62,693 nt of DNA from Candidatus Eiseniibacteriota bacterium. Its GTDB lineage: Bacteria; Eisenbacteria; RBG-16-71-46; SZUA-252. Positions 1 through 62,693 of the stretch are shown here, piece by piece. The notes beneath the pieces were generated by a model, which saw nothing but the letters and a program-made list of their open reading frames with translations, did no database searches and was not told the DNA's origin. How positions within the stretch are numbered: the first letter of the stretch is position 1; the number at the start of each line of letters is the position of its first letter. The stretch covers positions 1 through 62,693 of the forward strand of contig DASXQO010000230.1 of assembly GCA_036507115.1 (NCBI GenBank), read 5' to 3'. The position numbers and the translations under genes are program-made.

Positions 1-659
1 GCCGCCGGCTCTACCTTCGCTTCAGGAGGGGCCGTTCGCTCGACATCCAGCGCGTCGAACGCCATCTCCTGAAAATCCTGCACCTTGGCTTCGTATTTCT
101 TCGGCGTCTCGACATCGAAGGACTCGATCGTGTGCAAACCGAGAGAAATCTCGCCCAGGTACTCTTCTTCGCGCGGCGGTTGAACCGGTTGCCAGGTCAT
201 TTCCCCTTGCGCAACCACCAGGTCGGGCGGACGCACTTCGGGAAATTCTCCGGATGTGATCTGGTGGAGCGCCGATTGCGATTCGAGGTCGCCTGGATCG
301 ATGCGGCAGACGGCGCGGTAGAAATCCGAGGCGTTGCCGTGACGGCCTTCGTGCGAGAGGATTCCCGCGAGTGCCTTCAGGGCGACGACGTTCTCGCGGT
401 CGAGCTGGACCGCGGCTTCGAATTGCCCCCGCGCTTCGATGAGACGCCCCGCGGCGAGATAGCATCGGCCGAGGACGATGCGGTCCCCGACGCCCGACCC
501 GGGACGGCCGCGCCGCTCCTCGCAGAGCCGTATCGCCTCTTCGATCCGGCCCTGCTCGCGCATGCGTTCCGCGACCGGAAGATAGAGCGGTGACGAGGGA
601 TCCTGGGAAACGATCCGCTCGAGAATCGCGGTTGAATCGTTGCGTGCGTCCTCGGACAT
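1..659 (-). CDS. TPR-repeat protein, N-terminal part only (continues past the left window edge)
   Basis: Not in the ORF track because it is open at the window edge. My translation of the minus strand from ATG 659-657 reads MSEDARNDSTAILERIVSQDPSSPLYLPVAERMREQGRIEEAIRLCEE...GRCYLAAGRLIEARGQFEAAVQLDRENVVALKALAGIL... and runs uninterrupted to position 3, with TPR-like helix pairs. The tracked ORFs 22..465(-) and 132..593(+) translate to Arg/Pro-rich junk. Confidence 0.6.
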   Translation of the reverse strand, partial: MSEDARNDSTAILERIVSQDPSSPLYLPVAERMREQGRIEEAIRLCEERRGRPGSGVGDRIVLGRCYLAAGRLIEARGQFEAAVQLDRENVVALKALAGILSHEGRHGNASDFYRAVCRIDPGDLESQSALHQITSGEFPEVRPPDLVVAQGEMTWQPVQPPREEEYLGEISLGLHTIESFDVETPKKYEAKVQDFQEMAFDALDVERTAPPEAKVEPA

Positions 660-666
660 CAGCCCC

Positions 667-1758
667 TCAGGGTTTCTGGACGAGGCTCAAGAGTACCCCC
701 CGGAGCGAGGTAAGCGAAGGTAGTTCATAGGTTTTAGCCGCTCCGATCGCGGGGGACAATACCATTCGAAGAGGTACTCGTCCACGCTTCTTGTCCTTCT
801 CGAGCGCCCTCCAGAACGCAGCATTGGGCGGGCGCTCGAGGCGCACCGGAAGCCCCAGGGATCGAAGCAGTTCCTCCGTGTCGCGCGCGTCGCCCGGATC
901 GAGCCCCGCGTGTCGCACGCTCATCCGGAGCGCCGCGACCATGCCGATCGAAACCGCCTCGCCGTGGGTGAGGCGCCCGTAGCCATACGACGCTTCGAGC
1001 GCGTGCCCGACCGTGTGGCCGAAATTGAGCGCCTGCCTCGCCCCGCGATCGTTCGGATCGCGCGAGACGTACCAGGCCTTTTCCGTGGCCGCGGCGCGGA
1101 TCAAGCTCTGGACGCGCGCGCCCTCCGGGTGTCCGGCGCTTCCCGCGAGGAGCCGTACGCCTCTGAGAATCGAGGGACGGCGGATCACGCCCATCTTCAC
1201 GATCTCCGCGAGGCCGGAGCGGAACGCGCGGGGCTTCAGCGTGCGGAGGACGTCGGGGTCGCAGAAGACCCCGCGCGGGTGGTGGAACGCCCCGAGGAGA
1301 TTCTTCCCGCCGGCGAGATTCACCCCGACCTTGCCGCCGATTCCCGCGTCCGCCTGCGCGAGAAGCGTCGTCGGAAAGACGAACCAGTCGAGCCCTCGCG
1401 CGTAGGTGGCGGCGGCGAACCCCGCGACGTCGGAGACGACTCCTCCTCCCAGAGCCAATACCGGAACCGAACGATCCACGCGCCATCCCGCCCAGCGATC
1501 GCAGAGGGACCGAACCCACGCGAGGGTCTTCGAACGCTCTCCCGGCGGAAGGGCGAGCACCCGGGGCTTGAATCCCGCGCGCTGGAGGCTCGCGAGGAAG
1601 CGCCCGCCGTGAAGACGGGCGACGGTGCGGTCGGTGACGACGAGGAGCGTCTCCGGAGCGCGCGCCCCGAGCAGGAGGCCCCCCGCCCGGTCGAGAAGTC
1701 CTGCATCGATCCGGACCGGATAGCGGATGCGCTCGCGGGCGACCCGGACCTGGATCAT
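667..1758 (-). CDS. aroB: 3-dehydroquinate synthase
   Basis: C-terminal 363 aa of tracked ORF 667..2367, starting MIQVRVARERIRYPV. Contains GGGVVSDVAGFAAATYARG and NFGHTVGHALE motifs. ATG 1758 overlaps the upstream stop (ATGA). Confidence 0.9.
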   Translation of the reverse strand: MIQVRVARERIRYPVRIDAGLLDRAGGLLLGARAPETLLVVTDRTVARLHGGRFLASLQRAGFKPRVLALPPGERSKTLAWVRSLCDRWAGWRVDRSVPVLALGGGVVSDVAGFAAATYARGLDWFVFPTTLLAQADAGIGGKVGVNLAGGKNLLGAFHHPRGVFCDPDVLRTLKPRAFRSGLAEIVKMGVIRRPSILRGVRLLAGSAGHPEGARVQSLIRAAATEKAWYVSRDPNDRGARQALNFGHTVGHALEASYGYGRLTHGEAVSIGMVAALRMSVRHAGLDPGDARDTEELLRSLGLPVRLERPPNAAFWRALEKDKKRGRVPLRMVLSPAIGAAKTYELPSLTSLRGVLLSLVQKP

Positions 1759-2723
1759 CGCGCGGAGAGCGTCTCCGCGATCGCCTGGAGCTCGCGCAGA
1801 TAGGGCAGCTTGGGCCTTCCCGGCGCGAAGACCGCAAGGTCCACGTAGAAGCGCTTCCCCTCGCGCGTCACCTCGTAGAAGCGATACGGTCCCGCGGCAC
1901 TCACCTCGGAGTCCTCCCACCGGCCGTGGATCTGACGCCCGGCGCCCGCGAGCTCCCCGGACGTGAGGGTCGGATCGATCCGATCGAGCGTGCGCTCGTT
2001 CGGACGGAAGATGCGCGCGAGCGACGCGCGGGCGCGCTTGAGATCGGCCGCCGGCGTCCCCCGACCGTCGGGCACGATTCGCAGCAGGCGCGTCGGGGGG
2101 CCCTGCTCGAGGAGGAGTACCGCGCGGGTCCTGGGATCGATCCGCACTTCGTATCCGCGCGGCACGCGGAGGCTGAATCCCAGGAGCTTCCCGAGCCTCC
2201 GCTCCGCGTGGGAATCGCGCGGGAGCGCCAGGAGCCGCGAGCGCACGGTGGCGAAGGTGGCGCGGTCGAGTTCGAGGAAGAGCCGATTCTGATATTCGGT
2301 CAAGAGTGGAAGGAGGTTCTCCCGCCTTTCGGTCCAGAACATTCCCGCGGCCTGGCCGCGGAGCCACACGTCGGGAGCGAACACGAATGGCTCCCGCGCG
2401 CCCGCGCGCAATCGACTCAGGGGCTCGAGCGGTTCGGGGATTTCATCCTTGGAACCGTAGCCGAAAAAGAGCACGGTCCGCGCACGGAACACCCGCGCGT
2501 CGTCTGCGGCCACGAGGCGCACGCTGTAGGCCGTCTCGTCCTCGATCCGGATCGCCGGGCGTTCGAGAACGGCGCGCAGGAGGAGAATCTCGGGAGAATC
2601 CGAGGGGAGCGACGTGACGACGCTGAGCTCGCGGCTTCCCCCCTCCGCGAAGGGACGCCCGCCACACGTGGTACACGTGATCGCGAGCGGCAAGAGAAGA
2701 ACCCCGGCGAACCTGCGCACCAT
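1755..2723 (-). CDS. Predicted lipoprotein of unknown function (possibly DUF4837-like)
   Basis: C-terminal 322 aa of tracked ORF 1755..3392. MVRRFAGVLLLPLAITCTTCGG looks like a signal peptide plus a lipobox-like LAITC. The family assignment is tentative. Confidence 0.6.
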   Translation of the reverse strand: MVRRFAGVLLLPLAITCTTCGGRPFAEGGSRELSVVTSLPSDSPEILLLRAVLERPAIRIEDETAYSVRLVAADDARVFRARTVLFFGYGSKDEIPEPLEPLSRLRAGAREPFVFAPDVWLRGQAAGMFWTERRENLLPLLTEYQNRLFLELDRATFATVRSRLLALPRDSHAERRLGKLLGFSLRVPRGYEVRIDPRTRAVLLLEQGPPTRLLRIVPDGRGTPAADLKRARASLARIFRPNERTLDRIDPTLTSGELAGAGRQIHGRWEDSEVSAAGPYRFYEVTREGKRFYVDLAVFAPGRPKLPYLRELQAIAETLSAR

Positions 2724-2772
2724 GATGGGCCGCAGGCTACCACACGGTGCGGCGAGGGACCAGCGACCGGGG

Positions 2773-2828
2773 CGCGGCGGCCCCGAACTAGCGGCCGGAG
2801 CGCGGCGGCCCCGAACTAGCGGCCGGAG
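2773..2828. repeat. Perfect tandem duplication, 2 x 28 bp (cgcggcggccccgaactagcggccggag)
   Basis: Read directly: 2773-2800 and 2801-2828 are identical. The right copy contains the TAG stop (2816-2818, minus strand) of the HtrA-like gene. Confidence 0.95.
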
Positions 2829-4003
2829 GGTCCTTCGAGCTCCTTGATTCTTTTCTGGACTCTCTTTGCTTCCGCTTCGAGCTTCTGGCGTGATCGCTTC
2901 AGGCGCTCCAGCTCCCCGGCCCGGCCGGCCGGAGGAGCCATGGCGGGTGGCCGCACGGTGGCGTCGAGCGTGGTGCGCACCGGGAAGATCTCGGGGCCGC
3001 GCGAGACCGTCATCTCGATCTCGTCCCCCGGCCTCGACGCGTGCACGAGGGAGGTGATCTCGTCTCCGGAATGGATGACCGTCCCCTCGAACGCGAGGAT
3101 CCGGTCTCCCGGCTTGAGTCCCGCCCGGTCCGCCGGGCTCTTCGGGACGATGCCCTCCACGAGCACTCCGAGGCTGTCGGCGAGAATTCCACGGCGCATC
3201 TGGATCCCCAGAAACGCACGCCGGACGCTCCCGTATTCCTCGAGATCGTCCGCGATCCGTTGCAACTGATCGACCGGGAGCGCGATCAGGAGATCGCTCG
3301 GCTTGCGGTCGGAGCCGTCGGGCTCCGCGACGGGCGACGGGGGGGTGCGCGCGGACGCCTGCTCCGCCCGCCCGACCACGATCGCGACCCACTCCCCCCC
3401 CTCGTTCAGCACGGCCCCGCCGCTCGCGCCCGGATACGCGGACGCCTCGATTTCGACGATGTCGCCGGAATAGGGGAAGTCGACCCGCTCGCCGCGGCCG
3501 ACCACCTGACCGAGCGTGATCTGCGGCCGCGTGATGCTCACGTTGGCGATGACGGCCACCCAGGAGCCGGGTGCTACGGACTGCGGGGACGCCTGGCGGA
3601 GGGGCGTAAGCGGCGGCCCGTCCACAGAGAAGAGCGCGATGTTGGATTGGCGATCCACGCCGCGGATCCGGGCCTCGCGCTTCAGGCCCTCCGCCAGCAG
3701 CACGCTGAAGGAGCCGCCGGGAATCGCCATGCTCGCGGTGGTGAGGAGCCGTTGGGGGCTCAGGACCACCGCCGTGCCGATCAAACGCCGCAGCGGCCGG
3801 TCCGGCCGCGGCCGCTCCGACCCGGGCATGGCGACCAGGGTCACGACGCTGGTTCGCGCGGAATCGACGCCGATGAGGAGGGTGGCTTCTTCGGATCTCA
3901 GCGGGAGGATGCTCTGGGCAAGCGCCTGGGAAGACGCGACGACGAGCGATGCGACGGCGACGAGCGTGAGGGTGACTTGAGGCCGGATTCGGGTCACGGG
4001 CAT
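2816..4003 (-). CDS. HtrA/DegP-family protein with PDZ domain, predicted catalytically inactive (no His in the protease domain)
   Basis: Signal peptide MPVTRIRPQVTLTLVAVASLVVASSQALA. Trypsin-like fold motifs and GASGGAV at the serine site. LLTTASMAI stands where the TN-x-HV His motif is expected, and QSNIALFSV where SDIAL is expected. PDZ segment GVLVEGIVPKSPADRAGLKPGDRILAFEG. C-terminal coiled-coil-like ELERLKRSRQKLEAEAKRVQKRIKELE. Confidence 0.8.
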   Translation of the reverse strand: MPVTRIRPQVTLTLVAVASLVVASSQALAQSILPLRSEEATLLIGVDSARTSVVTLVAMPGSERPRPDRPLRRLIGTAVVLSPQRLLTTASMAIPGGSFSVLLAEGLKREARIRGVDRQSNIALFSVDGPPLTPLRQASPQSVAPGSWVAVIANVSITRPQITLGQVVGRGERVDFPYSGDIVEIEASAYPGASGGAVLNEGGEWVAIVVGRAEQASARTPPSPVAEPDGSDRKPSDLLIALPVDQLQRIADDLEEYGSVRRAFLGIQMRRGILADSLGVLVEGIVPKSPADRAGLKPGDRILAFEGTVIHSGDEITSLVHASRPGDEIEMTVSRGPEIFPVRTTLDATVRPPAMAPPAGRAGELERLKRSRQKLEAEAKRVQKRIKELEGPSGR

Positions 4004-4033
4004 CTGGACGCGCTCCGACTCAGACGGCTTCGC

Positions 4034-4747
4034 CTAGAAGACGATGTACACGCCGTCGTCGGCAGTCCCGCTGACCGGAACGACGGTGGGATCCTGTCCT
4101 TGGCGACCGCGCTCGATATAGAACTGATCGTTGATGATTTCATCGTTGTAGAGCTGGCGCGGGATCCCGCCGTCCACGATCGAGTCGCGCCCGGCCGATG
4201 TCGGCTCCGAGGCGCTCGCGACGACCGAAGTCCGGCGTTGCGCCGGGGTGGCCCGTCCCGGCGAGGGTACGCTCGGTTCGGTCGAGATCGACGCGGAAGG
4301 CGAAGAAACATCCGGAGCGACCTGCGCGACCGTCGCGGGCTCTTGCGGCCGCGACGCGCTCGAGGGCGGCGCCGTGTGGTTCGAGCGCAACCAGTCATTC
4401 CCCACCGGGGAGACCAGGACCGCGAGGAACACGGCGCAGACGCCGGCGCCCGCCATGAAAACCGGCCTCAAGCGGGCGGGTACGAGGAGCTCGCGGATCA
4501 GTTCCGCGGCGCTCGGGCGAAGGCCTTCGCCGGAGCGGATCCGCGCGAACACATCCTCGTCGAAATGCGCGCTCGGCGCTACCTCGGGCATCCGTTCCAG
4601 AAGCGACATCGTTGCCCGCACCTCGCGCATGGCGAGCGAGCAGCGACGACACCCCATGAGATGCGCCTCCAGAGTGCGGCGCTCCTCCTGGCTGATCTCG
4701 TCTTCGATGTAGGACGAGAACAAGGACTCGACCGACCGGCAGTTCAT
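4034..4747 (-). CDS. Anti-sigma factor (zf-HC2 type), single-pass membrane protein
   Basis: HLMGCRRC (H-x3-C-x2-C) near the N-terminus. TM segment VFMAGAGVCAVFLAVLVSPV. Ser/Pro-rich periplasmic part ending ...DDGVYIVF. 4-nt ATGA overlap with the sigma gene upstream. Confidence 0.8.
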   Translation of the reverse strand: MNCRSVESLFSSYIEDEISQEERRTLEAHLMGCRRCSLAMREVRATMSLLERMPEVAPSAHFDEDVFARIRSGEGLRPSAAELIRELLVPARLRPVFMAGAGVCAVFLAVLVSPVGNDWLRSNHTAPPSSASRPQEPATVAQVAPDVSSPSASISTEPSVPSPGRATPAQRRTSVVASASEPTSAGRDSIVDGGIPRQLYNDEIINDQFYIERGRQGQDPTVVPVSGTADDGVYIVF

Positions 4748-5367
4748 GCGTCCTCCAGATTCAGATGTGGCTTGAGCCGTTCCTTCAACATCAACCGGGC
4801 GCGATTGATTCGCGATCGCACCGTCCCGCCCGGGATTCGGAGGATCTCTCCAACTTCTTCGTAGCTCAGTCCCTCGATGTCGCGCAGGACGACCGCCTCG
4901 CGATACCGGGCGGGAATTTTCTCGAGCGCCTCCGCCACGCGCCGGCGGATCTCGCTCGCGTTCAGGTCTTCATCGGGCAGGGGTTTCAGATCGGGGAACG
5001 CGAGCCCCTGCCCTCCGGAATCCTCTTCCATCGCGTCCAGGCTGAACGTGCCTTTGTGCCGGACGCGGCTCCGGATCTCGTTCTTGGTCAGATTGACCGC
5101 GATCGTGAAGATCCACGTCGAGAACTTGCCGCTTTTCCGGTAGCGCTCGCGGTTTCGGTAGACCCGGAGGAAGACCTCCTGGCTGATCTCCTCCGCGCGG
5201 TCCCGATCATTGATGAAGCGGCACACGAGGTTCATGATCCGCGAGCGATACCGCTGGACGAGCGCGCGAAACGCCGTCTCGGAGCCCAGGGCACAGCGCT
5301 CCATGACGTCTTCGTCGGTCAGCTCGGCTAATTCGAGCTTTTTCACTAAACGTAGCTCGCTGGGCAT
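4744..5367 (-). CDS. ECF (sigma-70 family, group 4) RNA polymerase sigma factor
   Basis: 207-aa C-terminal part of tracked ORF 4744..5562, starting MPSELRLVKK. Region 2 FRALVQRYRSRIMNLVCRFINDRDRAEEISQEVFLRVY. Region 4 YREAVVLRDIEGLSYEEVGEILRIPGGTVRSRINRAR. Confidence 0.9.
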   Translation of the reverse strand: MPSELRLVKKLELAELTDEDVMERCALGSETAFRALVQRYRSRIMNLVCRFINDRDRAEEISQEVFLRVYRNRERYRKSGKFSTWIFTIAVNLTKNEIRSRVRHKGTFSLDAMEEDSGGQGLAFPDLKPLPDEDLNASEIRRRVAEALEKIPARYREAVVLRDIEGLSYEEVGEILRIPGGTVRSRINRARLMLKERLKPHLNLEDA

Positions 5368-5384
5368 CACTCTCCGTGGTGGGG

Positions 5385-5412
5385 GATACACCGCGTCGAG
5401 TTCGCCGGTTCC
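5385..5412 (-). promoter_or_regulatory. Possible ECF-type autoregulated promoter (GGAAC ... GTATC)
   Basis: The minus strand reads GGAACC (5412-5407), an 17-nt spacer, then GTATC (5389-5385), in the 61-nt gap upstream of the ECF sigma gene. Only a loose match to AAC/-10 ECF patterns. Confidence 0.2.
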
Positions 5413-5428
5413 GGAAAGGGTTGGATTC

Positions 5429-7108
5429 TTAGGGCTTGGAGAAGAGGGTGAGTCCCGCCGGGCTGGACGGGCCGCGCTTGCCGCGCCCCCGGGATTCGGC
5501 CGCCTTGGCCTCGCCATCCAGCCGTAGGGCCCGGCACACCCGGCCGAGCATGAACTCGGCATCGGAACCCGAGTCGCGGCAACGCACCGCGCGCCTCAAC
5601 AGATCTCTCGCTAACTCCAATTGCCCCATGCTGTAGCGGATACTTCCAAGCAGCGCCAGAGCCCGCCCATTCACGGGATCGAGTTCCACCGCACGATCGA
5701 GCCTCTGGAGCGCCCGATCCACCGCTCCCTGATTAAGATCTGATGCTGCGAGAAAGTAAAGGCACTCGGAATTCTCCCGGCCCAGGCTATTCAGTTTCTG
5801 GAAGGCCCATTCCGCCACCAGGCTGTCGCCGATCGAGGCCGCGGTCTGGCCCAATTCCGCGTAGAGCATGGGATTGTCGGGTCCCCGCAAGGCCCCCTCC
5901 CGCATGAGCGAGACGGCCTCCTCCGGATGCCGGAGGAGAATGTAGCAGAGAGCGCCCGCCAGCACCCGGCGGGGATTGTTCAGCAACCCGTCCCGGATCT
6001 GCTCCAGCGTCCGGACGCCGGTTCGCCTGTCGCCGACCTTGATCTCCAGATAGGCGACCATGAGCGACTCTTCCTGCGCCAGAGCGCGGAGTTTCAGGAG
6101 CTTGTGGTAGCAGCGGAGCGCCGGCTTGTGATACGCGAGCGCCACCAGCGCCCGGGCCTTGATGGGCAGCGCGGCCCGTTGGTCCCCAAGCGGTTTCACC
6201 GCTTCAAGTGCCGCTCGATAGTCGCCGTCGCGCAGGAGCGCGCGGCCAGCTTCGACGCGGACGTCGATCGGGTCGAAACCGCGCTGCGCCATCCGGCCCA
6301 GGAGAGCCTTCGCACCCTTCCGGTCCCCCTCGCGGAACAGGTAGGAGAGATACGCGGCCACCTGCTCGGGGACCGCGTCCGAGGCTTCGGCGCGACGGCG
6401 AAGGAGCCGCTCCTCGAGCGCCGTGTCACCCAGCCGCCGGGCCAGCTCCACACCCAGTCCCAAGGTCCGGGGGTCGTCCGGGTTGATTTCGAGGGCGAGC
6501 TGGAGCGCGTCCCCGGCCTCGTCCAACCGGCCGTCCTCGAGCGCCATGCCCAATACGCCGGACGCCACCCATCCGAAATCGGGCATGAGCTCGTCCGTGC
6601 GCCTGAGATCGGCCAGCGCCGCCTCGTACTTCTTGTCCAGTTCGTGCGCGAGTGCGCGGAGGGCGTAGAGCTCCGGGCGCGCGCCCATACGCCGGAGCGG
6701 CGGAGTGAGCGCCTTCACGGCGACCGAGGCTTCCCCCGCGCGGAGCCGCATCCGTCCCACGAGCATCGCCGCGTCGGCATTGAGGCTGTCGCACGCGAGC
6801 GAGCGGTCTCCCCATTCGAGCGCCCGCACGTCGTCGCCGGAGGACTCGAGGATCTGGGCGAACCGCGAAGCGGCGTAGCTCGATCCGGGGTCTTCCGTCG
6901 AGAGCGCCTCGGCCCACACGGCGGCTCCTTCCAGATTGCCGCTCTCCTGCTCGAGGGTCGAGCGCACGAGGAATTCGATGGTCGATGGAACGATGCGGGA
7001 GGACAGGGGCTCTGCGGGGGAGGATCCGGCGAACGCCGCGACGAGAATCAAGGGCAGCATTCCCCTACCCATCCATGAGGCCAGGGAAGATTTTGGGTCT
7101 CTGTTCAC
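5429..7108 (-). CDS. Secreted TPR-repeat protein
   Basis: Signal-peptide-like MGRGMLPLILVAAFAGSSPAEP followed by many TPR-like repeats. The start is uncertain: GTG 7108, or an ATG 12 or 16 codons downstream. Confidence 0.7.
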   Translation of the reverse strand: MNRDPKSSLASWMGRGMLPLILVAAFAGSSPAEPLSSRIVPSTIEFLVRSTLEQESGNLEGAAVWAEALSTEDPGSSYAASRFAQILESSGDDVRALEWGDRSLACDSLNADAAMLVGRMRLRAGEASVAVKALTPPLRRMGARPELYALRALAHELDKKYEAALADLRRTDELMPDFGWVASGVLGMALEDGRLDEAGDALQLALEINPDDPRTLGLGVELARRLGDTALEERLLRRRAEASDAVPEQVAAYLSYLFREGDRKGAKALLGRMAQRGFDPIDVRVEAGRALLRDGDYRAALEAVKPLGDQRAALPIKARALVALAYHKPALRCYHKLLKLRALAQEESLMVAYLEIKVGDRRTGVRTLEQIRDGLLNNPRRVLAGALCYILLRHPEEAVSLMREGALRGPDNPMLYAELGQTAASIGDSLVAEWAFQKLNSLGRENSECLYFLAASDLNQGAVDRALQRLDRAVELDPVNGRALALLGSIRYSMGQLELARDLLRRAVRCRDSGSDAEFMLGRVCRALRLDGEAKAAESRGRGKRGPSSPAGLTLFSKP

Positions 7109-7152
7109 GCGCCGTCTCCGGACCGGGTAAGGAAATGGAGGGAAGCCCGCAT
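7105..7152 (-). other. Possible 15-codon upstream ORF (MRASLHFLTRSGDGA) coupled to the TPR gene start
   Basis: ATG 7152 is preceded by GGGGGAGGGAGG. Its TGA stop (7107-7105) overlaps GTG 7108 of the TPR ORF (GTGA). Confidence 0.2.
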
Positions 7153-7185
7153 AGACCTCCCTCCCCCTGTCGAGACGACGTGCGG

Positions 7186-7215
7186 ATTATAACAACTCTA
7201 AGGCTCGGACTGCAA
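7186..7215 (-). promoter_or_regulatory. Sigma70-type promoter candidate (TTGCAG-N18-TATAAT) spanning the rnc stop codon
   Basis: Perfect TATAAT (minus strand, 7191-7186), unusual in this GC-rich sequence. TTGCAG lies at 7215-7210. It is upstream of the TPR gene and a 15-codon uORF. Confidence 0.4.
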
Positions 7216-8211
7216 GTGAGATGCGGCCCAGGGGGACTTGTCCCCTTCGGGCTCTCTGCGTTCGCGCGGCTCGCGCGGATCCCGATGCTCGCGCCCCTCA
7301 CGCACTTCCCGGGTCTCCTCGTGCGGTCCCCGGCCCCCCGGCTGGCCCGGTCCACGCCCTCCGCCTCCGCGCGAGCGGCGACCGCGGCCGCCCCTGCGTC
7401 TGCGGCGCCTGTGATCCTGCCGGTCGTCCCGCACGATTTTTTCGAAGTGGAGGAGCGCGTCCCGCGCGGCCTCCTGCTCCGCTTCCTTCTTGTTGCTTCC
7501 ATGCCCCCGGCCGAGGACTTTCTGATTCACGACCACTTCGACCGTGAACACCTTCTCGTGGTCGGGTCCGAGCTCACTCGAGATCCGGTATTGCGGGTGC
7601 GTCTTGAATTCACCCTGCACGTATTCTTGCAGCATGCTCTTGTAGTTCGCGAGATTCGCGTCGCTCAGGATCTCGTGCACCTGGCGCAGAAGCAGCCTTT
7701 CGGTCAATCGCCGCGCCGGCTCGAGGCCTCCATCCAGGTACACGGCGCCGATCACGCCTTCCAGCGTGTCAGCGAGGATGGACGCGCGGTCCCGCCCGCC
7801 GGAGCCGGTCTCCGCTTCGCTGAGCAGGATGTAATCGCCCAGACCCATCAGCTTCGCCGTCCGCGAGAGGATCACGCGGCTCACGAGGAGCGATTTCATC
7901 TTCGTCAACTCCCCTTCGCGAAGCGACGTGAACTTGCGGTAGAGAAATTCGTTCACGACGAGTCCGACGACCGAGTCCCCCAGAAACTCCATCCGCTCGT
8001 TCGATTCTCCGCCTCCCTTGTCGCCTCCCTTGTCCGGAAGCGAGTGGAGGTAGGAGCGGTGGGTCAGCGCCTGGCGCGCCAGCTCGGGGTCACGGAATTT
8101 GTAGTGCACGATGGCTTCGAATCCGCGGAGATCGAAATCAGGGACGCCGGCGCGCGGAAGCCGCGGCTCCGGTGCCTTGTCCAGCCCGAACAGCTTTCTC
8201 AATAATTTCAC
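7198..8211 (-). CDS. rnc: Ribonuclease III with a 79-aa Arg/Gly-rich C-terminal tail
   Basis: QALTHRSY, NERMEFLGDS signature, and a dsRBD (KSMLQEYVQG...GSNKKEAEQEAARDAL). These are followed by RDDRQDHRRRRRRGGRGRRSRGGGGRGPGQPGGRG... Confidence 0.9.
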   Translation of the reverse strand: MKLLRKLFGLDKAPEPRLPRAGVPDFDLRGFEAIVHYKFRDPELARQALTHRSYLHSLPDKGGDKGGGESNERMEFLGDSVVGLVVNEFLYRKFTSLREGELTKMKSLLVSRVILSRTAKLMGLGDYILLSEAETGSGGRDRASILADTLEGVIGAVYLDGGLEPARRLTERLLLRQVHEILSDANLANYKSMLQEYVQGEFKTHPQYRISSELGPDHEKVFTVEVVVNQKVLGRGHGSNKKEAEQEAARDALLHFEKIVRDDRQDHRRRRRRGGRGRRSRGGGGRGPGQPGGRGPHEETREVREGREHRDPREPRERREPEGDKSPWAASHLQSEP

Positions 8212-8225
8212 GGTTGTCGGGATCC

Positions 8226-9497
8226 CTAGGGACCCTCCGATGCCATGGGTCTCGATAACGCCAGGGTGACGTTGTGCCCGCCAAAGCCCAGTGAGTTGGA
8301 GAGGGCCGCCCGCACTTCGACCTTTCGCGCGGTGTTGGGGACGTAATCGAGATCGCAGTCGGGGTCGGGGTTCTCGTAGTTGATGGTGGGAGGGAGAATC
8401 TGCCGCTCGAGTGCTAAGACGCAGATAATCGTCTCCAGTCCCCCTGCGGCTCCGAGCAGGTGTCCCGTCATCGACTTCGTCGAGCTGACGGCCACACGCG
8501 GCGCATGAGCCCCGAATACCGACTTGATGGCTTGGGTTTCAAATTTGTCGTTGAGTGGCGTGGATGTGCCGTGGGCGTTCACGTAGCCGAACTCCGTCAC
8601 CGGCAGTCCGGAATCGTTCATGGCCGCCCGCATGGCCCGCGCTGCGCCCTCACCCTCGGGGGCAGGTGCGGTCATATGATGCGCATCCGCCGTGGCTCCG
8701 TAACCGACGACCTCGGCCAGGATCGTGGCACCGCGCTTCTTCGCGTGCTCGAGCTCTTCGAGGATTACGATTCCCGCGCCCTCCCCCATCACGAAACCGT
8801 CGCGCTGGGAGTCGAAGGGCCGGGAGGCCCTGGTGGGATCGTCGTTACGGGTGGACATCGCCTTCATGGAGCAGAATCCCGCGAAGGAGACGGGAGTCAC
8901 CGGCGCTTCGGCGCCCCCCGCGATCATGACGTCCGCTTCGGAGTTCTGGATGATCCGGAACGCCTCGCCGACCGCGTGCGCTCCCGAGGAGCATGCCGAC
9001 ACGGTGCAGTAGTTGGGGCCCTTGGCGCCGAACAGGATCGACACCTGACCCGAGGCCATGTCCGAGATCATCATGGGGATGAAGAAGGGGCTGACGCGGT
9101 TCGGACCCTTCTCGAGAAGGGTGCGATGCTGGTCCTCGAACGTCGAGATCCCGCCGATCCCCGATCCGACGATCACGCCCATCCGGATCGGATCCACGCT
9201 GCCCTGCACCTTGGACTGGTCCAGCGCCTGCTTGGACGCGGCGACCGCGAACTGCACGAAGAGGTCCGTGCGGCGGATGTCCTTCCGGTCCATGAAGTCT
9301 TCCGGCTTGAATCCGCGCGCCTCGCCGGCGAATCGCGTATCGTACCCCGTCGCGTCGAAGCGCGTCACCGGGCCGATCCCGGATTCACCCGCGATCAACC
9401 GCTTCCAGAATTCCTCGACGGTGTTCCCGAGCGGGCAGATGACCCCCTGCCCGGTCACGACCACACGGCGAGGACTCCCATTTCTCCGATACGTCAC
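8226..9497 (-). CDS. fabF: 3-oxoacyl-ACP synthase II
   Basis: [16 protein letters not shown], active-site context [23 protein letters not shown] and GHLLGAAG motifs. Sits in a fab cluster. Confidence 0.95.
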
Positions 9498-9565
9498 GAA
9501 CGTTCTCTCGATTTCTTCGCCTGTGCTCCAACCGCGGGACGCGACGCGTCCGACGCGGCGCCGAA

Positions 9566-9814
9566 TCAGGCGTTCTTCGGCACGTGCGATTCCAGATACT
9601 TGATGGCATCAGCCACCGTGGTCATCTTCTCGGCGTCCTCGTCCGGAATTTCGATGTCGAATTCCTCCTCGAGGGCCATGACGAGCTCCACGGTGTCGAG
9701 CGAGTCCGCTCCGAGATCGTCGATGAACGAGGCTTCCGGCGTGACCTGCTCCGGCGCGACGCCAAGCTGATCGACGATGATCTGCTTGACCCGATCTTCA
9801 CTGAATGAGGCCAT
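9566..9814 (-). CDS. acpP: Acyl carrier protein
   Basis: [19 protein letters not shown] (DSL phosphopantetheine site). I prefer ATG 9814 (MASFSEDRV) because GGGAGGTG lies just upstream. The tracked start 9826 is a GTG inside that SD. Confidence 0.9.
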
Positions 9815-9862
9815 TCCCTGCTTCACCTCCCTTGTGGATCCCCGTTCGGGAATCCGACCGTT

Positions 9863-10615
9863 TCACATCCTCATACCGCCGTCGACGGACAGCACCTGGC
9901 CGGTGACGTAGCCGGCCTCCTCCGAGCACAGAAACGCCACCGCGTGGGCCACGTCCTGGGGGGTCCCCAGGCGTCCGAGCGGAATCTGCGCTTGAAGGGC
10001 GCTCCGTACCTTCTCGTCCAGCTCGGCCGTCATCGCCGTTTCGATGAATCCCGGAGCGACCGCATTCACCGTAATATGGCGCGATGCCAGCTCCTTCGCA
10101 ACGGCCTTCGTGAGACCCACCAATCCCGCTTTGGAGGCGACATAGTTCGCCTGCCCCGGGTTGCCGATGAGGCCGACCACCGAACTAACGTTCACGATGC
10201 GTCCCCACCGCTGTTTCATCATAGGCCGGGTGAACGCGCGGATGCAGAGAAAGCTTCCTTTCAGATTCGTGTTGAGCACCTGGTCCCATTCCTCCTCGCT
10301 CATGCGCATGACCAGGTTGTCCCGCGTGATTCCGGCGTTGTTCACGAGGATGTCCGCGCTGCCGAAGGCCTCGAGCGTCTTCTTGCAGAGCGCGTCCGCG
10401 TCGCCCGGCTTTCCCACATCCCCCGCGGCCCAGATCGCCTCTCCCCCTTCGGAGCGGATCTCGGCGCACGCCTTCTCGAGCGCCGCGGAATCCCGACCCG
10501 AGAGGACGACCTTGGCGCCCCCACACGCGAGCCGCGACGCCACCGCGCGGCCGATTCCCTTACCACCCCCCGTCACGACCGCGACGCGGTTCCGGAATCC
10601 GGTATCCGGCGTCAC
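9863..10615 (-). CDS. fabG: 3-oxoacyl-ACP reductase
   Basis: SDR motifs VTGGGKGIGRA, NNAG, and YVASKAGLVGLTK. Position between fabD and acpP. Confidence 0.95.
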   Translation of the reverse strand: MTPDTGFRNRVAVVTGGGKGIGRAVASRLACGGAKVVLSGRDSAALEKACAEIRSEGGEAIWAAGDVGKPGDADALCKKTLEAFGSADILVNNAGITRDNLVMRMSEEEWDQVLNTNLKGSFLCIRAFTRPMMKQRWGRIVNVSSVVGLIGNPGQANYVASKAGLVGLTKAVAKELASRHITVNAVAPGFIETAMTAELDEKVRSALQAQIPLGRLGTPQDVAHAVAFLCSEEAGYVTGQVLSVDGGMRM

Positions 10616-11556
10616 GCCGCCAGCTCTTGAAGCGCCTGCATCGTGGCCTCGGCCGACTCCGGGTCCTCGCTGCCGAAGAGCGATACGTCCCGGTCCACGC
10701 TCTTCACGAGCCCACGCAGCACCCGTCCCTGCCCGACCTCCACGAACCGCCGCACGCCGTCTTCCAGGAGATTGCGCACGGTCTGCTCCCAGAGCACCGG
10801 TTTCAGGAGCTGCTCCTTGAGGGTGGTGCGGATCTCGTCCGGGGACTGGACCGGGCGCGCGGTGACGTTCGCGTAGATCGGAAACCGGGCCGGCCGAATC
10901 TCCACCTTATCGAGTGCCTCGGCCAAGCCGCGCGCCGCGCTTTCCATCAACGGGGAATGGAACGCGGCGCTCACTTGTAACGGGACGACCTTCTTGGCAC
11001 CCGCCTTCCGGGCCTCCTCCGAGGCGCGTTCGAGCGCCTCGGGAGTCCCCGAGAGCACGATCTGCCCCGGCGAGTTATAATTCGCCGCGGCGAGATCGCG
11101 CGGAGCCCCGACCGTCGCCAGAACCTTTTCGATGGCGGAGGCCTCGAGGCCGAGCACCGCGACCATGGACCCCGGCCGCTCCTTCCCGGCATTCGCCATC
11201 AGCTCGCCGCGGCGGCGGATGAGCGTGAGGCCGTCCTCGAAGGAGAGCGAGCCCGCCGCGACGTGCGCCGCGAACTCCCCCGCGCTGTGCCCCGCGCCCG
11301 CCGAGGCGTGCACGCCGCGGCGCTCGAGCACCCGCGCCGCAGCGACGCTCGTCACGAGAAGCGCGGGCTGCGTGTTCGAGGTCGCGGTGAGCTCCTCCAG
11401 AGGTCCCTCGAAGCAAAGTCTTGTGATCGGCACCTCCAGCACCCGGTCGGCGCGCTCGAACACTTCGCGCGCCTCCGGAAACCGCTCCGCAAGCGCTTTA
11501 CCCATGCCGACCGCCTGCGAGCCCTGACCCGGGAAGAGAAACGCGATCCGGTTCAC
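10612..11556 (-). CDS. fabD: Malonyl-CoA:ACP transacylase
   Basis: 314-aa C-terminal part of tracked ORF 10612..12438. FLFPGQGSQAVGMG and GHSAGEFAA motifs. GTG 11556 overlaps the fabH stop (GTGA). Confidence 0.9.
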   Translation of the reverse strand: MNRIAFLFPGQGSQAVGMGKALAERFPEAREVFERADRVLEVPITRLCFEGPLEELTATSNTQPALLVTSVAAARVLERRGVHASAGAGHSAGEFAAHVAAGSLSFEDGLTLIRRRGELMANAGKERPGSMVAVLGLEASAIEKVLATVGAPRDLAAANYNSPGQIVLSGTPEALERASEEARKAGAKKVVPLQVSAAFHSPLMESAARGLAEALDKVEIRPARFPIYANVTARPVQSPDEIRTTLKEQLLKPVLWEQTVRNLLEDGVRRFVEVGQGRVLRGLVKSVDRDVSLFGSEDPESAEATMQALQELAA

Positions 11557-12557
11557 CAGCGCACCACCGACGCCGCCCACGTGAAGCCGCCGCCGAAGGT
11601 GACCATTTCCACGAGGTCGCCGGGTTTGAGCCTTCCTATCCGCTTCGCCTCGTCGAGCGCGAGCGGGATCGACGCGGAGGAGGTGTTGCCGTACCGGTCC
11701 AGGTTCACGAAGACCTTCTCCATGGGCAGGCCCAAGCGCCTCGCCGTCGCGTCGATGATGCGGTAGTTCGCCTGGTGCGGGACGAGGAGATCGAGCTCCT
11801 CCGGCTTGTGCCCCGCGGCTTCGAGCGCTTCGCAGGCCACCGATTCCATCGCGCGGACCGCGTACTTGAACACGTCGTTTCCGCTCATGCGGATGTAATG
11901 GAGCCGCCGGTCGACCGTCTCGTGGGAGGATGGGTACAGCGAGCCGCCGCCGGGCATCTCGAGCAGGTTCGTGAGCGATCCATCGCTGTGGAGCCTCGTC
12001 GAGAGGATTCCGCCGGGCTGCCCCGTGGAGCGCAGCACCACCGCCCCCGCCGCGTCGCCGAACAGCACGCAGGTGTTGCGGTCGGTCCAATCCACGATCT
12101 TGGACAGCGTCTCGACGCCGACGACGAGCACGGTTTCCGCCACATGCGCCGCGATCTGTGTCCGCGCCAGCGAAAGCGCGTAGAGGAATCCGGAGCAGGC
12201 CGCGGCGATGTCGAACGCGTAGGCCGAGGTGGCCCCGAGCCGGTCCTGGACGAGGCATGCCGTCGAGGGAAACGGCCGGTCCCCGGTCACCGTCCCCACG
12301 ATGATCTGGTCGAGGCTTCGGCCTTCGACGCCGGCGTCCCGGAGGGCGCGGCGGGCCGCTTCCGTCGCGAGCACGGAGGCGGGCGTTTCCGGATCGGCGA
12401 TCCGACGCTCCTTGATTCCGGTTCGCGTCGTGATCCACTCGTCCGAGGTGTCCACGATCTGCTCGAGATCCTTGTTCGTGAGCACGCGATCCGGCGTGCA
12501 GGAGCCGACCCCGATGATGTGGACGTCACGCGCCGGAGCGATCATGACCCTTCGCAC
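11553..12557 (-). CDS. fabH: 3-oxoacyl-ACP synthase III
   Basis: IIGVGSCTPDRVLTNKDLEQIVDTSDEWITTRTGIKERR, AAACSGFLYAL, HQANYRII and GNTSSASIP. The start could be the ATG 4 codons downstream. Confidence 0.95.
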   Translation of the reverse strand: MRRVMIAPARDVHIIGVGSCTPDRVLTNKDLEQIVDTSDEWITTRTGIKERRIADPETPASVLATEAARRALRDAGVEGRSLDQIIVGTVTGDRPFPSTACLVQDRLGATSAYAFDIAAACSGFLYALSLARTQIAAHVAETVLVVGVETLSKIVDWTDRNTCVLFGDAAGAVVLRSTGQPGGILSTRLHSDGSLTNLLEMPGGGSLYPSSHETVDRRLHYIRMSGNDVFKYAVRAMESVACEALEAAGHKPEELDLLVPHQANYRIIDATARRLGLPMEKVFVNLDRYGNTSSASIPLALDEAKRIGRLKPGDLVEMVTFGGGFTWAASVVRW

Positions 12558-12564
12558 CCGCCGG

Positions 12565-13596
12565 TCATGCGGCCTCCGGAGCCAGCCGTTGCAGGTCCTC
12601 GCGGATGAAATCGGCGACGCGCGCCTCGGCGCATCGCGCGGCGGCGCGGATGGCGTTCTTGATCGCGCGCGCGTTGGAGCGGCCGTGCGCGATGATGCAG
12701 GTCCCGTCCACGCCCAGGAGCGGCGCTCCGCCGACCTCCGCGTAGTCCATACGCCGCTTCAACCTTCGAAACGCGGGTTTGAGCAGCAGTCCCGCGAGCA
12801 TGCTCAGAGGATCGCTTCGGATTTCGTCCCGGATCATGTTCCCCACGCTTGGGATCACGCTCTCCGCGAACTTGAGGAGAACGTTCCCGACAAACCCGTC
12901 GCACACGACGACGTCTGCGGTGCCGAGGATGATGTCGCGCCCCTCGACGTTTCCGACGAAGTGGACCGGGCTCTGCTTCAAGAGCTGGTGCGCCTCGTAG
13001 TAGAGCTCGCTCCCCTTCTCCGCTTCCTCGCCGATGTTCAAGAGCCCGACGCGCGGACGCTCGACGTGGAGCACGAGCCTGGCGTAGATGCTGCCCATCA
13101 TGGCGAATTGGGAGAGGTGGAAGGGCTTGCAATCCGAGGTGGCGCCGACATCCAGGATGACGACGTTGCCCTGCGGGGTGGGAAGCACCGTGGCGATCGC
13201 GGGCCGCTGCACCGACTCGATCCGCCCCAGGCCGAAGAGGGCCGCCGCCACCACCGCGCCCGTATTTCCGGCGGACACCATGGCCGACGTGCGGCGCTCC
13301 TTCTGGAGGCGCGCGGCGATGTTGATCGACGAGTCCTTCTTCTTCCGCACCGAAGTCGCCGCCGATTCCCCCATCTCCACGCGCTCGGAGGCGTGGATCA
13401 CGGGGGGAAGCTGCGGCGCCACGTGAAGGCGGCCTGCCTCATCGCGGATGAGCGCTTCGTCCCCGATGAGCACGACCTCGAAGGCGCCCGCCGACTCGCG
13501 AATCGCTTCGATGGCGCCCTGGATGACCACGCCGGGGGCGAGGTCGCCACCCATGGCGTCCACTCCGATGACCGGACGTCCGGCTCGATCGCTCAC
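12565..13596 (-). CDS. plsX: Phosphate acyltransferase
   Basis: VIGVDAMGGDLAP, SAGNTGA, and GAPLLGVDG..IIAHGRS motifs. Canonical position after rpmF. Confidence 0.95.
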   Translation of the reverse strand: MSDRAGRPVIGVDAMGGDLAPGVVIQGAIEAIRESAGAFEVVLIGDEALIRDEAGRLHVAPQLPPVIHASERVEMGESAATSVRKKKDSSINIAARLQKERRTSAMVSAGNTGAVVAAALFGLGRIESVQRPAIATVLPTPQGNVVILDVGATSDCKPFHLSQFAMMGSIYARLVLHVERPRVGLLNIGEEAEKGSELYYEAHQLLKQSPVHFVGNVEGRDIILGTADVVVCDGFVGNVLLKFAESVIPSVGNMIRDEIRSDPLSMLAGLLLKPAFRRLKRRMDYAEVGGAPLLGVDGTCIIAHGRSNARAIKNAIRAAARCAEARVADFIREDLQRLAPEAA

Positions 13597-13615
13597 CGTA
13601 GCCCCGTATCCGCCC

Positions 13616-13807
13616 TTACGTGCTCTTCTGCGCCTCCTGCGAGATCACTTCTTCGCCCGCGTAGTAGCCGCAGTGCCCGCACACGCGGTGCGGAAGCTTC
13701 GGCTGGCTGCAGTGAGGGCAAAGCGACCGGGACGGCATCGCGAGTTTCCAGTGCGTGCGGCGCTTCTTGCCGCGTGTGCTCGAATGTCTTCTCTTCGGTA
13801 CCGCCAT
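13616..13807 (-). CDS. rpmF: 50S ribosomal protein L32
   Basis: [22 protein letters not shown]...[20 protein letters not shown]. Confidence 0.95.
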
Positions 13808-13867
13808 CGTTCCACATTCCCTTCGTTGGGTTCCGCCGGGGTGCGCGAATCGCGGACCGCCTGTCGC

Positions 13868-14350
13868 TCAGCCCGTGGCCGCGCCGACGCAGCGGCACGC
13901 CCCGAGGTTTCGGTCCTCGCCGCAACGCGGGCAAAGACCCGCGCATGCATCCCGGCAAAGCGGCCTCATGGGAAGCCCTAGCAGCACTGCCTCCCTGATC
14001 TCGCTGTCGATGGAGAGCACGTGGCCGTCGTGGAAATGGACCCCCCCGTCCTCTTCATCCAGGGCCTTTGGGCTCATCGTGCGGGCGGACGGCAACTTAG
14101 CACAGAACAGCTCGAACTCCAATTCGAGAATTTGGGAAAAGTCGACCAGACAGCGGCTACATTGTTGCAGGGCAATGGCATAGATCGTTCCGCGGATCCA
14201 GATCTCGTCCCCGCGGCGATCCAGGCTAAGTCCAATACGGAGCGGGCCTTCAATGGCCACGTCCTGGGCCGTGATCCCGACCGACTCCCGCGGAACCTCG
14301 ATCGCAAACCGGGTCTGGCCCTGTTCGATCTCGTGAAGTTTGAGTTCCAT
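13868..14350 (-). CDS. yceD: YceD/DUF177 family protein
   Basis: 160 aa directly upstream of rpmF. CSRCL...CRDACAGLCPRCG cysteine pattern typical of DUF177. Confidence 0.8.
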   Translation of the reverse strand: MELKLHEIEQGQTRFAIEVPRESVGITAQDVAIEGPLRIGLSLDRRGDEIWIRGTIYAIALQQCSRCLVDFSQILELEFELFCAKLPSARTMSPKALDEEDGGVHFHDGHVLSIDSEIREAVLLGLPMRPLCRDACAGLCPRCGEDRNLGACRCVGAATG

Positions 14351-14363
14351 GGCTCTCTTTAGA

Positions 14364-14780
14364 TTACCGGCGGGCCGAACCGTCTCCGAAGAAGAATTCG
14401 ATCTCCGCGTGCGCGGATTCGGGGGAGTCGGACGCGTGGACCGCGTTCCTGCCCTTGCTCTCGGCGTGGAGCGCCCGGATGGTGCCCGGCCTGGCCTCCT
14501 TGGGGTCGGTGGCTCCGATGAGATCGCGCAGCTTCTCGACCGCGTTTCCGCGGTGGAGCCGGCAGGGAATCGCCGGTCCCGACGACATGAAGGCGACCAG
14601 CTCCTCGAGGAAGGGCTTCCCTTCGTGTACCGCGTAGAAGAGCCGGGCCTCCTGGGGCGTCAGCCGCACGAAGCGCATGTCGAGGATCTCGAATCCGGCC
14701 CGCTCCACCTCGGCCAGGATGGCGCCGACCTTGTGCGCCTGGACGGCGTCCGGCTTGATCATGAAGAGCGTCTCGTCCAC
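14364..14780 (-). CDS. ndk: Nucleoside diphosphate kinase
   Basis: 138-aa C-terminal part of tracked ORF 14364..15284. ETLFMIKPDAV, YAVHEGKPFLEELVAFMSSGP, and NAVHASDS (catalytic His). GTG 14780 lies 5 nt after the sucD stop. Confidence 0.9.
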   Translation of the reverse strand: MDETLFMIKPDAVQAHKVGAILAEVERAGFEILDMRFVRLTPQEARLFYAVHEGKPFLEELVAFMSSGPAIPCRLHRGNAVEKLRDLIGATDPKEARPGTIRALHAESKGRNAVHASDSPESAHAEIEFFFGDGSARR

Positions 14781-14785
14781 GCGGA

Positions 14786-15769
14786 TCAGGAGCGGCCGCG
14801 CCGCCGCGCGGGGCTCGCCTTCTTCGGCTTGCCGCGGCGCGTGACTTTGGATCCCGCCTTCCGCTTCGGCCGGAGCAGCGTGAGTTTCGATTTCCGCTTC
14901 GCGCGGAGCGCGTTCGCGATGAGAACCGGGATTTCGGAGGGCGTTCTCGCGACCGGGATGCCGGCGTCCTGAAAGCGCGCCATCTTTTCCTGCGCGGTCC
15001 CCGATCCTCCGGAGACGATGGCGCCCGCGTGTCCCATGCGCTTTCCAGGGGGTGCGGTCTGGCCCGCGACGAACGCCACGACCGGCTTCCGGATCGAGCG
15101 GCGGATCAGGAGCGCTGCGTCCTCCTCGTCGCTCCCGCCGATCTCCCCAATGAGCACGATCGCGGAGGTGGCAGGGTCCTGCTCGTAGAGGGCGAGCATG
15201 TCGGCGAAACGGGTACCCACGATCGGGTCGCCGCCGATGCCGATGCAGGTGGATTGGCCGAGGCCCGCCCGCGTGAGCTGCCACACGACCTCATAGGTGA
15301 GCGTTCCGCTGCGGCTCACCACCCCTACCTTGCCCGGCTTCACGATCGTGCCCGGCATGATGCCGACCTTGCACAAACCCGGCGAAATGAGCCCGGGGCA
15401 ATTCGGGCCGACCAGCCTCGCGTGGCGGCCGCGCATGTAGGCGGCCACCTCCACCATGTCCCGCACCGGGATCCCTTCGCTGATGCAGACCACGAGCGGG
15501 ATGCCGGAGTCGACCGCTTCGTAGATCGCGTCCTGGGCGAGTGCCGCGGGGACGTAGATGACCGAGCAGTTGGCGCCCGTCTTCGTGACGGCCTCCTCGA
15601 CCGAATCGAAGACCGGGACCGAATGCACCTTCTCGCCCCCCTTGCCGGGTGTGACGCCCGCGACCACCTGGGTGCCGTAGTCGAGCATCCCGCGCGTATG
15701 GAAGGAGCCGTCCCGCCCGGTGATCCCCTGCACCACGACCCGCGTCGTCCGCCCGACGAGGACGCTCAC
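14786..15769 (-). CDS. sucD: Succinyl-CoA synthetase alpha subunit with a 36-aa Lys/Arg-rich C-terminal tail
   Basis: [24 protein letters not shown], and MGHAGAI (phosphohistidine loop). GTG 15769 overlaps the sucC stop (GTGA). Tail sequence [36 protein letters not shown]. Confidence 0.9.
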
Positions 15770-16902
15770 GCCGCCTCCGCCGCCCGGGCGATCACCGCCC
15801 GCACCGCTTCGTCCATGTCGCTCAGCGCGATGAGACCACGCTGGCCCAGAAGCTCGCGCGCTTCCTTTTCGTTCGTCCCGGTGAGCCGGATCACGATCGG
15901 GATCCGCACCCGCGACCGGTCGAGTGCCGTGAGGAGCCCCCGCGCCACGTCGTCGCATCGGGTGATGCCGCCGAAGATGTTGAAGAGCACCGCCCGCACG
16001 CGGGGATCCTTGGTGAGGATGCTCATCGCGGCCCCGACCTTGTCCGGGTTCGAGGATCCGCCGATGTCGAGGAAGTTCGCGGGCTTTCCGCCGTGGAACT
16101 GGATCAGGTCCATCGTCGCCATCGCGAGCCCCGCCCCGTTCACGACGCATCCGATCGATCCATCGAGCTTCACGTACGAGAGGCCGCGCTCGCGGGCTTC
16201 GATCTCGCCCGGGTCCTCGGCGGAGAGGTCGCGCCACGCGGCGAGATCCGGGTGGCGCTCCAGCGCGTTGTCGTCGAGCACGATCTTGGCGTCGAGAGCC
16301 AGCACCTCTCCCTGCTTCGTCACGGCGAGCGGATTGATTTCCGCGAGAGAGGCGTCCCGCTCCCGGTACACCCGCTCGAGCCGACGGAGGATCGGGACGA
16401 TCTGTTTCTGTACGGCAGCATTCGGGTCCAGGAAGCGGGCGCACGCACGGGCGCGGTAGGCCGGAAGCCCGCGGAGGTCGATCGGAATCTTCAAAATCTT
16501 CTCCGGCGTCGAGCGCGCGACCTCTTCGATCTCGACGCCGCCCGAGGGGCTCACCATGAGAATCGGGGCCTCGATCCTTCGATCGAGCACCATCCCCGCG
16601 TAGTACTCGCGCGCGATGTCGGCCGAAGGGGTGACGAGCACCCGGCTCACACGGTGTCCCCGTATCTCCATCCCGAGGATGCGCGCGGCCTCGCGCGAGA
16701 GCTCCTCCGGGCCGCGCACCACCTTGACTCCCCCGGCCTTGCCGCGTCCTCCGATCAGGATCTGGGCCTTGAGGACCACCGGATATCCGAACCGCGCGGC
16801 CAGGGCGAGCGCGTCCTCGGTGCTTCCGGCCACGTCCCCCGGAGGGACCGGGATGCCCGCCGCGCGGAAGAGATCCTTCGACTGATACTCGTGCAGGTTC
16901 AC
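15766..16902 (-). CDS. sucC: Succinyl-CoA synthetase beta subunit
   Basis: [12 protein letters not shown] start, ATP-grasp region, and [18 protein letters not shown] 16902 overlaps the upstream stop (GTGA). Confidence 0.9.
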
Positions 16903-18347
16903 CGCTTCCCTCTCGTGACCCGCGCGGACTTGCGCGCCGCCTTCTTCAGGCCGCCCTTCCGCAGAGACGCGGCTTCTCCGCCCCGCGCCTTCACCGCGCT
17001 CCGCTTCCGCCCGGATTCCTCGAGCGAATCCAGCGAGCGCCGGATCACGTCTTCGAGCTTGGGCCGTCCGATCTCCTCCAGCTCGTAACCCACCCGGACC
17101 GCGGGGCGCTTCATGGAGACGAGACGCCTCAGATCGATGGGGGTCGCGACGACGACCACGTCGCACGCGGTTGCGTTGATCGTCCTTTCCAGATCCCGGA
17201 TCTGCTCCTTGGAATATCCCATCGCGGGGAGGAGCGCGCCGACGTTCGGATATTGCTTGAACGTGTCCTTGATGCCCCCCACCAGCCACGGCCGTGGATC
17301 CACGATCTCGCTCGCGCCGTGCCGGCGCGCGGCGATGACGCCGGCGCCGTATTTCATCTCGCCGTGCGTCAGGGTGGGTCCGTCCTCGATCACGAGCGCC
17401 CGCTTCCCCAAGATCCACTCCGGATGGTCCACGGTGATCGGCGAGGCGGCGTCCACGATGACGGCGCCGGGATTCAGCGTTTGGACGCTCCGGCGCACCG
17501 CTTCGATGTTCTCGTAGTCCGTCGTCGTCTCCTTGTTGATCACGACCACGTCCGCGAGCCTCACGTTCGTCTCGCCGGGATGGTAGGTGCGCTCGTGGCC
17601 CGGGCGGTGCGGATCGGCCACGACGATCTGCAGATCCGGCTTGAAGAACGAGAAGTCGTTGTTGCCGCCGTCCCACACGATGACATCCGCCTCGCGCTCC
17701 GCCTGACGGAGGATCTCCGCGTAGTCGATCCCCGCGTAGACGATCGTGCCGCGGTCGAGATGCGGTTCGTATTCCTCCCGCTCCTCGATCGTGCACTTCT
17801 GTCGCTCCAGGTCCGCATAGGTCTCGAAGCGCTGCACTCCCTGGCGGGAGAGGTCTCCGTAGGGCATCGGGTGGCGGATCGCGACGACGCGCTTCCCCAT
17901 CGCTTTCAAAACCTCGCACACCTTGCGCGTGGTCTGGCTCTTTCCGGCGCCCGTGCGCACGGCGTTCACGGCGATGACGGGAACCTTGCTCGTGAGCTGG
18001 GTCGCCTTCGGGCCCATGAGCGTGAAGTCGCAGCCCAGGCCCGCGATCCAGGACGCCTTGTGCATCACGTACTCGTGCGAAACATCGCTGTAGGCGAAGA
18101 CCACTTCGTCCACGTCGTGTTCGCGGATCAGCTCGGGGAGCTCCTGCTCGGAGACGATCGGGATGCCTTTGGGGTACCGCCCGCCGGCCAGGGAGGGGGG
18201 ATAGCGGCGGTCATCGATCCCCGGGATCTGGGCGGATGCCGTGAATGCCACGACGAGGTACTCGGGGCGTCGCTTGAAGAACATGTTGAAGTTGTGAAAA
18301 TCGCGTCCGCCCGCCCCCATGATCACTACGCGTCTGGGCTTACTCAC
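16899..18347 (-). CDS. COG2403-type P-loop protein (cyclic 2,3-diphosphoglycerate synthetase-like) with a Lys/Arg-rich tail
   Basis: [18 protein letters not shown]-loop [11 protein letters not shown] and VVINK. I prefer GTG 18347 ((M)[10 protein letters not shown]), preceded by GAAGGAGG, over the tracked ATG 18392. The family name is from memory and tentative. Confidence 0.6.
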
Positions 18348-18489
18348 TCGAGGCACACCTCCTTCAGGGGTTTCGTGCAAGGACCCGCGCATCCACAGAA
18401 TGGGGCGGAAGCTTCGAGCCGCTCGCCCGCAGCCGGATGACGCAGGTCAGGGTCGCACTAGATGCACTACGTTGGGAAAACACAACACT

Positions 18490-18990
18490 TTAGCCGTTAC
18501 GGCGCGGCTCTGTCAAGGGGCGGCCGGAGCGGATCCGCTCGGTGATCTGCGAGGAGGAAAATCCGGGCACGAGTGGGATCACGTGGACGTGCCCGCCGGC
18601 GCGCTCCACCGGGTCTTTCCCCACCACGGTCCCCGGGGTGTAATCCCCCCCCTTGACGAGGATGTCGGGAAGGAGCTCCTCGATGATCCGGAGCGGGGTC
18701 TCCTCGTCGAAGAGCACGACGTAATCCACGCTCGCGAGCGCGGCCACGACCGTGGCGCGCGCCTGCTCCCCCTGGATGGGGCGGTCCGGACCCTTGATCG
18801 CGCGGACCGAGTGGTCGGAGTTCAGCCCGACGAGGAGGTAGTGCCCCAGGCTCCGCGCGCGGCGGAGCAGCTCGGTGTGGCCGGGATGGATGAGGTCGAA
18901 GCATCCGTTGGTGAAGACGAAGCGCCGGCCCAGGACGCGCGCCGCCATGCGCCGCCGTTTCGCCTCCTCGAGGGTGAGGATCTCACCCAA
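18490..18990 (-). CDS. hldC: D-beta-D-heptose 1-phosphate adenylyltransferase (cytidylyltransferase fold)
   Basis: FTNGCFDLIHPGHTELLRRAR, LLVGLNSD and DILVKGGDY. 8-nt overlap with the upstream kinase gene. Confidence 0.85.
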   Translation of the reverse strand: MGEILTLEEAKRRRMAARVLGRRFVFTNGCFDLIHPGHTELLRRARSLGHYLLVGLNSDHSVRAIKGPDRPIQGEQARATVVAALASVDYVVLFDEETPLRIIEELLPDILVKGGDYTPGTVVGKDPVERAGGHVHVIPLVPGFSSSQITERIRSGRPLTEPRRNG

Positions 18991-20020
18991 CGGGCAGATC
19001 TCCCAGCGACTCGAGGAGCGCGGCCGCGGACGCGGCGGCCGTTCCCAGCTCCGCCACGACGAGCCCCGCCGCGTGGTTCGCGAGCACGCATGCCTCGGGG
19101 AGCGGGGTCTCGGCGGCGAGCGCCGTCGCGATCGTCGCGACCACGGTGTCGCCCGCTCCGGTGACGTCGTAGACCCGGCGCGCCCGGGTCGGAAAGTGGG
19201 TGTGTCCCTGGGGCGTGAAGAGCGACATCCCCTCTTCGCCGCGCGTGATGAGCACCGCCCCCGCGTCGAGTTTCTCGCGGAGCCCGAAGCCCGCCTCGAC
19301 CAGGTCCTCGTGGTTCCGGATCTTCCGGCCCCACGCCTGGGAGGCTTCCGCGAGATTGGGCGTGATCACCGAAACGCCGCGGTAGCTCTGAAAATGCTCC
19401 TCCTTCGGATCGACGGCGCTCGCAATGCCCCTGCGCGAGAGCTCGGGAAGGAGCCGGTCCAAGATCGCGGGCGACACGACCCCCTTGCCGTAATCGGAGA
19501 CCAGGACCGCCGCCGCGTCCGGAAGCGCTCGCTCGATCCGCCGCCACAGCTCCTCGAGCACGGAAACGGAGAGCGCTTCGCGCGATTCCTCGTCCGCGCG
19601 CAGCACTTGCTGATGGTGGGCGATGATGCGGGTCTTGAGGGTGGTGCGGCGGCCGGGATCTTGGAGCACCCCTCCGTCCGAATCGACCCCTCGGGCGTCG
19701 AGCTCGCGCTTCAAGCTCTGGGCGGCGGGATCGGCTCCGACGACGCCGATCAGGACCGGGGCCGCGCCGAGCGCGCTCACGTTCTGGGCGACGTTGGCGG
19801 CCCCACCGAGGCGCAGCTCCTCCCGATCGACATCCACGACGAGTACGGGCGCCTCGGGGGACACGCGGGTCGCGCTGCCCCAGAGATAGCGGTCGAGAAT
19901 CACGTCGCCGATCACGAGGACGCGCCGGCCGCGGAAGCTCCGGACCCGCGCCTCGAGCGCCCCCCGCGTGAATCGCGGCTTCGACTCGGACCCGACCTCG
20001 CTTTTGCCGACCGGCGTCAG
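18983..20020 (-). CDS. hldA: D-beta-D-heptose 7-phosphate kinase (PfkB family)
   Basis: RVLVIGDVILDRYLWG...SPEAPV, ITPNLAEA and DVTGAGDTVVA. There is no ATG, GTG or TTG between the upstream stop and the conserved N-terminus, so the start is inferred as CTG 20020 (CTGA overlap). The start is uncertain. Confidence 0.75.
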   Translation of the reverse strand: MTPVGKSEVGSESKPRFTRGALEARVRSFRGRRVLVIGDVILDRYLWGSATRVSPEAPVLVVDVDREELRLGGAANVAQNVSALGAAPVLIGVVGADPAAQSLKRELDARGVDSDGGVLQDPGRRTTLKTRIIAHHQQVLRADEESREALSVSVLEELWRRIERALPDAAAVLVSDYGKGVVSPAILDRLLPELSRRGIASAVDPKEEHFQSYRGVSVITPNLAEASQAWGRKIRNHEDLVEAGFGLREKLDAGAVLITRGEEGMSLFTPQGHTHFPTRARRVYDVTGAGDTVVATIATALAAETPLPEACVLANHAAGLVVAELGTAAASAAALLESLGDLPVG

Positions 20021-20328
20021 GCCGTCTCCTCTCCCGGGCCCGGCTCCGGGGTCGCCGCCAGGTACTCCTCGATCAGCGCGCGAGCGCGGTCGGCGTCTTT
20101 CCCGATCACGAGAACCCGTCCCCAGAAACCGTGGTGGAGCGTTTGCAGCGTGCTGAACCAGGAGATCTGGACCGGCTCCACCGTGGCCTCGATACCCTGG
20201 CTCCTCAAGAAGTCGCACAGCAAGGTCGCGGTCGGTTCGTCGGGAACCTCCCGGACCGATATCAGGAGCTCGCGGTCGAGCTCGTCCGGATCGCTCCGCC
20301 CCGCCGCTTCTTCGCCTTCTTCGCTCAT
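20017..20328 (-). CDS. DUF2007-like small protein (putative signal-transducing fold)
   Basis: 103 aa, acidic. LLCDFLRSQGIEATVEP...GRVLVIGKDADRARALIEEY pattern. ATGA overlap with galE. Confidence 0.55.
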   Translation of the reverse strand: MSEEGEEAAGRSDPDELDRELLISVREVPDEPTATLLCDFLRSQGIEATVEPVQISWFSTLQTLHHGFWGRVLVIGKDADRARALIEEYLAATPEPGPGEETA

Positions 20329-21308
20329 TCCTTATAGCCCTCCGGGTGGCGCTCGCGCCAGTCCCACGCGGTTTCGAGGATCACGCGCAGCTCCTCGAAC
20401 TGCGGATCCCAGCCTAGCACGCGCCGCGCCGCTTCCGAGGAGGCAATCAGGGACGGAGGATCTCCGGCTCTCCGGGGCGCCTCGACCGTCGGCACGGGAC
20501 GCCCGGCCACGCGCGCGACGGCCGCGACCATCTCGCGCACCGATACGCCCCTTCCCGCGCCGAGGTTCAAGGCGAGGCTCGGGCCCCCTTCGGCCAGGTA
20601 GCGGATCGCGCGGAGGTGCGCGTCGGCGACATCGACCACGTGGAGGTAGTCGCGAACGGCCGTGCCGTCGGGGGTCGGATAATCGTGGCCGTAGATCGAC
20701 GCGGGCCCGCGGATCCCCAGCGCGGCGTCGATCAAGAGCGGGACCAGATGGGTCTCGTTCCGGTGATCCTCGCCGTGGTCGATGCTCGCTCCCGCCACGT
20801 TGAAGTACCGGAGTGCGGCGTAGCGGATCTCCCCGCTCCGGGCCCGCTCGGAGAGCATCCGCTCGAACCGGACTTTTGTCTCGCCGTAGGGATTCGCGGG
20901 ACGGAGCGGCGAGGATTCGGTGAGCGGCATGGGGGCGGACGGGTCGTAGACCGCCGCGGACGAGGAAAAGACGATGTCGCGGACGCCGTGCTCGCGCATC
21001 GCGTCGAGCAGGAGCGCGCCCTGCACGACGTTCACCTCCTCGTAGAGATCGGGGTTCGAAACCGACTCCTGGACGAGCGATTTCGCGGCGAGGTGGACCA
21101 CGCAATCGATCTCCTTCTCTTCGAACGACCGTCGGAGCGTTTCCGGATCGCCGAGGGTTCCCTCGATGAGGAGCGCCAGGGGCACGACCGCGTCCCGGTG
21201 CCCCGTGGAGAGATCGTCGAGCACGATAGCCGAATGCCGCGCCCGAACCAGTTCCTCCACGACGACGCTGCCGATGTAGCCCGCGCCGCCCACGACGAGC
21301 GCGTTCAC
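20325..21308 (-). CDS. galE: UDP-glucose 4-epimerase
   Basis: 327-aa C-terminal part of tracked ORF 20325..21578. VVGGAGYIGS, YGETK, and DYPTPDGTAVRDYLHV. GTG 21308 overlaps the rpe stop. Confidence 0.9.
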   Translation of the reverse strand: MNALVVGGAGYIGSVVVEELVRARHSAIVLDDLSTGHRDAVVPLALLIEGTLGDPETLRRSFEEKEIDCVVHLAAKSLVQESVSNPDLYEEVNVVQGALLLDAMREHGVRDIVFSSSAAVYDPSAPMPLTESSPLRPANPYGETKVRFERMLSERARSGEIRYAALRYFNVAGASIDHGEDHRNETHLVPLLIDAALGIRGPASIYGHDYPTPDGTAVRDYLHVVDVADAHLRAIRYLAEGGPSLALNLGAGRGVSVREMVAAVARVAGRPVPTVEAPRRAGDPPSLIASSEAARRVLGWDPQFEELRVILETAWDWRERHPEGYKE

Positions 21309-22018
21309 ACGCGCTCGAGACTGCGGCGGAGGGAGCGGACCGCCTCGGGCGGATCGGAGGTCTTGAAAATGGAGTGCCCGGCGATGAACGTGTCCGCGCC
21401 GGCGCGCGCGGCGACCGGAGCGGTCGAGGGCCCGATGCCCCCGTCGACCCCGAGGAGGCAGTCGAGGTTCTCGCGGTCGATCGCGGCCCGGACGGCCGCG
21501 ATCCGTTCCGGCGATCCCTCGAGAAAGGCCTGGCCGCCCGCCCCGGGTTCCACGGTCATCACGAGCGCGATGTCGCATCCGGAGAGCGCCGGGAGGTAGC
21601 GGGTAAGCGGGGTCCCGGGCTTGATCGCGAGCCCCGCGCGGAGCCCACGGGCCCGGATCTCGTGCAGCGATCGAAGCGGATCCTCGACCGCCTCGACGTG
21701 CACGATCAGGTGATCCGCGCCCGCACGGGCGAACTCCTCGAGAAAGCGCAGCGGGTCGACCACCATGAGGTGGACGTCGAGCGGGAGCGAGGTGAGCCGG
21801 CGCATCGCCTGGACGAGGATGGGGCCAAAGGTGAGATTGGGCACGAACTGGCCGTCCATGACGTCGGCGTGGAGAAAGTCGGCGCCCGCCCGGGCGACGG
21901 TTGCGATCTCGTCTCCCAAGCGGGAAAAATCGGCGGAGAGGATGGAGGGGCAGATCCGGTTTTGCCGAGGGCGCGCCCAGTTCCGGGCCGGAGCCGGCGC
22001 GGGCGTTCCAGCGATCAC
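21305..22018 (-). CDS. rpe: Ribulose-phosphate 3-epimerase
   Basis: ICPSILSADFSRLGDEI, LHADVMDGQFVPNLTFG, DVHLMV, and MTVEPGAGGQAF. Confidence 0.95.
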   Translation of the reverse strand: MIAGTPAPAPARNWARPRQNRICPSILSADFSRLGDEIATVARAGADFLHADVMDGQFVPNLTFGPILVQAMRRLTSLPLDVHLMVVDPLRFLEEFARAGADHLIVHVEAVEDPLRSLHEIRARGLRAGLAIKPGTPLTRYLPALSGCDIALVMTVEPGAGGQAFLEGSPERIAAVRAAIDRENLDCLLGVDGGIGPSTAPVAARAGADTFIAGHSIFKTSDPPEAVRSLRRSLERV

Positions 22019-22821
22019 GGATGTACGAAGAGCACGATCGAATCGCGGGACGAGACGCGGTGCCCCGGCGACGGCTCCTGCGCGGACACGAGACCCGCCT
22101 TCTGCCTCGGGCCTCCTTCGCGGACCTGGACCAAGAATCCTTCCTCCCGGAGGCTCCGCGCGACGTCCTGGGCGTCTTTCCCTATCAGATTCGGCAGGAG
22201 GTAATTCTGCGGCCTCGGCCCCAGGCTCACGAGGAGATTCACCACCGTCCCCTGCTCGACGAGGGTCTCACCGGGCGGGTCGGAGGCCACGACCAGGTCC
22301 TTGCTCGCTTCCTCGGTGTAGACTTTCGCGATGCGTCCCGACTTGAGGCCCGAGCCTTCGAGCAGGAGCTGCGCCTGGCGGGCGGTCACGCCCCCCAGGA
22401 GGGGCACGCTGGTGCCTTGAGCGCCAAGGCTCACGATGACCGAGATCCGGCGCCCTCGCTTGACGACGCCTCCTGAGGCAGGATCTTGCGAGATCACGAA
22501 TCCGCGCGGAATGTCAGGGCTCCATTGCTCGGAGATCTTGGAGAGCTTGAGCCCCTCGGATGCGAGCACCCGTTCGGCTTCGATCTCGCTCTGGCCGGTC
22601 ACCTCGGGCACCTGGACTTCGGCCCCCTGGCGCGTGAAGCTCGGCATGAGCACGAGATTCATCACGAGGAATCCGCCGAGGAGCGCGACCGCGGCGAGGA
22701 GAAGCGTCCCCGACCAGAAGGAAAAGCGCGGACCGCGGCGGCGCTCGGCGGGCGGGGGCGGCGGGGTAGCGGGCGTCTCCTGCACCGTTTCCTCCACGCC
22801 GAGTTGCACGGAGTCGTTCAC
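22015..22821 (-). CDS. Membrane-anchored protein with three PASTA domains and no kinase domain
   Basis: About 33 aa of cytoplasmic N-terminus, then TM WSGTLLLAAVALLGGFLVMNLVL. Three PASTA-like units follow: VQVPEVTGQS...ISVIVSLG, TSVPLLGGVT...VNLLVSLG and YLLPNLIGKD...SIVLFV. Confidence 0.8.
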   Translation of the reverse strand: MNDSVQLGVEETVQETPATPPPPPAERRRGPRFSFWSGTLLLAAVALLGGFLVMNLVLMPSFTRQGAEVQVPEVTGQSEIEAERVLASEGLKLSKISEQWSPDIPRGFVISQDPASGGVVKRGRRISVIVSLGAQGTSVPLLGGVTARQAQLLLEGSGLKSGRIAKVYTEEASKDLVVASDPPGETLVEQGTVVNLLVSLGPRPQNYLLPNLIGKDAQDVARSLREEGFLVQVREGGPRQKAGLVSAQEPSPGHRVSSRDSIVLFVHP

Positions 22822-24194
22822 CGCCTTCGGAAACGCGCGGCGAACACGCCGTCCGTCCCGTTTCGCTGAGGCGTCGCGTTCAAGTGGGCCCCGCCCGAGC
22901 GGAACGCGGCGGGAAGGGTCCGGTCCACTTCCTCCTGCGCGAATTCGGGATGGGCCTTGAGAAAGGATTCCACGACTTCCAGGGTCTCCTCAGGTTCCAA
23001 GGAGCAGACACTATACACCAAGACGCCGCCCTTCCGGACGAGCGGTGCCGCTCCCTCGAGAAGCTTCGGCTGCAGCGCGGCCATCGCGAGGACGCTCGAC
23101 TCTTCCTTCCGCCAGCGCGCGTCCGCGCGGCGCCTCAGCACGCCGAGCCCCGAGCAGGGCGCGTCGACCAGCACCCGGTCGAACGGAGCGCGAAAGGGCG
23201 GTCTCGTCCCGTCCCCGCAGACTACGCGGGCGTTTTGAAGGCGAAGCCGCCCGCCCAGGTTTTCACGGAGCGCCCGCGCGCGGCTCGGGTGCCGTTCCAG
23301 CGCGAACACACGTCCCTCCTTCCCAACCGCCTCGGCGATCTGTGCCGCTTTCCCACCGGGCGCCGCGCAGAGATCGAGCACACGCTCCCCCGGCTTCGGA
23401 TCGAGGATCAGGACCACCGACGCCTCCGCTTCATCCTGTAAAGAGATCAGGCCCTCGCGAAAGACTCCCGACCGCGAGGGAACGAACCCGCCCCCCAGCG
23501 TCCACACCGGGCCGCCGTTCCGCCCCGGTTCGGGAGTAAATCCCTCGCCGCGCAACCGCGCCAGGATCTCATCGCGCGAGCCGCGCGCGAGGTTCGGACG
23601 GACCGAGATGTGGGGTTCCTCGTTGTCCGCCTCGAGCAGCCGCTCCGCCCCTTCCCGGCCCAGCCGCGCCATCCAGCGCTCCACGATCCATCGCGGGTGG
23701 GAGTGGACGGTGGAGAGATACGCGACGGGATCCGAACCCGGATCCGGAAGCGGCGCGCGCTCCCCGTCCGCGAGTCGACGCAATATTGCGTTCGCGAGAC
23801 CGGCCGTTCCGGGATGGCCGTACTTCTTCGCCAGCTCGACGCTCTCGTCCACCGCCGCCCTCGCCGGGATCCGGTCCATGAAGAGGATCTGGAACGCGCC
23901 GAGCCGGAGCGCGCCCTTGATCCACGCGGGGAGACCGCCCCAATTCTCGCGCGAGAAGAAAACGAGGTGATGATCGAGGGTGGCGCGGTGCCGGAGCGCT
24001 CCCTGAACGAGCGCGGTCACCAGATGCGCCTCTTCGGGGGCGAGTGCTACCTCCTTCAACCGCGTCTCGAGCAGGCGATCGGAGTAGGCTCCGCGGCTTT
24101 CCACCGCCACGAGGATCTGGAGCGCGAGCTCCCGCGCGCCGAGCGGTTTCTTGCGGGCCCAGGGCTTCCGCCTGCCCTTCTTCTTCGTGGTCAC
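22818..24194 (-). CDS. rsmB: 16S rRNA (cytosine967-C5)-methyltransferase
   Basis: N-terminal NusB-like domain. VLDLCAAPGGKA, DRVLVDAPCSGLGVLRR, and YSVCSLEPEE. Confidence 0.9.
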   Translation of the reverse strand: MTTKKKGRRKPWARKKPLGARELALQILVAVESRGAYSDRLLETRLKEVALAPEEAHLVTALVQGALRHRATLDHHLVFFSRENWGGLPAWIKGALRLGAFQILFMDRIPARAAVDESVELAKKYGHPGTAGLANAILRRLADGERAPLPDPGSDPVAYLSTVHSHPRWIVERWMARLGREGAERLLEADNEEPHISVRPNLARGSRDEILARLRGEGFTPEPGRNGGPVWTLGGGFVPSRSGVFREGLISLQDEAEASVVLILDPKPGERVLDLCAAPGGKAAQIAEAVGKEGRVFALERHPSRARALRENLGGRLRLQNARVVCGDGTRPPFRAPFDRVLVDAPCSGLGVLRRRADARWRKEESSVLAMAALQPKLLEGAAPLVRKGGVLVYSVCSLEPEETLEVVESFLKAHPEFAQEEVDRTLPAAFRSGGAHLNATPQRNGTDGVFAARFRRR

Positions 24195-25159
24195 GCCTCG
24201 AGGTCCTGGGCAAGGGGAAGCCGCGTGCCCGGCTCAAGCCGGGCGCCCAGCGCGTAGTCGTAGCCGCTCATCTCGTTCCTCCCGCTCGGGCGCACGCGCC
24301 CGAGCCAGACCGAGCCCGAGCGAAGGCCGAGCAAGAGCCCGCGTTCGCGGTCCAGGGCGAGCACCCATCCGGAATCATCCGAAGCCGCGGCCGCCTCCGC
24401 GGAGGCCGGGCCGGGAGACGCCGCCAGCACTTGCAGCGCGCCGCGCTCGAGGTCCAGGGTTGCGCCCGGCTTCGGCGCGAACGCGCGGACCCTCCGCGCG
24501 AACGCGGGCGGATCCTCGCCCAGGGAGAGTCGCGCGTCCTCGCGGCCGAGCTTGGGCGCGTAGGTCGCGCGCGAAGGATCCTGGGCTTCGCGCACCATTT
24601 CCCCCTTCTCGATCCGCGCGAGCGTTTCGGACAGGCACATAGCGCCCAGCTCGGCGAGGCGCGCGCCCAGCGATCCCGCGTCCTCGTCCGGATGGATCGG
24701 CGTCTTGAGCGAGGCGAAGACGGGGCCTTCGTCGAGCTTCTCGGTCATCCACATCGTCGTCACCCCGGTCTCCCGATCCCCCGCGAGGATCGCCGCCTGG
24801 ATCGGAGAGGCGCCGCGGTGCCTCGGCAGAAGCGAGAAGTGAACGTTGAGGGCTCCGATCCGCGGAAGCGCAAGGAGCTCGGGGCTCAGGATCTGTCCGT
24901 AGGCGGCCAGCACGAGGAGGTCGGGCTTAAGTAGCCTCAGCCTGTCGAGCTCCTCCGGGGCGCCCGCGCGCGCCGGGGTGACGACCGGGAGGCCGCGCGA
25001 TTCGGCCGCGGCCCGAACCGGAGAGGGGAGGGTCAAGAGCCCACGCCCCTTCGGACGGTCCCGCCGGGTCACGACGAGCAACGGTGCCCTGCCTTCGTCC
25101 ACGAGGCCTGTCAGGGCGGGCACCGCGAGGGCGGGCGTGCCGTAGTACACGAGGCGCAC
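24191..25159 (-). CDS. fmt: Methionyl-tRNA formyltransferase
   Basis: 322-aa C-terminal part of tracked ORF 24191..25441. VRLVYYGTPALAV, NVHFSLLPRHRGASPIQAAI. GTG 25159 lies 8 nt after the def stop. Confidence 0.9.
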   Translation of the reverse strand: MRLVYYGTPALAVPALTGLVDEGRAPLLVVTRRDRPKGRGLLTLPSPVRAAAESRGLPVVTPARAGAPEELDRLRLLKPDLLVLAAYGQILSPELLALPRIGALNVHFSLLPRHRGASPIQAAILAGDRETGVTTMWMTEKLDEGPVFASLKTPIHPDEDAGSLGARLAELGAMCLSETLARIEKGEMVREAQDPSRATYAPKLGREDARLSLGEDPPAFARRVRAFAPKPGATLDLERGALQVLAASPGPASAEAAAASDDSGWVLALDRERGLLLGLRSGSVWLGRVRPSGRNEMSGYDYALGARLEPGTRLPLAQDLEA

Positions 25160-25167
25160 GGCGCCCG

Positions 25168-25722
25168 CTAGAAGGAGGGCGAGGCGGAGGGGCTCGGCGC
25201 GGGCCTCTCGGCTTCGTCGAATCGCATCCGCGCGAGTTTCGGCTCGAGGAGCTTTCTCCGGATCGCGCTCAGCCGATCGATGAAGAGGACTCCGTCCAGA
25301 TGGTCGAGCTCGTGCTGGAGCGCGCGAGAGAGGAGCCCTTCGGCGCGCACGCGGATCCGCGCGCCGTTCTCGTCGAGCCCTTCGAAGAGGACCTGGGCGT
25401 GGCGCTTCACGTCCGCGTGGATGCCCGGGATGCTGAGACAACCCTCCTCGCCGACCACCGTGCCGGTCGCTTCCACGATCTCGGGGTTCACGAGCGCGAG
25501 CTTCGTGCGCTCCCCCGCTTCCCTCTCGACGTCCACGACGAAGATGCGCTGCGCGACTCCGACCTGGGGCGCGGCGAGCCCGATCCCGCGCTCGCGGTAC
25601 ATGCAGTCGAACAGGGCCGCGATCAGCTCGCGCACCTCGGGGCCGACCGACGCGACGGGCTCCGCCCTCCGGCGAAGGATCGGATCGCCGTAATAACGAA
25701 GCTGGAACGGCTTCTCAGCCAC
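25168..25722 (-). CDS. def: Peptide deformylase
   Basis: GIGLAAPQVG, EGCLSIPG and HELDHLDG metal-site motifs. Confidence 0.95.
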   Translation of the reverse strand: MAEKPFQLRYYGDPILRRRAEPVASVGPEVRELIAALFDCMYRERGIGLAAPQVGVAQRIFVVDVEREAGERTKLALVNPEIVEATGTVVGEEGCLSIPGIHADVKRHAQVLFEGLDENGARIRVRAEGLLSRALQHELDHLDGVLFIDRLSAIRRKLLEPKLARMRFDEAERPAPSPSASPSF

Positions 25723-26041
25723 CGCGCTCCTTGACCTGGACGATCGCCTCCCTGGCGAACTCCATCTTCACGTCGTCCGCGACCTTGAGCACGACGACGC
25801 CCTCCTTCTCGCCGACGACCGTGCCGAAGAGCCCGCCCGTGGTCAGGACCCGGTCCCCTTTGCGGATGGAGGCGCGCATGGCCTCGGTCTCCTTCTGCTT
25901 CCTCTGCTGGGGACGGATGATCATGAAGTAGACGATTCCCACTGTGACGCCCAGGAGCATGATCATGTGGATCATCTGGTCCATCGCAGAAGGCGCCTCG
26001 GGCGCGGCCTGCGTCGCCTGTGCGTACGCCACATCGAACAT
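25715..26041 (-). CDS. yajC: Preprotein translocase subunit YajC
   Basis: 108-aa C-terminal part of tracked ORF 25715..26569. TM region then IIRPQQRKQKE...KGDRVLTTGGLFGTV. Confidence 0.9.
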   Translation of the reverse strand: MFDVAYAQATQAAPEAPSAMDQMIHMIMLLGVTVGIVYFMIIRPQQRKQKETEAMRASIRKGDRVLTTGGLFGTVVGEKEGVVVLKVADDVKMEFAREAIVQVKERGG

Positions 26042-26055
26042 GGGTTCTCCTCGGG

Positions 26056-27207
26056 TCAGGCGGGCGCGGGGGGATCCCCGCCCCGCACGCGGTAGCGCTC
26101 CGAAAATTCCCGCGCGTACTGGTGCAGGAGGCCGCGCTCGATCGCGCGGCGGGCGGCTTCCATCAGTGTCTGGTAAAACGTCACGTTGTGCAAGGTCAGC
26201 ATTCGGTGCGCGAGGATCTCTCCCGCGAGATGCAGGTGTCGAAGGTAGGCGCGGGTCAGGAGCGCGCACGCCTCGCACCGGCACGCGGCGTCGAGCGGCC
26301 GATCCGAGCGCGCGTGCTCCGCGTTCCGGATGTTCAGCGGACCTTCGCCGGTGAATGCCATCCCGTTTCGGGCGTTCCGCGTCGGAAGCACGCAATCGAA
26401 GAGATCGACACCGCACGCGATCCCGTTCAGGAGGTCGATCGGCGTGCCCATCCCCATGAGATAGCGCGGCAGGCCGGGCGGAAGCGCTTCGGTCGCGGCG
26501 CGCGCCAGCGCCCAGGTCTCGCGCTTCGTCTCGCCGACCGAGAGCCCGCCGATCGCGAAGCCGTCGCATGGAAACGCGGCGGTCCGCTCCGCCATTTCCC
26601 GGCGTAAGGCGGGATCCCCTCCCCCCTGGACGATCGCGAAGAGGAGCTGGCTCTTGCCGCCGGGAAGCGCCAAGGTCCGGGCGTGCCGGAGGGAACGTTC
26701 CGTCCAGCGGAGCGTGCGGTCCCCCGCCTCGCGCTGCTCCGCCAGACTGAGCGGCAGCGGAACCGCGTGGTCGAGCGTGACCGCGATATCGGAGCCCAGA
26801 TCCGCCTGCACCTCCATCGAACGCTCGGGGGGCAGAAATTCCAGGGCCCCGTCCAGGTGGGAGCGGAACTCGACGCCCTCCTCGCTCACCTTCACCCGCT
26901 CCTTGAGGCTGAGCACCTGATACCCGCCGCTGTCCGTGAGGATCGGTCCCTCCCAGGCCATGAAGCGATGGAGGCCGCCCAGGTTCCGGATCAGCCCGGA
27001 GCCCGGGCGGAGCATCAAATGGTAGGTATTCGCGAGGAGGATCCGGGTGCCCGTGGCCTTCAGATCGGCAGGCGTGAGTCCTTTGACGGTCCCCTGGGTG
27101 CCCACCGGCATGAACGCGGGGGTGGGAATGTCGCCGTGAGGCGTGGCGAGCGTGCCGGCGCGCGGTCCCGCCGGGTCACGTCCCGATGTGATGGAGAAGG
27201 CGCTCAG
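26056..27207 (-). CDS. tgt: Queuine tRNA-ribosyltransferase
   Basis: TPAFMPVGTQGTVKG, LANTYHL, GLSVGE, and a CxCxxC...H zinc site (CRCEAC). The only in-frame start-like codon at the expected distance from FMPVGT is CTG 27207, 6 nt after the upstream stop. The start is uncertain. Confidence 0.85.
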   Translation of the reverse strand: MSAFSITSGRDPAGPRAGTLATPHGDIPTPAFMPVGTQGTVKGLTPADLKATGTRILLANTYHLMLRPGSGLIRNLGGLHRFMAWEGPILTDSGGYQVLSLKERVKVSEEGVEFRSHLDGALEFLPPERSMEVQADLGSDIAVTLDHAVPLPLSLAEQREAGDRTLRWTERSLRHARTLALPGGKSQLLFAIVQGGGDPALRREMAERTAAFPCDGFAIGGLSVGETKRETWALARAATEALPPGLPRYLMGMGTPIDLLNGIACGVDLFDCVLPTRNARNGMAFTGEGPLNIRNAEHARSDRPLDAACRCEACALLTRAYLRHLHLAGEILAHRMLTLHNVTFYQTLMEAARRAIERGLLHQYAREFSERYRVRGGDPPAPA

Positions 27208-27212
27208 GGGTG

Positions 27213-28457
27213 CTAACGCTTGAGCGCGGCGTCGAGGTTCCGGCGCGTCAACGGAAGACTCAGGCTGGGGAGTTCCGCGCGCGCGGACCCCGAGTCCGGC
27301 GCGGCCGGCTCCCCGGGCGAGAGAAAGACCACCACCCCCGGTTTCACGATGCCGAGCCCCTCGAGCCGTTCCAGGACCCAAGGACCGCCCCGAGGCGGGA
27401 GCGTCCGCTCGAGGAGAACCAGGGACGGGGCCCTCCCCGCGGCGACGCGCTCGAGCGCCTGGATCCCGTGCGGTGCCTCCTCGACGACAAGCCCGTGCTG
27501 CTCGAGGAGAATCCGGACCCACGCGCGGACGAGCGGCGAGCGGTGCGCGATCAGCGCCAGCTCGGGATCGGGGGGTTCCTGCGCCCCCATCGCCCGCGCG
27601 GATTCCGACTCCGGATCGGGCAGCTCGTACGCGTATCGGTCCCCCCAGGGGATCGGCACCAAGCCCAGGTCGGAGGCGCCGATCGAGTCCCCTTTGCCCA
27701 GGAGCAGCACCCCGCCGGGCACCAGCGCCCGCGAGAGGTTCTCGAGCGCCGTCCGCCGCCCGTCCGGGGTGAGCGAGGACAGAAACCCGCGCGCGAGGAC
27801 GAGGTCGAAGGTCCCGAGGCAGAGGAGCGCGTCGGATTCGCAGAGATTGACCCGCGCGAATCGGACGTAGGGCCTGAGCGCGCTCGCGACGATTTCGCCG
27901 TCCCGCTCCGTGAAGTAGCGTTCGCGAAGCTCCGTGGGGATCGGCGCCGCGCGCGAGGCGGGGTAGGAGGCGCGGCGGGCGATCGCGACGGCGCGCGCGC
28001 TCAGATCGACGCCGATCACTTCGAATTCGAACGCGGCCGACCGGGAACCCGCCTCAGCGAGCGCGATCGCGAGCGAATAGGCTTCCTCGCCGGTGCCGCA
28101 CCCCGCGCTCAAACACCGGAAGCGGCCCGGGTCGCCGCGCGCGCGCGGTCTGCCGGGATCGGACGCCATCTCGAAGAGGGGCGAGAAATCCCCCGGCTCG
28201 CCGAAGACGCGAGACTCGTTCGCCGTGAGGGTCTCCACGAGGTCGTCCCAGGCCCGGCTGCCCGCGCCGTAGAGGAGATATTCCGCGTAGGCTTCCAGGC
28301 TGTCGAACGCGCGGTCCTGGATCCGATTGCGAAGCCGCTGCGCCACGCCCTCCGGAGCGCACTCCTTGAGCGAGAGCCCCCGCGTCTCGGCGAGACGCTT
28401 CTCCAGCGCCGCGACCGGGCGGCGCGTGAGGTCTTTGCCCCCCCGTTCAGCCGCCAT
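27213..28457 (-). CDS. CheR-type SAM-dependent methyltransferase fused to a degenerate (pseudo) receiver domain
   Basis: CheR_N-like region plus FRCLSAGCGTGEEAYSLAIAL SAM motif. The C-terminal ~115 aa have the CheY fold pattern, but AHRS replaces the acidic pair, E350 (LVLLERTLPP) sits at the phospho-Asp position, and LP replaces KP. Confidence 0.75.
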   Translation of the reverse strand: MAAERGGKDLTRRPVAALEKRLAETRGLSLKECAPEGVAQRLRNRIQDRAFDSLEAYAEYLLYGAGSRAWDDLVETLTANESRVFGEPGDFSPLFEMASDPGRPRARGDPGRFRCLSAGCGTGEEAYSLAIALAEAGSRSAAFEFEVIGVDLSARAVAIARRASYPASRAAPIPTELRERYFTERDGEIVASALRPYVRFARVNLCESDALLCLGTFDLVLARGFLSSLTPDGRRTALENLSRALVPGGVLLLGKGDSIGASDLGLVPIPWGDRYAYELPDPESESARAMGAQEPPDPELALIAHRSPLVRAWVRILLEQHGLVVEEAPHGIQALERVAAGRAPSLVLLERTLPPRGGPWVLERLEGLGIVKPGVVVFLSPGEPAAPDSGSARAELPSLSLPLTRRNLDAALKR

Positions 28458-29868
28458 GCGCCCCCGCCGATTCGATCCGGTATTCCTTGAGCTTCGTCCG
28501 GAGCGTCTGCCTCGAGATGCCGAGCCACTCCGCCGCCTTCGTCTTGTTTCCTCCCGCCTGCCCGAGCGCCATCTCGATCGCGATCCGCTCCGCCTGCGCG
28601 AGCGTCGTGATCCCCCCTTCCCCCTTGAGACGCGTCTCGAGCACCGCGGCGCTCCCGCCCGAGGCGCCGACGATCTCGAGGGGAAGATGCTCGGGGAGGA
28701 TCCACTCGTCGCTCTCGAGGAGGATCGCGCGCTCGATCACGTTCCGGAGCTCGCGCACGTTCCCGGGCCAGCGGTAGGCGAGGAGAAGCTCCAGCGCGCG
28801 GTCGGTGGGCCCCTTCACGTTTCTTCCGAGCTCCCGGTTCCAGTGGCCGACGAAGTGGTCGATCAGGGGCGGGATGTCCTCGGGGCGCTCGCGGAGCGGC
28901 GGGACGAGGATGCGGATCACGTCCAGCCGGAAGAAGAGGTCCTCCCGGAATTTCTCCTGCTGCACGAGTGTTTTCAGATCCCGGTTGGTCGCCGCGATGA
29001 TCCGGGTCTCGACCAGGATGTCGCTCACGCCCCCGAGTCTGCGAAACCGCTTCATGTCGAGGGCGCGGAGGAGCTTCGACTGGAGCGCCAGGCTCATCTC
29101 GCCGATCTCGTCGAGGAAGAGGGTGCCTCCGTTCGCGATCTCCATCAGCCCCTTCTTCGTCCGCTTCGCGTCGGTGTGGCTCCCTCGCTCGTAACCGAAA
29201 AGCTCGCTCTCGAGAAGGGTGTCGGGGATCGCGCTGCAGTTCACCTCCACGAAGGGGCCGTCGTGGCCGGGCCCCAGGTCGTGGATCTCGCGCGCGAGGA
29301 GCTCCTTGCCCACCCCGGTCTCTCCCTGGATCAGCACGGTGGAGCTGCCGGTGGTCGCGATTTTCCGGATCGTCTCGAAGATCTTCGCGAGCTTCGAGCT
29401 TCCGCCCACGATGAGGGTCGAGCCCGCGCGGCGGCGCTCGACGGCGCGGAGCCGCGTCACCTCCTCGGACAGCCGCGTCTGGGAGAGCGCGTTCTTGATC
29501 ACGAGCTTCATGTGGTCCAGCTCGAAGGGCTTTCCGATGTAGTCGAAACAGCCGGCCTTGGTCGCCTCCACCGCGGACTCGAACTTCCCGAACGCGGTCA
29601 TGATCACGACCTGCATCATGGGAAACCGCGACCGGATTTCTTTCAGGAGATCGAGTCCGCTTCCGTCGGGAAGCTTCTGGTCGAGCAGGGCGAGGTGGTA
29701 TTCCTCTCGATTCAGGATCTCCAGCGCCGACGCTTGATCTCCGGCCGTCTCCACCCGATACCCCTCCTCCGAGAGCCCCTCCTTGAGCGCGTACCGGAGC
29801 GTCTTCTCGTCGTCCACGACCAGAATGCCGAAGGTCTGCCTAGCGAGGATTACCACGCCTGTCTCCAT
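28447..29868 (-). CDS. NtrC-family response regulator (REC-AAA+-HTH) with a degenerate GAFTGA loop
   Basis: Canonical REC (VVDDE, LLDQKLPDGSG, IMTAF, GKPF). Walker A GETGVGKE, Walker B LFLDEIGE, WPGNVRELRN, and a Fis-type HTH. ELFGYERGSHTDA stands where ELFGHEKGAFTGA is expected. An alternative start is GTG 29856. Confidence 0.9.
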   Translation of the reverse strand: METGVVILARQTFGILVVDDEKTLRYALKEGLSEEGYRVETAGDQASALEILNREEYHLALLDQKLPDGSGLDLLKEIRSRFPMMQVVIMTAFGKFESAVEATKAGCFDYIGKPFELDHMKLVIKNALSQTRLSEEVTRLRAVERRRAGSTLIVGGSSKLAKIFETIRKIATTGSSTVLIQGETGVGKELLAREIHDLGPGHDGPFVEVNCSAIPDTLLESELFGYERGSHTDAKRTKKGLMEIANGGTLFLDEIGEMSLALQSKLLRALDMKRFRRLGGVSDILVETRIIAATNRDLKTLVQQEKFREDLFFRLDVIRILVPPLRERPEDIPPLIDHFVGHWNRELGRNVKGPTDRALELLLAYRWPGNVRELRNVIERAILLESDEWILPEHLPLEIVGASGGSAAVLETRLKGEGGITTLAQAERIAIEMALGQAGGNKTKAAEWLGISRQTLRTKLKEYRIESAGAHGG

Positions 29869-31036
29869 GTCGTTTCTCCACGGGTAGGTCGATGAGCACG
29901 CTCGTCCCCTGCCCGACCACGCTTTCGATCGAGATGGAGCCTCCGTGCTCGCGGATGATGGTCTGGCAGATACTGAGACCGAGCCCGGTCCCCTGGGTGC
30001 GCGTCGTGTAGAACGGATCGAAGACGCGCGCCAGCACGGCCGCGGGAATCCCGGGACCGTTGTCCTGGATGCGCACCTCGACGAGATCGAGGAGCGGCGC
30101 CGGGCGCCGCGCGCCGAGCCGGTCCCCCGAGCGCCGCCCGAGCCGCGAGCGCTCCGCGAGGCGCTTGCGGACCGGGCCGACGCCGATCGTGAGCTCTCCT
30201 CCCTGGTCCAGCGCCTGGAGCGCGTTCATGAGCACGTTGAGAATGACCTGTAATGTCTGATCCAGGTCGACGTAGACGTCGGGGATCGAATCGGCGCGAT
30301 CCACCCGGATGAGCACGTTCTGCCGCACCGCGACTTCGTGGACGAGCATGAGCGCCTTCTCCAGGGCAGGCAGGATCGATTGGCGCTGGAGTTTCGGCGT
30401 GGCGGGACGGGCGAACTGGAGCAGCCCGGTCACGATGCGGTCGAGGCGCGAGACTTCCTCGAGGATGAGATCGATGAACTGCGCCCGCGGATCCCCCACT
30501 TCCAGCCTGCGCTTCATGACCTGGGCCGAGGTGCCGATTCCCGCCAGGGGGTTGCGGATCTCGTGGGCGACTCCCGCCGCCAGCGCGCCGAGCGAGGCGA
30601 GCCGGTCGCGGCGCCGCCACTGCTCCTCCTGCGCCTTCTGCTCCCGCAAATCCTGAAACAGGGCGATCGTCCCCTGAAGCGAACCGTCGAGCGATTCGAG
30701 CGGAAGGAGCCTCAGCCCGACCGGAAGCACGTCTCCGGACCGGGTTACGACCTCCACCTCGCGCGCCTCCTCCGGCGCGGCACAGGCGCCGGGCGGCACG
30801 TGCGACTCCCCACGCGGCGCGCGCAGGATCCTCGCGACGTCCTCCCCTTCGACTTCCTCCGCGCTGTAGCCGAGAAGCACAGATGCCGCCGGGTTGATGG
30901 CCAGGATGGACGCGTCCCGGCCGATCGCGATCACCCCGAACGGCGCGTGCCGGAGAAAGCTCCACGCCGCGTCTACCGCGTGCTGGCCCGGCGGCGAAGG
31001 CTCGCCGCCCGCGTGGAGAACGCTCCGCGTCCTCAC
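29840..31036 (-). CDS. Soluble PAS-domain sensor histidine kinase
   Basis: No TM segment. PAS (FGVIAIGRDASILAINPAASVLLGY). H-box AHEIRNPL, N-box NVLMNALQA, G1 DNGPGI, and G2 GTGLGL. The GTG start overlaps the HEAT gene stop (GTGA). Confidence 0.9.
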   Translation of the reverse strand: MRTRSVLHAGGEPSPPGQHAVDAAWSFLRHAPFGVIAIGRDASILAINPAASVLLGYSAEEVEGEDVARILRAPRGESHVPPGACAAPEEAREVEVVTRSGDVLPVGLRLLPLESLDGSLQGTIALFQDLREQKAQEEQWRRRDRLASLGALAAGVAHEIRNPLAGIGTSAQVMKRRLEVGDPRAQFIDLILEEVSRLDRIVTGLLQFARPATPKLQRQSILPALEKALMLVHEVAVRQNVLIRVDRADSIPDVYVDLDQTLQVILNVLMNALQALDQGGELTIGVGPVRKRLAERSRLGRRSGDRLGARRPAPLLDLVEVRIQDNGPGIPAAVLARVFDPFYTTRTQGTGLGLSICQTIIREHGGSISIESVVGQGTSVLIDLPVEKRHGDRRGNPR

Positions 31037-32838
31037 GTCTGCGCTGCCTCGATGCGCCGGACGGCGTCCGTCGCGAGGTCACGGAGCTCCGGATCCCCGC
31101 CGCGCGCCACGGCGCGCAGCCTCGGGAGCGCTTCCGGATCGCCGAGCGAGCCCAGCGACTCGATCGCCTGCGCCGCGACCGGGGGAGCGCCGGTCGAGAC
31201 GGCGTCGAGCAGCGCTCCCACGGCGTGGGAATCGTGGCGGCGCCCGAGGGCGCGGGCCGCGGCGCGCCCGACCGCGGCGCAAGGATCGCCGAGGAGCTGG
31301 CACAGCCAGGCGGCGCGCTCGACTCCGCTCGCCTGCTCGAGCGCCGCGGCGAAGGTCTGTCTCAACCCCGCGTCCGGGTCGCGCAAGAACGCCCGGAGCG
31401 GCTCGAGGCCGAGCGCGGAAGAGGCCTCAAGCCGCGCTCGGAGGGCGTGGGCTCGTACCCGGGGGTCCTCGTCCGCCAGGAGTACTACCGCGGTTTCGAG
31501 CCATACGCCGCGCTCGTTCAGGCTCATCGCGGCCGCGAGCCTCACGCCGGCGTCCGGGTCCGATACCGCCCCCTGAAACAGGTCGCCCGCACGGCGCGGG
31601 TCGCACACGCGGAGCGCCGCCGCGCGCGCCGGTCCGTCCTGGGCGCGCTCGAACAGCCGCTCGGCGTCGACTTCGTGCTCGCGGATCGCCCGGAGCGCCG
31701 TGAGCGCCGCCTGCCTCACGTCGGGATAGGGATCGGAGAGGAGCATCGACTCTAGAATGGGTCCGGCGCTGGCCCAGCGCATGAGGCCCAGGCCCTCCGC
31801 CGCCTGCGCGCGCACGTGCCCGATCGCGTCCCCTGAAAGCAAGAGCAGCGCGTTCGCGGCCCCCCGGCCGCCCGATCGGCCGGCGAGCGCCGCGGCGCGC
31901 TCGCGAACGAGCGCGTCCGAGTGGCGGGTCAGGCCGAGACAGACGTTCAGGGCTTCCTCCTCGCGTGCCGCGGCCACCCGGTCGAGCGCCAGGGCGGCCA
32001 CGCCCGGGATCCGGTCCGCCGCCTCCGCGATCGAGCGGAGCGTATCCCCTTCCGCCCCGGCCGCGACCATCCCGAACGCCTCGCGCGCCCGCTCGCGGAC
32101 GACGCGGTCCGGCGAGTCGAGGAGCATGAGAAGAAGCGCCGGGCCTTCGGGCGGCCGGAGCCAGGCGATGAGCGCGATGCCGGTTCGTTGGGCGCCGCGA
32201 TCCCCGGACGCCACGAGGCCCCGGAGCCTCCGCTCGAGGAGGCCGGCCGGCAGACTCCCCGCCGGGACGGCCTGCGGCGCGCGCTCGTGGAGGTGGGCCA
32301 GCGCCGCGAGCGCCTCCGCTTCGACGGCGGGCACGCCGCACTGGAGGAACCTCACGAGCTCGGGAGTGGATCGCGCCGTGCCGTTCGCGCCCAGGGCGCG
32401 GATCACCGCGACCCGGACCGCCGGCTCCTCCTCCCCGAGCCGGTCCATCAAGAGCTCTTCCACGCCCGGATCCTCGAGCTTCGCCAGCGCGAGCGCGAGA
32501 GGTCCGGAGAGCTCGGGCCTCGACGCGAGGCATTCCGAGAGGGCGTCCGAAGCGCGGGGAATCCGAAGAGAAGCGAGCGCCTCCGCCGCGGAAACCACGA
32601 CGTCGGGGGAGGGGTCTTCGAGAGCGGACGCGAGGAGATCGGGTGGGATGGGGTCCGGACGGCCCTGGATCAGGCTGACGGCGAGCGACCGGGTTTCGGG
32701 GTCTGGATCGAAAACGCGATCCTCGAGCGCCCGGCTCAGCTCCGCGCCGAAATCCTCGAGCCTCTGCGCCTCACGGGCTTTGGCGCCCGGATCGGCGCGC
32801 TGAAGCAATTCCGCCGCTTCCTTGCGGGCTTTGGGCAT
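31033..32838 (-). CDS. HEAT/PBS-lyase-type repeat protein (about 12 repeats)
   Basis: Repeated D-P-x-x-x-V-R-x-x-A-x-x-A-L-G units, for example EDPSPDVVVSAAEALASL, SDPYPDVRQAALTALRAI, SDPDAGVRLAAAMSLN and DEDPRVRAHALRARL. Confidence 0.8.
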   Translation of the reverse strand: MPKARKEAAELLQRADPGAKAREAQRLEDFGAELSRALEDRVFDPDPETRSLAVSLIQGRPDPIPPDLLASALEDPSPDVVVSAAEALASLRIPRASDALSECLASRPELSGPLALALAKLEDPGVEELLMDRLGEEEPAVRVAVIRALGANGTARSTPELVRFLQCGVPAVEAEALAALAHLHERAPQAVPAGSLPAGLLERRLRGLVASGDRGAQRTGIALIAWLRPPEGPALLLMLLDSPDRVVRERAREAFGMVAAGAEGDTLRSIAEAADRIPGVAALALDRVAAAREEEALNVCLGLTRHSDALVRERAAALAGRSGGRGAANALLLLSGDAIGHVRAQAAEGLGLMRWASAGPILESMLLSDPYPDVRQAALTALRAIREHEVDAERLFERAQDGPARAAALRVCDPRRAGDLFQGAVSDPDAGVRLAAAMSLNERGVWLETAVVLLADEDPRVRAHALRARLEASSALGLEPLRAFLRDPDAGLRQTFAAALEQASGVERAAWLCQLLGDPCAAVGRAAARALGRRHDSHAVGALLDAVSTGAPPVAAQAIESLGSLGDPEALPRLRAVARGGDPELRDLATDAVRRIEAAQT

Positions 32839-32921
32839 CTTATCCGCGCTCGACTCCGCATCCAGGGGGGAAGGGAACTCAGGGCGCCGGTAATCTTCTT
32901 ACCAGCGACCTTTCGGCCCGG

Positions 32922-33107
32922 TCAAGCGGATTCCGGGCGTCCGCGCTCGGTCGGCGCGCCCTCCCGGGCCAGCCGGCGCAGGAGAAGGCGGCTCAGGACG
33001 CGGCGAACCTCGGGGCGGTCGTAGTATCGGTCCCGGATCCGGCGCCTGATTTCCGCCATCCGGGAGGAAGCCTCGATCTCCGGAGCTTCAATTGAGGTTG
33101 GCGGCAC
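32922..33107 (-). CDS. Small FlgM-like (anti-sigma-28 family) protein, tentative
   Basis: MAEIRRRIRDRYYDRPEVRRVLSRLLLRRL resembles the FlgM C-terminal pattern (I..aI..G.Y.vd...vA..ll). The start is GTG 33107 (20-nt overlap with the upstream gene) or ATG 33059. Confidence 0.35.
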   Translation of the reverse strand: MPPTSIEAPEIEASSRMAEIRRRIRDRYYDRPEVRRVLSRLLLRRLAREGAPTERGRPESA

Positions 33108-33423
33108 GGCTGCGGTCCCTCCGAATCGATGCGATCGCTTCGTTCCAACTGTCTTTCAAGTCGGCGAGCACCTCGGCGGCCTCGTCGAAGCGCCCCTCGG
33201 ACGATTCGGAAATGCAGAAGTCCAGAATCCCGAGGACGCGTCCGGCGACCTCCTCGCTCGCGAGCTCCAGACACTGCATGGACTCGCGGAGCGCCTCCTC
33301 GACCACCGGTTGACTTCCCGTCCGGCAGCCGCGCAGGGCGCAATCCAGTAATGCCAGCACTTCGTCGCAACGGCGGAGCCACCGGTCCAGCTCCGCGGGG
33401 TTCTCCTCATAGGTCTGGCTCAC
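33088..33423 (-). CDS. FliS-like helical chaperone, tentative
   Basis: 111 aa, acidic and helical. The C-terminus ...[30 protein letters not shown] closely follows my recollection of the FliS C-terminal helix (LYDYM....EV......AW..I). 4-nt overlap with the csrA stop. Confidence 0.45.
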
Positions 33424-33644
33424 TTCGGCGCGTTCCCCTCACCGTCGTTCTCTTCCGGCTTCAGGGCCTGGGCCCGGCGATTCTCCTCCTGGATCCGCTC
33501 GTAGATCTCCTCGCGGTGAACCTTCACGCTCGGCGGCGCGTCGATCCCGAGCTTCACGTGGTTTCCCTTCACCTCCACGATCGTGATCTTCACGTCGTCT
33601 CCGATCCGGATATTTTCGCCGAGTTTTCGGGTCAGGAGGAGCAT
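33420..33644 (-). CDS. csrA: Carbon storage regulator CsrA (Bacillus-type with C-terminal extension)
   Basis: 74-aa C-terminal part of tracked ORF 33420..34292: [59 protein letters not shown]. Confidence 0.95.
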
Positions 33645-33848
33645 CGTGCCCTCACTCTGTCTCCGGCGTCCTGCCGGGAGGCGCTTCGGCCGGAGCCGGT
33701 CTTGAGGCCGCGCCTCGTGCGCGTCCTCGCTCGGCTCGTCCTGATTTTTCTTCGGCAGGAGCGACCGGCTTCTGAACCCGGAATGCCCGTACGGAAGCCC
33801 CTCGCGGCGTCTCCGGTGCCACGAGGCCGGATCGAGCCAGGGCGTTCG

Positions 33849-33877
33849 TTGTCGCGTGGTTCGCACCCTGTTACGAT
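33849..33877 (+). promoter_or_regulatory. Sigma70-type promoter candidate (TTGTCG-N17-TACGAT) for the TolB-like gene
   Basis: TTGTCG at 33849-33854 and TACGAT at 33872-33877. If used, the transcript would start just before GTG 33886, nearly leaderless, and the tracked start 33856 would be wrong. Confidence 0.25.
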
Positions 33878-34842
33878 CGGCCTTCGTGAGCCGAAACGCG
33901 CAGAGAGCCGCCGCGGGCGCGGTCTTCTTGGCGCTCGCGGCGTGGATCGTCTCCGCGTGCGGGCGCCTGGATCGTGGACCGGTCTCGGCCGACGGCGTGG
34001 TGTGGACGCGCGTCACGGCAATAGGATTGGGCGAGGCGGATCGGCCCGATTGGCTTGCCGATTCGATCGCGTTCCAGGTGCGCGTGCAGGGGCAGGATCT
34101 CGCGGCGGTCGGGGTCGAGGACGGAACCGGCATCCAGGTCCAGCCGCAGGCCAATGGCGCCGGATCGCGCGCCCCTCGGTGGGTGCGGAGCGGGCTCCTC
34201 ATCGAGTCCTCCGATCTCGGCGGATCGGAAGACCTCTGGTACCGCGAGGTCGCGACCGGCGTCACGCGGCGACTCGAGGCGTTCCCCGGCATGGAATGGA
34301 CTCCCGCGCCCCGCCCCGGGAGCCCCGGGATCGCCTACGTGGAAGGGGCCGATCCGGATTCCGGACGGCTCGTTCTCATCCCGGATACCTCGTCCGCACC
34401 TCTCGGGAGGATCGATCTCACCCCGGTGGGGCTCGCCGCGGGCGAGCCCGATTGGAATCCCGGCGGCGACGCGCTCTGCTTCAGCGCCGCGGGACCCAAC
34501 GGTTCGAAGCAGATCTGGAGGCTTTCCCTGACCGACACGCTCGCGGTCCAGCTCACGGTCGCGGCCTCGGTCAACCCGCCGGCCGGCCCGACGATCGACC
34601 GGAGCCCGCGATGGAGCCCGGACGGGACCCGCATCTTGATGGTCTCGAATCGCGGCGGGCGCTGGGGGGTCTGGTCGCTGAGTCCGATGGGGGAAGCGCT
34701 TGGCCTCGAGGTCATCGCGCAGGATCTCCAGAGCTCCACCATCCGGCATGCAATCTGGTCTCCGGACGGAAGCGAGATTCTCCTCTCCTCGGACCGCGGC
34801 GGGGACCGGGCGCTCTGGAGACTTTCGAACCTGGGTCTCTGA
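33856..34842 (+). CDS. TolB-like beta-propeller lipoprotein (PD40/WD40-like repeats)
   Basis: [15 protein letters not shown] lipobox. Repeated SPDG/WSPDG..I.f.S.R.G motifs ([46 protein letters not shown]). The start may be GTG 33886. Confidence 0.75.
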
Positions 34843-35658
34843 TCAGGCGGGATCGAGGCCGGGCAACTTGCGGAGGATGGCACGCGCGAACCGGCGCGCG
34901 CTCGCTTCACGGCCGCGCGCATCGGGGGCAGCCAGGATCGAATCGAGCAGCGAGCTCCCCACGATGACCCCCTCCGCTTTCCCCCGGTAACGCTCGATCG
35001 GAGTCTCCGGATCGATCCCGAAGCCCAGACAGCGCGGGAGCCCCGTCAGCGCGCGGCAGCGCTCGAGAATCGAATCCACCGTCGCGTCGCTTCCGCCGCG
35101 CCCGGTCACGCCGAGCCGGGCCACGACGTAGAGGAACCCGCTCGCGCTCTTGACGACGCGCGCGAGCCGGGAGGCGTCGGTCGTGGGCGCGACCAGCGCG
35201 ATGGTGTCGATGCCGGCGTCGCGGACCTGCTTCCAGAGCTCGGGCTCTTCCTCCGGAGGCAGATCGACGAGCACGATTCCGTCCACGCCCGCGGCGGCGG
35301 CGTCCGAGGCGAACCGTTCGGCGCCGTAGCGAAGGATCGGATTCAGGTAGGTCATGAGCACGAGAGGGGTCGCATGGCGCGACCGCAGCCTCTTCGCCTG
35401 GCCGAGGACGTGCCCCAGGGTCACTCCCGCCCGTAGCGCCGACTCGGTCGTCCGTTGGATCGTGGGCCCGTCGGCGATCGGATCGGAAAAGGGCACGCCC
35501 AGCTCGAGCGCGTCCACGCCCTCCTCGCAAAGGACCGAGGCGAGGCGGTCCGATTCCACGAGGTCGGGAAATCCGGAAGTCAGGAAGGGGATGAACGCGC
35601 CGCGATGTTCGCCGCGCGCCGTTTCGAACGCGCGGCCGAGCCGGCCGTGCCCGGTCAC
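34843..35658 (-). CDS. trpA: Tryptophan synthase alpha chain
   Basis: 271-aa C-terminal part of tracked ORF 34843..36357. GAFIPFLTSGFPD, LELGVPFSDPIADGPTIQ, GFGI, and VIVGSSL. GTG 35658 overlaps the upstream stop (GTGA). No trpB is adjacent. Confidence 0.9.
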   Translation of the reverse strand: MTGHGRLGRAFETARGEHRGAFIPFLTSGFPDLVESDRLASVLCEEGVDALELGVPFSDPIADGPTIQRTTESALRAGVTLGHVLGQAKRLRSRHATPLVLMTYLNPILRYGAERFASDAAAAGVDGIVLVDLPPEEEPELWKQVRDAGIDTIALVAPTTDASRLARVVKSASGFLYVVARLGVTGRGGSDATVDSILERCRALTGLPRCLGFGIDPETPIERYRGKAEGVIVGSSLLDSILAAPDARGREASARRFARAILRKLPGLDPA

Positions 35659-36677
35659 CCGCCCAGGGCGGCCGCCCGCCGATACGCTTCGCGGGCCCGG
35701 GCCGGCAGCTCCTTCTTGTCGAAGGCGACGCCGAGGAGACGGTGGATCCGGGGATCGTCGGGCTTGAGGCGCGCCGCCGTCTCGAGCACCAGGATCGCCT
35801 GATCGACCGCCTCCTGGCTGTTGTACGCGACGCCGAGGTAATAGTGGAGGCGCGCGTCGTCGGGCTTTTTCTCGATCGCCTGCTTGAGCTCCGCCGCGGC
35901 GCGGGCATAGGCCCCGGTGCGCTGGTGCAGGAGTGCCAGGGCGTAGAGCGCTTCGACGTTTCCCGGGTCGAGCCGCGTGGATTCGAGAAGCGTGGCCTCT
36001 GCCTGAACCAGCTCGTCCTCGGCGAGGAGCGCCCATCCGAGGTTGAAGTGGGACTCCGGGGAATCCGGATCGAGCTCCACCGCCCGGCGGAATTCCTCGA
36101 GCGCCTCCTCGCGGAGACCCTCTTCGGCGAAGAGCGCGCCCAGGTTCGAGTGGGCCACGGCGCACGCGGGATCGGCCGCGACCGCGCGGCGGAGCGCCTC
36201 CACCGCCCCCGCCCGGTCGCCGCCGTCGGCGCGCGCGAGCCCAAGATTCACCCAGGCTTTGACGTGATCGGGCTTGAGCCGCACCGCCTCTACGTAGGAG
36301 GCCTCGGCCCGGCTCAGCACCCCTTGCCTCCCGTGGTGGAGGCCCTGCGCGTACCACGCTCCTACGTTCGTGGGATCGGACTCGAGCGCTCTCTGAAAGT
36401 AGAGGTCCGCTTCCTCGAAGCTGCGGGCGCGGGAGAGGAGATCGGCGAGAGACGTGAGCAGGTCGGCGTGGCGCGGATGGGTGAGGATTCCCTGGCGGAG
36501 GACGTCGATCGCACGGCCGCAGTGTCCTTCGAGCGCGAAGATTCGCGCCGCCTCGCGCGCCTGCTCGGGGTCCGAAGAGCCTCGAGCCAGCTGCTCCGCC
36601 AGGGCGAGGCCTTCTCCGCTCGAGGGTACCGCCCCGAGTGGAGCGTCCGTGATCGCCATCGGCAGAGCCCGATCCAC
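35655..36677 (-). CDS. TPR-repeat protein
   Basis: 340 aa with about 8 TPR units (AWYAQGLHHGRQGVLSRAEASYVEAVRLKPDH, AHSNLGALFAEEGLREEALEEFRRAVELDPD, and others). Confidence 0.8.
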   Translation of the reverse strand: MDRALPMAITDAPLGAVPSSGEGLALAEQLARGSSDPEQAREAARIFALEGHCGRAIDVLRQGILTHPRHADLLTSLADLLSRARSFEEADLYFQRALESDPTNVGAWYAQGLHHGRQGVLSRAEASYVEAVRLKPDHVKAWVNLGLARADGGDRAGAVEALRRAVAADPACAVAHSNLGALFAEEGLREEALEEFRRAVELDPDSPESHFNLGWALLAEDELVQAEATLLESTRLDPGNVEALYALALLHQRTGAYARAAAELKQAIEKKPDDARLHYYLGVAYNSQEAVDQAILVLETAARLKPDDPRIHRLLGVAFDKKELPARAREAYRRAAALGG

Positions 36678-36723
36678 GGGCGCAGCCTAGGGATCGCGCG
36701 AAGTGCGTGTCAACGAAAAAGGG

Positions 36724-37983
36724 TTACGGGATGGGTTCCAGATCGCGGGTGAAGGACTCGTCGAACCCCGTGGTCTTCTTTCCGTCCACGGATTTCTTGC
36801 GAGGCTCGTCGGAGTCGACTCGAATCGATATCTCCACCGTGAGCGTGACGCGTCCCGAGCGGGGAAGCGCGCCGAGATCGATCGGAATCGAGACCCTCCG
36901 GGCGTCTCCCGAGTCCGTGGAGTACCGGACCGAGGGCGCGCTCGAGGCGAGCGAGCCCGGCTCGCGCTCGAAGTCGCCGATGCGTTCCTCCGCCGCCGGC
37001 GCGCTGAGTGCCACGGGCGGGCGCGCGGGCTCTTCGGGGGGAGGATGCGCGATCAGGTCCTCCTCGGTGAGCACCAGCTCTTCCTCGGCGTTGAGCGGCC
37101 TGGGGAAATCCGCCACCGGCACCTCTTCGACCAGTGCCTCGTCCCCGAGGAGGGGGGTCGGCTCGAATACGCTCGGCGCCGCGATCGATCCGGCCGCCGG
37201 GGGCTGCGCGGGCTCTTCCGGTGCCTCGGTTTCCGCTTCCTGCTCCTCGGGCTGCCCCTTGCCGCGCTTCAGGTATTTCAGGAGGTTCCCGCCGGTGGCC
37301 GCGCGCTCCTTCCGGGACGCGGCGTCTTCGGCCCGCGCCTTCTCGGCCGAAGCTTTCGCCTTCGCGAGTCCCGCGACCGCCCCCTTGTCCTTCTCGAGCA
37401 CGTCCTTCGAGATCTTCGCGAGCAGGAGCTTCGAAATCCCGCGCAGGGTTTCGAACACCCCGGTTCCGTTCGCCGCCTGCGCCTCGAACCAGGGAACGTT
37501 CAGCCGATTCAGCTCGCGGTTCATGTCCGCGATCGGCATCGCGGTCGGAAGGTCGCGCTTGTTGAACTGAAGCACGAGCGGAATCGTCCGGATGTCGATC
37601 CCGTACGCTTTGAGATTCATCTCGAGGTTCGCGAAGGACTCACGATTTTCCGTCATCTTGTCCGCGGCGGAGTCCGCGACGAAGACGACAGCGTCGACTC
37701 CCTTCAGCACGAGCTTCCGCGTGGCGTTGTAGTACACCTGTCCGGGTACGGTATAGAGGAGCAGGCGGGTCTTCATGCCCTGGAGGTCGCCCAGGTCCAG
37801 CGGGAGCAGATCGAAGAAGAGGGTGCGGTCGGTCTGGGTCTTCATCGAGACCATGCGTCCACGATTCGTCTCCGGGACGCTGTCGTAGATCTTTTCGAGG
37901 TTCGTCGTCTTTCCGCTGAGACCGGGCCCGTAATACACGATCTTCGCGTTGATCTCGCGTCCCGAATAGCTCACCACCACCAT
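36724..37983 (-). CDS. mglA: MglA-type Ras-like GTPase fused to a 224-aa Pro/Glu/Ala-rich C-terminal extension
   Basis: Residues 1-195 follow MglA almost motif for motif: REINAKIVYYGPGLSGKTTNL, TDRTLFFDLLPL, LYTVPGQVYY, VVFVADS, and QFNKRDLP. Residues 196-419 have no match I recognise. GAGGAG SD lies 8 nt upstream of ATG 37983. Confidence 0.85.
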   Translation of the reverse strand: MVVVSYSGREINAKIVYYGPGLSGKTTNLEKIYDSVPETNRGRMVSMKTQTDRTLFFDLLPLDLGDLQGMKTRLLLYTVPGQVYYNATRKLVLKGVDAVVFVADSAADKMTENRESFANLEMNLKAYGIDIRTIPLVLQFNKRDLPTAMPIADMNRELNRLNVPWFEAQAANGTGVFETLRGISKLLLAKISKDVLEKDKGAVAGLAKAKASAEKARAEDAASRKERAATGGNLLKYLKRGKGQPEEQEAETEAPEEPAQPPAAGSIAAPSVFEPTPLLGDEALVEEVPVADFPRPLNAEEELVLTEEDLIAHPPPEEPARPPVALSAPAAEERIGDFEREPGSLASSAPSVRYSTDSGDARRVSIPIDLGALPRSGRVTLTVEISIRVDSDEPRKKSVDGKKTTGFDESFTRDLEPIP

Positions 37984-38076
37984 GGCGTCGCTCCTCGATT
38001 CTCTTTGGTTTCGTATCCGGACCGGATCCGCGGCGGATCGGGTGACTCGCGGCCGGTACCGGGCTCCGTGGTTGGG

Positions 38077-38091
38077 AGCACGATACGTGCC
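38077..38091 (-). promoter_or_regulatory. Sigma54-type (-24/-12) promoter candidate upstream of the MglA-type GTPase gene
   Basis: The minus strand reads cGGCACGtatcgTGCTc against the consensus TGGCACG-N4-TTGCW, with correct GG-to-GC spacing. It lies about 95 nt upstream of ATG 37983. An AT-rich tract at 38127-38146 lies further upstream. Confidence 0.35.
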
Positions 38092-38262
38092 GCCGTGTCT
38101 CGGGAAAGAGAACGGTGGGTGGCGGCTTCATCTTTAGGAAAAATGCTGCTTCGTTCGGGTGGGTTCCCGGCGGAAGGGGCCCACCACGAGGGTGCGGGCG
38201 GAGAATCATGCAGTTCGCACGGCGACTGACAGATAGCGGTCCCGCGCCGCCGCGGAGGTCCG

Positions 38263-38676
38263 TCAGACTCGGGGATCGCGCCGGATCCAGACTCCCTGTC
38301 GTTCCTTGATCTGGAGCTGGGGCGCTGAGGGATCCGAAACGCTTTCGTAGTGGCGAAGGAGGAGCTCCTTCAATACCGGGTAATCGGGCGACGGAAAGTA
38401 TCGGCTCACGCGGCTGAACATGCCGTCGCGTTCGGAATAGCGGAGAAGATCCACTTCGGTGACCCGTTCGTACTGGTTCTCGCCGTAGGCCGCTTCCGGC
38501 GTCTCGTCCACGTCGATCCAGAGCGACGCCACGCTGCGCGTCACTTCGAATCGGTGCTTGGTCCGCATGAGAAATTCCCAGAGCCCGAAGATTTCCAGCG
38601 GGACGTACCGGACCGTCGCGTCCGCGGCGGAATCCGGTCTCCGAATCTCGCACCGCACCAGCTTCCGACTCGCCAT
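38263..38676 (-). CDS. Hypothetical protein (137 aa)
   Basis: GC-rich third positions and balanced composition (MASRKLVRCEIRRPDSAADATVRYVPLEIFGLWEFLMRTKHRFEV...). AGGGGG lies 6 nt upstream of the ATG. No family recognised. Confidence 0.5.
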   Translation of the reverse strand: MASRKLVRCEIRRPDSAADATVRYVPLEIFGLWEFLMRTKHRFEVTRSVASLWIDVDETPEAAYGENQYERVTEVDLLRYSERDGMFSRVSRYFPSPDYPVLKELLLRHYESVSDPSAPQLQIKERQGVWIRRDPRV

Positions 38677-38807
38677 CGATACCCCCTACGAAGGGACCGC
38701 CTCATGGCATACGCGTTGCACTTGCAATCGTTCCAGAGCTGAGCCAGACGCCCGCGAGAGCGTGCGGTAACGTCTCGCACGTGTCCCGACATCCCGAGGA
38801 GGACGCC

Positions 38808-39005
38808 ATGAAACCGGATCCGCACTCCCCCGCCGCGAGGAACACCGCGAGGCGCGCGACGGAAGTCTATTGCCGGCGCGACAATCGCGTGTACGCGGTC
38901 TGCCCGCACGTCGCGGCCGGGTCGCGCTGTCGCTGCCTCTCCGAGGTCGAGACGGCGGACGCGCTCTTCGAGTCGGATGGAACGGACGCCACCTTCGGCC
39001 ACTGA
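38808..39005 (+). CDS. Small Cys-rich hypothetical protein (65 aa)
   Basis: ATG 38808 is preceded by GAGGAGG with a 5-nt spacer. MKPDPHSPAARNTARRATEVYCRRDNRVYAVCPHVAAGSRCRCLSEVE... has 4 Cys plus His in a possible metal-binding pattern. The tracked ORF starts at an upstream GTG, 38781. Confidence 0.4.
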   Translation: MKPDPHSPAARNTARRATEVYCRRDNRVYAVCPHVAAGSRCRCLSEVETADALFESDGTDATFGH

Positions 39006-39106
39006 GACGCTGGCTCAATTCATCCCACCGTGGGTGAAATGACGCCATCGCGGCCCGGACTCTAGGCGAAGGATTCGCCTCAAGTCAAACAAAAGCCCTC
39101 CTGTCC

Positions 39107-39136
39107 TTGACGGTTCCGGAGCCGCTCGTGTAGCGT
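39107..39136 (+). promoter_or_regulatory. Sigma70-type promoter candidate (TTGACG-N18-TAGCGT) for the acyltransferase-GT4-MFS genes
   Basis: TTGACG at 39107-39112 and TAGCGT at 39131-39136, about 45 nt upstream of GTG 39181. Confidence 0.35.
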
Positions 39137-39180
39137 CCCTTCGTGCCGGTCTCCCGCCATGAGTTCCACGCGGCGCGCCC

Positions 39181-40065
39181 GTGATTCAGAGCCTCCTGAT
39201 CGAGGTGGCTCTCGCGATCGCCCCCAACCTTCCCGATTCCGCGATCGAGTCCCTTGCGCGCGCGACGTCGCGTCTCGAGTTCGCGTTTCCATCGAGGCGC
39301 CGCCGGGCGGTGGAATCGAATCTCGGGTGGATCGCGAAGTCGGGGAGGCTCCCGGCGTGCCGCCCCCCGGCGCTCCGCCGCACCGCCCGCTCCATCTTCG
39401 AGAGCTATCACCGCTTCGTTCTGGAATACCTGGCGCAGCGCTCCCTCGATTCCCGCGGGCTCGACACGCGATTCCGTTTTCGGGGCATGGAAATTCTCTA
39501 TGAGGCGCTCGGGCGCGGGCGGGGCGCGGTCGTCGCGGCGCCCCACGTGGGGAACTGGGAGCTGGCCGGGATCGCGATCGCGCGACTTGGATTCCTCGTC
39601 CACGTCGTGACCGGAGTGCAGTTCCATGCGCGCGTCACGAACGCCGCGCGCCGGCTCAAGGAACGCGAGCGGATTCTCGTGAGCACTCCGGACGATGGGT
39701 TCCGGCCGCTGCTCCACACCCTGAGGCGCTCCGGCATCGTGGTGCTGCTCACCGACGGCGACGTGTTCACGCGGTCGCTCAAGACAGAGTTCTTCGGCCG
39801 CCGCGTGCCGTTTCCGACGGGCCCGGCGCTCCTCGCGCGCCGCGCCGGCACAGCGCTCGTCCATGCCCATGCCGAACGGATCGCTTCCGGCGATCACGTC
39901 GTGGCGTTCGACGGGATGGAATCGCCCCAACCGGAGCTGCCGGTCAAGGAGGACGTGCGCCGCATGACCCGGCGCGTGGCGTTCTATCAGGAAAAGACCA
40001 TCACGGACCACCTGGACCAGTGGTGCATCTTCCGTCCCCTCTTTTCGAACGGCGATGGCGCTTAA
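39181..40065 (+). CDS. Lauroyl/myristoyl (HtrB/LpxL/PatA-family) lipid acyltransferase
   Basis: AAPHVGNWELAG (H-x4-E/D acyltransferase motif), FFGRRVPFPTGPALLARRAG. About 294 aa, typical of the family. Confidence 0.75.
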   Translation: MIQSLLIEVALAIAPNLPDSAIESLARATSRLEFAFPSRRRRAVESNLGWIAKSGRLPACRPPALRRTARSIFESYHRFVLEYLAQRSLDSRGLDTRFRFRGMEILYEALGRGRGAVVAAPHVGNWELAGIAIARLGFLVHVVTGVQFHARVTNAARRLKERERILVSTPDDGFRPLLHTLRRSGIVVLLTDGDVFTRSLKTEFFGRRVPFPTGPALLARRAGTALVHAHAERIASGDHVVAFDGMESPQPELPVKEDVRRMTRRVAFYQEKTITDHLDQWCIFRPLFSNGDGA

Positions 40066-41263
40066 GATCGGGATCCTGAGCCAGGCCTACCACCCCGCGG
40101 TGGGCGGCGTCACGGAACACGTGGACGCGAGCGCTTCGGCGCTCCGGGAACGCGGGCACGACGTGGCCATCATCACCGCGCGGTTCTCCGGCGAGTCCCC
40201 GGAATTCGGGCGGAACGGCGCGAACGGGCACGCGCGCCGCGTGCATCGGATCGGCTGGAACGTCGCGGTCCCCTACAACGGCGCCGAAAACAACATCACG
40301 GTGGGCTTCGGCCTCCGCGAGAAGCTCGAGGAAATTCTGGAACGGGAGCGCTTCGACATCCTCCACGTTCACTGCCCGGTCTCGCCCGTGCTCCCGCTCC
40401 TGGCGCTCCAGATCGCCCGCCAACCGATCGTCGGCACCTTCCATTCCACCGTAACGTCGGATCTCGCGTTCCGCCTCTTCCGCAGGGCGCTTCTCCCTTC
40501 CTATCGCCGGATCGACCGGACGCTCGCGGTCTCGGAGGCGGCGCGCTCCTGCGTGCTCCGCCACTTCCCCGGACCCGTCGACATCCTCCCGAACGGAGTG
40601 AACCTGGACCGATTCCGTCCGGGATTGAAACGGCTCGAGCGGTTCGACGACGGAACCCCGAACATTCTCTTCGTGGGACGTCACGATCCGAGGAAAGGAC
40701 TCCCGGATCTGATGGCGGCGTGCGCGGCGCTCGCCCGCGACTCGGTCCGCTTCCGTCTCATCATCGTCGGGGACGGCCGTCTGAGGCGGCGGATCGAGGG
40801 GATGGCCCGCGGGGCGCTCGAGGGACGCGTCCATTTCGAAGGACGGGTGAGCAACGAGAACCTACCGCGCTACTACGCTTCCTCCGACGTCTTCTGCTCC
40901 CCGGCGCGCGGAGGAGAGAGTTTCGGAATCGTGCTGCTGGAGGCGATGGCCTCGGGAGTCCCGATCGTCGCGACGAACCTTCCCGGTTACCGGAGCGTGC
41001 TCACGCCGGGCTCGCAGGGCCTCGCGGTCCCGCCGCGCCAGCCCGGCGCGCTGAGGCAGGCGCTCGAAACCCTCCTGAGCCGCCCGGATCTCAGGAGGGA
41101 AATGGGCGCGCGGGGGATCGAGACCTCCCGGCGGTACGCCTGGCCTTCGATCGCCGAGCGGCTGGAGGAGATCTACGTCTCCGTCGCGGGCCGCGTCGGC
41201 ACGGCTCCCAGGATCCGGGGCTCGAGCGTGGTGCCTGCGTTCCTCGAGCCCGCGAGGAGTTGA
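40055..41263 (+). CDS. GT4-family glycosyltransferase, PimA-like
   Basis: GGVTEHV, VPYNG, FDILHVHCPVSP, IVGTFHST, ILPNGVNLDRF, and GGESFGIVLLEAMASGVPIVATNLPGYRSVL (E-x7-E region). 11-nt overlap with the acyltransferase gene. Confidence 0.8.
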   Translation: MALKIGILSQAYHPAVGGVTEHVDASASALRERGHDVAIITARFSGESPEFGRNGANGHARRVHRIGWNVAVPYNGAENNITVGFGLREKLEEILERERFDILHVHCPVSPVLPLLALQIARQPIVGTFHSTVTSDLAFRLFRRALLPSYRRIDRTLAVSEAARSCVLRHFPGPVDILPNGVNLDRFRPGLKRLERFDDGTPNILFVGRHDPRKGLPDLMAACAALARDSVRFRLIIVGDGRLRRRIEGMARGALEGRVHFEGRVSNENLPRYYASSDVFCSPARGGESFGIVLLEAMASGVPIVATNLPGYRSVLTPGSQGLAVPPRQPGALRQALETLLSRPDLRREMGARGIETSRRYAWPSIAERLEEIYVSVAGRVGTAPRIRGSSVVPAFLEPARS

Positions 41264-41282
41264 GCCTGGCCTTATCCGCCCG

Positions 41283-42512
41283 ATGAAGGGCGCGGGCTGG
41301 CACCTTTTCCGGAGCGGCAGTTTTCGGGCGCTCTGGCTCGGCCAGTTCGTCTCCATCTTCGGCGACCGGCTCCACTACTTCGCGCTTCTCGCGCTGATCG
41401 TCGAACGCGCCCACGATCCGCGGAATCCCGCGCCCGAGCTCGCGCTGGTCCCGGCTGTGAGCTTCCTTCCCACGATCCTGGTCGGGCCCCTCGCGGGAGC
41501 GCTCGTCGATTCCTGGCAGACGCGAAGCGTCCTCGTCCTATCGGACTTCATCCGGGGATGCCTCGTCCTCCTGATCCTGCCCGCGGTCGCGTTCGGGGGT
41601 CTCCCCGCGGCATTCACACTCGTCTTCCTGCTCTACGTCGCGAACACCTTCTTCCTCCCGGCCCGCTCGGCCATCGTCCCCGATATCGTCCAGGACCACG
41701 AGCTCATGGAGGCGAACTCGCTCTGCACGCTCGCGGGAGTGGCGGCGACGATTGCGGGCGCGGCCCTGGGGGGCATCCTCGTCGACCGCGCGGGCTGGCG
41801 GTTGGGATTCGCGATCGACGCGGTCACCTACTTCGTGTCGGTGGGATTCCTCGCCGCGATGAGACCCAGACCGCGCGAGCGCCGCCCGACCCCCAAGACC
41901 TGGGCCCTTGTCTATCGCGCGCTCGGACGCGACGTAAGGGAGGGAGCCCGTCTCACGGTGGGAAACCGCGCGGTGCTGGGATCGGTCCTGGCGCTCGTCC
42001 TTCTCTGGGTCGCCGGGGGAGCGCTTCACGTCGCGGGAACGGTGCTCCTTCGCCAGCGCATGAGCGCGTTCGTCTCGGGGACGGGCGGCGTACTCTCGGC
42101 GGTGGGGTTCGGGATGGTCGCGGGCACGCTGTTCACCGCCTGGCGCGGACGGCTGTGGCCCCCGAGGCTCCTGATCGCGACCGGGCTCCTGGGCACGGGC
42201 GTGGCGCTCGCGGTCTTCTCGCGGGCCGTCTCGTTTCCGGCGCTCGCGGCGGTGGGGTTCACCGCCGGCATCTTCGTCGCGCTGCTCCTCGTCACCACGG
42301 AGGCGGTGGTGCAGGCGTCGGTCGGCCCGGAGGCGCGGGGGCGCGTCTTCGCGCTCCGCGATTTCTCGACGCGGGTGGCCGTGCTCGCGACCGCCGGCGT
42401 GTTGGGGATCGCGCTGGGGCGCTCGTGGCTGACCCCGGGAATGGCCGTCGTCGGAGCGGGCGCGCTGCTGGCCGGGGCTGGAATCTGGATTGCGCTCAGG
42501 TGGAAGCGGTGA
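41283..42512 (+). CDS. MFS transporter
   Basis: 409 aa with about 12 hydrophobic segments. N-terminal FRALWLGQFVSIFGDRLHYFAL is typical of MFS_3/EntS-like exporters. Confidence 0.8.
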   Translation: MKGAGWHLFRSGSFRALWLGQFVSIFGDRLHYFALLALIVERAHDPRNPAPELALVPAVSFLPTILVGPLAGALVDSWQTRSVLVLSDFIRGCLVLLILPAVAFGGLPAAFTLVFLLYVANTFFLPARSAIVPDIVQDHELMEANSLCTLAGVAATIAGAALGGILVDRAGWRLGFAIDAVTYFVSVGFLAAMRPRPRERRPTPKTWALVYRALGRDVREGARLTVGNRAVLGSVLALVLLWVAGGALHVAGTVLLRQRMSAFVSGTGGVLSAVGFGMVAGTLFTAWRGRLWPPRLLIATGLLGTGVALAVFSRAVSFPALAAVGFTAGIFVALLLVTTEAVVQASVGPEARGRVFALRDFSTRVAVLATAGVLGIALGRSWLTPGMAVVGAGALLAGAGIWIALRWKR

Positions 42513-42539
42513 GACCCGGGAGGGAGAAACCCTCGTTCC

Positions 42540-43388
42540 TTAGAAGACCTTCTTTCCTTCCGCGAGCATCTCGTTCAGCGCGTCGCGGAAGTAGGGCGTC
42601 GCGTTCGCCATCTCGGGCGTCACGCGCTCCTTGTAGACCTCCCACGATTTCTTGATCTCGTATCCGAGCACGGCGACCAGGTTGCCCTCCTTGACTCCGC
42701 GGTCGCGCTTTTCCTTGTTGTAGATCGCGATGTCGGAGGCGAGCACGCGCGCGAGACGCCGCGCCCGCTCGTGCTTCAGGCGCTCCGCCTCGGGAAGCCC
42801 TGCGGGGATTCCGGCCGACGGGGTGACTCCTGCCGTGGGTGCCGCGGGCGCGGGTGCCGGGTCCTGCCGCGGCTCGGCCGCCGGCGGGCGCTGTGCGGAC
42901 TCGGCCGCCGGCGGGTCCTGCCGCGGCTCGGCCGTCGGCGGGCGCTGTGCGGGCTCGGCCGGCGCGGTCCGGACCGGGGCAGGAGACGCCGCGGGCGCGC
43001 GTTCCCACGCGGACGCATCGGGCTCAACCCCCGCAGGCACGCTGGAGGCGAAGGCCGTGGCGAAGCGTTCGATCTCGGTCGGCGCGACCTGCTCGGGCGC
43101 GCCCTCGGACGCAGGCGGCGCGGGAGCCCCCGTCGGCTCGGACGCGTCCGGCGGAGACGGAGGCGCCGCCGTCGGAGGCGCTACCGGAGGAGCCGCGGGG
43201 GGGACCGGCCTGGCCTCTTGGGGAGTCGGGGGAATCAGCGGGAGCTCGGAGGGAGCCAACGACGCAGCCCCTCGCTCTATGGAAAATACCGCCTGGCACT
43301 TGCGGCAGCGCACGCGCGCGCCCTGGATCGGAATCTTCTCATCCGCGATGGTATAGCGAGCGCCGCAGGCGCTGCATACGACTTGCAT
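42540..43388 (-). CDS. MJ0042-type zinc-ribbon protein with a Pro-rich repeat linker and a conserved-looking C-terminal domain
   Basis: 282-aa C-terminal part of tracked ORF 42540..45041. MQVVCSACGARYTIADEKIPIQGARVRCRKCQAVFSI, then a Pro/Ala linker with an 18-aa tandem repeat. The C-terminus is ARRLARVLASDIAIYNKEKRDRGVKEGNL... Confidence 0.7.
   Translation of the reverse strand: MQVVCSACGARYTIADEKIPIQGARVRCRKCQAVFSIERGAASLAPSELPLIPPTPQEARPVPPAAPPVAPPTAAPPSPPDASEPTGAPAPPASEGAPEQVAPTEIERFATAFASSVPAGVEPDASAWERAPAASPAPVRTAPAEPAQRPPTAEPRQDPPAAESAQRPPAAEPRQDPAPAPAAPTAGVTPSAGIPAGLPEAERLKHERARRLARVLASDIAIYNKEKRDRGVKEGNLVAVLGYEIKKSWEVYKERVTPEMANATPYFRDALNEMLAEGKKVF
42858..42965. repeat. In-frame tandem repeat, 2 x 54 bp (18 aa), inside the zinc-ribbon protein linker
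   Basis: cgggtcctgccgcggctcggcc... recurs at 42858 and 42912 with a few mismatches. It encodes AEPAQRPPTAEPRQDPPA / AESAQRPPAAEPRQDPAP. Confidence 0.85.
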
Positions 43389-43510
43389 CCATACACTCCT
43401 GTTCGTCGAGCTGCTCCAGCGGTTCCCGAAGGCCTCGTCGAAGGCATCGGATTCGGACAGACGGTCGCCAACTCTATCGGCTTCCAGCCGCCCATCTTTC
43501 GGGGAATCAT

Positions 43511-45583
43511 CTACCCGCTCTCCAAGTACCGGTCCGCGCCCGCGAAATGGGCCTCGATCCAGCTCTTGAGCTTGGCTTCCCCTCCCTTGCCCTCCTCTTC
43601 GGACAGGAGCTCCTGGGCGAGGGCGCGCGCCCCCTCGATCAGGTCGAGATCCCGCATCGCGTCCACCGCACGGAACTCCGGGAAGCCGTGCTGGGAGGTT
43701 CCCAGCAGCTCTCCCGGGCCTCGGAGCTTCAAGTCCTCCTCGGCGAGTTGCTGCCCGTTTTCGACCCGGCGAAAGATTTCGAGCCTTTGCCGCGCGACCT
43801 CCCCGGTTCCCCTTCCGAGAAGGAGCACGCATCGGCCCGGCCGGTCGGCACGACCGACCCGTCCCCGAAGCTGGTGGAGCTGGGCCAGGCCGAAGCGCTC
43901 CGGGTGCTCGATCACGATGAGCGTGGCGTCGGGGATGTCGAGCCCCACCTCGACGACCGTGGTCGCCACGAGGATCCTCGCGTCCCCCGAGCGGAACCGC
44001 TCGATCGCGAGCCGCCGATCCGCGGGCTTGAGGCGTCCGTGAATCAGCACCACGCCGGCTTTCGCGAGGCGGCCCACACCCGCGAGCTTCTCCGCCATGG
44101 CGGCGGCGGATTTCAGATCGGTCGTCTCGCTCTCCTCGACGACCGGGTACACGACGAAGGCGCTCCCACCGCGCTCCACCTCCTCGCCGAGAACCCGCAC
44201 CAAGGACTCGATCCCTCCCGCGCGGGCGAACGTGGTCGCGACCGGAGCGCGCCCCGGCGGGCGTTCGGTGAGAAGGGAGAGATCGAGATCGCCGTAGAGC
44301 GTCATCGCCAGGCTTCGCGGGATCGGGGTTGCCGTCAGCACCAGGAGGTGCGCGTCCCGCACGTCGCTGCTCTTGGAGGCGAGGGTGACCCTTTGGCGCA
44401 CTCCGAAGCGGTGCTGCTCGTCCACCACGACGAGCCCGAGGGAATCGAAGCTCAAGTCGCGTTCGAGGAGCGCGTGGGTCCCGATGATGAGGGGAGTGTC
44501 CCCCGACGCGATCCCCGTCAGGATGCGGTCTCGTTCTTGAGCCTTCGTGGCGGCGGTCAGGAGGGCGTATCGAACGCCGCTGGGTTCGAGAAGCCGCGCG
44601 GCCGTGTCGGCGTGCTGCTCCGCCAGGAGCGCCGTGGGCGCAAGGATCGCGGTCTGCGTCCGGGCACCCGCGGCGCGGACCGCGGCGGCCAACGCGAGCA
44701 CCGTCTTCCCGGAACCGACGTCGCCCAGGAGGAGCCGGCGCATGGGCACGTCCTGGTCCAGGTCGCGCTCGATCGCGGCGAGTGCAACCTCCTGCGAACC
44801 GGTCAGCGTGAAGGGGAGCGATTTCCGGAACTGCCCGGCGAGCGGGGCGCCGCTTCCCAAGGGATGCGCCGCGCGCCTGCCGCGGTGCCGCGCGCGCGCG
44901 TAGAGGAGCGAGATCTGCACCCGGAGGAGCTCCTCCAGGGCGAGCCGGCGCCTCGCGGGCTCGGCGTCCTCGGGGCGCTCCGGGACATGGACCTGCTCGA
45001 GGGCGTCCCGGAGCGCGGGAAGGCCGCGCTCGCGCCGCCATGCCTCCGGGACCGGGTCTTGGATCCCGGGGAGCTTCCGGAGCGCGTCCAGGACCCGCGC
45101 GCGAAGCCAGCGCTGGGTGACTCCCTGCGTGAGTCCGTACACCGGCGTGACGCGCGCGAAGCGCGGTTCTGCTCCTCCGTTTTCCTCCGCCTCGAATTCT
45201 GGGTTGTGCATCTCCAGCCCGTGGAAGGGCTCGACCGGACCCGAAAAGTAGTAGCGCGCGCCCGCCTTGAGCGCGCGCTCGACGTAGGGCTGGTTGAACC
45301 AGACCACGCGCAAGGCGCCCGTTCCGTCCTGGACCATTCCCGTGACGTCGCGCCGGCCTCGCAGGCGGCGCTCGAGGCGAAGGGTGGCCAGGGTCCCGAG
45401 GACGGAGGCCTCCTGATTCGGCTTCAAGAATGCGATCGGCGTGATGCTGCGCCGGTCGCGGTAGCTTCGCGGGACGTGGAAGAGGAGGTCTCGGAGGGTG
45501 CGGATATCGAGCTTGGCCAAGCGCCTGGCCATTTCGGGCCCGACGCCGCTCAGGAAGCGCACCGGATCGTTGAGCGAAGGCAT
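43511..45583 (-). CDS. recG: ATP-dependent DNA helicase RecG
   Basis: Wedge domain, then Walker A GDVGSGKT, DEQHRFGV, TATPIPR, and QLHQLRGRVGR. Confidence 0.95.
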   Translation of the reverse strand: MPSLNDPVRFLSGVGPEMARRLAKLDIRTLRDLLFHVPRSYRDRRSITPIAFLKPNQEASVLGTLATLRLERRLRGRRDVTGMVQDGTGALRVVWFNQPYVERALKAGARYYFSGPVEPFHGLEMHNPEFEAEENGGAEPRFARVTPVYGLTQGVTQRWLRARVLDALRKLPGIQDPVPEAWRRERGLPALRDALEQVHVPERPEDAEPARRRLALEELLRVQISLLYARARHRGRRAAHPLGSGAPLAGQFRKSLPFTLTGSQEVALAAIERDLDQDVPMRRLLLGDVGSGKTVLALAAAVRAAGARTQTAILAPTALLAEQHADTAARLLEPSGVRYALLTAATKAQERDRILTGIASGDTPLIIGTHALLERDLSFDSLGLVVVDEQHRFGVRQRVTLASKSSDVRDAHLLVLTATPIPRSLAMTLYGDLDLSLLTERPPGRAPVATTFARAGGIESLVRVLGEEVERGGSAFVVYPVVEESETTDLKSAAAMAEKLAGVGRLAKAGVVLIHGRLKPADRRLAIERFRSGDARILVATTVVEVGLDIPDATLIVIEHPERFGLAQLHQLRGRVGRADRPGRCVLLLGRGTGEVARQRLEIFRRVENGQQLAEEDLKLRGPGELLGTSQHGFPEFRAVDAMRDLDLIEGARALAQELLSEEEGKGGEAKLKSWIEAHFAGADRYLESG

Positions 45584-45625
45584 CGCAGCGATGCTAGGGG
45601 CCGCCTCGCGGCGATGTCAAACAGG

Positions 45626-45654
45626 TTGCCTCGGGGGAAGGGTACGGCTACAAT
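45626..45654 (+). promoter_or_regulatory. Sigma70-type promoter candidate for rpmB (TTGCCT-N17-TACAAT)
   Basis: TTGCCT at 45626-45631 and TACAAT at 45649-45654, with a 17-nt spacer. It lies about 40 nt upstream of the rpmB ATG in the recG/rpmB divergent region. Confidence 0.5.
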
Positions 45655-45692
45655 CCTTCGCCTACGTCGATCCTCAGGAGGATTTCTTCTTT

Positions 45693-45917
45693 ATGGCTAA
45701 GATCTGCGACATCTGCGGCAAGGGCGTACAGCACGGACAGAACGTGAGCCACGCCCACAACGTGACCAAGCGCCGCTGGGAAGTCAATCTTCAGACCGTG
45801 CGCGCGGTCGTCCAGGGAAAGCCCCGCAAGCTCCGCGTCTGCACCCGCTGCATCCGTTCCGGCGCCGTCCAGAAGGGAATGCCTGCCAAGGCAGAGCAGC
45901 GCGCCCGGAGCGTCTGA
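45693..45917 (+). CDS. rpmB: 50S ribosomal protein L28
   Basis: MAKICDICGKGVQHGQNVSHAHNVTKRRWEVNLQ. AGGAGGA SD at 45676-45682. The tracked ORF 45498..45917 over-extends upstream. Confidence 0.9.
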   Translation: MAKICDICGKGVQHGQNVSHAHNVTKRRWEVNLQTVRAVVQGKPRKLRVCTRCIRSGAVQKGMPAKAEQRARSV

Positions 45918-45954
45918 AACCCGGCGCCCCCCGCCCTGATCGTAGTTGTTCGAA

Positions 45955-45971
45955 CCCCGAGCCCCGCTCGG
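45955..45971. terminator. GC-rich hairpin between convergent rpmB and ftsZ (cccgagc-ccc-gctcggg)
   Basis: 7-bp perfect stem with a 3-nt loop in the 61-nt convergent gap. There is no clear U-tract on either strand. Confidence 0.3.
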
Positions 45972-45978
45972 GCCCGCT

Positions 45979-47211
45979 TCAGTCCATTTGCTTCCGCATG
46001 AAGGCCGGCACGTCCATGTTGTCCCGGGTGATGGAGCGTCCCCCGAAGGGACGGCGCGGCGACGCGGGCGCCATCCGGTATCCCGGACGCGCCGCTGCCA
46101 CGGCTCCTTCTTCCTCGGGAAGAGACTCCTCCAGAGGCGACCGGACCACGGCCGGCCTCACGGCGCGCTCGCGCGGCTCCATTTCGTAGATCCTGGGCTG
46201 AGGCCCGTGCGCGGCGGCCGGCACTCCCATCGGCCGCTGCTTCGACTCCCCTTTCCCGAACCCGGTCGCGATCACCGTGATCGAGAGACCATCCCCCATG
46301 TGCTCGTCGATCACCGCGCCGAAGATCACGTTGGCGTCGTGCCCCGCGGCATCGACCACGACGGTCACCGCCTCGTTGATCTCGTGGAGCGTCATCGACT
46401 CGCCTCCGGTGACGTTCACGAGCAGCGCTTCGGCGCCGGAAATCGAAACGTCGTCGAGCAGCGGGCTCGAGACCGCCGATTGGGCCGCTTCGTACGCCCG
46501 GTTCGGCCCGGTCGCGTGCCCCGCTCCCATGAGCGCGTTCCCGCGCTCCGCCATGACCGTCTTCACATCGGCGAAGTCCAGGTTCACGAGGCCGGGGACC
46601 GTGATCAGATCCGAGATTCCCTTCGTCGCGTGATGCAGCACCTGGTCCGCCACGCGGAACGCCTCCTTGAGCGGCGTGGTGCGGTCCACGATCGTGAGCA
46701 GCCGCTGGTTCGGGATCACGATCAGCGTATCCACCCGTTCCCGGAGCTCGCGCAGCCCGTCCTCGGCGAGCTGCATACGACGCCGCCCTTCGAACTCGAA
46801 CGGCCGCGTCACGACCGCGACCGTGAGCGCCCCCTGTGCCCTCGCGATGCGCGCGACCACGGGCGCAGCACCCGTGCCCGTCCCGCCGCCCATGCCGGCG
46901 GTCACGAACACCATGTCGGCTCCCTCGAGCGCCTGCGCGATCTGGGCTTCGTCCTCCTCCGCCGCATCACGCCCGACGTTCGGGTTCGCGCCCGACCCGA
47001 GCCCCTTCGTGACGCCCGCCCCGAGTTGGAGCTTCCTCGGGCTGAACGATTGATCCAATACCTGCGCGTCGGTATTGGCCGCGATGAATTCGACCCCGTT
47101 GAGCCCGGACTCGATCATCCGATTCACCGCGTTTCCACCCGCACCTCCGACACCGATCACCTTGATCGAGGCCCCCAGCACCACCTTCCCGTCATCGATC
47201 AACTCGAGCAT
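45979..47211 (-). CDS. ftsZ: Cell division protein FtsZ
   Basis: [26 protein letters not shown], and the C-terminal peptide DVPAFMRKQ. Confidence 0.97.
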
Positions 47212-47239
47212 CGCGTGACTCCTCCCTCCTCCGCTGGCG

Positions 47240-48469
47240 TCAAACCAGCTCCTCGATCCACCGCTTCAACCCGAACGAAATACGGCTCAACACCCCCCGC
47301 TCGGCCGCGCTCGGCCGCGCACCCATCATGTGGGCGTGGATCGCCAGACCCACCCCCGTCGCGAATCGCGGATCGCACACCGCCTCGGTCAGGCCCGTGA
47401 TTCCCATCGGAACCCCGCGCCGGACCGGCATCTCGAAGACCTGCTCCGCTAATTCGGTCATCCCTTCCAAGAGTGAGGCACCGCCGGTCAGGACCACGCC
47501 GGCGCCGAGCAGATCGGCGACGTGGTTCTTCCGGATTTCCTTCTTCCCCAGCTCGAAGATCTCCTCGATCCGGGGCTCGATCATCATCGCGAGCATGTGA
47601 CGCGAAACCTCGCGGTCCTGCCTCCCCCCCACGCTCGGTACCTGCACAACTTCCTTGGGGCTCACCATCGAGGTGAGCGCGCACCCGCTCTGGAGCTTGA
47701 GCTGCTCGGCGCGCTCCACCGGAGTCCTGAGCCCGATCGCGAGATCGTTGGTCACGTTGGCCCCGCCCAGGCCGATCACGGCGGTGTGGCGCACGCTCCC
47801 CTCGTAGAAGATCGCGACGTCGGTCGTCCCTCCGCCGATGTCGAACAGCGCGACCCCCAGATCGCGTTCGTCCGCGGCCAGGACCGCGTCCGCCGAGGCG
47901 AGCGGCTCCAGCACGAGCTCCTCCACCTGGAGCCCGGCCCGCTCCGCGGCGCGGATCACGTTGCGGCACGCGGAAGCGGCGCCGGTGATGATGTGGACCT
48001 CCGCCTCGAGCCGGACGCCCGACATTCCGACGGGGTCGCGGATGCCGTCCTGGTCATCCACGATGAATTCTTGCGGAAGCACGTGGAGGATTTCCCGGTC
48101 CGTGGGGATCGCGACGGCCTTGGCCGCCTCGATCACGCGCTCGAGGTCGTGCGGCCGGATCTCCGCGTCCTTGCGCGAGACCGCGATCACGCCGCGGCTG
48201 TTGATCCCGCGGATGTGGTCCCCGGCGATCCCGGCGAACACCCCGCGGATCGTGCGGCCCGACATCCGCTCCGCCTCCTGGACCGCGTGCTGGATCGACC
48301 GTGTCGTCTTCTCGAGATTCACGACGACGCCGCGCTTGAGTCCGTCGGAGGGCGCTTCGCCCACGCCGATGATGCGGATCCCTTCCCCGTCCTCCTCGGA
48401 CTCCGCGACAATGGCGGTGATCTTCGTGGTGCCGATGTCCAGCCCAGCGTAGATTCTCGCTTCCGCCAT
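47240..48469 (-). CDS. ftsA: Cell division protein FtsA
   Basis: Actin-fold motifs GLDIGTTKI and DIGGGTTD. Position between ftsQ and ftsZ. Confidence 0.95.
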
Positions 48470-48482
48470 CAGGTCCCTCCGG

Positions 48483-49319
48483 TCACACCTTGTCCCGCAC
48501 AGCCGGTACCTCGCCCAAACTGTCTGGAGCGCACCGGACGATCACCTGTCCCCGATATCGGGCGTCCAACACCAGTACCCTCCGATCACGATCGCGCAGG
48601 TCGCGGAGCGTGGCCGCGAGCGCTTTCAAGCAACGCCGCGTCACACGCTCCGGATCGATCAGGATCGGGATCTGATCCCGCGAGGTTCGGAGCACGAACC
48701 ACCGGGGATCGCTCGCGACGATCTCGGAGATCTCGGGCAGGAGCCCGACGTCCGGCGCCTCGAGCAGCGCCACGATACGCAGCACGTCGGCGAACCGGGA
48801 CGCCAGTACCTGCGTTCCCGGACGGTGGGACGCGACCCCCGAGAGTCCGGTCACGACCGGCCGGTCGGCGATCAACCCCCGTGCGAGCGGAGGAAGAACC
48901 GTCCCGGTGGAGTCGACCTCCAGGAGCTTTCCCGCGTTCAGGAGCACGAACGGCCGGCGCTCCCGTACGGAGACGCGGACCGCGGCCGGAAGGAACTCCA
49001 CCTTCGCGCTCTCGATCCGCGGATTGCGCCGGAGCGAGCGCACAATCTCGGCGGGCCGCACCTCGAAGAGGCTCTCCCCCGACTGGACCGGGATCGCCGG
49101 GCGGACCTCCTCGGGAGAGAGGTAGAGAAGGCCGGTCACCTCGACACGCCCCGCCTGGAAGAGCGGGAGCCTCCCGAGAGCGCGCGCGGCAAGCGGCCAG
49201 AGCTTCGCCAGCCCCGCGAGCGCCACCAAGAGCAGGAGCGTCGCGAGCAGGATTCTGCGATTCCTCCTGCGCCGCTCGGGCTGCTTGAGGCGCGCGGTCG
49301 TGCGGCAGCCCGCCCTCAC
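48483..49319 (-). CDS. ftsQ: Cell division protein FtsQ (POTRA domain)
   Basis: N-terminal TM LLATLLLLVALAGL, then a POTRA-like segment VEVTGLLYLSPEEVRPAIPV. GTGA overlap with murC. Confidence 0.85.
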   Translation of the reverse strand: MRAGCRTTARLKQPERRRRNRRILLATLLLLVALAGLAKLWPLAARALGRLPLFQAGRVEVTGLLYLSPEEVRPAIPVQSGESLFEVRPAEIVRSLRRNPRIESAKVEFLPAAVRVSVRERRPFVLLNAGKLLEVDSTGTVLPPLARGLIADRPVVTGLSGVASHRPGTQVLASRFADVLRIVALLEAPDVGLLPEISEIVASDPRWFVLRTSRDQIPILIDPERVTRRCLKALAATLRDLRDRDRRVLVLDARYRGQVIVRCAPDSLGEVPAVRDKV

Positions 49320-50683
49320 GCGGCCCCTCCCCGCGTCAGCTCGCCCACGCGATAGACGTCCCCCGCTCCGATCGTGACGAGGAGATCTCCCTGGCGCAGG
49401 ATCTCGCGAGCAATCTTCGCGGCCTGGCCGAAATCCGCCGCCATCCGCACCGACGCCGTCCCGTTCGCGCGGATGCCCTCGACCAGGATCTCGGAGGTAA
49501 TGCCCGGGATCGCGCTCTCGCCAGCGGGATAGATGGGCAGGAGCACCAGCTCCGAGACGCCGGTGAAGCAGGTCGCGAAACGGTCGCGCAGCGCCTGCGT
49601 GCGCGAGAATCGGTGCGGCTGGAACACGGCGACGATCCTCCTGCCGTAGGTGTCCCGGAGCGCCTGGACCACGGCTTCGATCTCCGTGGGATGGTGCCCG
49701 TAGTCGTCCACCCAGAGCGCTCCCCGTACTTCACCGCGAACTTCGAGCCTCCGGCTCACGCCCGTGAACTCGTGCAGCGCTTCCCGGATCTTGGAAATGG
49801 GGATTCCCAGCTCCCATCCCGCGACGGTCGCGGCGAGCGCGTTCCGCGCGTTGTGGGTGCCGGTGACCCGGAGCTCGAAGACCCCCTCGTCGCGGCCGCG
49901 CGCCCGAAGCCGGTACCGCACGCCGCGCGCGTCCACGTGCAGCTCGGACCCTTCAAAGTCCGCGTCCTTGGTGAATCCGTACGTGAGCAGCCGCCGCTTC
50001 ACCCGGGAACGGAGCGGGGCCACGTTGGGATCATCGTGCGGCAGAACCACCGTGCCGTAGAAGGGGACCCGGTTCACGAAATTCAGGAACGTCTCCTGCA
50101 CGTGGGCGAGATCCTTGTAATAGTCCAGGTGCTCGGCGTCGATGTTCGTCACGACCGCGACCGTCGGCGTGAGCAGGAGGAAGCTGCCGTCGCTCTCGTC
50201 CGCCTCGGCGACCAGGAACGGGCCGTGGCCGAGCCGCGCGTGCGCGCCCACCGCCTTCACTCGCCCTCCGACGATCACGGTGGGATCGAGCCCTCCGTGC
50301 GCCAGGATCTCGCCGACCATCGACGTGGTCGTCGTCTTTCCATGGGCGCCGGCCACCGCCACCGAGTACTTGATCCGCATCAGTTCGGCCAGCATCTCGG
50401 CCCGGGGGATGACCGGGATCGAGCGCTCGTGGGCGCGCTGGATCTCGGGGTTCGATTCCGCGATCGCGGTCGAGGCGACCACGACGTCCGCCCCTTCCAC
50501 CTGCTCCGCGCGATGACCGACGAAGATACGCGCGCCGAGCGACCGGAGCCGTCCCGTGGGCTCCGATTCCTTCAGGTCCGATCCCGAGATCTGGTAGCCC
50601 AGATTCAAGAGCACCTCCGCGATCCCGCTCATCCCGCTGCCGCCGATCCCCACGAGGTGAATCCTCCGGATCCTTCCGTACAT
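49316..50683 (-). CDS. murC: UDP-N-acetylmuramate--L-alanine ligase
   Basis: IHLVGIGGSGMSGIAEVL, VAGAHGKTTTTSM, and DDYGHHPTEI. Confidence 0.95.
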   Translation of the reverse strand: MYGRIRRIHLVGIGGSGMSGIAEVLLNLGYQISGSDLKESEPTGRLRSLGARIFVGHRAEQVEGADVVVASTAIAESNPEIQRAHERSIPVIPRAEMLAELMRIKYSVAVAGAHGKTTTTSMVGEILAHGGLDPTVIVGGRVKAVGAHARLGHGPFLVAEADESDGSFLLLTPTVAVVTNIDAEHLDYYKDLAHVQETFLNFVNRVPFYGTVVLPHDDPNVAPLRSRVKRRLLTYGFTKDADFEGSELHVDARGVRYRLRARGRDEGVFELRVTGTHNARNALAATVAGWELGIPISKIREALHEFTGVSRRLEVRGEVRGALWVDDYGHHPTEIEAVVQALRDTYGRRIVAVFQPHRFSRTQALRDRFATCFTGVSELVLLPIYPAGESAIPGITSEILVEGIRANGTASVRMAADFGQAAKIAREILRQGDLLVTIGAGDVYRVGELTRGGAA

Positions 50684-50689
50684 GCGCTC

Positions 50690-51826
50690 TCAGCTCTCGC
50701 GCGGAATCGGGCTCGCATGGACCAGCGCCTCCATGGAACGCGCGATGCGCTGGGCCGCGTCCACCCGCGCGAACGCCCGCGCGTTTCTTCCCAGGCGGCG
50801 GAGCCGAGGCTCGTCGCGGAGCAAAGACTCGATCTTCTTCGCCAGGGTCTCCGGCGTCAGATCCTTGTCGGCGATCACCAGGGCGGCGTCCCGATCCACG
50901 AGCCCCCGCGCGTTGTGCGTCTGGTGATCCCGGGTCGCGTGGGGGTAGGGCACGAGGATCGAGGCGATGCCGCACGCGGTCAGCTCGGCGATCGTCATCG
51001 CGCCCGCCCGGCAGACCGCGATATCCGCGACCGCGTACGCTTTCTCGATCGCCTCCAGATAGGCGAAGACGCGAATTTTGATCGGAAAGCTCCGGAACCG
51101 GCTCTGCATCGCCTCGAAATCCTCCGCTCCCGTCTGCCAGATCACTTGCAGGGACGGCATCTGCTTCAGGTGTTCCAGCGCCCCCTCCATCGCCCGGTTG
51201 ATGCTCGAAGCGCCCCGGCTCCCGCCGAAGACGAAGAGCGTCCGCTTCTCGGGGTCCAGACCGAACACTTCGTAGGCGCTCGATCTATCTTGCTGCAGCA
51301 GGGAGCGGCGGATCGGATTCCCCGAGACGCGGAGGTTGTTCTTGCGCCGGAAGTATCCCCGCGACTCCAGAAAGCTGATGTGAACCTCGGTCGCGACCAG
51401 GTTGAGCCAGCGATTGGTCGCTCCCGGTATCGAGTTCTGCTCCTGGATGATCACCGGGATCCCGAACAACCTCGCGACCAGGATCACCGGGGCGCTCACG
51501 TAGCTCCCCGTCCCCACCACCACGTGCGGCTTCAGATCCACGATCAGGCGGAACGACTGCGCCAGACCCCTGGCCAGCCCGAACGCCGCGCGGAACCACC
51601 CGAGACCCGGCCGCCGCGGAAGCCCGCGCGCCGCGATCGTCTGGAGCTCGAACCCCGCGCGCGGCACCGCCTTCGTCTCGGGTCCGCGGTTGGTCCCCAC
51701 GAACACCACCTTCGAGTCGGGGTGGGTCCGCATCCACTCCTCGGCAATGGCGATGCCCGGATACAGATGCCCGCCGGTTCCTCCGGCGGCGATCAGCACG
51801 CGGATCGCACCGGCGCTAGCGGCCAC
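50690..51826 (-). CDS. murG: Undecaprenyldiphospho-muramoylpentapeptide beta-N-acetylglucosaminyltransferase
   Basis: AAGGTGGHLYPGIAIAEE, and the C-terminal CRAGAMTIAELTA. Tracked start 51910 overlaps ftsW by 95 nt. I prefer GTG 51826 (11-nt overlap) or GTG 51799. Confidence 0.9.
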   Translation of the reverse strand: MAASAGAIRVLIAAGGTGGHLYPGIAIAEEWMRTHPDSKVVFVGTNRGPETKAVPRAGFELQTIAARGLPRRPGLGWFRAAFGLARGLAQSFRLIVDLKPHVVVGTGSYVSAPVILVARLFGIPVIIQEQNSIPGATNRWLNLVATEVHISFLESRGYFRRKNNLRVSGNPIRRSLLQQDRSSAYEVFGLDPEKRTLFVFGGSRGASSINRAMEGALEHLKQMPSLQVIWQTGAEDFEAMQSRFRSFPIKIRVFAYLEAIEKAYAVADIAVCRAGAMTIAELTACGIASILVPYPHATRDHQTHNARGLVDRDAALVIADKDLTPETLAKKIESLLRDEPRLRRLGRNARAFARVDAAQRIARSMEALVHASPIPRES

Positions 51827-52988
51827 CCGTGCGTTTCCGCGTTGCGGAGCGGGCTCCGGGGCCGGTTCGAATTCCGGTTTTGGTCTGACTTGCGACGTTG
51901 AGTAGGACACCGACCACCCCCAAATTCACGACCAACGCCGAACCTCCATAGCTCAGGAACGGAAGCGGCAATCCGGTCGTCGGGATGATCCCGGTCACCA
52001 CCGAGAGATTCATCCCGACGTAAACGGCGAGACTCACGGTCGAACCGGCCGCGAGCAGAAATCCGAAACGGTCCGGCGCCTTGCCCGCGATCTTGAGCCC
52101 GCGCAGGAAGAGCACCGCGAAGGCGGCCAGCACGGACACGGTGCCGACGAGTCCGAGCTCCTCGCCGATCACGGCGTAGATGAAATCGGTGTGCGGGTCC
52201 GGGAGGAAGAAGAACTTCTGCATTCCGCGCCCCGGACCCTCTCCAAAGATTCCCCCCGATCCGAGCGCCACGATCGATTGGTGGAGCTGCCAGCCCTTTC
52301 CCTGCACGTCGACCCCGGAGGACCAGTGCGAGATCCATCCCTGCACGCGATCCAGCATGTACGGGTGGCGCAGGACCTGGAAGGAGGCGAGGAGCGCTCC
52401 CGCCCCGGCGAGAATCCCCAGATGGCGGGGACGGGCGCCGGCGAGGTGGAGCATGAGGAAGCCGGTCACGAGGAGCGCGATCGTGCTGCCGAGGTTGGGC
52501 TGTTTCAAGATGAGGATCGCGATCAGGCCGAGCACACCCGCCGCCGGGAGCACGCCGTCGCGGAAGGAGCGGATCCGGTCCCCTTTCCGGTCGAGGAGCT
52601 TGGCGAGATAGATCACGCAGGTCGCGCGGGCGATCTCCGTGGGCTGGAGCGTGAACTCGGCGACGGAGAGCCAGCGGTTCGCGCCGCGCACGCCGGCGCC
52701 TCCCAGAACCACGAGTATTGTCAGGAGCCCGACGCTCACGGCCAGGGCCCAGGGCGCGATCGGGACCAGGCGGCGGTAGTCGAGCCGCGCTAAGAAGAGC
52801 ATCACGAGGAGCCCGAGCACGAGCCGCACCGCCTGCCGCTTCAGGAAGAAGAACTGCGAGTGGTACCGGTCCGCGCCCAGGACCGCGCTCGAGGAATAGA
52901 CCATGACGAGCCCCAGGGCGAGGAGCCCCATGACAGGCAGGAGAATCCCCCAGTCGAGCTTCCGCGGAGCCGCGACGGCGGTGCTCAT
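51816..52988 (-). CDS. ftsW: SEDS-family peptidoglycan polymerase FtsW
   Basis: About 10 TM segments. PDPHTDFIYAVIGEELGLVG and PFLSYGGSAL motifs. Confidence 0.95.
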   Translation of the reverse strand: MSTAVAAPRKLDWGILLPVMGLLALGLVMVYSSSAVLGADRYHSQFFFLKRQAVRLVLGLLVMLFLARLDYRRLVPIAPWALAVSVGLLTILVVLGGAGVRGANRWLSVAEFTLQPTEIARATCVIYLAKLLDRKGDRIRSFRDGVLPAAGVLGLIAILILKQPNLGSTIALLVTGFLMLHLAGARPRHLGILAGAGALLASFQVLRHPYMLDRVQGWISHWSSGVDVQGKGWQLHQSIVALGSGGIFGEGPGRGMQKFFFLPDPHTDFIYAVIGEELGLVGTVSVLAAFAVLFLRGLKIAGKAPDRFGFLLAAGSTVSLAVYVGMNLSVVTGIIPTTGLPLPFLSYGGSALVVNLGVVGVLLNVASQTKTGIRTGPGARSATRKRTGGR

Positions 52989-54373
52989 CGGCGCGCCTTC
53001 GTCAGCGAACGTTTCATCTCGAGCACCGCGGCCTCGAACCGCGCGCCGCGCTCCTCGAAGTTCCGGAACATGTCGTAGCTCGCGCAGCCCGGGGAGAGGA
53101 GCACGATTCCGCCGGTCGTAGCGCGGGTGCGCGCGATCTGGACCGCGTCCTCCAGCGTCGCCGCGCGATCGTGGGGCAGGTCGGGCCAGGACTGCGCGAG
53201 CTTCGAGGCGGCCTCGCCGACGTACACCGCGTGGCGGACCCGTTCCATGACGAGCGGCCGGATCGCGACGAAGTCTCCATCCTTGTCCCGGCCGCCTGCG
53301 ATGAGGGTCACGGGCGAAGAGAAGGATTCGAGCGCCCGTTTCAACGCGTCCACGTTGGTCGCCTTCGAGTCGTTTACGTACCGGACACCGTCGATTTCGG
53401 CCACCGTCGCCAACCGGTGCGGCAGTCCGCGGAATTCACGCAGCGCTTTCGCGATCGCGCGCTCCGGGATGCCGACCGCGAGCGCCGCCGCTGCGGCCGC
53501 GGCCATGTTCTCGGTGTTGTGCGGCCCCGGGAGGGCGGCTTCATCGCGGCGGATCAAGGTGCCGGTCTTGCCCGCGAACCGGAACCGGAGGGAATTCCCC
53601 TCGAGCCACACGCCGTCCCCGGTCGGGTCCGCGAACCCGAACCAGATCGGGCGCGACTTCATCGGGCGCAGCAAGAGCTCGATCCGCGCGTCGCCGAGCG
53701 GCTGGACGCGGAATTCCTCTTCGTTCTGGAACTGGAAAAGCCGCGCCTTGAGCCCCGCGTATCGCTCGATGCTGCCGTGCCGGTCCAGGTGGTCGGGGGT
53801 CACGTTGAGCAGTACGCCCACCTTGGGGTGGAACCGTGAGCACGATTCGAGCTGAAAGCTCGAAATCTCGACCACCAGGAGGCCGTCCTCGGGGATGTGC
53901 TCGGCCTTCTCCGAGAGCGCCGTTCCGATGTTCCCGAGCACTTCGGTCTTCCGCCCCGCCGCCCGTCCGATCGCGCCCAGAAGCTCCACGGTCGTGCTCT
54001 TTCCGTTCGTGCCGGTCACCGCGACGATCGGGGCCCGGGCGACGGCGAAACCGAGCTCCACTTCGGCCACGATCGGGATTCCCCGCCGCTCCGCCTCCGT
54101 GAAGAGCGGGAGATCGAGCGGCACGCCGGGACTCACGACCACGAGGTCGCGGCCTTCCAGCTCCCTGGGATCCGTCGAGCCGAATTTGAGCTCCACTCCG
54201 AGATCGTTCAGTTCCCGCACCGTGCTCCCCAGTTCCTCCGAGCGCCTGCGGTCCACGCCGCGGACGCTGCTCCCGTGATTCAGGAGCAGCTTCGACGCCG
54301 CGCACCCGCTCCGCGCCAATCCCACGACCAGCGCTCGGGACCCATCGAACCACGCCTTCGCCTGTTTCGTCAT
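52985..54373 (-). CDS. murD: UDP-N-acetylmuramoylalanine--D-glutamate ligase
   Basis: 462-aa C-terminal part of tracked ORF 52985..54808. VVGLARSG, VTGTNGKSTT, and NDSKATN. ATGA overlap with mraY. Confidence 0.95.
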   Translation of the reverse strand: MTKQAKAWFDGSRALVVGLARSGCAASKLLLNHGSSVRGVDRRRSEELGSTVRELNDLGVELKFGSTDPRELEGRDLVVVSPGVPLDLPLFTEAERRGIPIVAEVELGFAVARAPIVAVTGTNGKSTTVELLGAIGRAAGRKTEVLGNIGTALSEKAEHIPEDGLLVVEISSFQLESCSRFHPKVGVLLNVTPDHLDRHGSIERYAGLKARLFQFQNEEEFRVQPLGDARIELLLRPMKSRPIWFGFADPTGDGVWLEGNSLRFRFAGKTGTLIRRDEAALPGPHNTENMAAAAAAALAVGIPERAIAKALREFRGLPHRLATVAEIDGVRYVNDSKATNVDALKRALESFSSPVTLIAGGRDKDGDFVAIRPLVMERVRHAVYVGEAASKLAQSWPDLPHDRAATLEDAVQIARTRATTGGIVLLSPGCASYDMFRNFEERGARFEAAVLEMKRSLTKARR

Positions 54374-55458
54374 TGCAGCTTGAGCGTGCTCAACCCCAGC
54401 AGTGCCGCGAGTGCGGCCGCGATCCAGAACCTGACTACGACACGCGGCTCTTTCCAGCCGCTGAGCTCGAAATGGTGATGAAGCGGAGCCATCTTCAAGA
54501 TGCGCTTCCCCCAGATCTTGAAGGAGAGCACCTGTGCCATGACGGAAAGCGCCTCGGCCACGAACAGGGCGCCGACGATCGCGAGGAGGAACTCGCGCTT
54601 GATCAGGACCGCGACCGTTCCAAGCGCTGCCCCCAGCGAGAGCGAGCCCGTGTCCCCCATGAAGACGTCCGCGGGATGGCAGTTCCACCAGAGGAAGCCG
54701 AGGGTCGCGCCGACGATGGCCGAACAGAATACCGTGAGCTCCCCCGCGCCCTCGAAATAGGGGATCTGGAGGTATTGGGAGAATTTCGCGTGCCCGGTGA
54801 CATAGCACATGCCCCCCAGCGCGAAGGCCGCGAACGTCGTCATGCCGGCCGCGAGGCCGTCCAGCCCGTCGGCGAGGTTCACCGCGTTGCTGGCCCCGGT
54901 CACAACCAGGATGACGAACGGGAGATAGAGCCAGCCGAAATCGACCACCGTGCGCTTCAGGAAGGGAACGTTCGTTTCACCTGGGTCGAGGACCCCGTGG
55001 CCGGGATAGAAATAGACCGCTGCGAACACCGCGACCCCGAGCAGGAGCTGCCCCGCCAGCTTGTACCGTCCCAGGAGCCCCTTGCGCATGCGCTTGACCA
55101 CCCGGAGGTAATCATCGACGAATCCCACGAACCCCATCCAGAGCGTCGCCAGGAGCGCGATCCAGACGTTGCGGTTCTCGAGATTTCCCCAGAGGAGCGT
55201 CGGGATCGCGATCGCGATCACGATGAGGACTCCCCCCATCGTGGGCGTGCCCGCCTTGGGAAGGTGGCTCTGCGGACCGTCGTCCCGCACTTGCTGGCCG
55301 ATCTTGAGCGCGCGCAGTCTCCGGATCACCGGGGGGCCGAGGAGGAACGCGAGCAGGAGCGCGGTCGCCGCGGCGTAGGCCGAACGGAACGTGATGTAGC
55401 GGAAGACATTCAGGGCCGGGAACTGCTCGTGCAGCGGATAGAGGAAGTGATAGAGCAT
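54370..55458 (-). CDS. mraY: Phospho-N-acetylmuramoyl-pentapeptide transferase
   Basis: KAGTPTMGG, NAVNLADGLDGLA, MGDTGSLSLG, and APLHHHFE. Confidence 0.97.
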   Translation of the reverse strand: MLYHFLYPLHEQFPALNVFRYITFRSAYAAATALLLAFLLGPPVIRRLRALKIGQQVRDDGPQSHLPKAGTPTMGGVLIVIAIAIPTLLWGNLENRNVWIALLATLWMGFVGFVDDYLRVVKRMRKGLLGRYKLAGQLLLGVAVFAAVYFYPGHGVLDPGETNVPFLKRTVVDFGWLYLPFVILVVTGASNAVNLADGLDGLAAGMTTFAAFALGGMCYVTGHAKFSQYLQIPYFEGAGELTVFCSAIVGATLGFLWWNCHPADVFMGDTGSLSLGAALGTVAVLIKREFLLAIVGALFVAEALSVMAQVLSFKIWGKRILKMAPLHHHFELSGWKEPRVVVRFWIAAALAALLGLSTLKLQ

Positions 55459-55461
55459 CGC

Positions 55462-56910
55462 TCAGTTCCTCCCCGCCGCGTGCATCGGATCGAACGCGTC
55501 CTTCCGGCCCGGCACGAGGCGCTCGACCACCTGCTCGAGCCGCATGCCCCGCGAACCCTTGACGAGGACGAGATCCCCGGGGCGCGCGTCCCTCGCGACC
55601 GCCTCCACCATCTCCGGAACCGACGCAAATCTGGTAATCCTCCGCGCATCGACGCCCGCCGCGCGTGCGCCCCGCTCCGTGGCTTCGGCGAACGCTCCGG
55701 CGACGTAGAGCCAGGAGCCGCGGGGAACCTGCCGTCCCACCTCTTCGTGGAACCGCTCCGAATCCGGCCCGAGCTCCAGCATGTCCCCGAGCACCGCCCG
55801 GCGATCCCCGGGCGTTTCGATGGCGGCGAGGAGCAGGAGCGCTTCCCGCATCGAGGCGGGATTCGCGTTGTACGCGTCGTCGAGCACGAAGTAGCCCTCC
55901 GAAGCGAGTAGCTCCAGGCGGTGGCGCTCGGGACGGAGCGAGCCGAGCGCTTCGGCAGCCCGGCCCCGCTCGATTCCGAAGTGATCCCCGACGAGAATCG
56001 CCGCGAGCGCGTTCCGCACGTTGTGGCGGCCGAGGAGCTTAAGTACCACCTCGGTCCCGTCGGCGAGCGCGAAGACGGCGCCCCCCCGCGCGCTGAGCGA
56101 CATGCGGGTGGGGACCAGATCCGCCGCGCGGTTCTCGAGCGCGTAGCTCTTCTTGGCGACCGGCCGGTTCCGGTTCAGGCTCCAGAGGCGCTCGTCGTCG
56201 GCGTTCAGCACGAGAAGCCCGTCGCGCGGGAGCGCCTCCGCGAGCTCGCTCTTCGCCCGCGCTACCTCGTCGACCGTGCCGAGCGAGGCCAGGTGAGCTG
56301 CGGCGGCGTTCGTGAGCACGCCGACGCTCGGGAGCGAGAGGAGCGCAAGCTCCCGGATCTCGCCGCGCGCGCTCATGCCCATCTCGAGGACGAGCATCTC
56401 GTGTTCGGGCGTGAGCCGGGTGAGCGTCAAGGGGACTCCGATGTGGTTGTTCAGGTTTCCACGATTCTTGTGCACGCGGAAGCGCGATCCGAGCACCGCC
56501 GCGATCATCTCCTTCGTCGTGGTCTTGCCGTTCGAGCCGGTGACCGCCGTGACGGGGATCCCCGATTTCGCGCGGCAGTGGCGCCCCAGCGTCTGGAGCG
56601 CCCGGAGCGGATCGCGGACCGACACGACCGGCTTCCCGGACGTCGCCCACCCCGGGTCCCGGGGCCTCGACTCCGAGACCAGGGATCCCCCGGCGTTCCC
56701 CTCGAGCGCCGCGGAGACGAAATCATGGCCGTCGGCGCGCGTACCCGGCAGCGGCACGAAGAGCTCTCCCCCCGAAAGCGTCCGGCTGTCGATCGCGCAG
56801 GCGCTGAACGCCGGGGACGCCGGGGCCTTCCCTGCCGGAAACGCCGGCCTGCCCTCGGTCACTCGAAGGACTTCCTCGAGTGTGAGCCACGGGCTCGGGG
56901 CCTTGCTCAA
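55462..56910 (-). CDS. murF: UDP-N-acetylmuramoyl-tripeptide--D-alanyl-D-alanine ligase
   Basis: VTGSNGKTTTKEM, DAYNANP. The start is inferred as TTG 56910, overlapping the murE stop (TTGA). Confidence 0.9.
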   Translation of the reverse strand: MSKAPSPWLTLEEVLRVTEGRPAFPAGKAPASPAFSACAIDSRTLSGGELFVPLPGTRADGHDFVSAALEGNAGGSLVSESRPRDPGWATSGKPVVSVRDPLRALQTLGRHCRAKSGIPVTAVTGSNGKTTTKEMIAAVLGSRFRVHKNRGNLNNHIGVPLTLTRLTPEHEMLVLEMGMSARGEIRELALLSLPSVGVLTNAAAAHLASLGTVDEVARAKSELAEALPRDGLLVLNADDERLWSLNRNRPVAKKSYALENRAADLVPTRMSLSARGGAVFALADGTEVVLKLLGRHNVRNALAAILVGDHFGIERGRAAEALGSLRPERHRLELLASEGYFVLDDAYNANPASMREALLLLAAIETPGDRRAVLGDMLELGPDSERFHEEVGRQVPRGSWLYVAGAFAEATERGARAAGVDARRITRFASVPEMVEAVARDARPGDLVLVKGSRGMRLEQVVERLVPGRKDAFDPMHAAGRN

Positions 56911-58400
56911 CGCTTGAATCCCCGGCTCCGGAGCGCCTCGCGCGCCGCTTCGCGGTCGTCGAACGGCAGTGTCTTCGGACCGATGATCTGGTAGGTCTCG
57001 TGCCCTTTCCCCGCGATCAGGAGCGCGTCCCCCGGGGCGCACGCCTCGATCGCGGCGGCGATGGCCTGGGCGCGGTCCGGGATGGTGCGCACGTTCGCGG
57101 CGCCGCGGACCCCGGCTTCGATGTCGCGCAGGATCGCGGCGGGATCCTCGCTCCTCGGATTGTCGGACGTCAGGATCACCTGGTCGGCCAGCCTCGATGC
57201 GACTTCCCCCATGAGCGGCCGCTTGCCCTTGTCCCGGTCCCCGCCGCATCCGAAGACGCAGAGGAGCCGCGACGGCTGAAACGCGCGGACCGCCTCCAGC
57301 GCGCGCTCGAGCGCGTCGGGGGTGTGGGCGTAGTCCACGAGCACCTGGAACGGCTGCCCCTCGTCGACCGGTTCGAGCCTCCCCGGGACCGAGGCGAGCT
57401 TCTCGAGCCCGGCCACGATCGAAGCGCGGGGAATGCCGAGAGCGCGGGCGGCGGCGAACGCGGCGAGCGCGTTCATCGCGTTGAAGGCGCCCCGGAGTCG
57501 GAGCGAAACCTCGGTCACCTCTCCGTCGTGCCGGATCCGGAACGCGGTGCCGCTCGGTTTCAGACGCACGTCCAAGGCGCGGATCTCGGCTTTTGCTCCC
57601 GTTCCGAATCCCACCACCGGACAGTCGGCGTGCTCCCGGATCCAGCGCCCCACGGGGTCGTCCACGTTGACGGCCCCGGAGAAGCGCTTCGTCCGGTCCC
57701 CCCGGGTCTCGGAGCGGAAGAGACGGGCTTTCGCGTCGCGGTAGGATTCGAGCGTTCCGTGAAAATCGAGATGGTCCTGAGTCAAGTTCGTGAACACGCC
57801 CACGTCGAACGCCAAGCCGTAGGTCCGCTCGAGCGCCAGCGCGTGCGAGGAAACCTCCATCGCCACGGCCGTGGCCCCGCGCGCGCGCCAGTCGCGGAGC
57901 ATCCTCATGAGGTCCGGTGCTTCCGGTGTCGTGTGCGGCGCGGATTCACGGCGGCCGTCGAATTCGTATCCGACGGTCCCGATGAATCCGGCCTTCATAC
58001 CCGCTTCCTCGAACACCGCGCGGATCAGATGCGCGGTCGTTGTCTTCCCGTTCGTTCCGGTCACGCCCGCAAGCACCAGCTCCCGCGAGGGATGACCCGT
58101 TTCCTCGGCTGCCAGGGTCGCGAGCGCCCGGCGCGCGTCGCCTACGAGAATCTGCGCGAGGTCCGTCTCCGGGACGAAGCGCTCGACCACCGCGGCCGTG
58201 GCGCCTCGGCGCGCAGCGGCCTCCACGTACGCGTGGCCGTCCTGCTTCAGCCCGGAGACCGCGACGAACACGTCGCGCGGCTTCACCTCACGCGAGTCGT
58301 ACCGAACCCTCTCCCATCCGCCCCGAAGCGTGCCCTTGGTTTCGGACGCTCCCAGGACAGCCGGAAGCGCCTCCACGCGCAAGGCATGGAGCGCGATCAC
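56907..58400 (-). CDS. murE: UDP-N-acetylmuramoyl-L-alanyl-D-glutamate--2,6-diaminopimelate ligase
   Basis: VTGTNGKTTT, DYAHTPDAL, and DNPR (DAP-type) motifs. GTG 58400 overlaps the ftsI stop (GTGA). Confidence 0.93.
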   Translation of the reverse strand: MIALHALRVEALPAVLGASETKGTLRGGWERVRYDSREVKPRDVFVAVSGLKQDGHAYVEAAARRGATAAVVERFVPETDLAQILVGDARRALATLAAEETGHPSRELVLAGVTGTNGKTTTAHLIRAVFEEAGMKAGFIGTVGYEFDGRRESAPHTTPEAPDLMRMLRDWRARGATAVAMEVSSHALALERTYGLAFDVGVFTNLTQDHLDFHGTLESYRDAKARLFRSETRGDRTKRFSGAVNVDDPVGRWIREHADCPVVGFGTGAKAEIRALDVRLKPSGTAFRIRHDGEVTEVSLRLRGAFNAMNALAAFAAARALGIPRASIVAGLEKLASVPGRLEPVDEGQPFQVLVDYAHTPDALERALEAVRAFQPSRLLCVFGCGGDRDKGKRPLMGEVASRLADQVILTSDNPRSEDPAAILRDIEAGVRGAANVRTIPDRAQAIAAAIEACAPGDALLIAGKGHETYQIIGPKTLPFDDREAAREALRSRGFKR

Positions 58401-60475
58401 AAACTCCGCGGCGCGCACCGGAGCGCGCACGACTGCCCGGTCCGGATCGCCGATCCGGGCGAGGGGTTCTGCTCCACGACCTGTCCGCTTCCCGAGACCA
58501 GGGAGACGCGCACGGAGAGGGCGCTCAGTCGCGCCACCGCTTCGCGCACCGAGAGGCCCCGCAAATCCGGAAATCCGGTATCGGGAGGAGGGTCGGTCGA
58601 GAGGACGATCCGCACGACTTCGCCCGATCGCGCGTTGGCCCCGGGCTCCGGCGACTGAACCGCCACGCGCGCCCCGCTCCCTTCCATCGCGCAATCCATT
58701 CCGGCCGACCGGAGCACGAACCGCGCGCGCTCGGCCTCCATCATCCTCACGTCGGGCACGCGCACCGCGGGCGTCCCCCGGGCTGCCGTGACCAACGTTT
58801 GCGCCGGGATCCGGACGGGGCCCTTGCCCAGCGTGGCCCACGTCGCCACGATGTCGCGGAAGACGGGCGCCGCCACGGTGCCTCCGTAGTAGGCCCCGCG
58901 CGGTTCGTCCAGCACGATCAGGCCGACGATCTGGGGATTGGCCGCCGGAGCCATCCCGACGAAGGAGGAGACGTACCGGCCCTGCCCGTAACCGCGCCCC
59001 CCTTCGTCCGATTTCTGGGCCGTACCGGTTTTCCCGGCGACCTCGCACCAGGGAAGCGCCGCTTCCTGCGCCGTCCCGGTCGTCACCGCGTCGCGAAGGA
59101 AGGAACGGAACGTCTCCGCGGTTTCCGGCGAGATCACCCGCCGCACGCGTTCGACCGGATACAACCGGACCGGCTCTCCGCTTTCGTTCACCAGCGCCGA
59201 CGCGATGCGCGGGCGCATCAAGATTCCTCCGTTCGCGACGGCGCAGTACGCCATCAGAATCTGGAGCGGCGTCGCCGTCACCTCCTGCCCGATCGAGATC
59301 GTCGCCAGCGATCGTGCGGACCAGCGCGAGGGATTCCGGATCTGCCCCGAGGTCTCGCCCGGGAGCTGGATCCGGGTCGGCTGTCCGAACCCGAACAGCC
59401 GCGAGTAACGGTAGAGCGCGCTCGCGCCCACCTTCGTTCCGATCTGCGCGTAACAGACGTTGCTCGAAAACGCCGTCGCCTCCCGCACCGTGTACCAGCG
59501 CGTTTCCGGATGCGAGTCGTGCATCGTGAATCCACCCATGTCGAGCTCGCCCCGGTTCACGAAAAACGAATCCTCCGCGCTCACGACGCGCTCTTCCAGC
59601 GCGGCGCACCCGACCAGAAGCTTGAACGTCGAGCCCGGCTCGTACTGATCCGCGATGACGCGGTTCCGTCCCGGCGAGCCCGCCGGGGGATTCGCGCCGT
59701 CCACGGTCGCCATCGCGAAGATGTCGCCGGTGTGCGGATCGGCGAAGACCGCCATGCCGCTCCGGGCGCCGGTGCGGGCCACCGCCCGCCGGAGCTCCAT
59801 GACGATGACCGACTGCGCGTCGCGGTCGAGCGTCGTGACGAGGCTCAATCCCGGCTCGGGCACCTTCACCATGCTCTGGGGAAGCTGGTGCTCAAGCCCG
59901 CGCCCGTCCCTGAAAAGAGTAGCCCAGCCGCTGACGCCGCGCAGCTCGCGGTCGAAGACGCGCTCGATGCCCTCGAGGCCCGCCCCGTCCACGCCCACGA
60001 CCCCCACCACCGGGCGCGCGAGCTCATCGAGGGGATAGGCGCGGGCGGGCACCTCCTCTACTTGAACCCCGGCCGGCTGCGCCGAATTCCGGATCGCGAT
60101 CTCCTGCTCGGGGCTGACCTGGGACGCGATCCGGATATAGGCGTTGCGGCGGCCGCGGCGGAGCCGGTCCAGGCCGCGGGAGCCGGCGGCCGTCCGGATG
60201 AATTGCTGCGCGGCCCGGGCGTTCCGCACCTCGGCCGGACGCACCGAGATCTGGCTCAAGTCCACGTTGTCCGCCAGAGGGAGCAGGCGGCGGTCGTAGA
60301 TGCGCCCGCGCTCGGGCTCGAGGATGACGCGCGTGGTCTGCTGCCCGCGCGCCTCCCGGTCGAGCTTCGCATGCCCGAAGACCTGGATCGAGATGAGCCG
60401 AGCCAGGAGGATGCCGTAGAAGAAGATGCCGAGCAGCGCGACCAGCTTGAGGCGTCTCATGTGAAGCGGACTCAT
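58397..60475 (-). CDS. ftsI: Class B penicillin-binding protein FtsI with two C-terminal PASTA domains
   Basis: TM LVALLGIFFYGILLARL, transpeptidase motifs GSTFK and KTGTA. The C-terminus has VRVPDVRMMEAERARFVLRSAG... and GFPDLRGLSVREAVARLSAL... PASTA units. ATGA overlap with ftsL. Confidence 0.93.
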   Translation of the reverse strand: MSPLHMRRLKLVALLGIFFYGILLARLISIQVFGHAKLDREARGQQTTRVILEPERGRIYDRRLLPLADNVDLSQISVRPAEVRNARAAQQFIRTAAGSRGLDRLRRGRRNAYIRIASQVSPEQEIAIRNSAQPAGVQVEEVPARAYPLDELARPVVGVVGVDGAGLEGIERVFDRELRGVSGWATLFRDGRGLEHQLPQSMVKVPEPGLSLVTTLDRDAQSVIVMELRRAVARTGARSGMAVFADPHTGDIFAMATVDGANPPAGSPGRNRVIADQYEPGSTFKLLVGCAALEERVVSAEDSFFVNRGELDMGGFTMHDSHPETRWYTVREATAFSSNVCYAQIGTKVGASALYRYSRLFGFGQPTRIQLPGETSGQIRNPSRWSARSLATISIGQEVTATPLQILMAYCAVANGGILMRPRIASALVNESGEPVRLYPVERVRRVISPETAETFRSFLRDAVTTGTAQEAALPWCEVAGKTGTAQKSDEGGRGYGQGRYVSSFVGMAPAANPQIVGLIVLDEPRGAYYGGTVAAPVFRDIVATWATLGKGPVRIPAQTLVTAARGTPAVRVPDVRMMEAERARFVLRSAGMDCAMEGSGARVAVQSPEPGANARSGEVVRIVLSTDPPPDTGFPDLRGLSVREAVARLSALSVRVSLVSGSGQVVEQNPSPGSAIRTGQSCALRCAPRSL

Positions 60476-60969
60476 CGGTGACCTCCGGCCTCGACCGGAG
60501 CGGCCGGCAACCCCACGACGCGTTCGGTCAGGAATGACGGCAGCGCCCGGCGCACCTTGCCCAGGATCCTCGCGCCGAGCGCGACCCGGGCACCGCGCCG
60601 CGCGCGCGGCTCCGCGAGATCGACATCCACGACGCGCGCCGGGTCGGGACTCTGAAAGCCGAGCCGGCCCAGGCTCGTGAGGTCGATCCCGCTCCTGAAC
60701 GCGGCCTGCTCCTCGAGGTCGCATGTGATGCGGATCCGGTTCTCGAGCGTTCTCACGTCCCGCGCGAGCCGGTCCCGTTCCATCGAGAGCGAGTTCGCGA
60801 GCGTTCGCTCCCACACCTTCGTGAAGAGGAGCGACGCCGCGACGAGAAGCAGAGCAATCACGCGCAGGCTCACCCGGCGCTTGGGCTGAATCCTGTACGA
60901 GCGCAGGTACGGTCCGCGTGCCGGCGTGCCCTCGGGCGCGTCGGGGAGGAGGCGGGCCGCCAGATTCAC
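60472..60969 (-). CDS. ftsL: Cell division protein FtsL-like (bitopic, coiled coil)
   Basis: 165 aa from GTG 60969 (GTGA overlap with rsmH). TM VIALLLVAASLLF followed by a coiled-coil-like segment SMERDRLARDVRTLENRI. Canonical position. Confidence 0.75.
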   Translation of the reverse strand: MNLAARLLPDAPEGTPARGPYLRSYRIQPKRRVSLRVIALLLVAASLLFTKVWERTLANSLSMERDRLARDVRTLENRIRITCDLEEQAAFRSGIDLTSLGRLGFQSPDPARVVDVDLAEPRARRGARVALGARILGKVRRALPSFLTERVVGLPAAPVEAGGHR

Positions 60970-61880
60970 GCGGACCCCGCCTTGAGTCGCGCGGCCCGAA
61001 GCCGGGCGCTCCGTGAGCGTGGATTGCGCCGGCATTCCTCGTCGGAGGGCCGGATGGGTTTCCGCGTGAGCGGAATCCAGGGAGTTTCGGTCAACGGCAC
61101 GTTCGGATCGGATGGACGCGGCGGGCGGAACGCATTTTTGACAATACGGTCTTCGAGCGAGTGATACGCGATGACACAAAGCGTCCCGCCCGGCCGCAAA
61201 ACGAGGGTGGCGGCGTGGAGGAGCGACTCGAGCTCCTCGAGCTCGTGGTTCACGGCGATCCGAAGCGCCTGGAACACCTGGCTCAACCGCCTGGGGCGCG
61301 AGGGCCCCGGATAGAGGGGTTCGAGCTCCGAGCGCAGCGTTTCGGCGGTGAGGGGAGCGCCGGCTTGAAGCGCGCGACGGATCGCGCGCACGGCGGCGCG
61401 CGGACGCGGAACCTCGCCCAGCTCGCGTAGGATTCGCGTCAGTTCTTCGTCCGCGACGGACCGGAGCAACGTCTCGGCCGTCATCGGGAGCGAGGGATCG
61501 AGACGCATGTCCAGCGGCCCCGACACGGAGAAAGAAAGCCCGCGCCCGGGATCGTCGAGCTGCTGCGACGAAATTCCGAGATCCGCCAGGATTCCATCCA
61601 CCTGGCGGATCCCGAGGTCCCCGAGCGCGGACACGATCTGGGAAAAACGCGCGCGCCCCACCACGAACCGGTAATCCGGTGCGGGCAGATTGGCGCGCGC
61701 GATTGCAACTGCAGCCGGGTCACAGTCCAAACCCACCAGCCTCCCATCCACCCCCAGCGAGTCGAGGATTGCTGCGGCGTGACCGCCGCCCCCAAACGTC
61801 GCATCCACGTAGGTCCCGTTCGGATCTGTCAGGAGCAACTGGACGGCCTCCTCCTTGAGAACCGGGACGTGACCCGGCAT
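60966..61880 (-). CDS. rsmH: 16S rRNA (cytosine1402-N4)-methyltransferase
   Basis: HVPVLKEE, DATFGGGGHA, DLGISSQQLD, and SYHSLEDR-like IAYHSLEDRIVK. Confidence 0.97.
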   Translation of the reverse strand: MPGHVPVLKEEAVQLLLTDPNGTYVDATFGGGGHAAAILDSLGVDGRLVGLDCDPAAVAIARANLPAPDYRFVVGRARFSQIVSALGDLGIRQVDGILADLGISSQQLDDPGRGLSFSVSGPLDMRLDPSLPMTAETLLRSVADEELTRILRELGEVPRPRAAVRAIRRALQAGAPLTAETLRSELEPLYPGPSRPRRLSQVFQALRIAVNHELEELESLLHAATLVLRPGGTLCVIAYHSLEDRIVKNAFRPPRPSDPNVPLTETPWIPLTRKPIRPSDEECRRNPRSRSARLRAARLKAGSA

Positions 61881-61932
61881 TCAGTTCCTCGGAATCGAGG
61901 TCTTACCGCAAGATGTCGCGGCGGGGCGCCGG

Positions 61933-62361
61933 TTAATGCGTTGCGACCCGCGCGATGCCCAACGGTGGACGATGCGTAGCCCCCGTCTCCTCCTCTGACT
62001 TCCATTCGAATCGACGCAGGGCCGGCCCCTGCCCCGCGACGTCGAACAGGGATCGTAGATAGGCGCTCACCCCTACCAGACAGACATCCGCGCCGCTCGA
62101 CTGCTGGCGGGTGAGCGCGCGGGCGAATTCGGGGAGCGCCCGATAGTCGAGATGCGTGACCTGCTCGAAATCGAGACAGACCAGATCGCGCGGCGATCGA
62201 CCGCGATCCCGGATGGCTGTGACCATCTGCTCCAACTCGCGTCCGCCCAGCCTTCCGAATAGGAGGACGACGAGTGGCCCCTTCCTACGCCGCTCGTCCC
62301 ATTGGAACACCGGACGATCGAACGCGAAGGGTCGCCGCGCGGGCCCCGAGGCGGCGATCAC
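61933..62361 (-). CDS. STAS-domain (SpoIIAA-like anti-sigma-factor-antagonist fold) protein
   Basis: LVVLLFGRLGGRELEQMVTAI...LVCLDFEQVTHLDYRALPEFARALTRQQSSGADVCLVGVSAYLRSLFDVAG aligns position by position with the SpoIIAA pattern. Tyr sits at the phospho-Ser position (D-Y instead of D-S). The GTG start overlaps the mraZ stop (GTGA). Confidence 0.7.
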   Translation of the reverse strand: MIAASGPARRPFAFDRPVFQWDERRRKGPLVVLLFGRLGGRELEQMVTAIRDRGRSPRDLVCLDFEQVTHLDYRALPEFARALTRQQSSGADVCLVGVSAYLRSLFDVAGQGPALRRFEWKSEEETGATHRPPLGIARVATH

Positions 62362-62693
62362 AGCAGAAGCTCTCCCGCCATGTCTTCGTAGCTCCGGTTC
62401 GAATTCTTGAGGTACTCCTCGAAACGCGCCGGATCCCAGATTTCGATGTGATCCACGACGCCGTTCACCATGGCGTCCTTCGTCAGGCTCGCGTGGGTCA
62501 GAAGCCGCGGCGGAATCGCGACGCGTCCCTGCGCGTCGAGTGTTCCCTCGTTCAGATCGAGCGACATGATTCGGAGAAAGCGCCGGTTGGTTTCATCGTG
62601 GAAGGAACGGCTCCGGAGGCGCTCCTCCATCCTTCGCCACTCGTCGAGGGGATAGAGCGCGACGCAGGTCTCGAGACCGCGGTGGATGATGAA
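62358..62693 (-). CDS. mraZ: Transcriptional regulator MraZ, C-terminal part (N-terminus beyond the right window edge)
   Basis: The reading frame is open to the window edge: FIIHRGLETCVALYPLDEWRRMEERLRS...LDAQGRVAIPPRLLTHASLTKDAMVNGVVDHIEIWDPARFEEY (second SpoVT/AbrB-like repeat). The tracked ORF 62358..62630 begins at an internal Met. Confidence 0.9.
   Translation of the reverse strand, partial: FIIHRGLETCVALYPLDEWRRMEERLRSRSFHDETNRRFLRIMSLDLNEGTLDAQGRVAIPPRLLTHASLTKDAMVNGVVDHIEIWDPARFEEYLKNSNRSYEDMAGELLL

What the first reader, a model, noticed from the sequence alone, without database searches (positions are those of the whole stretch)
2816..4003. HtrA/DegP homologue with no histidine in its protease domain, encoded in an ECF sigma / anti-sigma operon
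Seen: the 395-aa secreted protein aligns to DegP through the protease and PDZ domains. S91 stands at the catalytic His position (LLTTASMAI versus vvTNnHVv) and N121 at the catalytic Asp position (RQSNIALFSV versus RSDIALIQI). GASGG keeps the Ser. The first His in the whole protein is H311, inside the PDZ domain. It also has an unusual C-terminal coiled-coil-like tail (ELERLKRSRQKLEAEAKRVQKRIKELE). The gene order is ECF sigma, zf-HC2 anti-sigma, then this gene. Established: DegS-type PDZ proteases initiate anti-sigma (RseA) cleavage, and a Ser/His/Asp triad is required for HtrA catalysis. Inference: this is a pseudoprotease that binds rather than cleaves. It could act as an RseB-like protector or a PDZ-based sensor of the anti-sigma factor.
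Basis: partly seen in the sequence, partly recalled or inferred. Interest (0 to 1): 0.65.

Follow-up and report, generated by a model that had tools for sequence, protein, structure and literature searches.

The report
Dead HtrA protease in sigma-factor operon
This gene encodes a DegS/DegP-like protein that has lost its catalytic residues yet is strictly conserved beside an envelope-stress sigma factor and its membrane anti-sigma factor, so it most likely holds the anti-sigma factor's tail rather than cutting it.

Summary
ORF 2816-4003(-) encodes a 395-aa HtrA-fold protein: Trypsin_2 domain, one PDZ domain and a C-terminal heptad helix. Ser91 sits at the catalytic His position and Asn121 at the Asp position. 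The only His residues are 311 and 321.

This is not a sequencing error or a decaying gene. In 108 full-length homologues, nearly all from Candidatus Eisenbacteria, position 91 is Ser in 106 and position 121 is Asn in all 108. The nucleophile position drifts (S56/T38/A8/G6). dN/dS is 0.10-0.27.

The order ECF sigma, zf-HC2 anti-sigma, pseudo-HtrA held in every locus where upstream DNA was available. It sits behind a conserved GGAAC-N16-GTGTA promoter-like motif. Four distant relatives (~30% identity) with the same S/N/S pattern, one of them in a Zixibacteria assembly, have the same three-gene order.

One new point: the anti-sigma periplasmic region is predicted disordered, yet it ends in a nearly invariant D-[DG]-V-[YF]-[IV]-x-F-COOH. 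That resembles the OMP/MucE peptides that DegS and AlgW PDZ domains bind.

Best reading: a non-catalytic HtrA that binds this tail and gates anti-sigma proteolysis. The binding step is inferred, not shown. I rate it a new variant of a known kind, of moderate to high interest.

The parts
5387..5412 (-). ECF-type promoter-like motif GGAAC-N16-GTGTA, 20 nt upstream of the sigma gene start codon
   Evidence: The motif has identical 16-nt spacing in the 14 loci where a sigma start was located and its upstream DNA extracted. It is the only exact match in the 62.7-kb window. Allowing 1 mismatch gives 3 hits against 0.71 expected. Its function as a promoter is inferred.
4744..5367 (-). ECF (RpoE/SigW-like) sigma factor, 207 aa
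   Evidence: Pfam Sigma70_r2 plus Sigma70_r4_2. NCBIfam sigma70-ECF scores 108 bits against a cut-off of 42.9, and RpoE 144.8 bits, below its equivalog cut-off. The start was set by comparison with orthologues. It is highly conserved across the orthologues read.
4034..4747 (-). Single-pass anti-sigma factor, 237 aa: N-terminal zf-HC2 anti-sigma domain, transmembrane helix, disordered periplasmic region
   Evidence: Pfam zf-HC2 7.7e-10. AF2 predicts helices at 3-72 and 90-112, and residues 121-237 have pLDDT 38-51. The gene overlaps the sigma gene by 4 bp.
4412..4480 (-). Transmembrane segment of the anti-sigma factor (residues ~90-112)
   Evidence: Hydrophobic stretch PARLRPVFMAGAGVCAVFLAVLV, predicted as a helix.
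4037..4060 (-). Anti-sigma C-terminal motif DDGVYIVF-COOH, the candidate PDZ ligand
   Evidence: 26 of 26 syntenic loci end in D-[DG]-V-[YF]-[IV]-x-F. Among 116 full-length homologues from an independent search, 115 end in F. Position -6 is D in 113, -4 is V in 113, -3 is Y/F in 112 and -2 is I/V in 114.
2816..4003 (-). HtrA-family pseudoprotease, 395 aa including the stop codon at 2816-2818
3380..3778 (-). Degenerate trypsin-like (S1C) domain, residues 76-208. S91 is at 3731-3733, N121 at 3641-3643 and S194 at 3422-3424.
   Evidence: Pfam Trypsin_2 covers profile positions 1-144 of 144. Register, codons, family conservation.
2990..3214 (-). PDZ domain (residues 264-338) with an intact R-x-F-L-G-I carboxylate-binding loop
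   Evidence: Pfam PDZ_2 3.2e-13. L265 and G266 are invariant, and R261 and F264 are at least 90% conserved.
2837..2923 (-). C-terminal heptad-repeat helix (residues 361-389), followed by a short P/S/G spacer and a basic last residue
   Evidence: AF2 predicts a single helix at 361-389. It is conserved in all 30 aligned members. The last residue is R, H or K in 105 of 108.
1755..2723 (-). DUF4837-like putative lipoprotein, 92 nt downstream. Possibly the fourth gene of the unit.
   Evidence: Pfam DUF4837 7.4e-9. tblastn found it directly downstream of the pseudo-HtrA gene in 21 of the loci fetched (two of these are cut off by a contig end). It was not found in a few lineages and is fragmentary in L002/L003.
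5429..7108 (-). Secreted or anchored TPR protein, 559 aa. A conserved upstream neighbour whose membership of the unit is uncertain.
   Evidence: Pfam TPR families. Same position in L001, L002, L004, L043, L044 and the distant L045. It lies upstream of the promoter-like motif.

Best explanation
The gene encodes a catalytically inert member of the HtrA (S1C) family. It keeps the trypsin fold, the substrate-cleft motifs and a ligand-competent PDZ domain, and it has gained a C-terminal coiled-coil helix.

It is the third gene of an apparently autoregulated operon: ECF sigma, single-pass anti-sigma, pseudo-HtrA. This operon is a fixed feature of Candidatus Eisenbacteria and recurs in Zixibacteria-like lineages.

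Proposed mechanism, all steps inferred:
1. In the periplasm the pseudo-HtrA, probably a trimer, binds the disordered periplasmic tail of the anti-sigma factor.
2. Its PDZ domain captures the invariant Phi-x-F-COOH end. That end resembles the OMP/MucE peptides bound by DegS and AlgW.
3. Upstream conserved linear motifs may lie in the dead active-site cleft as an uncleavable pseudo-substrate.
4. This shields the anti-sigma factor from site-1 and site-2 proteolysis, as RseB/MucB do by a different fold.
5. C-termini of unassembled outer-membrane proteins would compete for the PDZ, free the tail and allow degradation of the anti-sigma factor and release of sigma.

Shown: loss of the triad, purifying selection, conserved synteny, the promoter-like motif, the tail motif and the intact PDZ loop. 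Inferred: physical binding, the direction of regulation and the inducing signal.
For: **Dead active site.**
- S91 and N121 sit at the His and Asp positions in alignments to solved DegQ and DegP-like chains.
- The family counts are Ser in 106/108 and Asn in 108/108. The nucleophile position is S56/T38/A8/G6.
- This protein has no His in its protease domain.

**Functional protein.**
- dN/dS is 0.10-0.27 in eight orthologue pairs.
- The most conserved blocks surround the former active site: TTASMA, DRQSNIALF, G-x-x-G-G-A-V-L-N-E.
- The fold is HtrA.

**Dedicated to the sigma module.**
- The sigma/anti-sigma/pseudo-HtrA order is found in L001, L002 and L004 and in 26/26 genome loci with upstream DNA.
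- It is also recovered when starting from the anti-sigma protein.
- The genes are tightly spaced: a 4-bp overlap and a 30-nt gap with a GGAG upstream of the ATG.
- A conserved GGAAC-N16-GTGTA motif lies upstream of sigma.
- Four distant S/N/S HtrA-likes (~30% identity) have the same three-gene order. Two of them sit next to tamB-type outer-membrane biogenesis genes (one with tamA as well), and one of those two is in a Zixibacteria assembly.

**Tail as ligand.**
- The anti-sigma periplasmic region is disordered but ends in a nearly invariant motif at the exact C-terminus.
- The distant versions also end in an aromatic residue...VISF...EAY...RPY...TDF.
- DegS and AlgW PDZ domains bind YYF, YQF and WVF C-termini such as DNRDGNVYYF and SVRDELRWVF (PMC8545111; PDB titles).
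- The PDZ carboxylate-binding loop R-x-[FY]-L-G-[IV] is conserved.

**Diderm host.** A lipid A acyltransferase gene is present in the window.
Against: - No interaction evidence exists. The complex prediction could not be run.
- Co-variation between the tail -1 residue and PDZ columns cannot be separated from phylogeny.
- The tail motif has Ile at -2 and the aromatic residue at -3. That is not the Y-x-F register of classical DegS ligands.
- The tail could instead be read by another PDZ protein, such as a true DegS/AlgW, Prc/Ctp or the S2P RseP. None of these could be searched for in these genomes.
- HtrA genes also sit in ECF operons simply as regulon members. Examples from my own knowledge are mucD in algU-mucABCD and htrA in mycobacterial sigE-rseA-htrA.
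- The direction of regulation (protector or activator) is undetermined.
Confidence: 0.5

Rival explanations
1. Chaperone/holdase effector only. The dead HtrA is a regulon member that binds unfolded envelope proteins, as protease-dead DegP S210A does. It is co-transcribed with its sigma factor but does not touch the anti-sigma factor.
For: The HtrA fold, the conserved cleft motifs and the PDZ are retained. HtrA genes occur in ECF operons as effectors or indirect regulators, for example mucD and mycobacterial htrA (my own knowledge). The pseudo-HtrA gene lies near tamB/tamA-like outer-membrane biogenesis genes in distant lineages.
Against: This does not explain why the anti-sigma factor keeps an invariant aromatic C-terminus on a disordered tail. 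It also does not explain why the three genes stayed contiguous in every locus examined, down to ~30% identity. A general chaperone would not obviously gain from losing proteolysis in every lineage.
Confidence: 0.22
2. Positive adaptor or activator. The pseudo-HtrA presents the anti-sigma tail to an active site-1 protease, or allosterically activates one, possibly in mixed oligomers with an active HtrA paralogue. This is analogous to MamO promoting MamE-dependent proteolysis.
For: MamO is an inactive HtrA homologue that activates MamE-dependent proteolysis (PMC4794232). The same binding evidence applies as for the best explanation.
Against: No active HtrA paralogue lies in the window or next to the operon in any locus read. 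A positive element inside an autoregulated operon would give runaway activation unless it were countered. Untested.
Confidence: 0.15
3. It is still a protease that uses a non-canonical mechanism, for example Ser194 with another base.
For: Ser194 and the GxSGG oxyanion motif are retained in this protein and its near clade. S91 and N121 are themselves invariant, so they do something.
Against: Position 194 is Thr, Ala or Gly in 52 of 108 orthologues that otherwise conserve the site. There is no His anywhere in this protein's protease domain. No alternative conserved general base is apparent among the invariant residues.
Confidence: 0.05
4. A decaying, functionless HtrA relic or a sequencing artefact.
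For: None beyond the loss of the triad.
Against: dN/dS is 0.10-0.27. The gene is intact and full-length in more than 100 clusters and 29 species-level genomes. The substituted residues are invariant.
Confidence: 0.02

Closest known systems
DegS / AlgW site-1 proteases of the sigmaE-RseA and AlgU-MucA pathways
   Same: HtrA fold with a single PDZ domain and an N-terminal hydrophobic segment. Structural top hits include DegS and AlgW. Both are linked to an RpoE-like ECF sigma and a single-pass anti-sigma factor. The PDZ is of the type that binds aromatic-x-Phe C-termini.
   Different: The catalytic His and Asp are absent and the nucleophile is not conserved. The gene lies inside the sigma operon, whereas degS and algW are unlinked (my own knowledge). 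It carries an extra C-terminal coiled coil. The Phi-x-F C-terminus is on the anti-sigma factor itself rather than on OMPs or MucE. The NCBIfam DegS score of 65 is far below the cut-off of 423.
RseB / MucB periplasmic protectors of RseA / MucA
   Same: The proposed role is the same: a periplasmic protein encoded in the sigma operon that binds the anti-sigma periplasmic domain and blocks site-1 cleavage until a stress ligand displaces it (role of RseB/MucB as described in PMC8545111).
   Different: There is no sequence or fold relationship. RseB and MucB are lipid-binding proteins of a different fold, and no such Pfam hit is found here. The ligand here would be a peptide C-terminus rather than LPS.
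MamO (and inactive MamE duplicates) of magnetotactic bacteria
   Same: A bacterial HtrA-family pseudoprotease retained under selection for a non-catalytic role. Thr occurs at the nucleophile position in some members of both families (PMC4794232).
   Different: MamO binds transition metals through a di-His motif and acts in magnetosome biomineralisation. This protein has no His in its protease domain. Its genomic context is also different, an ECF operon.
MucD (algU-mucABCD) and mycobacterial HtrA (sigE-rseA-htrA)
   Same: An HtrA-family gene encoded downstream of an ECF sigma/anti-sigma pair (gene orders from my own knowledge). MucD is among the structural hits.
   Different: Those proteins are active proteases with intact triads. 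MucD has two PDZ domains. This protein is inactive, has one PDZ domain and has a coiled-coil tail.

Membership tests
HtrA / MEROPS S1C superfamily (homology) | Trypsin-like (chymotrypsin-fold) domain followed by at least one PDZ domain | tested here: met
   Pfam Trypsin_2 64.8 bits (cut-off 27.6) and PDZ_2 50.2 bits (cut-off 27). Foldseek top hits are DegQ, DegP, DegS, AlgW and MucD at E ~1e-21 to 1e-23.
HtrA / MEROPS S1C peptidases (active enzymes) | His-Asp-Ser catalytic triad at the conserved positions | tested here: not met
   S91 is at the His position and N121 at the Asp position. The same holds in 106/108 and 108/108 homologues. The Ser position is S56/T38/A8/G6.
DegS-type site-1 protease | Equivalog-level similarity to DegS (NCBIfam TIGR02038 / NF008147) | tested here: not met
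   65.4 and 58 bits against cut-offs of 423 and 408.
DegS-type site-1 protease | N-terminal membrane anchor | tested here: inconclusive
   The N-terminal hydrophobic segment TLTLVAVASLVVA is followed by ALA-Q. It could be a cleaved signal peptide or an anchor. No predictor was available.
DegS-type site-1 protease | Cleaves the anti-sigma periplasmic domain when its PDZ binds OMP C-termini | not testable with these tools
   This needs biochemistry. Cleavage is unlikely given the missing triad.
RseB/MucB family | MucB_RseB fold or domain | tested here: not met
   The only Pfam hits are Trypsin_2 and PDZ. Any resemblance is functional only.
MamO-type pseudoprotease | Degenerate triad in an HtrA-like protease domain | tested here: met
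MamO-type pseudoprotease | Surface di-histidine metal-binding motif and magnetosome-island context | tested here: not met
   The protease domain has no His. The context is fab/rnc/aroB housekeeping genes plus an ECF operon. The NCBIfam MamE hit covers the PDZ only, at 34 bits against a cut-off of 800.
ECF sigma / class I (zf-HC2) anti-sigma module | Sigma70 regions 2 and 4 only, with an adjacent co-directional anti-sigma factor carrying an N-terminal zf-HC2 motif (H-x3-C-x2-C) and one transmembrane helix | tested here: met
   Sigma70_r2 and r4_2, and zf-HC2 at 39 bits (cut-off 22.2). TIGR02937 scores 108 bits against a cut-off of 42.9. The transmembrane helix is at 90-112.
ECF sigma / class I (zf-HC2) anti-sigma module | Autoregulatory ECF-type promoter (GGAAC-like -35 element) upstream of the operon | tested here: inconclusive
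   A conserved GGAAC-N16-GTGTA motif is found in the 14 loci compared and is unique in the window. There are no transcription data.
PDZ domain competent for C-terminal peptide binding | Carboxylate-binding loop (R/K-x-x-x-Phi-G-Phi) | tested here: met
   The R261-A-F-L-G-I266 loop has L265 and G266 invariant and R261 and F264 at least 90% conserved. Actual binding was not tested.

The most novel reading that the evidence does not exclude
A whole class of envelope-stress switches, in Eisenbacteria, Zixibacteria and other uncultured diderm lineages, would have replaced the DegS 'allosterically activated protease' logic with a 'competitive-displacement' logic.

In this reading a dead, coiled-coil-trimerised HtrA is the stoichiometric periplasmic receptor for an OMP-mimicking C-terminal degron carried by the anti-sigma factor itself. 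The tail lies as an uncleavable pseudo-substrate across the PDZ and the former active site. Unassembled OMP C-termini displace it and expose the anti-sigma factor to RIP.

The S/N/S substitution would then be an ancient shared marker of a distinct, widespread regulatory HtrA subfamily rather than scattered decay.
Probability: 0.25. Interest if true: 0.75.

Novelty: new variant of a known kind. Interest (0 to 1): 0.6.

Why it matters
ECF sigma/anti-sigma envelope-stress signalling is understood mainly from the E. coli and Pseudomonas systems. There, an active HtrA protease (DegS or AlgW) reads OMP C-termini and cuts the anti-sigma factor, and an unrelated protein (RseB or MucB) protects it.

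Here the HtrA scaffold itself appears to have been converted into a non-cutting, operon-encoded partner. The OMP-like C-terminus has moved onto the anti-sigma factor.

If confirmed, this would be:
- a second well-defined class of bacterial HtrA pseudoproteases after MamO
- a clean example of a protease turned into a receptor or gatekeeper
- a testable model for stress sensing in phyla with no cultured members

The S-N-S signature and the anti-sigma tail motif also give a simple rule for correcting the current 'serine protease Do / S1-C' annotations of these genes.

Tried and rejected
- **Complex prediction.** I tried a linker fusion of the pseudo-HtrA and the anti-sigma tail with paired orthologue rows. 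No structural test of the interaction was therefore possible.
- **Co-variation.** I compared the tail -1 residue (V/I, T or E) with every pseudo-HtrA column in 29 paired loci. Many columns track the three clades equally well, including non-PDZ ones. The signal cannot be separated from phylogeny. The E283/G284 to M/V-K swap in the '...YIEF' clade is only suggestive.
- **HtrA paralogue.** A family HMM search of all window ORFs found only this gene. Whole genomes could not be searched, so the presence of an active DegS, Prc or RseP is unknown.
- **ECF group assignment.** Casas-Pastor et al. (PMC7826278) do not mention HtrA, PDZ or trypsin in the main text, and no supplements are held.
- **Literature.** Searches for a catalytically dead HtrA in an ECF operon found nothing relevant beyond MamO.
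- **Rejected: decaying pseudogene or sequencing error**.
- **Rejected: alternative register placing a His in the active site.** It is impossible for this protein because there is no His before residue 311. H84, present in about half of the orthologues, lies seven residues upstream in a variable position.
Full report
**1. What is in the sequence**

The ORF at 2816-4003 on the minus strand encodes 395 aa. Pfam finds a full-length Trypsin_2 domain at residues 76-208 (64.8 bits) and a PDZ domain at 261-338. The NCBIfam models for DegP, DegQ, DegS and HhoA all hit, but far below their equivalog cut-offs.

phmmer alignments to solved HtrA structures fix the register:
- LLTTAS91MA lies under VLTNNH82VI of E. 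coli DegQ.
- RQSN121IAL lies under DQSD112IAL.
- GAS194GG lies under GNA(S187A)GG.

The codons are AGC, AAC and AGC. The protein has only two His residues, 311 and 321, both in the PDZ domain.

An AlphaFold2 model built on 30 family sequences has mean pLDDT 73. It shows the two beta-barrels, the PDZ domain and a single long C-terminal helix at 361-389. Its best PDB matches are DegQ, DegP, DegS, AlgW and MucD, at E ~1e-21 to 1e-23.

**2. It is a conserved pseudoprotease, not an accident**

A search of 5.8 billion proteins returned 120 listed homologues at 49-100% identity. Where named, almost all are attributed to Candidatus Eisenbacteria. A scan of species-representative genomes found the gene in 29 assemblies, again nearly all labelled Eisenbacteria.

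In 108 full-length sequences:

| Position | Residue counts |
|---|---|
| 91 (His position) | Ser 106/108 |
| 121 (Asp position) | Asn 108/108 |
| 194 (nucleophile) | Ser 56, Thr 38, Ala 8, Gly 6 |

The flanking motifs TTASMA, DRQSNIALF and G-x-x-G-G-A-V-L-N-E are among the best conserved parts of the protein. Pairwise dN/dS in eight orthologue pairs is 0.10-0.27.

So His and Asp were lost before the family diversified, and the nucleophile is no longer under selection. The protein as a whole is, including the replacement residues Ser91 and Asn121. That is the signature of a repurposed protease scaffold.

**3. The genomic module**

Directly upstream on the same strand lie two genes:
- a zf-HC2 anti-sigma factor at 4034-4747, separated from the pseudo-HtrA by a 30-nt gap with a GGAG before the ATG
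- an RpoE/SigW-like ECF sigma factor at 4744-5367, overlapping the anti-sigma gene by 4 bp

The order fabF-rnc-TPR protein-sigma-anti-sigma-pseudo-HtrA-(DUF4837-like lipoprotein)-aroB is conserved in contigs carrying homologues of 50-75% identity. In 26 of 26 genome loci with upstream DNA the anti-sigma gene directly precedes the pseudo-HtrA. Starting instead from anti-sigma homologues recovers the same arrangement.

The motif GGAAC-N16-GTGTA lies 20 nt upstream of the sigma start codon, at 5387-5412. Its spacing is identical in the 14 loci where I could extract the sigma upstream region. It is the only exact match in the window. It looks like an autoregulated ECF promoter, but this is an inference.

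The window is otherwise core chromosome. It carries plsX, fabH and fabF, rnc, aroB, a lipid A acyltransferase gene, recG and the dcw cluster from mraW to ftsZ. The lipid A acyltransferase gene points to an LPS-containing outer membrane.

**4. The anti-sigma tail**

AlphaFold2 predicts the following for the anti-sigma factor:
- a helical cytoplasmic anti-sigma domain
- one transmembrane helix at residues 90-112
- a periplasmic region at 121-237 with no autonomous fold (pLDDT 38-51)

Most of that region is variable and rich in S, P and A. The last ~45 residues carry conserved linear motifs: Y-x-D-E-[IY]-[IV]-x-D-x-F, then P-x-[IV]-x-P-V, then the end motif.

The protein ends in D-[DG]-V-[YF]-[IV]-x-F-COOH in 26 of 26 syntenic loci. 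In an independent set of 116 full-length homologues, 115 end in Phe. Position -6 is Asp in 113, -4 is Val in 113, -3 is Tyr or Phe in 112, and -2 is Ile or Val in 114.

A motif anchored to the exact C-terminus of a disordered tail is what a PDZ ligand looks like. It also resembles the peptides that activate DegS and AlgW through their PDZ domains, DNRDGNVYYF/YQF and SVRDELRWVF (PMC8545111; PDB titles). The register differs by one residue.

The pseudo-HtrA keeps the PDZ carboxylate-binding loop R-x-[FY]-L-G-[IV], with L265 and G266 invariant.

**5. The module is older and wider than this family**

An exhaustive HMMER search of 1.84 billion cluster representatives shows the Eisenbacteria family is sharply isolated. 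Scores are 503 and 368 bits for the two full-length representatives and at most 176 bits beyond the family and its fragments.

Among the best 118 hits with an aligned protease domain, only about 35 keep His/Asp/Ser. Many of the rest share the same Ser...Asn...Ser pattern at about 30% identity. Four such proteins could be examined with their upstream DNA, and all four follow an ECF sigma gene and an anti-sigma-like gene:

| Protein | Context | Anti-sigma end |
|---|---|---|
| P0265 | Same rnc-TPR-...-aroB synteny | ...TVISF |
| P0267 (Zixibacteria) | Upstream of tamB-tamA | ...REAY |
| P0252 cluster | Upstream of a DUF748/AsmA-type (TamB-like) gene | ...RRPY |
| P0262 cluster | Sigma and anti-sigma directly upstream | ...GTDF |

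A fifth protein (P0425, Zixibacteria) lies at a contig end, so its upstream genes could not be read. The three of the four from the Zixibacteria-type and P0262 lineages also end in a coiled-coil helix. P0265 has no clear one.

The combination of ECF sigma, a single-pass anti-sigma factor with an aromatic C-terminus, and a dead HtrA with a PDZ domain and usually a coiled coil is therefore a recurrent module in several uncultured diderm lineages.

**6. How it most likely works**

Shown:
- an HtrA scaffold without a catalytic triad, under purifying selection
- an obligatory genetic link to a sigma/anti-sigma pair
- a ligand-competent PDZ domain by sequence criteria
- an invariant PDZ-ligand-like C-terminus on the anti-sigma factor's disordered periplasmic tail

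Inferred: the pseudo-HtrA binds that tail. The PDZ would take the C-terminus, and upstream motifs may occupy the dead cleft as an uncleavable pseudo-substrate. This would gate regulated proteolysis of the anti-sigma factor, most simply as a protector that unassembled OMP C-termini displace. HtrA proteins are trimers, and the added coiled coil could stabilise that trimer. This too is inference.

I put about 0.5 on this overall statement. The sub-claims differ:

| Sub-claim | Confidence |
|---|---|
| Non-catalytic and functional | >0.9 |
| Dedicated part of the sigma module | ~0.8 |
| Direct tail binding | ~0.45 |

Rivals:
- A chaperone-only regulon member (0.22). This is plausible by analogy with mucD and mycobacterial htrA, but it leaves the tail motif and the strict contiguity unexplained.
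- A MamO-like positive adaptor or activator of a real protease (0.15; PMC4794232).
- A non-canonical active protease (0.05). This is contradicted by Thr, Ala or Gly at the nucleophile position in half the family.
- A functionless relic (0.02). This is contradicted by the dN/dS values.

**7. Comparison with known systems**

By homology the protein belongs to the HtrA/S1C superfamily. It fails the defining catalytic feature of the peptidases and the equivalog thresholds for DegS, DegP and DegQ. It should be filed as a non-peptidase homologue, not as 'serine protease Do' as current annotations have it.

Functionally it may resemble RseB or MucB, but it is unrelated to them. It shares the pseudoprotease concept with MamO, but not MamO's metal-binding motif or its context.

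I found no paper describing a dead HtrA wired into an ECF operon, or an anti-sigma factor carrying an OMP-like C-terminus. The literature tool covers only open-access text, so this absence is weak evidence.

**8. Verdict**

The regulatory role is plausible, and new circumstantial evidence strengthens it: the tail motif, the promoter-like motif and the recurrence in distant lineages. It remains untested.

I rate it a new variant of a known kind, with interest 0.6.

**Unexplained details**
- The last residue of the pseudo-HtrA is basic in 105 of 108 members.
- Ser91 and Asn121 are invariant, and I have no explanation for what they now do.
- The roles of the conserved TPR and DUF4837-like neighbours are unknown.

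Noticed in passing
window 5387-5412 (-): GGAAC-N16-GTGTA motif 20 nt upstream of the ECF sigma start codon. It is conserved with identical spacing in the 14 orthologous loci compared and is the only exact match in the window. It is probably the autoregulated ECF promoter. In the more distant clades (L002, L004, L016, L031, L034) the GTGTA lies only 3-5 nt before the ATG, which would imply a leaderless mRNA there.
   Followed up: partly
window 1755-2723 (-): A DUF4837-like putative lipoprotein gene lies 92 nt downstream of the pseudo-HtrA. It is found in that position in most orthologous loci fetched from genomes, was not found in a few lineages, and is reduced to fragments in L002/L003. It may be a fourth member of the unit. 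Its function is unknown.
   Followed up: partly
window 5429-7108 (-): A 559-aa TPR protein with an N-terminal hydrophobic segment is a conserved upstream neighbour of the sigma gene in all Eisenbacteria loci read and in the distant L045 lineage. It is absent from the Zixibacteria-type loci.
   Followed up: no
window 2819-2836 (-), last residues of the pseudo-HtrA: After the coiled-coil helix the family has a short P/S/G spacer, and the very last residue is basic in 105 of 108 members (R 88, H 15, K 2). This is reminiscent of Lpp (coiled coil plus a C-terminal basic residue). It remains unexplained.
   Followed up: partly
L045, L047, L049, L050 (related loci): Distant (~30% identity) HtrA-like proteins with the same Ser/Asn/Ser pattern also follow an ECF sigma gene and an anti-sigma-like gene. 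In L047 (Zixibacteria) they sit next to tamB and tamA, and in L049 next to a DUF748/AsmA-type gene. Their anti-sigma factors end in F or Y. Of the 118 best-scoring HtrA representatives to the query with an aligned protease domain, only ~35 keep His/Asp/Ser.
   Followed up: partly
window 28450-32898 (-): Three adjacent genes: a sigma-54-dependent response regulator (Response_reg + Sigma54_activat + HTH_8), a PAS histidine kinase and a 621-aa HEAT-repeat protein. This looks like a two-component unit with an unusual HEAT-repeat partner.
   Followed up: no
window 16902-18446 (-) and 36727-38127 (-): Two long ORFs (515 and 467 codons) have coding-like GC3 but no Pfam match at E <= 1e-5.
   Followed up: no
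window 39163-40062 (+); 45982-61880 (-): A lipid A biosynthesis acyltransferase gene is present, so the host is probably a diderm with LPS. A dcw cluster is also present, with mraW, mraY, murG, murC, ftsA and ftsZ identified, and recG lies nearby. The window is core chromosome, not a mobile element.
   Followed up: no

Follow-up and report, generated by a model that had tools for sequence, protein, structure and literature searches.

A chain of four minus-strand genes in a contig of a Candidatus Eiseniibacteriota metagenome-assembled genome encodes a canonical two-component core, consisting of a PAS histidine kinase and an NtrC-type sigma-54 activator (bEBP), that is constant across the Eisenbacteria lineage. 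This core is bracketed by two clade-restricted accessories, a HEAT-repeat protein and a fusion of a CheR-like domain with a pseudo-receiver (CheR-REC), which are kept or lost together and are therefore probably functionally tied. We favour, with modest confidence, an arrangement in which the accessories serve as a scaffold/adaptor pair that modulates the relay from kinase to activator. The original prediction had treated all four genes as a single regulatory machine. They do form a co-directional, overlap-chained unit in nine complete Eisenbacteria loci, but seven relatives carry the core pair at the same syntenic position without HEAT and CheR-REC. Hereafter, 'the window' denotes the entire 62,693-nucleotide stretch of DNA that was analysed, and its relevant features are listed in Table 1.

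Table 1. Genes, protein domains and candidate regulatory elements at the locus, in window coordinates.
Feature	Coordinates	Strand	Description
sigma-54-type -24/-12 element	38077-38092	minus	cGGCACgtatcGTGCt; ~108 nt upstream of Arf-like GTPase gene (36724-37983)
Second sigma-54-type element	38705-38720	plus	TGGCATACGCGTTGCA; one mismatch to consensus
csrA	33420-33644	minus	74 aa; NCBIfam CsrA 2.5e-29, above cut-off
FliS-like gene	33088-33423	minus	111 aa; pI 4.4; overlaps csrA by 4 nt
61-aa basic protein gene	32922-33107	minus	pI 11.2; motif RRRIRDRYYDRPEVRR; overlaps FliS-like gene by 20 nt
Promoter-like element	32896-32925	minus	TTGACC (32925-32920), 15 nt, TGGTAAGAA (32904-32896)
HEAT-repeat gene	31033-32838	minus	601 aa; Pfam HEAT_2 E = 4.9e-51
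PAS histidine kinase gene	29840-31036	minus	398 aa; GTG start; PAS_4, HisKA, HATPase_c
NtrC-type activator (bEBP) gene	28447-29868	minus	473 aa; Response_reg, Sigma54_activat 2.8e-64, AAA_lid_14, HTH_8
CheR-REC fusion gene	27213-28457	minus	414 aa; Pfam CheR 1e-35
CheR-fold domain (aa 1-285)	27603-28457	minus	N-terminal helical domain, Rossmann methyltransferase domain, beta-subdomain
Pseudo-receiver domain (aa ~295-414)	27216-27575	minus	Response_reg 24 bits, under Pfam cut-off 30.2
tgt	26056-27207	minus	Queuine tRNA-ribosyltransferase, directly downstream; Pfam TGT in orthologous loci

The anatomy first proposed for the four-gene chain is correct in each of its parts. The four open reading frames (ORFs) and their domains are real, as are the overlaps of 4 nt between the HEAT stop and the kinase GTG start (GTGA), 29 nt between kinase and bEBP and 11 nt between bEBP and CheR-REC, and the 83-nt gap (32839-32921) that separates the HEAT gene from the upstream 61-aa ORF. 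The bEBP start that yields the 29-nt overlap is favoured over an alternative yielding 17 nt, because its N-terminus ('MET..') is kept in 10/10 orthologues. Pfam recovered every domain expected of the four proteins, with Response_reg on CheR-REC falling below threshold. At least six further gene overlaps of 4-11 nt occur elsewhere in the window, and thus overlap by itself is not special. The notable point is that the overlap junctions are conserved in relatives, and gene calls place the 29-nt kinase/bEBP junction in every complete locus examined.

Pfam scans of ~57 plausible ORFs indicate that the remainder of the window is occupied by housekeeping genes (fab, rnc, dcw/mur/ftsQAZ, recG, tgt-yajC-def-fmt, trpA, ECF sigma), and a region of ~20 kb surrounding the module is syntenic among related loci of the clade. 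As originally reported, these scans found no MCP, CheA, CheW or CheB gene in the window, nor any flagellar structural gene. The downstream tgt gene is probably co-transcribed with the module. In the window, a canonical in-frame start is missing near its conserved N-terminus, where a candidate CTG lies at 27207-27205. Since the operon appears to continue into tgt, the four genes would not be the only ones co-expressed.

A promoter-like element resembling a -35 box followed by an extended -10 box lies upstream of the chain, and the TGA within its TTGACC is the stop codon of the 61-aa ORF. Although missed by a generic sigma-70 scan, the element is invariant in 8/8 aligned sequences that have both accessories and in the five clade-B loci (L087-L091), and it is also present in locus L092, whereas the non-coding DNA flanking it has diverged. 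It precedes the HEAT gene or, where HEAT is missing, a relic upstream ORF (uORF) or the kinase gene. This pattern of conservation suggests that the element acts as a promoter, and possession of its own conserved promoter-like element makes the module separable from csrA-fliS.

Behind this element, the core pair occupies an identical syntenic position in 16/16 complete related loci. The kinase is soluble, nine orthologues conserve its H-box (GVAHEIRNPLAGI) and its N, G1, F and G2 boxes, and its identity to the window copy is 68-92% across all clades. The bEBP aligns end to end with Aquifex aeolicus NtrC1 (4l4u, 1.6e-102), and its receiver is canonical (DD, D, T and K are present). These proteins resemble the NtrB/NtrC, AtoS/AtoC and ZraS/ZraR pairs in that the kinase has all catalytic boxes and the regulator combines a canonical receiver, an AAA+ domain for sigma-54 interaction and a helix-turn-helix of the Fis type. 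However, the best NCBIfam similarities (AtoS at 267 bits for the kinase, AtoC at 450 bits for the regulator) reach no curated equivalog cut-off. The L1 loop reads GAFTDA in 11 of 17 orthologues but GSHTDA in the window and L009, and in one clade HEAT and CheR-REC enclose the pair and are translationally chained to it.

Two of the three genes upstream of the module were correctly named in the original prediction. The csrA gene is called in 14 of the 16 complete loci and is uncalled in L091, where BLAST shows a 98%-identical match; it is absent from the truncated loci L010 and L013. The 111-aa ORF has no direct Pfam match, but a phmmer search of 1.84 billion representatives yielded 38 matches at E < 1e-3. 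Pfam FliS is matched by 29 of 33 aligned family members (best 2.2e-16), and the family profile matches the FliS structure 1ory at 4e-10. We assign this ORF, from sequence homology, as a divergent FliS; it is present in every locus whose sequence covers the upstream flank. The label 'FlgM-like' for the 61-aa ORF was not sustained, as Pfam at E <= 10 and a PDB profile search gave no FlgM or other credible match for this protein, which is conserved in both clades.

These neighbours raise the prospect, compatible with the favoured mechanism, that the core pair is the flagellar class regulator of the lineage (FlgS/FlgR-, FleS/FleR- or FlrB/FlrC-like). Such a role would explain the fixed position of the pair beside csrA and the FliS-like gene, and it fits both the FliS homology and the combination of a soluble PAS kinase with an NtrC-type activator. 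We nevertheless find this output doubtful. No flagellar structural, sigma-28 or FlgM gene occurs within 10-30 kb in any locus, and the NCBIfam FlgR model scores only 288 bits on the bEBP against a cut-off of 750, with AtoC, NtrC and PEP-CTERM regulators scoring higher. Moreover, the nearby conserved sigma-54-type promoters precede Arf-like GTPase and lipid-A acyltransferase operons, not flagellar genes. The first of these elements occurs at -106 to -115 relative to the start of the GTPase gene in 8/10 loci, including the window, the far sub-clade with both accessories (L004/L005) and clade B, and is absent in L001 and L002; it is a candidate local target of this bEBP. The second faces a lipid-A acyltransferase/GT4/MFS operon as well as a 65-aa ORF, and its relative position is conserved in L001/L008, L087 and L089.

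The AF2 model of the CheR-REC accessory (pLDDT 83.6, pTM 0.85) contains the three-part CheR fold, and Foldseek aligns this domain with Salmonella CheR (1bc5/1af7) over 284 columns at target-normalised TM values of 0.83/0.80. Together with Pseudomonas aeruginosa CheR1 (5XLY), the Salmonella enzyme represents the closest chemoreceptor glutamate O-methyltransferases. The SAM-site residues (motif-I Gly, E129, D154, N212 and R230) are retained in 47/47 family members. Unlike in canonical CheR proteins, however, three residues are replaced in all 47 (the catalytic R98 by G/E/T and Y235 by S/A/T/V/G, and N231 by G/D), although all three are present in 10/10 canonical comparators, including a HEAT-CheR fusion (P0097). 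Judged by these residues, the domain appears to retain the capacity for SAM/SAH binding, but R98 and Y235, the two catalytic residues, are gone. The C-terminal domain is likewise degenerate, as first proposed: D12 is replaced by H and D57 by E in 47/47 members, D13 by R in 44/47 and K109 by L/V/I in 47/47, with P110 retained. Its AF2 model runs b1-a1-b2-a2-b3-a3-b4, has a low-confidence loop at the a4 position, and ends with b5-a5. With the acidic pocket gone, Glu at the acceptor site, Lys lost and a4 missing, this receiver-like domain cannot be phosphorylated.

The HEAT protein is cytoplasmic, acidic (net charge -16) and Glu/Ala-rich. Its AF2 model (pLDDT 89.7) has 38 helices, and Foldseek matches it only at low TM (<=0.49) to generic HEAT solenoids such as alphaRep, the PP2A A subunit and karyopherin-beta. 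Orthologues (42 clusters, ~566-615 aa) share 43-100% identity before the next match drops to 27%, and no invariant catalytic-looking residues were found in the family. The modelled structure is thus that of a generic scaffold solenoid, encoded by an accessory gene.

HEAT had been offered as a possible methylation target of the CheR fusion. R98 and Y235 are key catalytic CheR residues, an R98A mutant is non-swarming, and loss of the two residues is taken as a mark of inactive CheRs (PMC3447774). Since both are missing in 47/47 members, methylation of HEAT by the canonical mechanism is unlikely. A broader version, in which the fusion is an active methyltransferase on HEAT (or the kinase) and creates a receptor-free methylation adaptation loop on a two-component system, is improbable for the same reason, and neither the window nor any related locus contains a CheB-type demethylase. 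It does draw on the complete CheR fold with its invariant SAM contacts, the conserved basic helix of the CheR N-domain (R41, R45 and R49 are invariant), the acidic, Glu/Ala-rich character of HEAT, the joint loss of the two proteins and the existence of HEAT-CheR fusions. The invariant SAM pocket and basic helix also fit an active enzyme with non-canonical catalytic residues.

The distribution of the accessories indicates that they belong together. In the neighbourhood search, nine of the 16 complete loci have both genes, seven (L087-L093) have neither, and none has only one. The co-conservation foreseen for all four genes therefore holds only in part, with a fixed core and a dispensable accessory pair. 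Where the four-gene unit is present, HEAT and CheR identity falls to as little as ~47-55%. Searches recover ~49 CheR-REC and 42 HEAT clusters before a sharp fall to generic relatives, and CheR-REC is carried by only 7 of 185,579 species-representative genomes; both families are limited to the same clade.

Locus L092, which lacks both genes, groups inside the near clade of loci that have both (300/300 bootstraps), and the more distant L004/L005 keep both. L092 preserves the promoter and 5' untranslated region up to the HEAT ATG and, at the other end, the 3' flank beginning with the CheR-REC stop. These intact flanks point to two separate, precise deletions that spared the kinase and activator between them, and the nested position of L092 means that HEAT and CheR-REC were lost together independently. 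In clade B, a short uORF is homologous to the first ~9 HEAT codons, and its stop overlaps the kinase start. In L088, L090 and L091 of this clade, the start codon of Tgt is an ATG in an 11-nt overlap with the bEBP stop (MAAEPSPF...), the same start context as that of CheR-REC in the window (MAAER...). The case for co-loss comes down to two lineage events, one certain and the other read from relics.

This record bears on whether HEAT and CheR-REC are mere passengers in a long housekeeping operon, with a joint absence due to coincidence or shared ancestry. Because the whole ~20-kb region is syntenic, co-conservation is inseparable from general synteny within the clade, and a single deep split accounts for most of the absence pattern. 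The kinase and activator also appear unchanged with or without the accessories: between the nine loci with both and the five clade-B loci there are only one fixed difference in the kinase and two in the activator, at conservative positions. Even so, we judge a passenger origin quite improbable in view of the two precise deletions in L092, the lack of any single-gene state among 16 complete loci, the in-frame junctions that preserve translational coupling in every presence/absence state, and the purifying selection on both proteins across about 0.34 substitutions per site.

The CheR fusion was also called an orphan, which is true within the window, but two papers describe Eisenbacteria, metagenome-assembled genomes among them, as carrying genes for chemotaxis and motility (bioRxiv 10.1101/2025.11.25.690425; PMC13271369). 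It is very improbable that CheR-REC acts in trans, as one of several CheR paralogues, on chemoreceptors encoded elsewhere, with its position incidental or merely coupling expression: extra domains are common among CheR paralogues (PMC3447774), but this one lacks its catalytic residues, is always encoded at this locus and is strictly co-distributed with HEAT, not with any che gene seen.

Pairings of CheR and repeat modules are known from other proteins, and one of them, P0097, speaks for a scaffold/adaptor pair. CheR-type and helical-repeat interaction modules come together in CheR-TPR proteins such as WspC and FrzF (PMC3447774) and in P0097, a natural HEAT-CheR fusion within a canonical che cluster (L006). 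In C-terminal-TPR CheR fusions and in P0097, the repeat is fused, the catalytic residues are kept and the che clusters include CheA, CheW and CheB. Here, in contrast, HEAT has its own gene, which lies three genes upstream of CheR-REC; che genes are missing from the locus, and the protein resembles the HEAT portion of P0097 only generically (pairwise E = 3e-4). A small CheR subfamily with non-conserved catalytic residues that may be inactive has also been described (PMC3447774).

Pseudo-receiver/connector proteins form a general class that modulates two-component systems. CheR-REC resembles them in having a receiver fold without a phospho-acceptor pocket, in sharing an operon with a kinase and regulator, and in being dispensable for the core pair. 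We know of no member of this class that has either a fused CheR fold or a HEAT scaffold as its partner. The chemosensory system Che7 of Myxococcus xanthus has an MCP, CheA, CheW and a phosphorylatable CheY, whereas the only chemosensory-type part here is a degenerate CheR, and the domains of receiver type consist of a pseudo-receiver and the receiver of the activator. The precedent drawn originally from Che7 is confirmed by PMC11514114 (citing Darnell et al. 2014), according to which the HEAT-repeat protein Cpc7 binds the single-domain response regulator CheY7. Binding of a receiver domain by a bacterial HEAT-repeat protein, one that is genetically linked to chemosensory-type parts, therefore has a precedent.

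In the scaffold/adaptor arrangement that we favour, the PAS kinase would phosphorylate the sigma-54 activator as a cytoplasmic two-component system, encoded between csrA/fliS-like/61-aa and tgt-yajC-def-fmt in a chain that is translationally coupled and has a conserved promoter of its own. In one part of the lineage, this core is flanked by an apparently mutually dependent HEAT scaffold (upstream) and CheR-pseudo-receiver (downstream), which would form a complex that docks on the kinase or on the receiver of the activator and tunes phosphotransfer or activator assembly. Because the kinase and activator are almost without fixed change, any docking surface must pre-exist, and the accessories may act elsewhere. 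The pair could possibly report SAM/SAH occupancy. Instead of a receptor methyltransferase, the accessories of these Eisenbacteria would thereby represent a connector/adaptor pair with its origin in the hardware of chemosensory adaptation.

The module combines a known kind of core, a two-component system made up of a PAS histidine kinase and an NtrC-type activator, with an unusual accessory pair, and we rate it as being of moderate interest. The accessories are a HEAT-repeat protein and a CheR fusion (CheR-REC) in which a CheR-fold domain precedes a C-terminal receiver-like domain. No description of this four-gene architecture was found in the literature searched. The contig (62,693 bp) comes from a MAG labelled 'Candidatus Eisenbacteria bacterium', and its HEAT and CheR-REC proteins are 100% identical to NCBI MAG proteins. 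The coordinates that the original prediction gave for the four ORFs on the minus strand are exact, as are the overlaps of 4, 29 and 11 nt and the upstream gap of 83 nt. A Pfam check confirmed every predicted domain: HEAT_2 in the HEAT protein (E = 4.9e-51), PAS_4, HisKA and HATPase_c in the kinase, and Response_reg, Sigma54_activat (2.8e-64), AAA_lid_14 and HTH_8 in the activator, with the Response_reg match of CheR-REC remaining below threshold (24 bits; Pfam cut-off 30.2). A conserved 'MET' N-terminus of the activator favours the start that creates the 29-nt overlap. Short overlaps occur often in this genome and are therefore unremarkable by themselves; it is the conservation of the gene junctions in relatives that stands out. 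The observation behind the prediction was borne out, and its interpretation was supported in part.

Positions of the module genes and of other features discussed in the text
Feature	Locus	Position	Strand	Remark
tgt 5ʹ end	window	27190-27215	-	
Conserved CTG, candidate tgt start	window	27207-27205	-	
CheR-REC	window	27213-28457	-	414 aa
NtrC-type activator	window	28447-29868	-	loop GSHTDA (ELFGYERGSHTDA)
PAS histidine kinase	window	29840-31036	-	Arg-rich insertion at residues ~288-316
HEAT protein	window	31033-32838	-	601 aa
GGA motifs (two to three)	window	32839-32870	-	just 5ʹ of the HEAT ATG
61-aa ORF	window	32922-33107	-	basic
Divergent FliS (111-aa ORF)	window	33088-33423	-	acidic, pI 4.4
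419-aa GTPase-domain protein	window	36724-37983	-	
Sigma-54-type element	window	38077-38092	-	precedes Arf-like GTPase/TPR/trpA operon; fixed distance from GTPase gene in 8/10 loci
Sigma-54-type element	window	38705-38720	+	precedes 65-aa ORF and lipid-A acyltransferase/GT4/MFS operon
HEAT-CheR fusion P0097	L006 (JGI 3300041024)	10001-12016		
In-frame TAG in HEAT	L007 (MAG OBJ_0618_7090110_248)	6526-6528		codon 304, Gly elsewhere
uORF in place of HEAT	L087	9944-10003		
uORF in place of HEAT	L088	9968-10003		
uORF in place of HEAT	L090	9968-10003		

The core pair is canonical and conserved. Nine kinase orthologues share invariant H, G1, F and G2 boxes and a near-invariant N box. Over its full length the activator can be aligned with Aquifex NtrC1 (1.6e-102), and it carries the full set of NtrC-type domains, namely a phosphorylatable receiver whose DD, D, T and K residues are present in all orthologues, an AAA+ sigma-54 interaction domain and HTH_8. 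Its sigma-54-contacting loop reads GAFTDA in 11 of 17 orthologues and G[IV]FT[DG]A in another four. The window activator and that of one related locus (L009) have GSHTDA instead, both encoding the altered residues with AGC CAC codons. PspF contacts region I of sigma-54 through F85 and T86 of its GAFTGA loop (PMC3467059), and the replacement of this Phe by His in the window activator is thus an unexplained oddity. The ATP-binding domain of the kinase also contains an Arg-rich insertion of about 25 residues (RKRLAERSRLGRRSGDRLGARRPAP) between the N and G1 boxes, which is partly conserved across orthologues.

CheR-REC retains the architecture of a CheR protein (Pfam CheR, 1e-35). Its AF2 model (pLDDT 83.6, pTM 0.85) matches the structures 1bc5 and 1af7 in Foldseek with E values of approximately 1e-17 and target-normalised TM scores of 0.83 and 0.80, and the superposition on Salmonella CheR over 284 columns shows a full CheR fold, with the N-terminal helical domain, the class I methyltransferase domain and the beta-subdomain. 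Residues (Salmonella numbering) were compared in an alignment of 47 members of the family and 10 canonical CheRs. The SAM-pocket residues (motif-I Gly, E129, D154, N212 and R230) are kept in all 47 members, whereas Arg98 (replaced by G, E or T), Tyr235 (S, A, T, V or G) and Asn231 (G or D) are lost in every one; the canonical comparators have R, Y and N in 10 of 10 cases. R98 and Y235 are key catalytic residues of CheR, R98A cells do not swarm, and CheR fusions without these two residues have been read as possibly inactive (PMC3447774).

The receiver-like domain departs from CheY in a similar manner. The position of D12 is His in 47/47 members, that of D13 is Arg in 44/47, that of D57 is Glu in 47/47, and K109 is replaced by L, V or I in 47/47, such that Asp57, the D12/D13 pair and Lys109 are not retained as a receiver would need them. 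The AF2 model of this region follows the order b1-a1-b2-a2-b3-a3-b4 plus b5-a5, with a low-confidence loop at residues 387-394 in place of a4. The C-terminal domain is a pseudo-receiver for which phosphorylation of the usual kind is impossible, and CheR-REC as a whole retains the CheR fold and SAM pocket but not its catalytic and phospho-acceptor residues. The proposal that CheR-REC methylates the HEAT protein is compatible with the fold and the SAM residues, but conflicts with the universal absence of R98 and Y235; HEAT survives as a methylation target only if non-canonical residues provide the catalysis.

The HEAT protein is modelled as a 38-helix solenoid (AF2, pLDDT 89.7). Foldseek returned only weak matches (TM <= 0.49) to generic HEAT solenoids, namely alphaRep designs, the PP2A A subunit and karyopherin-beta. 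Invariant residues of catalytic appearance were sought and none was found, as conservation is confined to the D-P-x-x-V-R repeat signature. One related locus (L007) has an in-frame TAG within a HEAT gene whose remainder is intact and conserved, next to an intact CheR-REC gene; this stop codon either arose very recently by nonsense mutation or was introduced in assembly.

An association between HEAT repeats and CheR recurs elsewhere, as indicated by a 671-aa protein of L006 in which N-terminal HEAT repeats are fused to a canonical CheR that has the catalytic R and Y. Its gene is part of a complete che cluster (CheY, CheA, two CheW and CheB). Common origin of its HEAT part with the window protein was considered and rejected, since the two share only generic repeat similarity.

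CheR-REC forms approximately 49 full-length clusters (48-100% identity), beyond which only generic CheRs of at most 40% identity over part of the length are found. HEAT forms 42 clusters (43-100% identity, next match 27%), and the kinase family is far larger than either. Among 185,579 species-representative genomes, seven carry CheR-REC, and all carriers are Eisenbacteria or otherwise-labelled MAGs that share its sequence. Because the entire region of about 20 kb is syntenic throughout the clade, gene-neighbourhood co-conservation within it is uninformative about function and was rejected as functional proof. The informative signal comes from relatives that lack HEAT and CheR-REC. Seven such loci (L087-L093) have neither gene, encode kinases 68-85% identical to that of the window, and otherwise preserve its synteny, in the order Arf-like GTPase, TPR, trpA, PD40, csrA, FliS-like, 61-aa ORF, kinase, activator, tgt, yajC, def and fmt. 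Both genes are present in nine complete loci, and two incomplete contigs carry at least CheR-REC; not one locus has a single member of the pair. A neighbourhood comparison therefore upholds the predicted co-occurrence of HEAT with CheR-REC, but not of all four genes, as kinase and activator occur without both accessories in seven loci. Between trpA and PD40, L087-L091 have an extra UbiA-family gene that the both-present clade, L092 and L093 lack.

A neighbour-joining tree (2,161 concatenated residues, 300 bootstraps) places six of the both-absent loci in one clade (300/300), whereas the seventh, L092, groups with the sub-clade of the window (300/300). More distant loci (L004 and L005) keep both genes, so L092 must have lost the two independently. 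Its promoter and 5ʹ UTR match those of both-present relatives to within a few bases of the HEAT ATG, where the kinase ATG follows directly, and past the activator stop its sequence rejoins theirs at the CheR-REC stop codon. L092 is the product of two separate precise deletions that left the intervening kinase and activator untouched.

Relics favour deletion in the large both-absent clade too. Three of its loci have a uORF of 11-19 codons in place of HEAT (for example, MMPQAGWEAESHSKLRGRA); the uORF is longer in L089, and none was found in L091. The uORF can be aligned to the 5ʹ end of HEAT over its 5ʹ UTR and first nine or so codons. As with HEAT, there is a 4-nt overlap between its stop and the kinase start, and a relic of HEAT therefore seems to keep the kinase translationally coupled. 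At the other end, Tgt in L088, L090 and L091 starts with an ATG that overlaps the activator stop by 11 nt (MAAEPSPF...), the same context in which CheR-REC starts in the window (MAAER...). Between the nine both-present loci and five loci of this clade, kinase and activator show one and two fixed differences, respectively, and a search for residues that co-vary with the accessories yielded essentially none. As a pair, HEAT and CheR-REC are restricted to one clade and dispensable, and each depends on the other.

Around the conserved N-terminus of Tgt (…SAFSITSGRD…), the window sequence offers no ATG, GTG or TTG. Gene callers choose the internal Met within FMPVGT as the start in relatives, and the true start may be a conserved CTG. 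No terminator was found between CheR-REC and tgt, and transcription probably runs on into the latter. Upstream, the element CTTGACC-N15/16-CTGGTAA(A/G) is invariant before HEAT, or before the uORF or kinase where HEAT is missing, in 8/8 aligned both-present sequences and in L087-L092. Its conservation amid diverging surroundings suggests that the module has its own putative sigma-70-like promoter, and the 61-aa ORF ends with a TGA inside the -35 box. The element was revealed only by comparative alignment: a generic scan of promoters and terminators found no sigma-70 site, and terminator-like matches fell below shuffled expectation. An Rfam scan of 26.0-39.5 kb found no RNA family. The GGA motifs that flank the ribosome-binding region of HEAT (tGGAtgcGGAgtcgagcgcGGAtaagATG) recur in a distant sub-clade and, with csrA directly upstream, could be CsrA binding sites.

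The predicted csrA was confirmed. The 111-aa ORF that follows it, labelled FliS-like, has no direct Pfam match; phmmer found 38 relatives at E < 1e-3 among 1.84 billion representatives, 29 of the 33 aligned relatives match Pfam FliS, and a profile built from them matches FliS crystal structures at 4e-10. This homology is indirect but significant, and identifies the ORF as a divergent FliS. The FlgM-like label of the next ORF, a conserved and very basic 61-aa protein (pI 11.2), is unsupported, as neither Pfam (E <= 10, six orthologues) nor a PDB profile search (E <= 10) gave a match. Immediately downstream of csrA these two genes share 20 nt, with no FliW or flagellin gene nearby, and their products may be a chaperone/partner pair tied to CsrA control.

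A flagellar output of the two-component system is suggested by the adjacency of csrA and FliS, which are its only flagellum-related neighbours; curated models and nearby sigma-54-type promoters lend this reading no support. The original prediction had invoked the FlgS/FlgR, FleS/FleR and FlrB/FlrC types, yet the activator scores 288 bits against NCBIfam FlgR and 286 bits against FlbD, for each of which the cut-off is 750, and the system does not lie within a flagellar gene cluster. About 57 plausible ORFs scanned across the entire 62.7-kb window are housekeeping genes throughout (fatty-acid synthesis, rnc, the dcw cluster with ftsQAZ, recG, trpA, tgt-yajC-def-fmt-rsmB, and an ECF sigma factor with its anti-sigma factor), and flagellar structural genes are absent among them. 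Sigma-54 consensus sites in the window do not exceed chance (8 versus 11 expected). Two divergent -24/-12 elements approximately 5 kb upstream are position-conserved across deep Eisenbacteria clades, and only this positional conservation makes them credible. They suggest that the lineage has sigma-54 promoters, and are candidate local targets of the activator. This region also holds a gene, kept in all related loci, for a 419-aa protein that combines a small-GTPase (Arf/Ras-like) domain at the N-terminus with a long C-terminal extension; a TPR protein is encoded next.

MCP, CheA, CheW and CheB are absent from the ORFs scanned in the window, as predicted, and from approximately 6-10 kb (less at contig ends) around 18 related loci. 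Calling this CheR an orphan is accurate for the window, but chemotaxis and motility genes have been reported from Eisenbacteria in two papers (bioRxiv 10.1101/2025.11.25.690425; PMC13271369). We favour a model wherein HEAT and CheR-REC would act together as a scaffold/adaptor complex and modulate signalling from kinase to activator. Its precedents are the HEAT-CheR fusion of the che cluster, the known fusions of CheR to repeat domains (PMC3447774), and the binding of CheY7 by M. xanthus Cpc7 (PMC11514114). The window has no che cluster of the kind that would encode a Che7/Cpc7-type HEAT protein. It is possible, though less likely than not, that the pair is a two-protein accessory module not described before: on a HEAT scaffold, a CheR fold that binds SAM/SAH but has lost catalysis and a receiver that cannot be phosphorylated would gate a sigma-54 two-component system. 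This would be a new class of chemoreceptor-free two-component connector derived from chemosensory adaptation hardware, acquired a single time and lost as one unit.

If the pair were an unrelated passenger, the system would be an ordinary NtrC-type one in a poorly known phylum. Lineages with and without the pair, in which the core is almost unchanged, offer a natural comparative experiment, and all five proteins are soluble, which makes in vitro work feasible despite the organisms being uncultured. If the pair does dock on the kinase or activator, it would provide another example of pseudo-enzyme and pseudo-receiver in one fusion, and would show that ordinary two-component systems can re-use the parts of chemotaxis adaptation (CheR fold, receiver fold and HEAT partner) as regulators without enzymatic activity.

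Follow-up and report, generated by a model that had tools for sequence, protein, structure and literature searches.

The gene that we call mglA-long encodes an MglA-type GTPase whose reading frame continues past the G domain for 224 further residues (residues 196-419, at 36727..37398 of the window, by which we mean the whole 62.7-kb stretch of DNA that was analysed), as the sequence-only reading had described. It belongs to a module with the gene order s65 (on the divergent strand), p137, mglA-long, a gene for a TPR protein of 340 aa, and trpA, the last two being the downstream genes named in that reading. The features of the locus are collected in Table 1; s65 and the σ54-type motifs among them had not been noted in that reading.

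Table 1. Features of the mglA-long locus, with their positions in the window and the observations on which each assignment is based
Feature	Position	Strand	Description and basis
mglA-long	36724..37983	-	419 codons and TAA stop, ATG start; taken from the ORF list, coordinates and translation checked
MglA G domain, residues 1-195	37399..37983	-	Similarity to solved MglAs and residue-by-residue comparison
Basic Lys/Ala-rich segment, residues 196-230	37294..37398	-	Composition and charge; AF2 helix
Basic amphipathic motif, residues 231-243	37255..37293	-	GGNLLKYLKRGKG (family consensus GGKLLKxLKRGKG); nearly invariant
Acidic proline-rich disordered region, residues 244-361	36901..37254	-	AF2 pLDDT mostly below 50; disordered side of charge-hydropathy plot
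Acidic-hydrophobic short motif 1, residues 274-287	37123..37164	-	EPTPLLGDEALVEE (consensus EPTPLLSDDALIEE); conserved island in alignments A1 and A3
Acidic-hydrophobic short motif 2, residues 298-311	37051..37092	-	NAEEELVLTEEDLI; conserved island
GDFERE motif, residues 336-341	36961..36978	-	Conserved island; R340 at least 90% conserved
β-Hairpin-like element, residues 362-390	36814..36900	-	RRVSIPIDLGALPRSGRVTLTVEISIRVD; alignment, AF2, and charge-hydropathy
Basic stretch, then C-terminal peptide SFTRDLEPIP, residues 391-419	36727..36813	-	Conserved island; E416 at least 90% conserved
σ54-type -24/-12 motif	38077..38091	-	GGCACGTATCGTGCT; 93 nt upstream of the mglA-long ATG
p137, 137 aa	38263..38676	-	Directly upstream of mglA-long; its most constant partner
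TPR protein, 340 aa	35655..36677	-	Start 46 nt past the mglA-long stop; Pfam TPR families down to E 1.8e-42
trpA, 271 aa	34843..35658	-	Pfam Trp_syntA, E 1.2e-75; GTG start by start-codon scan
s65, 65-aa four-Cys protein	38808..39005	+	Divergent from p137; 37-aa core, coding signature
σ54-type motif	38706..38720	+	GGCATACGCGTTGCA; 87 nt upstream of the s65 ATG

We find mglA-long to be a genuine gene that has been kept throughout Eisenbacteria, an uncultured phylum. A homologue search returned over 120 clusters of proteins 380-455 aa long that cover the protein over its full length (100%), drawn from independent assemblies (JGI, ENA, NCBI, and Logan), and the long ORF is carried by 34 GTDB species-level genomes (loci L001-L034), with a GGAG ribosome-binding site common to the orthologues. 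The orthologues thus keep the tail, a point on which the sequence-only reading had wanted a check. The GC content by codon position is 0.74/0.51/0.85 over the tail (residues 196-419), and since its third-position value is close to that of the G domain (0.86), the tail is read in frame. A frameshift or a missed stop near 37398 is excluded by this uniformity across the junction (0.85-0.86) and by the clusters that cover the tail. More generally, we give virtually no probability to the view that the long ORF is an artefact, whether from a frameshift in sequencing, an overlooked stop, or the joining of mglA to a downstream gene during assembly: nothing favours it except the unusual length, and it is refuted by the clusters, by the 34 genomes, and by the uniform third-position GC content.

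The tail-bearing orthologues come almost exclusively from Candidatus Eisenbacteria metagenome-assembled genomes, and a scan of the genome collection finds one mglA-long locus per Eisenbacteria genome. A profile of the tail, run against 1.84 billion proteins, retrieved 17 representatives, all of them from the mglA-long family and its fragments. At the level of sequence, these searches show the tail to be restricted to the Eisenbacteria lineage, whose most divergent members (L033 and L034) also have tails of ~200 aa with the hairpin at the end. We found no description of an Eisenbacteria MglA in the literature.

The G domain had been said to match MglA motif for motif, and our comparison bears this out, with GPGLSGKT at 19-26, TDRTLFFD at 51-58, TVPGQ at 78-82, and NKRD at 141-144 all in place. 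In phmmer searches of the PDB, residues 3-193 give a gap-free alignment with M. xanthus MglA (PDB 6h17/5ymx; E 2.2e-70, 55% identity) and the domain matches T. thermophilus MglA at E 1.7e-66, while the next-best matches after the MglAs, to Sec4 and Arf, have E values of 3e-5 or weaker. Mean column conservation of the domain over 82 orthologues is 92%. The P-loop (G1) GPGLSGKT and G4 NKRD are invariant in these orthologues, the intrinsic arginine finger R53, inside TDRTLFFD, is invariant in the mglA-long family, and the G3 motif TVPGQ, with Thr78 and the catalytic Gln82, is identical to that of M. xanthus MglA. Roles in MglA have been described for Arg53 (PMC4316618) and for Thr78 (PMC3000849). 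All catalytic residues of MglA are present, and the G domain is, judged by its residues, catalytically complete and of the M. xanthus/T. thermophilus type with intrinsic Arg53 and Gln82.

With these group 1 MglAs (PDB 5ymx, 6h17, 6izw, and 3t12) mglA-long shares the P-loop, Arg53, the Thr78/Gln82 G3 motif, NKRD, a nearly identical β2 strand, and the pocket residues L64, L/I67, K/R181, and K185. It differs from them in having 419 aa rather than 195-197 aa, and in having p137, s65, the TPR protein, and a predicted σ54-type promoter instead of a Roadblock MglB within ±10 kb (34 genomes). Where the MglA family is otherwise one of single-domain proteins of ~195 aa, all the orthologues found here are about twice that length, and the published survey of MglAs took proteins of 150-240 aa and excluded longer ones from its classification (PMC4316618).

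The tail has the order described from the sequence, a Lys/Ala-rich part followed by an acidic Pro/Glu-rich part and a more hydrophobic end, and the alignments, including 82 orthologues, show conserved motif islands set against a variable background. Neither the full tail nor its last 68 aa contains a known domain in Pfam or NCBIfam. AF2 modelled the full-length protein poorly (mean pLDDT 57), with the N-terminal 70 residues below 45 because the near-invariant G domain gives no covariation. Over residues 173-221 the model has a helix (pLDDT 66-73), a predicted continuation of α5 to about residue 221. In the basic motif that follows, G232 and K239 are invariant, and K233, L234, L238, R240, G241, and K242 are at least 90% conserved; the helical hydrophobic moment of the tail peaks here, at 0.81-0.87, with a net charge of +3 to +5. 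This motif is internal and 9-11 residues long, about two helical turns, and it is missing, together with the acidic motifs, from L033 and L034, which have the most divergent Eisenbacteria tails. It resembles the membrane-targeting amphipathic helices of MinD and FtsA in being short, Lys/Arg- and Leu-rich, and Gly-flanked (we compared GGKLLKYLKRGKG of the tail with KKGFLKRLFGG, which we take to be the E. coli MinD helix), and its hydrophobic moment is equal to or greater than theirs. Unlike them, it is internal rather than C-terminal, and its sequence hardly varies, as would be more usual for a site that binds a protein; membrane binding is putative.

The acidic region (28 D+E, 6 K+R, and 19 P over residues 244-362) differs in length among orthologues and carries repeat expansions in some clades, such as the PEPQIVRQ repeats of L012 and L013. 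Among its conserved islands, motif 2 has E302, L305, and D309 at least 90% conserved or invariant, and a short AF2 helix at 307-309. The final ~60 aa had been thought to look folded, which overestimates the ordered part: it comprises only ~30 residues (362-390), by their AF2 pLDDT of 71-81 and their place on the folded side of the charge-hydropathy plot. In this β-hairpin-like element P367, L370, P374, and G377 are invariant, and the β-type hydrophobic moment (0.64-0.77) is larger than the helical one. It is the sole part of the tail kept phylum-wide, an equivalent element ending the tails of L033 and L034. We rejected the idea that the hairpin is a PilZ or Calx-β remnant: it has a likeness to the last two Calx-β strands, but it has no Pfam match and follows a disordered region. 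In one database protein (P0255) the hairpin comes after an N-terminal Calx-β part.

The suggestion that the tail provides localisation or an in-cis regulatory function replacing MglB survives in part. Its conserved short motifs fit localisation or cis-regulation better than a passive spacer, but we see no sign that it replaces the Roadblock GAP, as it is mostly disordered and without a Roadblock-like part. The most that the tail could do is act as a mimic of the acidic helix at the C-terminus of MglB or RomR.

That no mglB adjoins mglA-long, as the sequence-only reading claimed, is true of the window and of all 34 related loci. We found no match to Roadblock/MglB in any ORF of at least 60 aa of the window or of L001-L034 (±10 kb), using HMMs at E<=1 and M. 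xanthus MglB as query at E<=10. These queries were validated on PDB MglB and Roadblock entries, and they find MglB adjoining 20 canonical mglA genes. Coupling is taken to mean a Roadblock/LC7 MglB gene within four genes, and mglA-long is uncoupled by this measure; 59 of 449 small MglAs were uncoupled from mglB in the published survey (PMC4316618).

The upstream gene p137 was correctly described as not Roadblock-like, with sequence, profile, and fold searches all negative, yet its dismissal on first reading was misplaced, as it is the tightest-linked partner of mglA-long: 33 of 34 Eisenbacteria loci have it (median identity 76%), whereas all 46 loci of other phyla lack it. It has 383-576 homologue clusters, annotated as hypothetical among the matches listed; a profile search aimed at relatives beyond Eisenbacteria gave the 576, of which the best 120 are all ~137 aa. 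There is no match in Pfam, NCBIfam, or PDB sequences. The AF2 model (pLDDT 82.5) is α/β with six strands, and its best Foldseek match in the PDB has a TM score of 0.31, with none at E<1e-3. We considered and rejected a divergent MglB, Roadblock, or longin protein; the order β-β-α-β-β-β-α-β recalls longin, but Foldseek, profile, and Pfam searches are negative, and hhalign gives a probability of 0.1-0.4% against Roadblock profiles, compared with 44.6% for a Roadblock-vs-MglB control. RomX, an 11-kDa all-helical three-helix bundle (bioRxiv 10.1101/2024.02.20.581209), was likewise rejected as an identity for p137 or for s65, a four-Cys mini-protein: neither model nor composition resembles it, and RomX (PDB 8ZNA) gave no match in sequence and fold searches of a library that contains 8ZNA.

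The 37-aa core of s65 occurs in 28 Eisenbacteria loci and in the window, and in no other locus; its variability by codon position (0.135/0.14/0.307) is as expected for coding sequence. It has no match in Pfam or PDB, and its C-terminal ETADxLFE is invariant and resembles the signature of the MglB C-terminal helix. On the other side of mglA-long, the evidence supports the TPR gene as a conserved operon partner (30 loci, 65% median identity, 46-nt spacing). Its product, which we take to be cytoplasmic, is by inspection without a signal peptide, and has a weak generic TPR match to NCBIfam NF052243 (E 1.3e-5). A TPR-repeat protein is linked to MglA in M. xanthus as well, namely SgmX, which we take to be an effector of MglA-GTP of about 1060 aa that is not encoded next to mglA. 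The protein here, in contrast, has 340 aa and predicted co-transcription with the GTPase, and the likeness is generic to TPR repeats and not evidence of orthology. The GTG start of trpA overlaps the TPR stop codon (GTGA), and trpA, found in 25 loci, is conserved as an operon neighbour but probably does not belong to the switch.

The σ54 element (TGGCAC-N5-TTGCW, with GG at -24 and GC at -12) occurs twice in the window, where 0.2 occurrences were expected. Of 19 orthologous spacers, 12-14 have the motif upstream of mglA-long in the corresponding position, and that of s65, 20-40 nt from the p137 start and on the divergent strand, is conserved in 29 of 31 loci; to judge by sequence, a separate σ54-type promoter appears to precede each of mglA-long and s65. 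The 279-nt p137-mglA spacer has no Rfam match at E<=0.1, and nothing in it is conserved apart from the σ54-type motif and the ribosome-binding site. There is no terminator-like site in the stretch from p137 to trpA, and one weak σ70-like site was seen at 39088..39059.

MglA is the best-understood bacterial Ras-like polarity switch, and models of it rest on the Roadblock GAP MglB and the RomR/RomX exchange factor. In M. xanthus, the α5/β2-β3 pocket of MglA, through which nucleotide exchange is controlled, takes up the Asp/Glu-rich helix at the C-terminus of MglB or RomR; MglA residues L64, I67, K181, and K185 are the contacts of the acidic MglB helix, and positive α5 residues are conserved mainly in MglAs with a partner that bears such a helix (PMC6785124). 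In RomR, a long disordered linker is joined to a Glu-rich helix that is able to stand in for the MglB helix (PMC6785124, bioRxiv 10.1101/2024.02.20.581209). The corresponding pocket residues of mglA-long, L64, L67, R181, and K185, are all invariant in the family, and the RomR layout of disordered linker and acidic segment is also seen in its tail, but in cis. In all of these proteins a flexible proline-rich stretch ends in an Asp/Glu-rich amphipathic segment. Here, however, the protein that bears the acidic motifs is the GTPase or a four-Cys mini-protein instead of one with a Roadblock or receiver domain. Those of the tail end in Ile or Val, whereas MglB C-terminal helices typically end in Phe, and a regular expression for MglB-style C-terminal helices has 0 matches in the tail; the end of s65, ETADxLFE, is close to the MglB ends DIDNLFSE, KLDDLFG, and SADDVF. 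Because the pocket for the acidic MglB/RomR helix is conserved, we infer that mglA-long may be a switch regulated in cis and by partners. If MglB, RomR, or RomX is encoded elsewhere in the genome, pocket conservation would need no such cis explanation.

Our preferred interpretation, which we hold with moderate confidence, is that mglA-long encodes the Eisenbacteria MglA orthologue with a lineage-specific, mostly disordered tail of ~200-260 residues that carries docking motifs, in a module without a coupled Roadblock/MglB. The build of the protein and of its tail, the conservation of both throughout the phylum, the confinement of the tail to this lineage, and the lack of a neighbouring mglB are established by the analysis; the roles that follow are proposals. 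The tail would be a string of short docking motifs rather than a domain. Its basic helix, together with GGKLLKxLKRGKG, would hold the GTPase at the membrane or on an acidic partner, and an acidic-hydrophobic helix, which could come from the tail (DEALV, EEELV, or EEDLI) or from s65 (ETADALFE), would fill the conserved α5/β2-β3 pocket (L64, L67, R181, and K185). The terminal hairpin and C-terminal peptide would tether p137 and/or the TPR protein, which would then act as GAP/GEF and as effector or scaffold.

A more ambitious form of this interpretation, which we regard as decidedly unlikely, makes the module a self-contained, Roadblock-independent MglA switch. The tail would serve as a nucleotide-gated C-terminal switch, with an acidic helix (from the tail or s65) in the α5/interswitch pocket in one state and its release exposing the basic motif for the membrane; p137 would represent a new class of GAP/GEF, and the TPR protein would be the effector. 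There is a parallel in Ran (acidic C-terminal DEDDDL) and Arf (amphipathic helix in the interswitch/α5 groove), whose terminal extensions either bind the G domain or leave it, depending on the nucleotide state, and MglA, like Arf, shifts the register of its interswitch strand. The analogy involves no sequence relationship, the mglA-long tail is about ten times longer, and nucleotide-dependent docking is hypothetical here.

Against the docking-motif interpretation, the tail might be a passive tether, a fast-evolving disordered linker with an anchoring hairpin that serves localisation only, with MglB (and RomR/RomX) encoded elsewhere and p137, s65, and the TPR gene as mere synteny neighbours. 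The varying length and sequence of the tail's middle, with its repeat expansions, the hairpin as the only universal element in the phylum, the number of uncoupled small MglAs in the published survey, the retention of the β2 strand and of the switch residues used by MglB, and the position among housekeeping genes all agree with this. We nevertheless consider it unlikely: a spacer does not need several motifs nearly invariant over 82 orthologues, p137 and s65 are found only with mglA-long, with p137 more conserved (76% identity) than the tail, and co-regulation is favoured by the operon-like spacing together with the matched pair of σ54 motifs. The idea of a second, specialised GTPase of the MglA family, of the SofG kind, which the sequence-only reading had brought to mind, fits poorly and is highly improbable. 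SofG is a known member of the family with extra length (239 aa; PMC4316618), and both proteins are longer than a bare G domain and not paired with their own MglB, but mglA-long is collinear with MglA from residue 1, without an N-terminal extension, and has much higher identity to it (55%, gap-free, to M. xanthus MglA). The tail is about five times the extra length of SofG over a 195-aa MglA, and each Eisenbacteria genome in the scan has a single such locus. Length and collinearity thus set mglA-long apart from SofG, whose partner is the bactofilin BacP (PMC4085708); we saw no bactofilin gene at the mglA-long locus.

A third alternative concerns the process that is served. The module could belong to an envelope or cell-cycle process other than motility or polarity, with MglA-long as a σ54-regulated switch tied to the neighbouring division and envelope genes, and this we regard as doubtful but a real possibility. 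The window contains no type IV pilus, gliding, or Frz-type genes, while ftsZ/ftsA/ftsQ and a syntenic envelope operon, described below, are close at hand. On the other hand, a conserved core role is made more likely by the 55% identity to M. xanthus MglA and the retention of every functional residue, 62.7 kb without motility genes says little for a genome of at least 3 Mb, and a CheR-like gene and a σ54 response regulator lie nearby.

A whole phylum keeps a near-invariant MglA core (92% over its columns) yet does so without a coupled mglB, and with a motif-bearing disordered tail and three uncharacterised partner genes. This provides a natural experiment in the rewiring of the α5/interswitch allosteric pocket and of GAP and GEF functions, and it nominates two orphan families, p137 and s65, as candidate regulators of small GTPases. 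The components are small and look soluble, so the hypotheses can be tested in vitro although the organisms are uncultured.

The wider surroundings of the module include housekeeping genes, with ftsZ/ftsA/ftsQ and the dcw cluster ~8 kb away and recG and trpA as further neighbours, and the conserved gene order beside them could in part reflect general synteny rather than function. The locus is divergent to an operon of an LpxL-type acyltransferase, a GT4 glycosyltransferase, and an MFS protein, whose synteny holds in most loci. At a distance of ~7 kb there are genes for a σ54 activator (28447-29868) and a PAS histidine kinase.

mglA-long, an MglA of 419 aa whose G domain (residues 1-195) is followed by a tail of ~224 aa (residues 196-419), stands in a conserved gene module that lacks a coupled Roadblock GAP; the tail is conserved, motif-bearing, and mostly disordered. 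The ORF is real: GC content by codon position is 0.58/0.36/0.86 in the G domain and 0.74/0.51/0.85 in the tail, and therefore one frame is coding throughout, with a GGAG ribosome-binding site 5' of the gene that is kept in orthologous loci. A search of 5.8 billion proteins yielded >120 distinct clusters at the 90% level, 380-455 aa long and at 100% query coverage, from four independent sources, and a scan across 185,579 species genomes found the long form in 34 loci; orthologues thus keep the tail. The fusion proposed in the sequence-only reading is genuine, as both outcomes named beforehand against it, a frameshift or missed stop and orthologues all of ~195 aa with adjacent mglB, are excluded.

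M. xanthus MglA aligns without gaps to residues 3-193 (E 2.2e-70, 55% identity) and T. thermophilus MglA matches at E 1.7e-66; Sec4 and Arf, which follow among solved structures, are weaker by 65 orders of magnitude. All the motifs quoted earlier lie where they were placed (GPGLSGKT 19-26, TDRTLFFD 51-58, TVPGQ 78-82, and NKRD 141-144), with the intrinsic Arg53 in the second and Thr78 and Gln82 in the third. Pfam gives a weak Arf match and nothing else, and no NCBIfam MglA model fires on the protein. By every sequence criterion tested mglA-long is a member of the MglA family, its G domain ordinary and its core catalytically complete; the two descriptive criteria from which it departs are the size of a single-domain protein and coupling to MglB.

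Features of the window and of mglA-long (residue numbers refer to mglA-long; AF2 pLDDT values are from its full-length model, which is unreliable)
Feature	Position	Strand	Remarks
σ54-dependent response regulator (REC, AAA+, HTH_8) and PAS histidine kinase	28447..31036	-	~7 kb from the σ54-type motifs
csrA, then conserved 111-aa ORF	33088..33641	-	csrA Pfam E 3.6e-25
trpA	34843..35658	-	GTG start overlaps TPR stop codon (GTGA)
mglA-long ORF	36724..37983	-	419 codons, ATG start, TAA stop
σ54-type motif GGCACGTATCGTGCT	38077..38091	-	93 nt upstream of mglA-long ATG
p137 (137 aa)	38263..38676	-	directly upstream of mglA-long, same strand
σ54-type motif GGCATACGCGTTGCA	38706..38720	+	87 nt upstream of s65 ATG
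s65 (65 aa, four Cys)	38808..39005	+	divergent from p137; absent from the earlier gene list
Complete division/cell-wall cluster, and recG	45979..62000	-	mraW, PASTA-bearing PBP, murE/F-type ligases, mraY, ftsW, murG, murC, ftsQ, ftsA, ftsZ
Basic Lys/Ala-rich stretch	residues 196-230		helix α5 continued to ~221, pLDDT 66-73
GGNLLKYLKRGKG	residues 231-243		consensus GGKLLKxLKRGKG, nearly invariant
Acidic Pro-rich region	residues 244-361		pLDDT mostly <50; disordered side of charge-hydropathy plot
Conserved motif, acidic region	residues 274-287		EPTPLLGDEALVEE
Conserved motif, acidic region	residues 298-311		NAEEELVLTEEDLI
Conserved motif, acidic region	residues 336-341		GDFERE
Hairpin RRVSIPIDLGALPRSGRVTLTVEISIRVD	residues 362-390		two amphipathic β-type strands flanking conserved LPxSG turn
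Basic stretch, then conserved C-terminal peptide	residues 391-419		SFTRDLEPIP

The long-form loci come almost all from Candidatus Eisenbacteria MAGs, and the few with other bin labels are probably mis-binned. Matches from Planctomycetota, Verrucomicrobiota, and Acidobacteriota stop at about residues 191-223. L033 and L034 are the two Eisenbacteria loci that diverge most, and there too, where the tblastn alignment covered residues 1-195 only, a Pro/Ser/Ala-rich tail of ~200 aa follows the G domain. The tail is a lineage-specific invention. That it is a mobile domain is rejected, since a tail-only profile run against 1.84 billion cluster representatives returned 17 proteins, most of them contig-edge fragments, all from the mglA-long family. 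The one comprehensive MglA survey is older than the Eisenbacteria genomes and left out relatives >240 aa (39/488; PMC4316618); our literature search found no paper on a long-tailed form, and the tail, p137, and s65 are undescribed in the literature and databases searched.

Over 82 orthologues the mean majority-residue frequency is 0.92 in the near-invariant G domain and 0.51 in the tail, where conservation is confined to sharp islands. The GGKLLKxLKRGKG motif has the highest helical hydrophobic moment of the tail (0.81-0.87) and resembles the MinD membrane-targeting sequence in character. Residues 244-362 hold 28 D+E vs. 6 K+R and 19 prolines, and the acidic region differs in length between orthologues; one Eisenbacteria clade (L012, L013) carries an expansion to 4-5 tandem copies of PEPQI(V/M)RQ within the disordered part of its tail. 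The final ~60 aa had been described as folded in appearance, which is overstated because ~30 residues, those of the hairpin, look ordered (classed as folded by charge-hydropathy, pLDDT 71-81 in the unreliable full-length model), too few to fold alone. Of the tail elements, the hairpin alone recurs in L033 and L034. In P0255, a database protein of 106 aa, an N-terminal Calx-β part (Pfam E 3.5e-11, covering positions 26-78 of the 119 in the profile) is joined to the hairpin at TITVPIDLG; either the protein is a chimera of assembly, or it indicates that the hairpin corresponds to the two final strands of a β-sandwich.

We built MglB-type and Roadblock-type HMMs from genes flanking canonical mglA in Planctomycetota and Verrucomicrobiota loci and validated them on PDB MglB (E 1e-12) and Roadblock entries. 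Together with an M. xanthus MglB query they detect the neighbouring MglB at 20 canonical mglA genes, and match none of the ORFs of ≥60 aa in the window and the 34 Eisenbacteria loci, which bears out the earlier remark that no mglB adjoins the gene. [quoted passage not shown] By the HMMs, the ±10 kb around the short mglA genes of Acidobacteriota and Thermoanaerobaculia (L038-L044, L061-L080) likewise contain neither MglB nor Roadblock genes. MglB lies directly downstream of mglA in Planctomycetota and Verrucomicrobiota loci, with a second Roadblock gene directly upstream in Planctomycetota L035-L037, L040, L045, L047, L048, and L054.

The upstream gene, p137, is present in 33 of 34 loci (median identity 76%; the remaining one, L026, starts at a contig edge) and, in comparison with 46 mglA loci of other phyla, is confined to those with the long form. 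Its homologues form 383-576 clusters, the best 120 of 576 all being hypothetical proteins of ~137 aa. As the sequence-only reading held, it is not Roadblock-like (hhalign probability 0.1-0.4% vs. 44.6% for the positive control), and searches of Pfam, NCBIfam, and PDB sequences gave no match. The AF2 model of p137 is confident (pLDDT 82.5, pTM 0.70) and shows a six-strand, two-helix α/β unit with no structural match in the PDB by Foldseek (best TM 0.31); the secondary-structure order recalls a longin domain, yet no search supports that assignment. His41 and His109 are invariant and Cys9 nearly so. Downstream of mglA-long, the TPR gene (340-aa product) occurs in 30 loci. It is followed by trpA in 25, without adjoining trpB, and trpA is an unusual gene to meet in an operon with a GTPase module; no terminator-like site was found between p137 and trpA. 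Through synteny with housekeeping genes, the linkage to trpA and the divergent acyltransferase/GT4/MFS operon may look stronger than it is.

The 37-aa core of s65 (EVYCRRDNRVYxxCPxxxxxxxCxCLxxxETADxLFE) recurs in 28 Eisenbacteria loci and in 0 loci of other phyla. Variability by codon position is 0.307 at third vs. 0.135 at first and 0.14 at second positions, about twofold, so the gene is coding; it belongs to no known family and has no Pfam or PDB match. Matches to the σ54-type -24/-12 pattern number two across 62.7 kb (0.2 expected by chance), both at the module, each ~90 nt ahead of an ATG with a similar GAGGAG ribosome-binding context; that 5' of mglA-long is retained in 12-14 of 19 spacers and that 5' of s65 in 29/31 loci. 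The response regulator and PAS kinase are a possible activator system for both motifs; a HEAT-repeat protein and a CheR-like methyltransferase adjoin their genes.

Nucleotide exchange on M. xanthus MglA is driven by the Asp-rich helix at the C-terminus of MglB (DDDIDNLF), which docks in a pocket made up of α5 (K181, K185) and the β2-β3 loop (L64, I67) (PMC6785124). A Glu-rich helix ending the long disordered linker of RomR, an MglA exchange regulator, can substitute for it, and positive α5 residues are kept mainly in MglAs whose partner bears an acidic helix (PMC6785124; bioRxiv 10.1101/2024.02.20.581209). The corresponding residues of mglA-long, L64, L67, R181, and K185, are all invariant in the family, and by analogy an acidic helix of some kind very likely binds this pocket. 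The ligand might be supplied in cis by the tail's own DEALV, EEELV, and EEDLI motifs, or by the invariant s65 end ETADxLFE, which fits the MglB signature (DIDNLF, KLDDLF, SADDVF) better than the tail motifs do because the Phe is kept. The basic amphipathic GGKLLKxLKRGKG motif could plausibly anchor mglA-long to the membrane or an acidic partner. The hairpin and C-terminal peptide would be plausible handles for p137 or the TPR protein; typical ligands of TPR domains are extended or C-terminal peptides. p137 stands first among the candidates for a GAP or GEF that is not of the Roadblock kind. We regard this general picture as fairly probable and the specific mechanism of pocket binding in cis as rather doubtful.

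Housekeeping functions are what Pfam annotation of ~40 window genes brings out (dcw cluster with ftsZ/A/Q, recG, fatty-acid synthesis, tgt, def, and csrA); genes for pili, gliding, Frz, or Rom are absent from the set. A distance of 6-8 kb separates the module from the division/cell-wall cluster and recG, an order that recurs in related loci with sufficient flanks. An ORF of 497 aa at 16899..18392 (-) has strong coding statistics (GC3 0.87) and no Pfam match at E<=0.001. The 111-aa ORF after csrA, present in 18 loci and likewise matching no Pfam family, could encode a CsrA partner.
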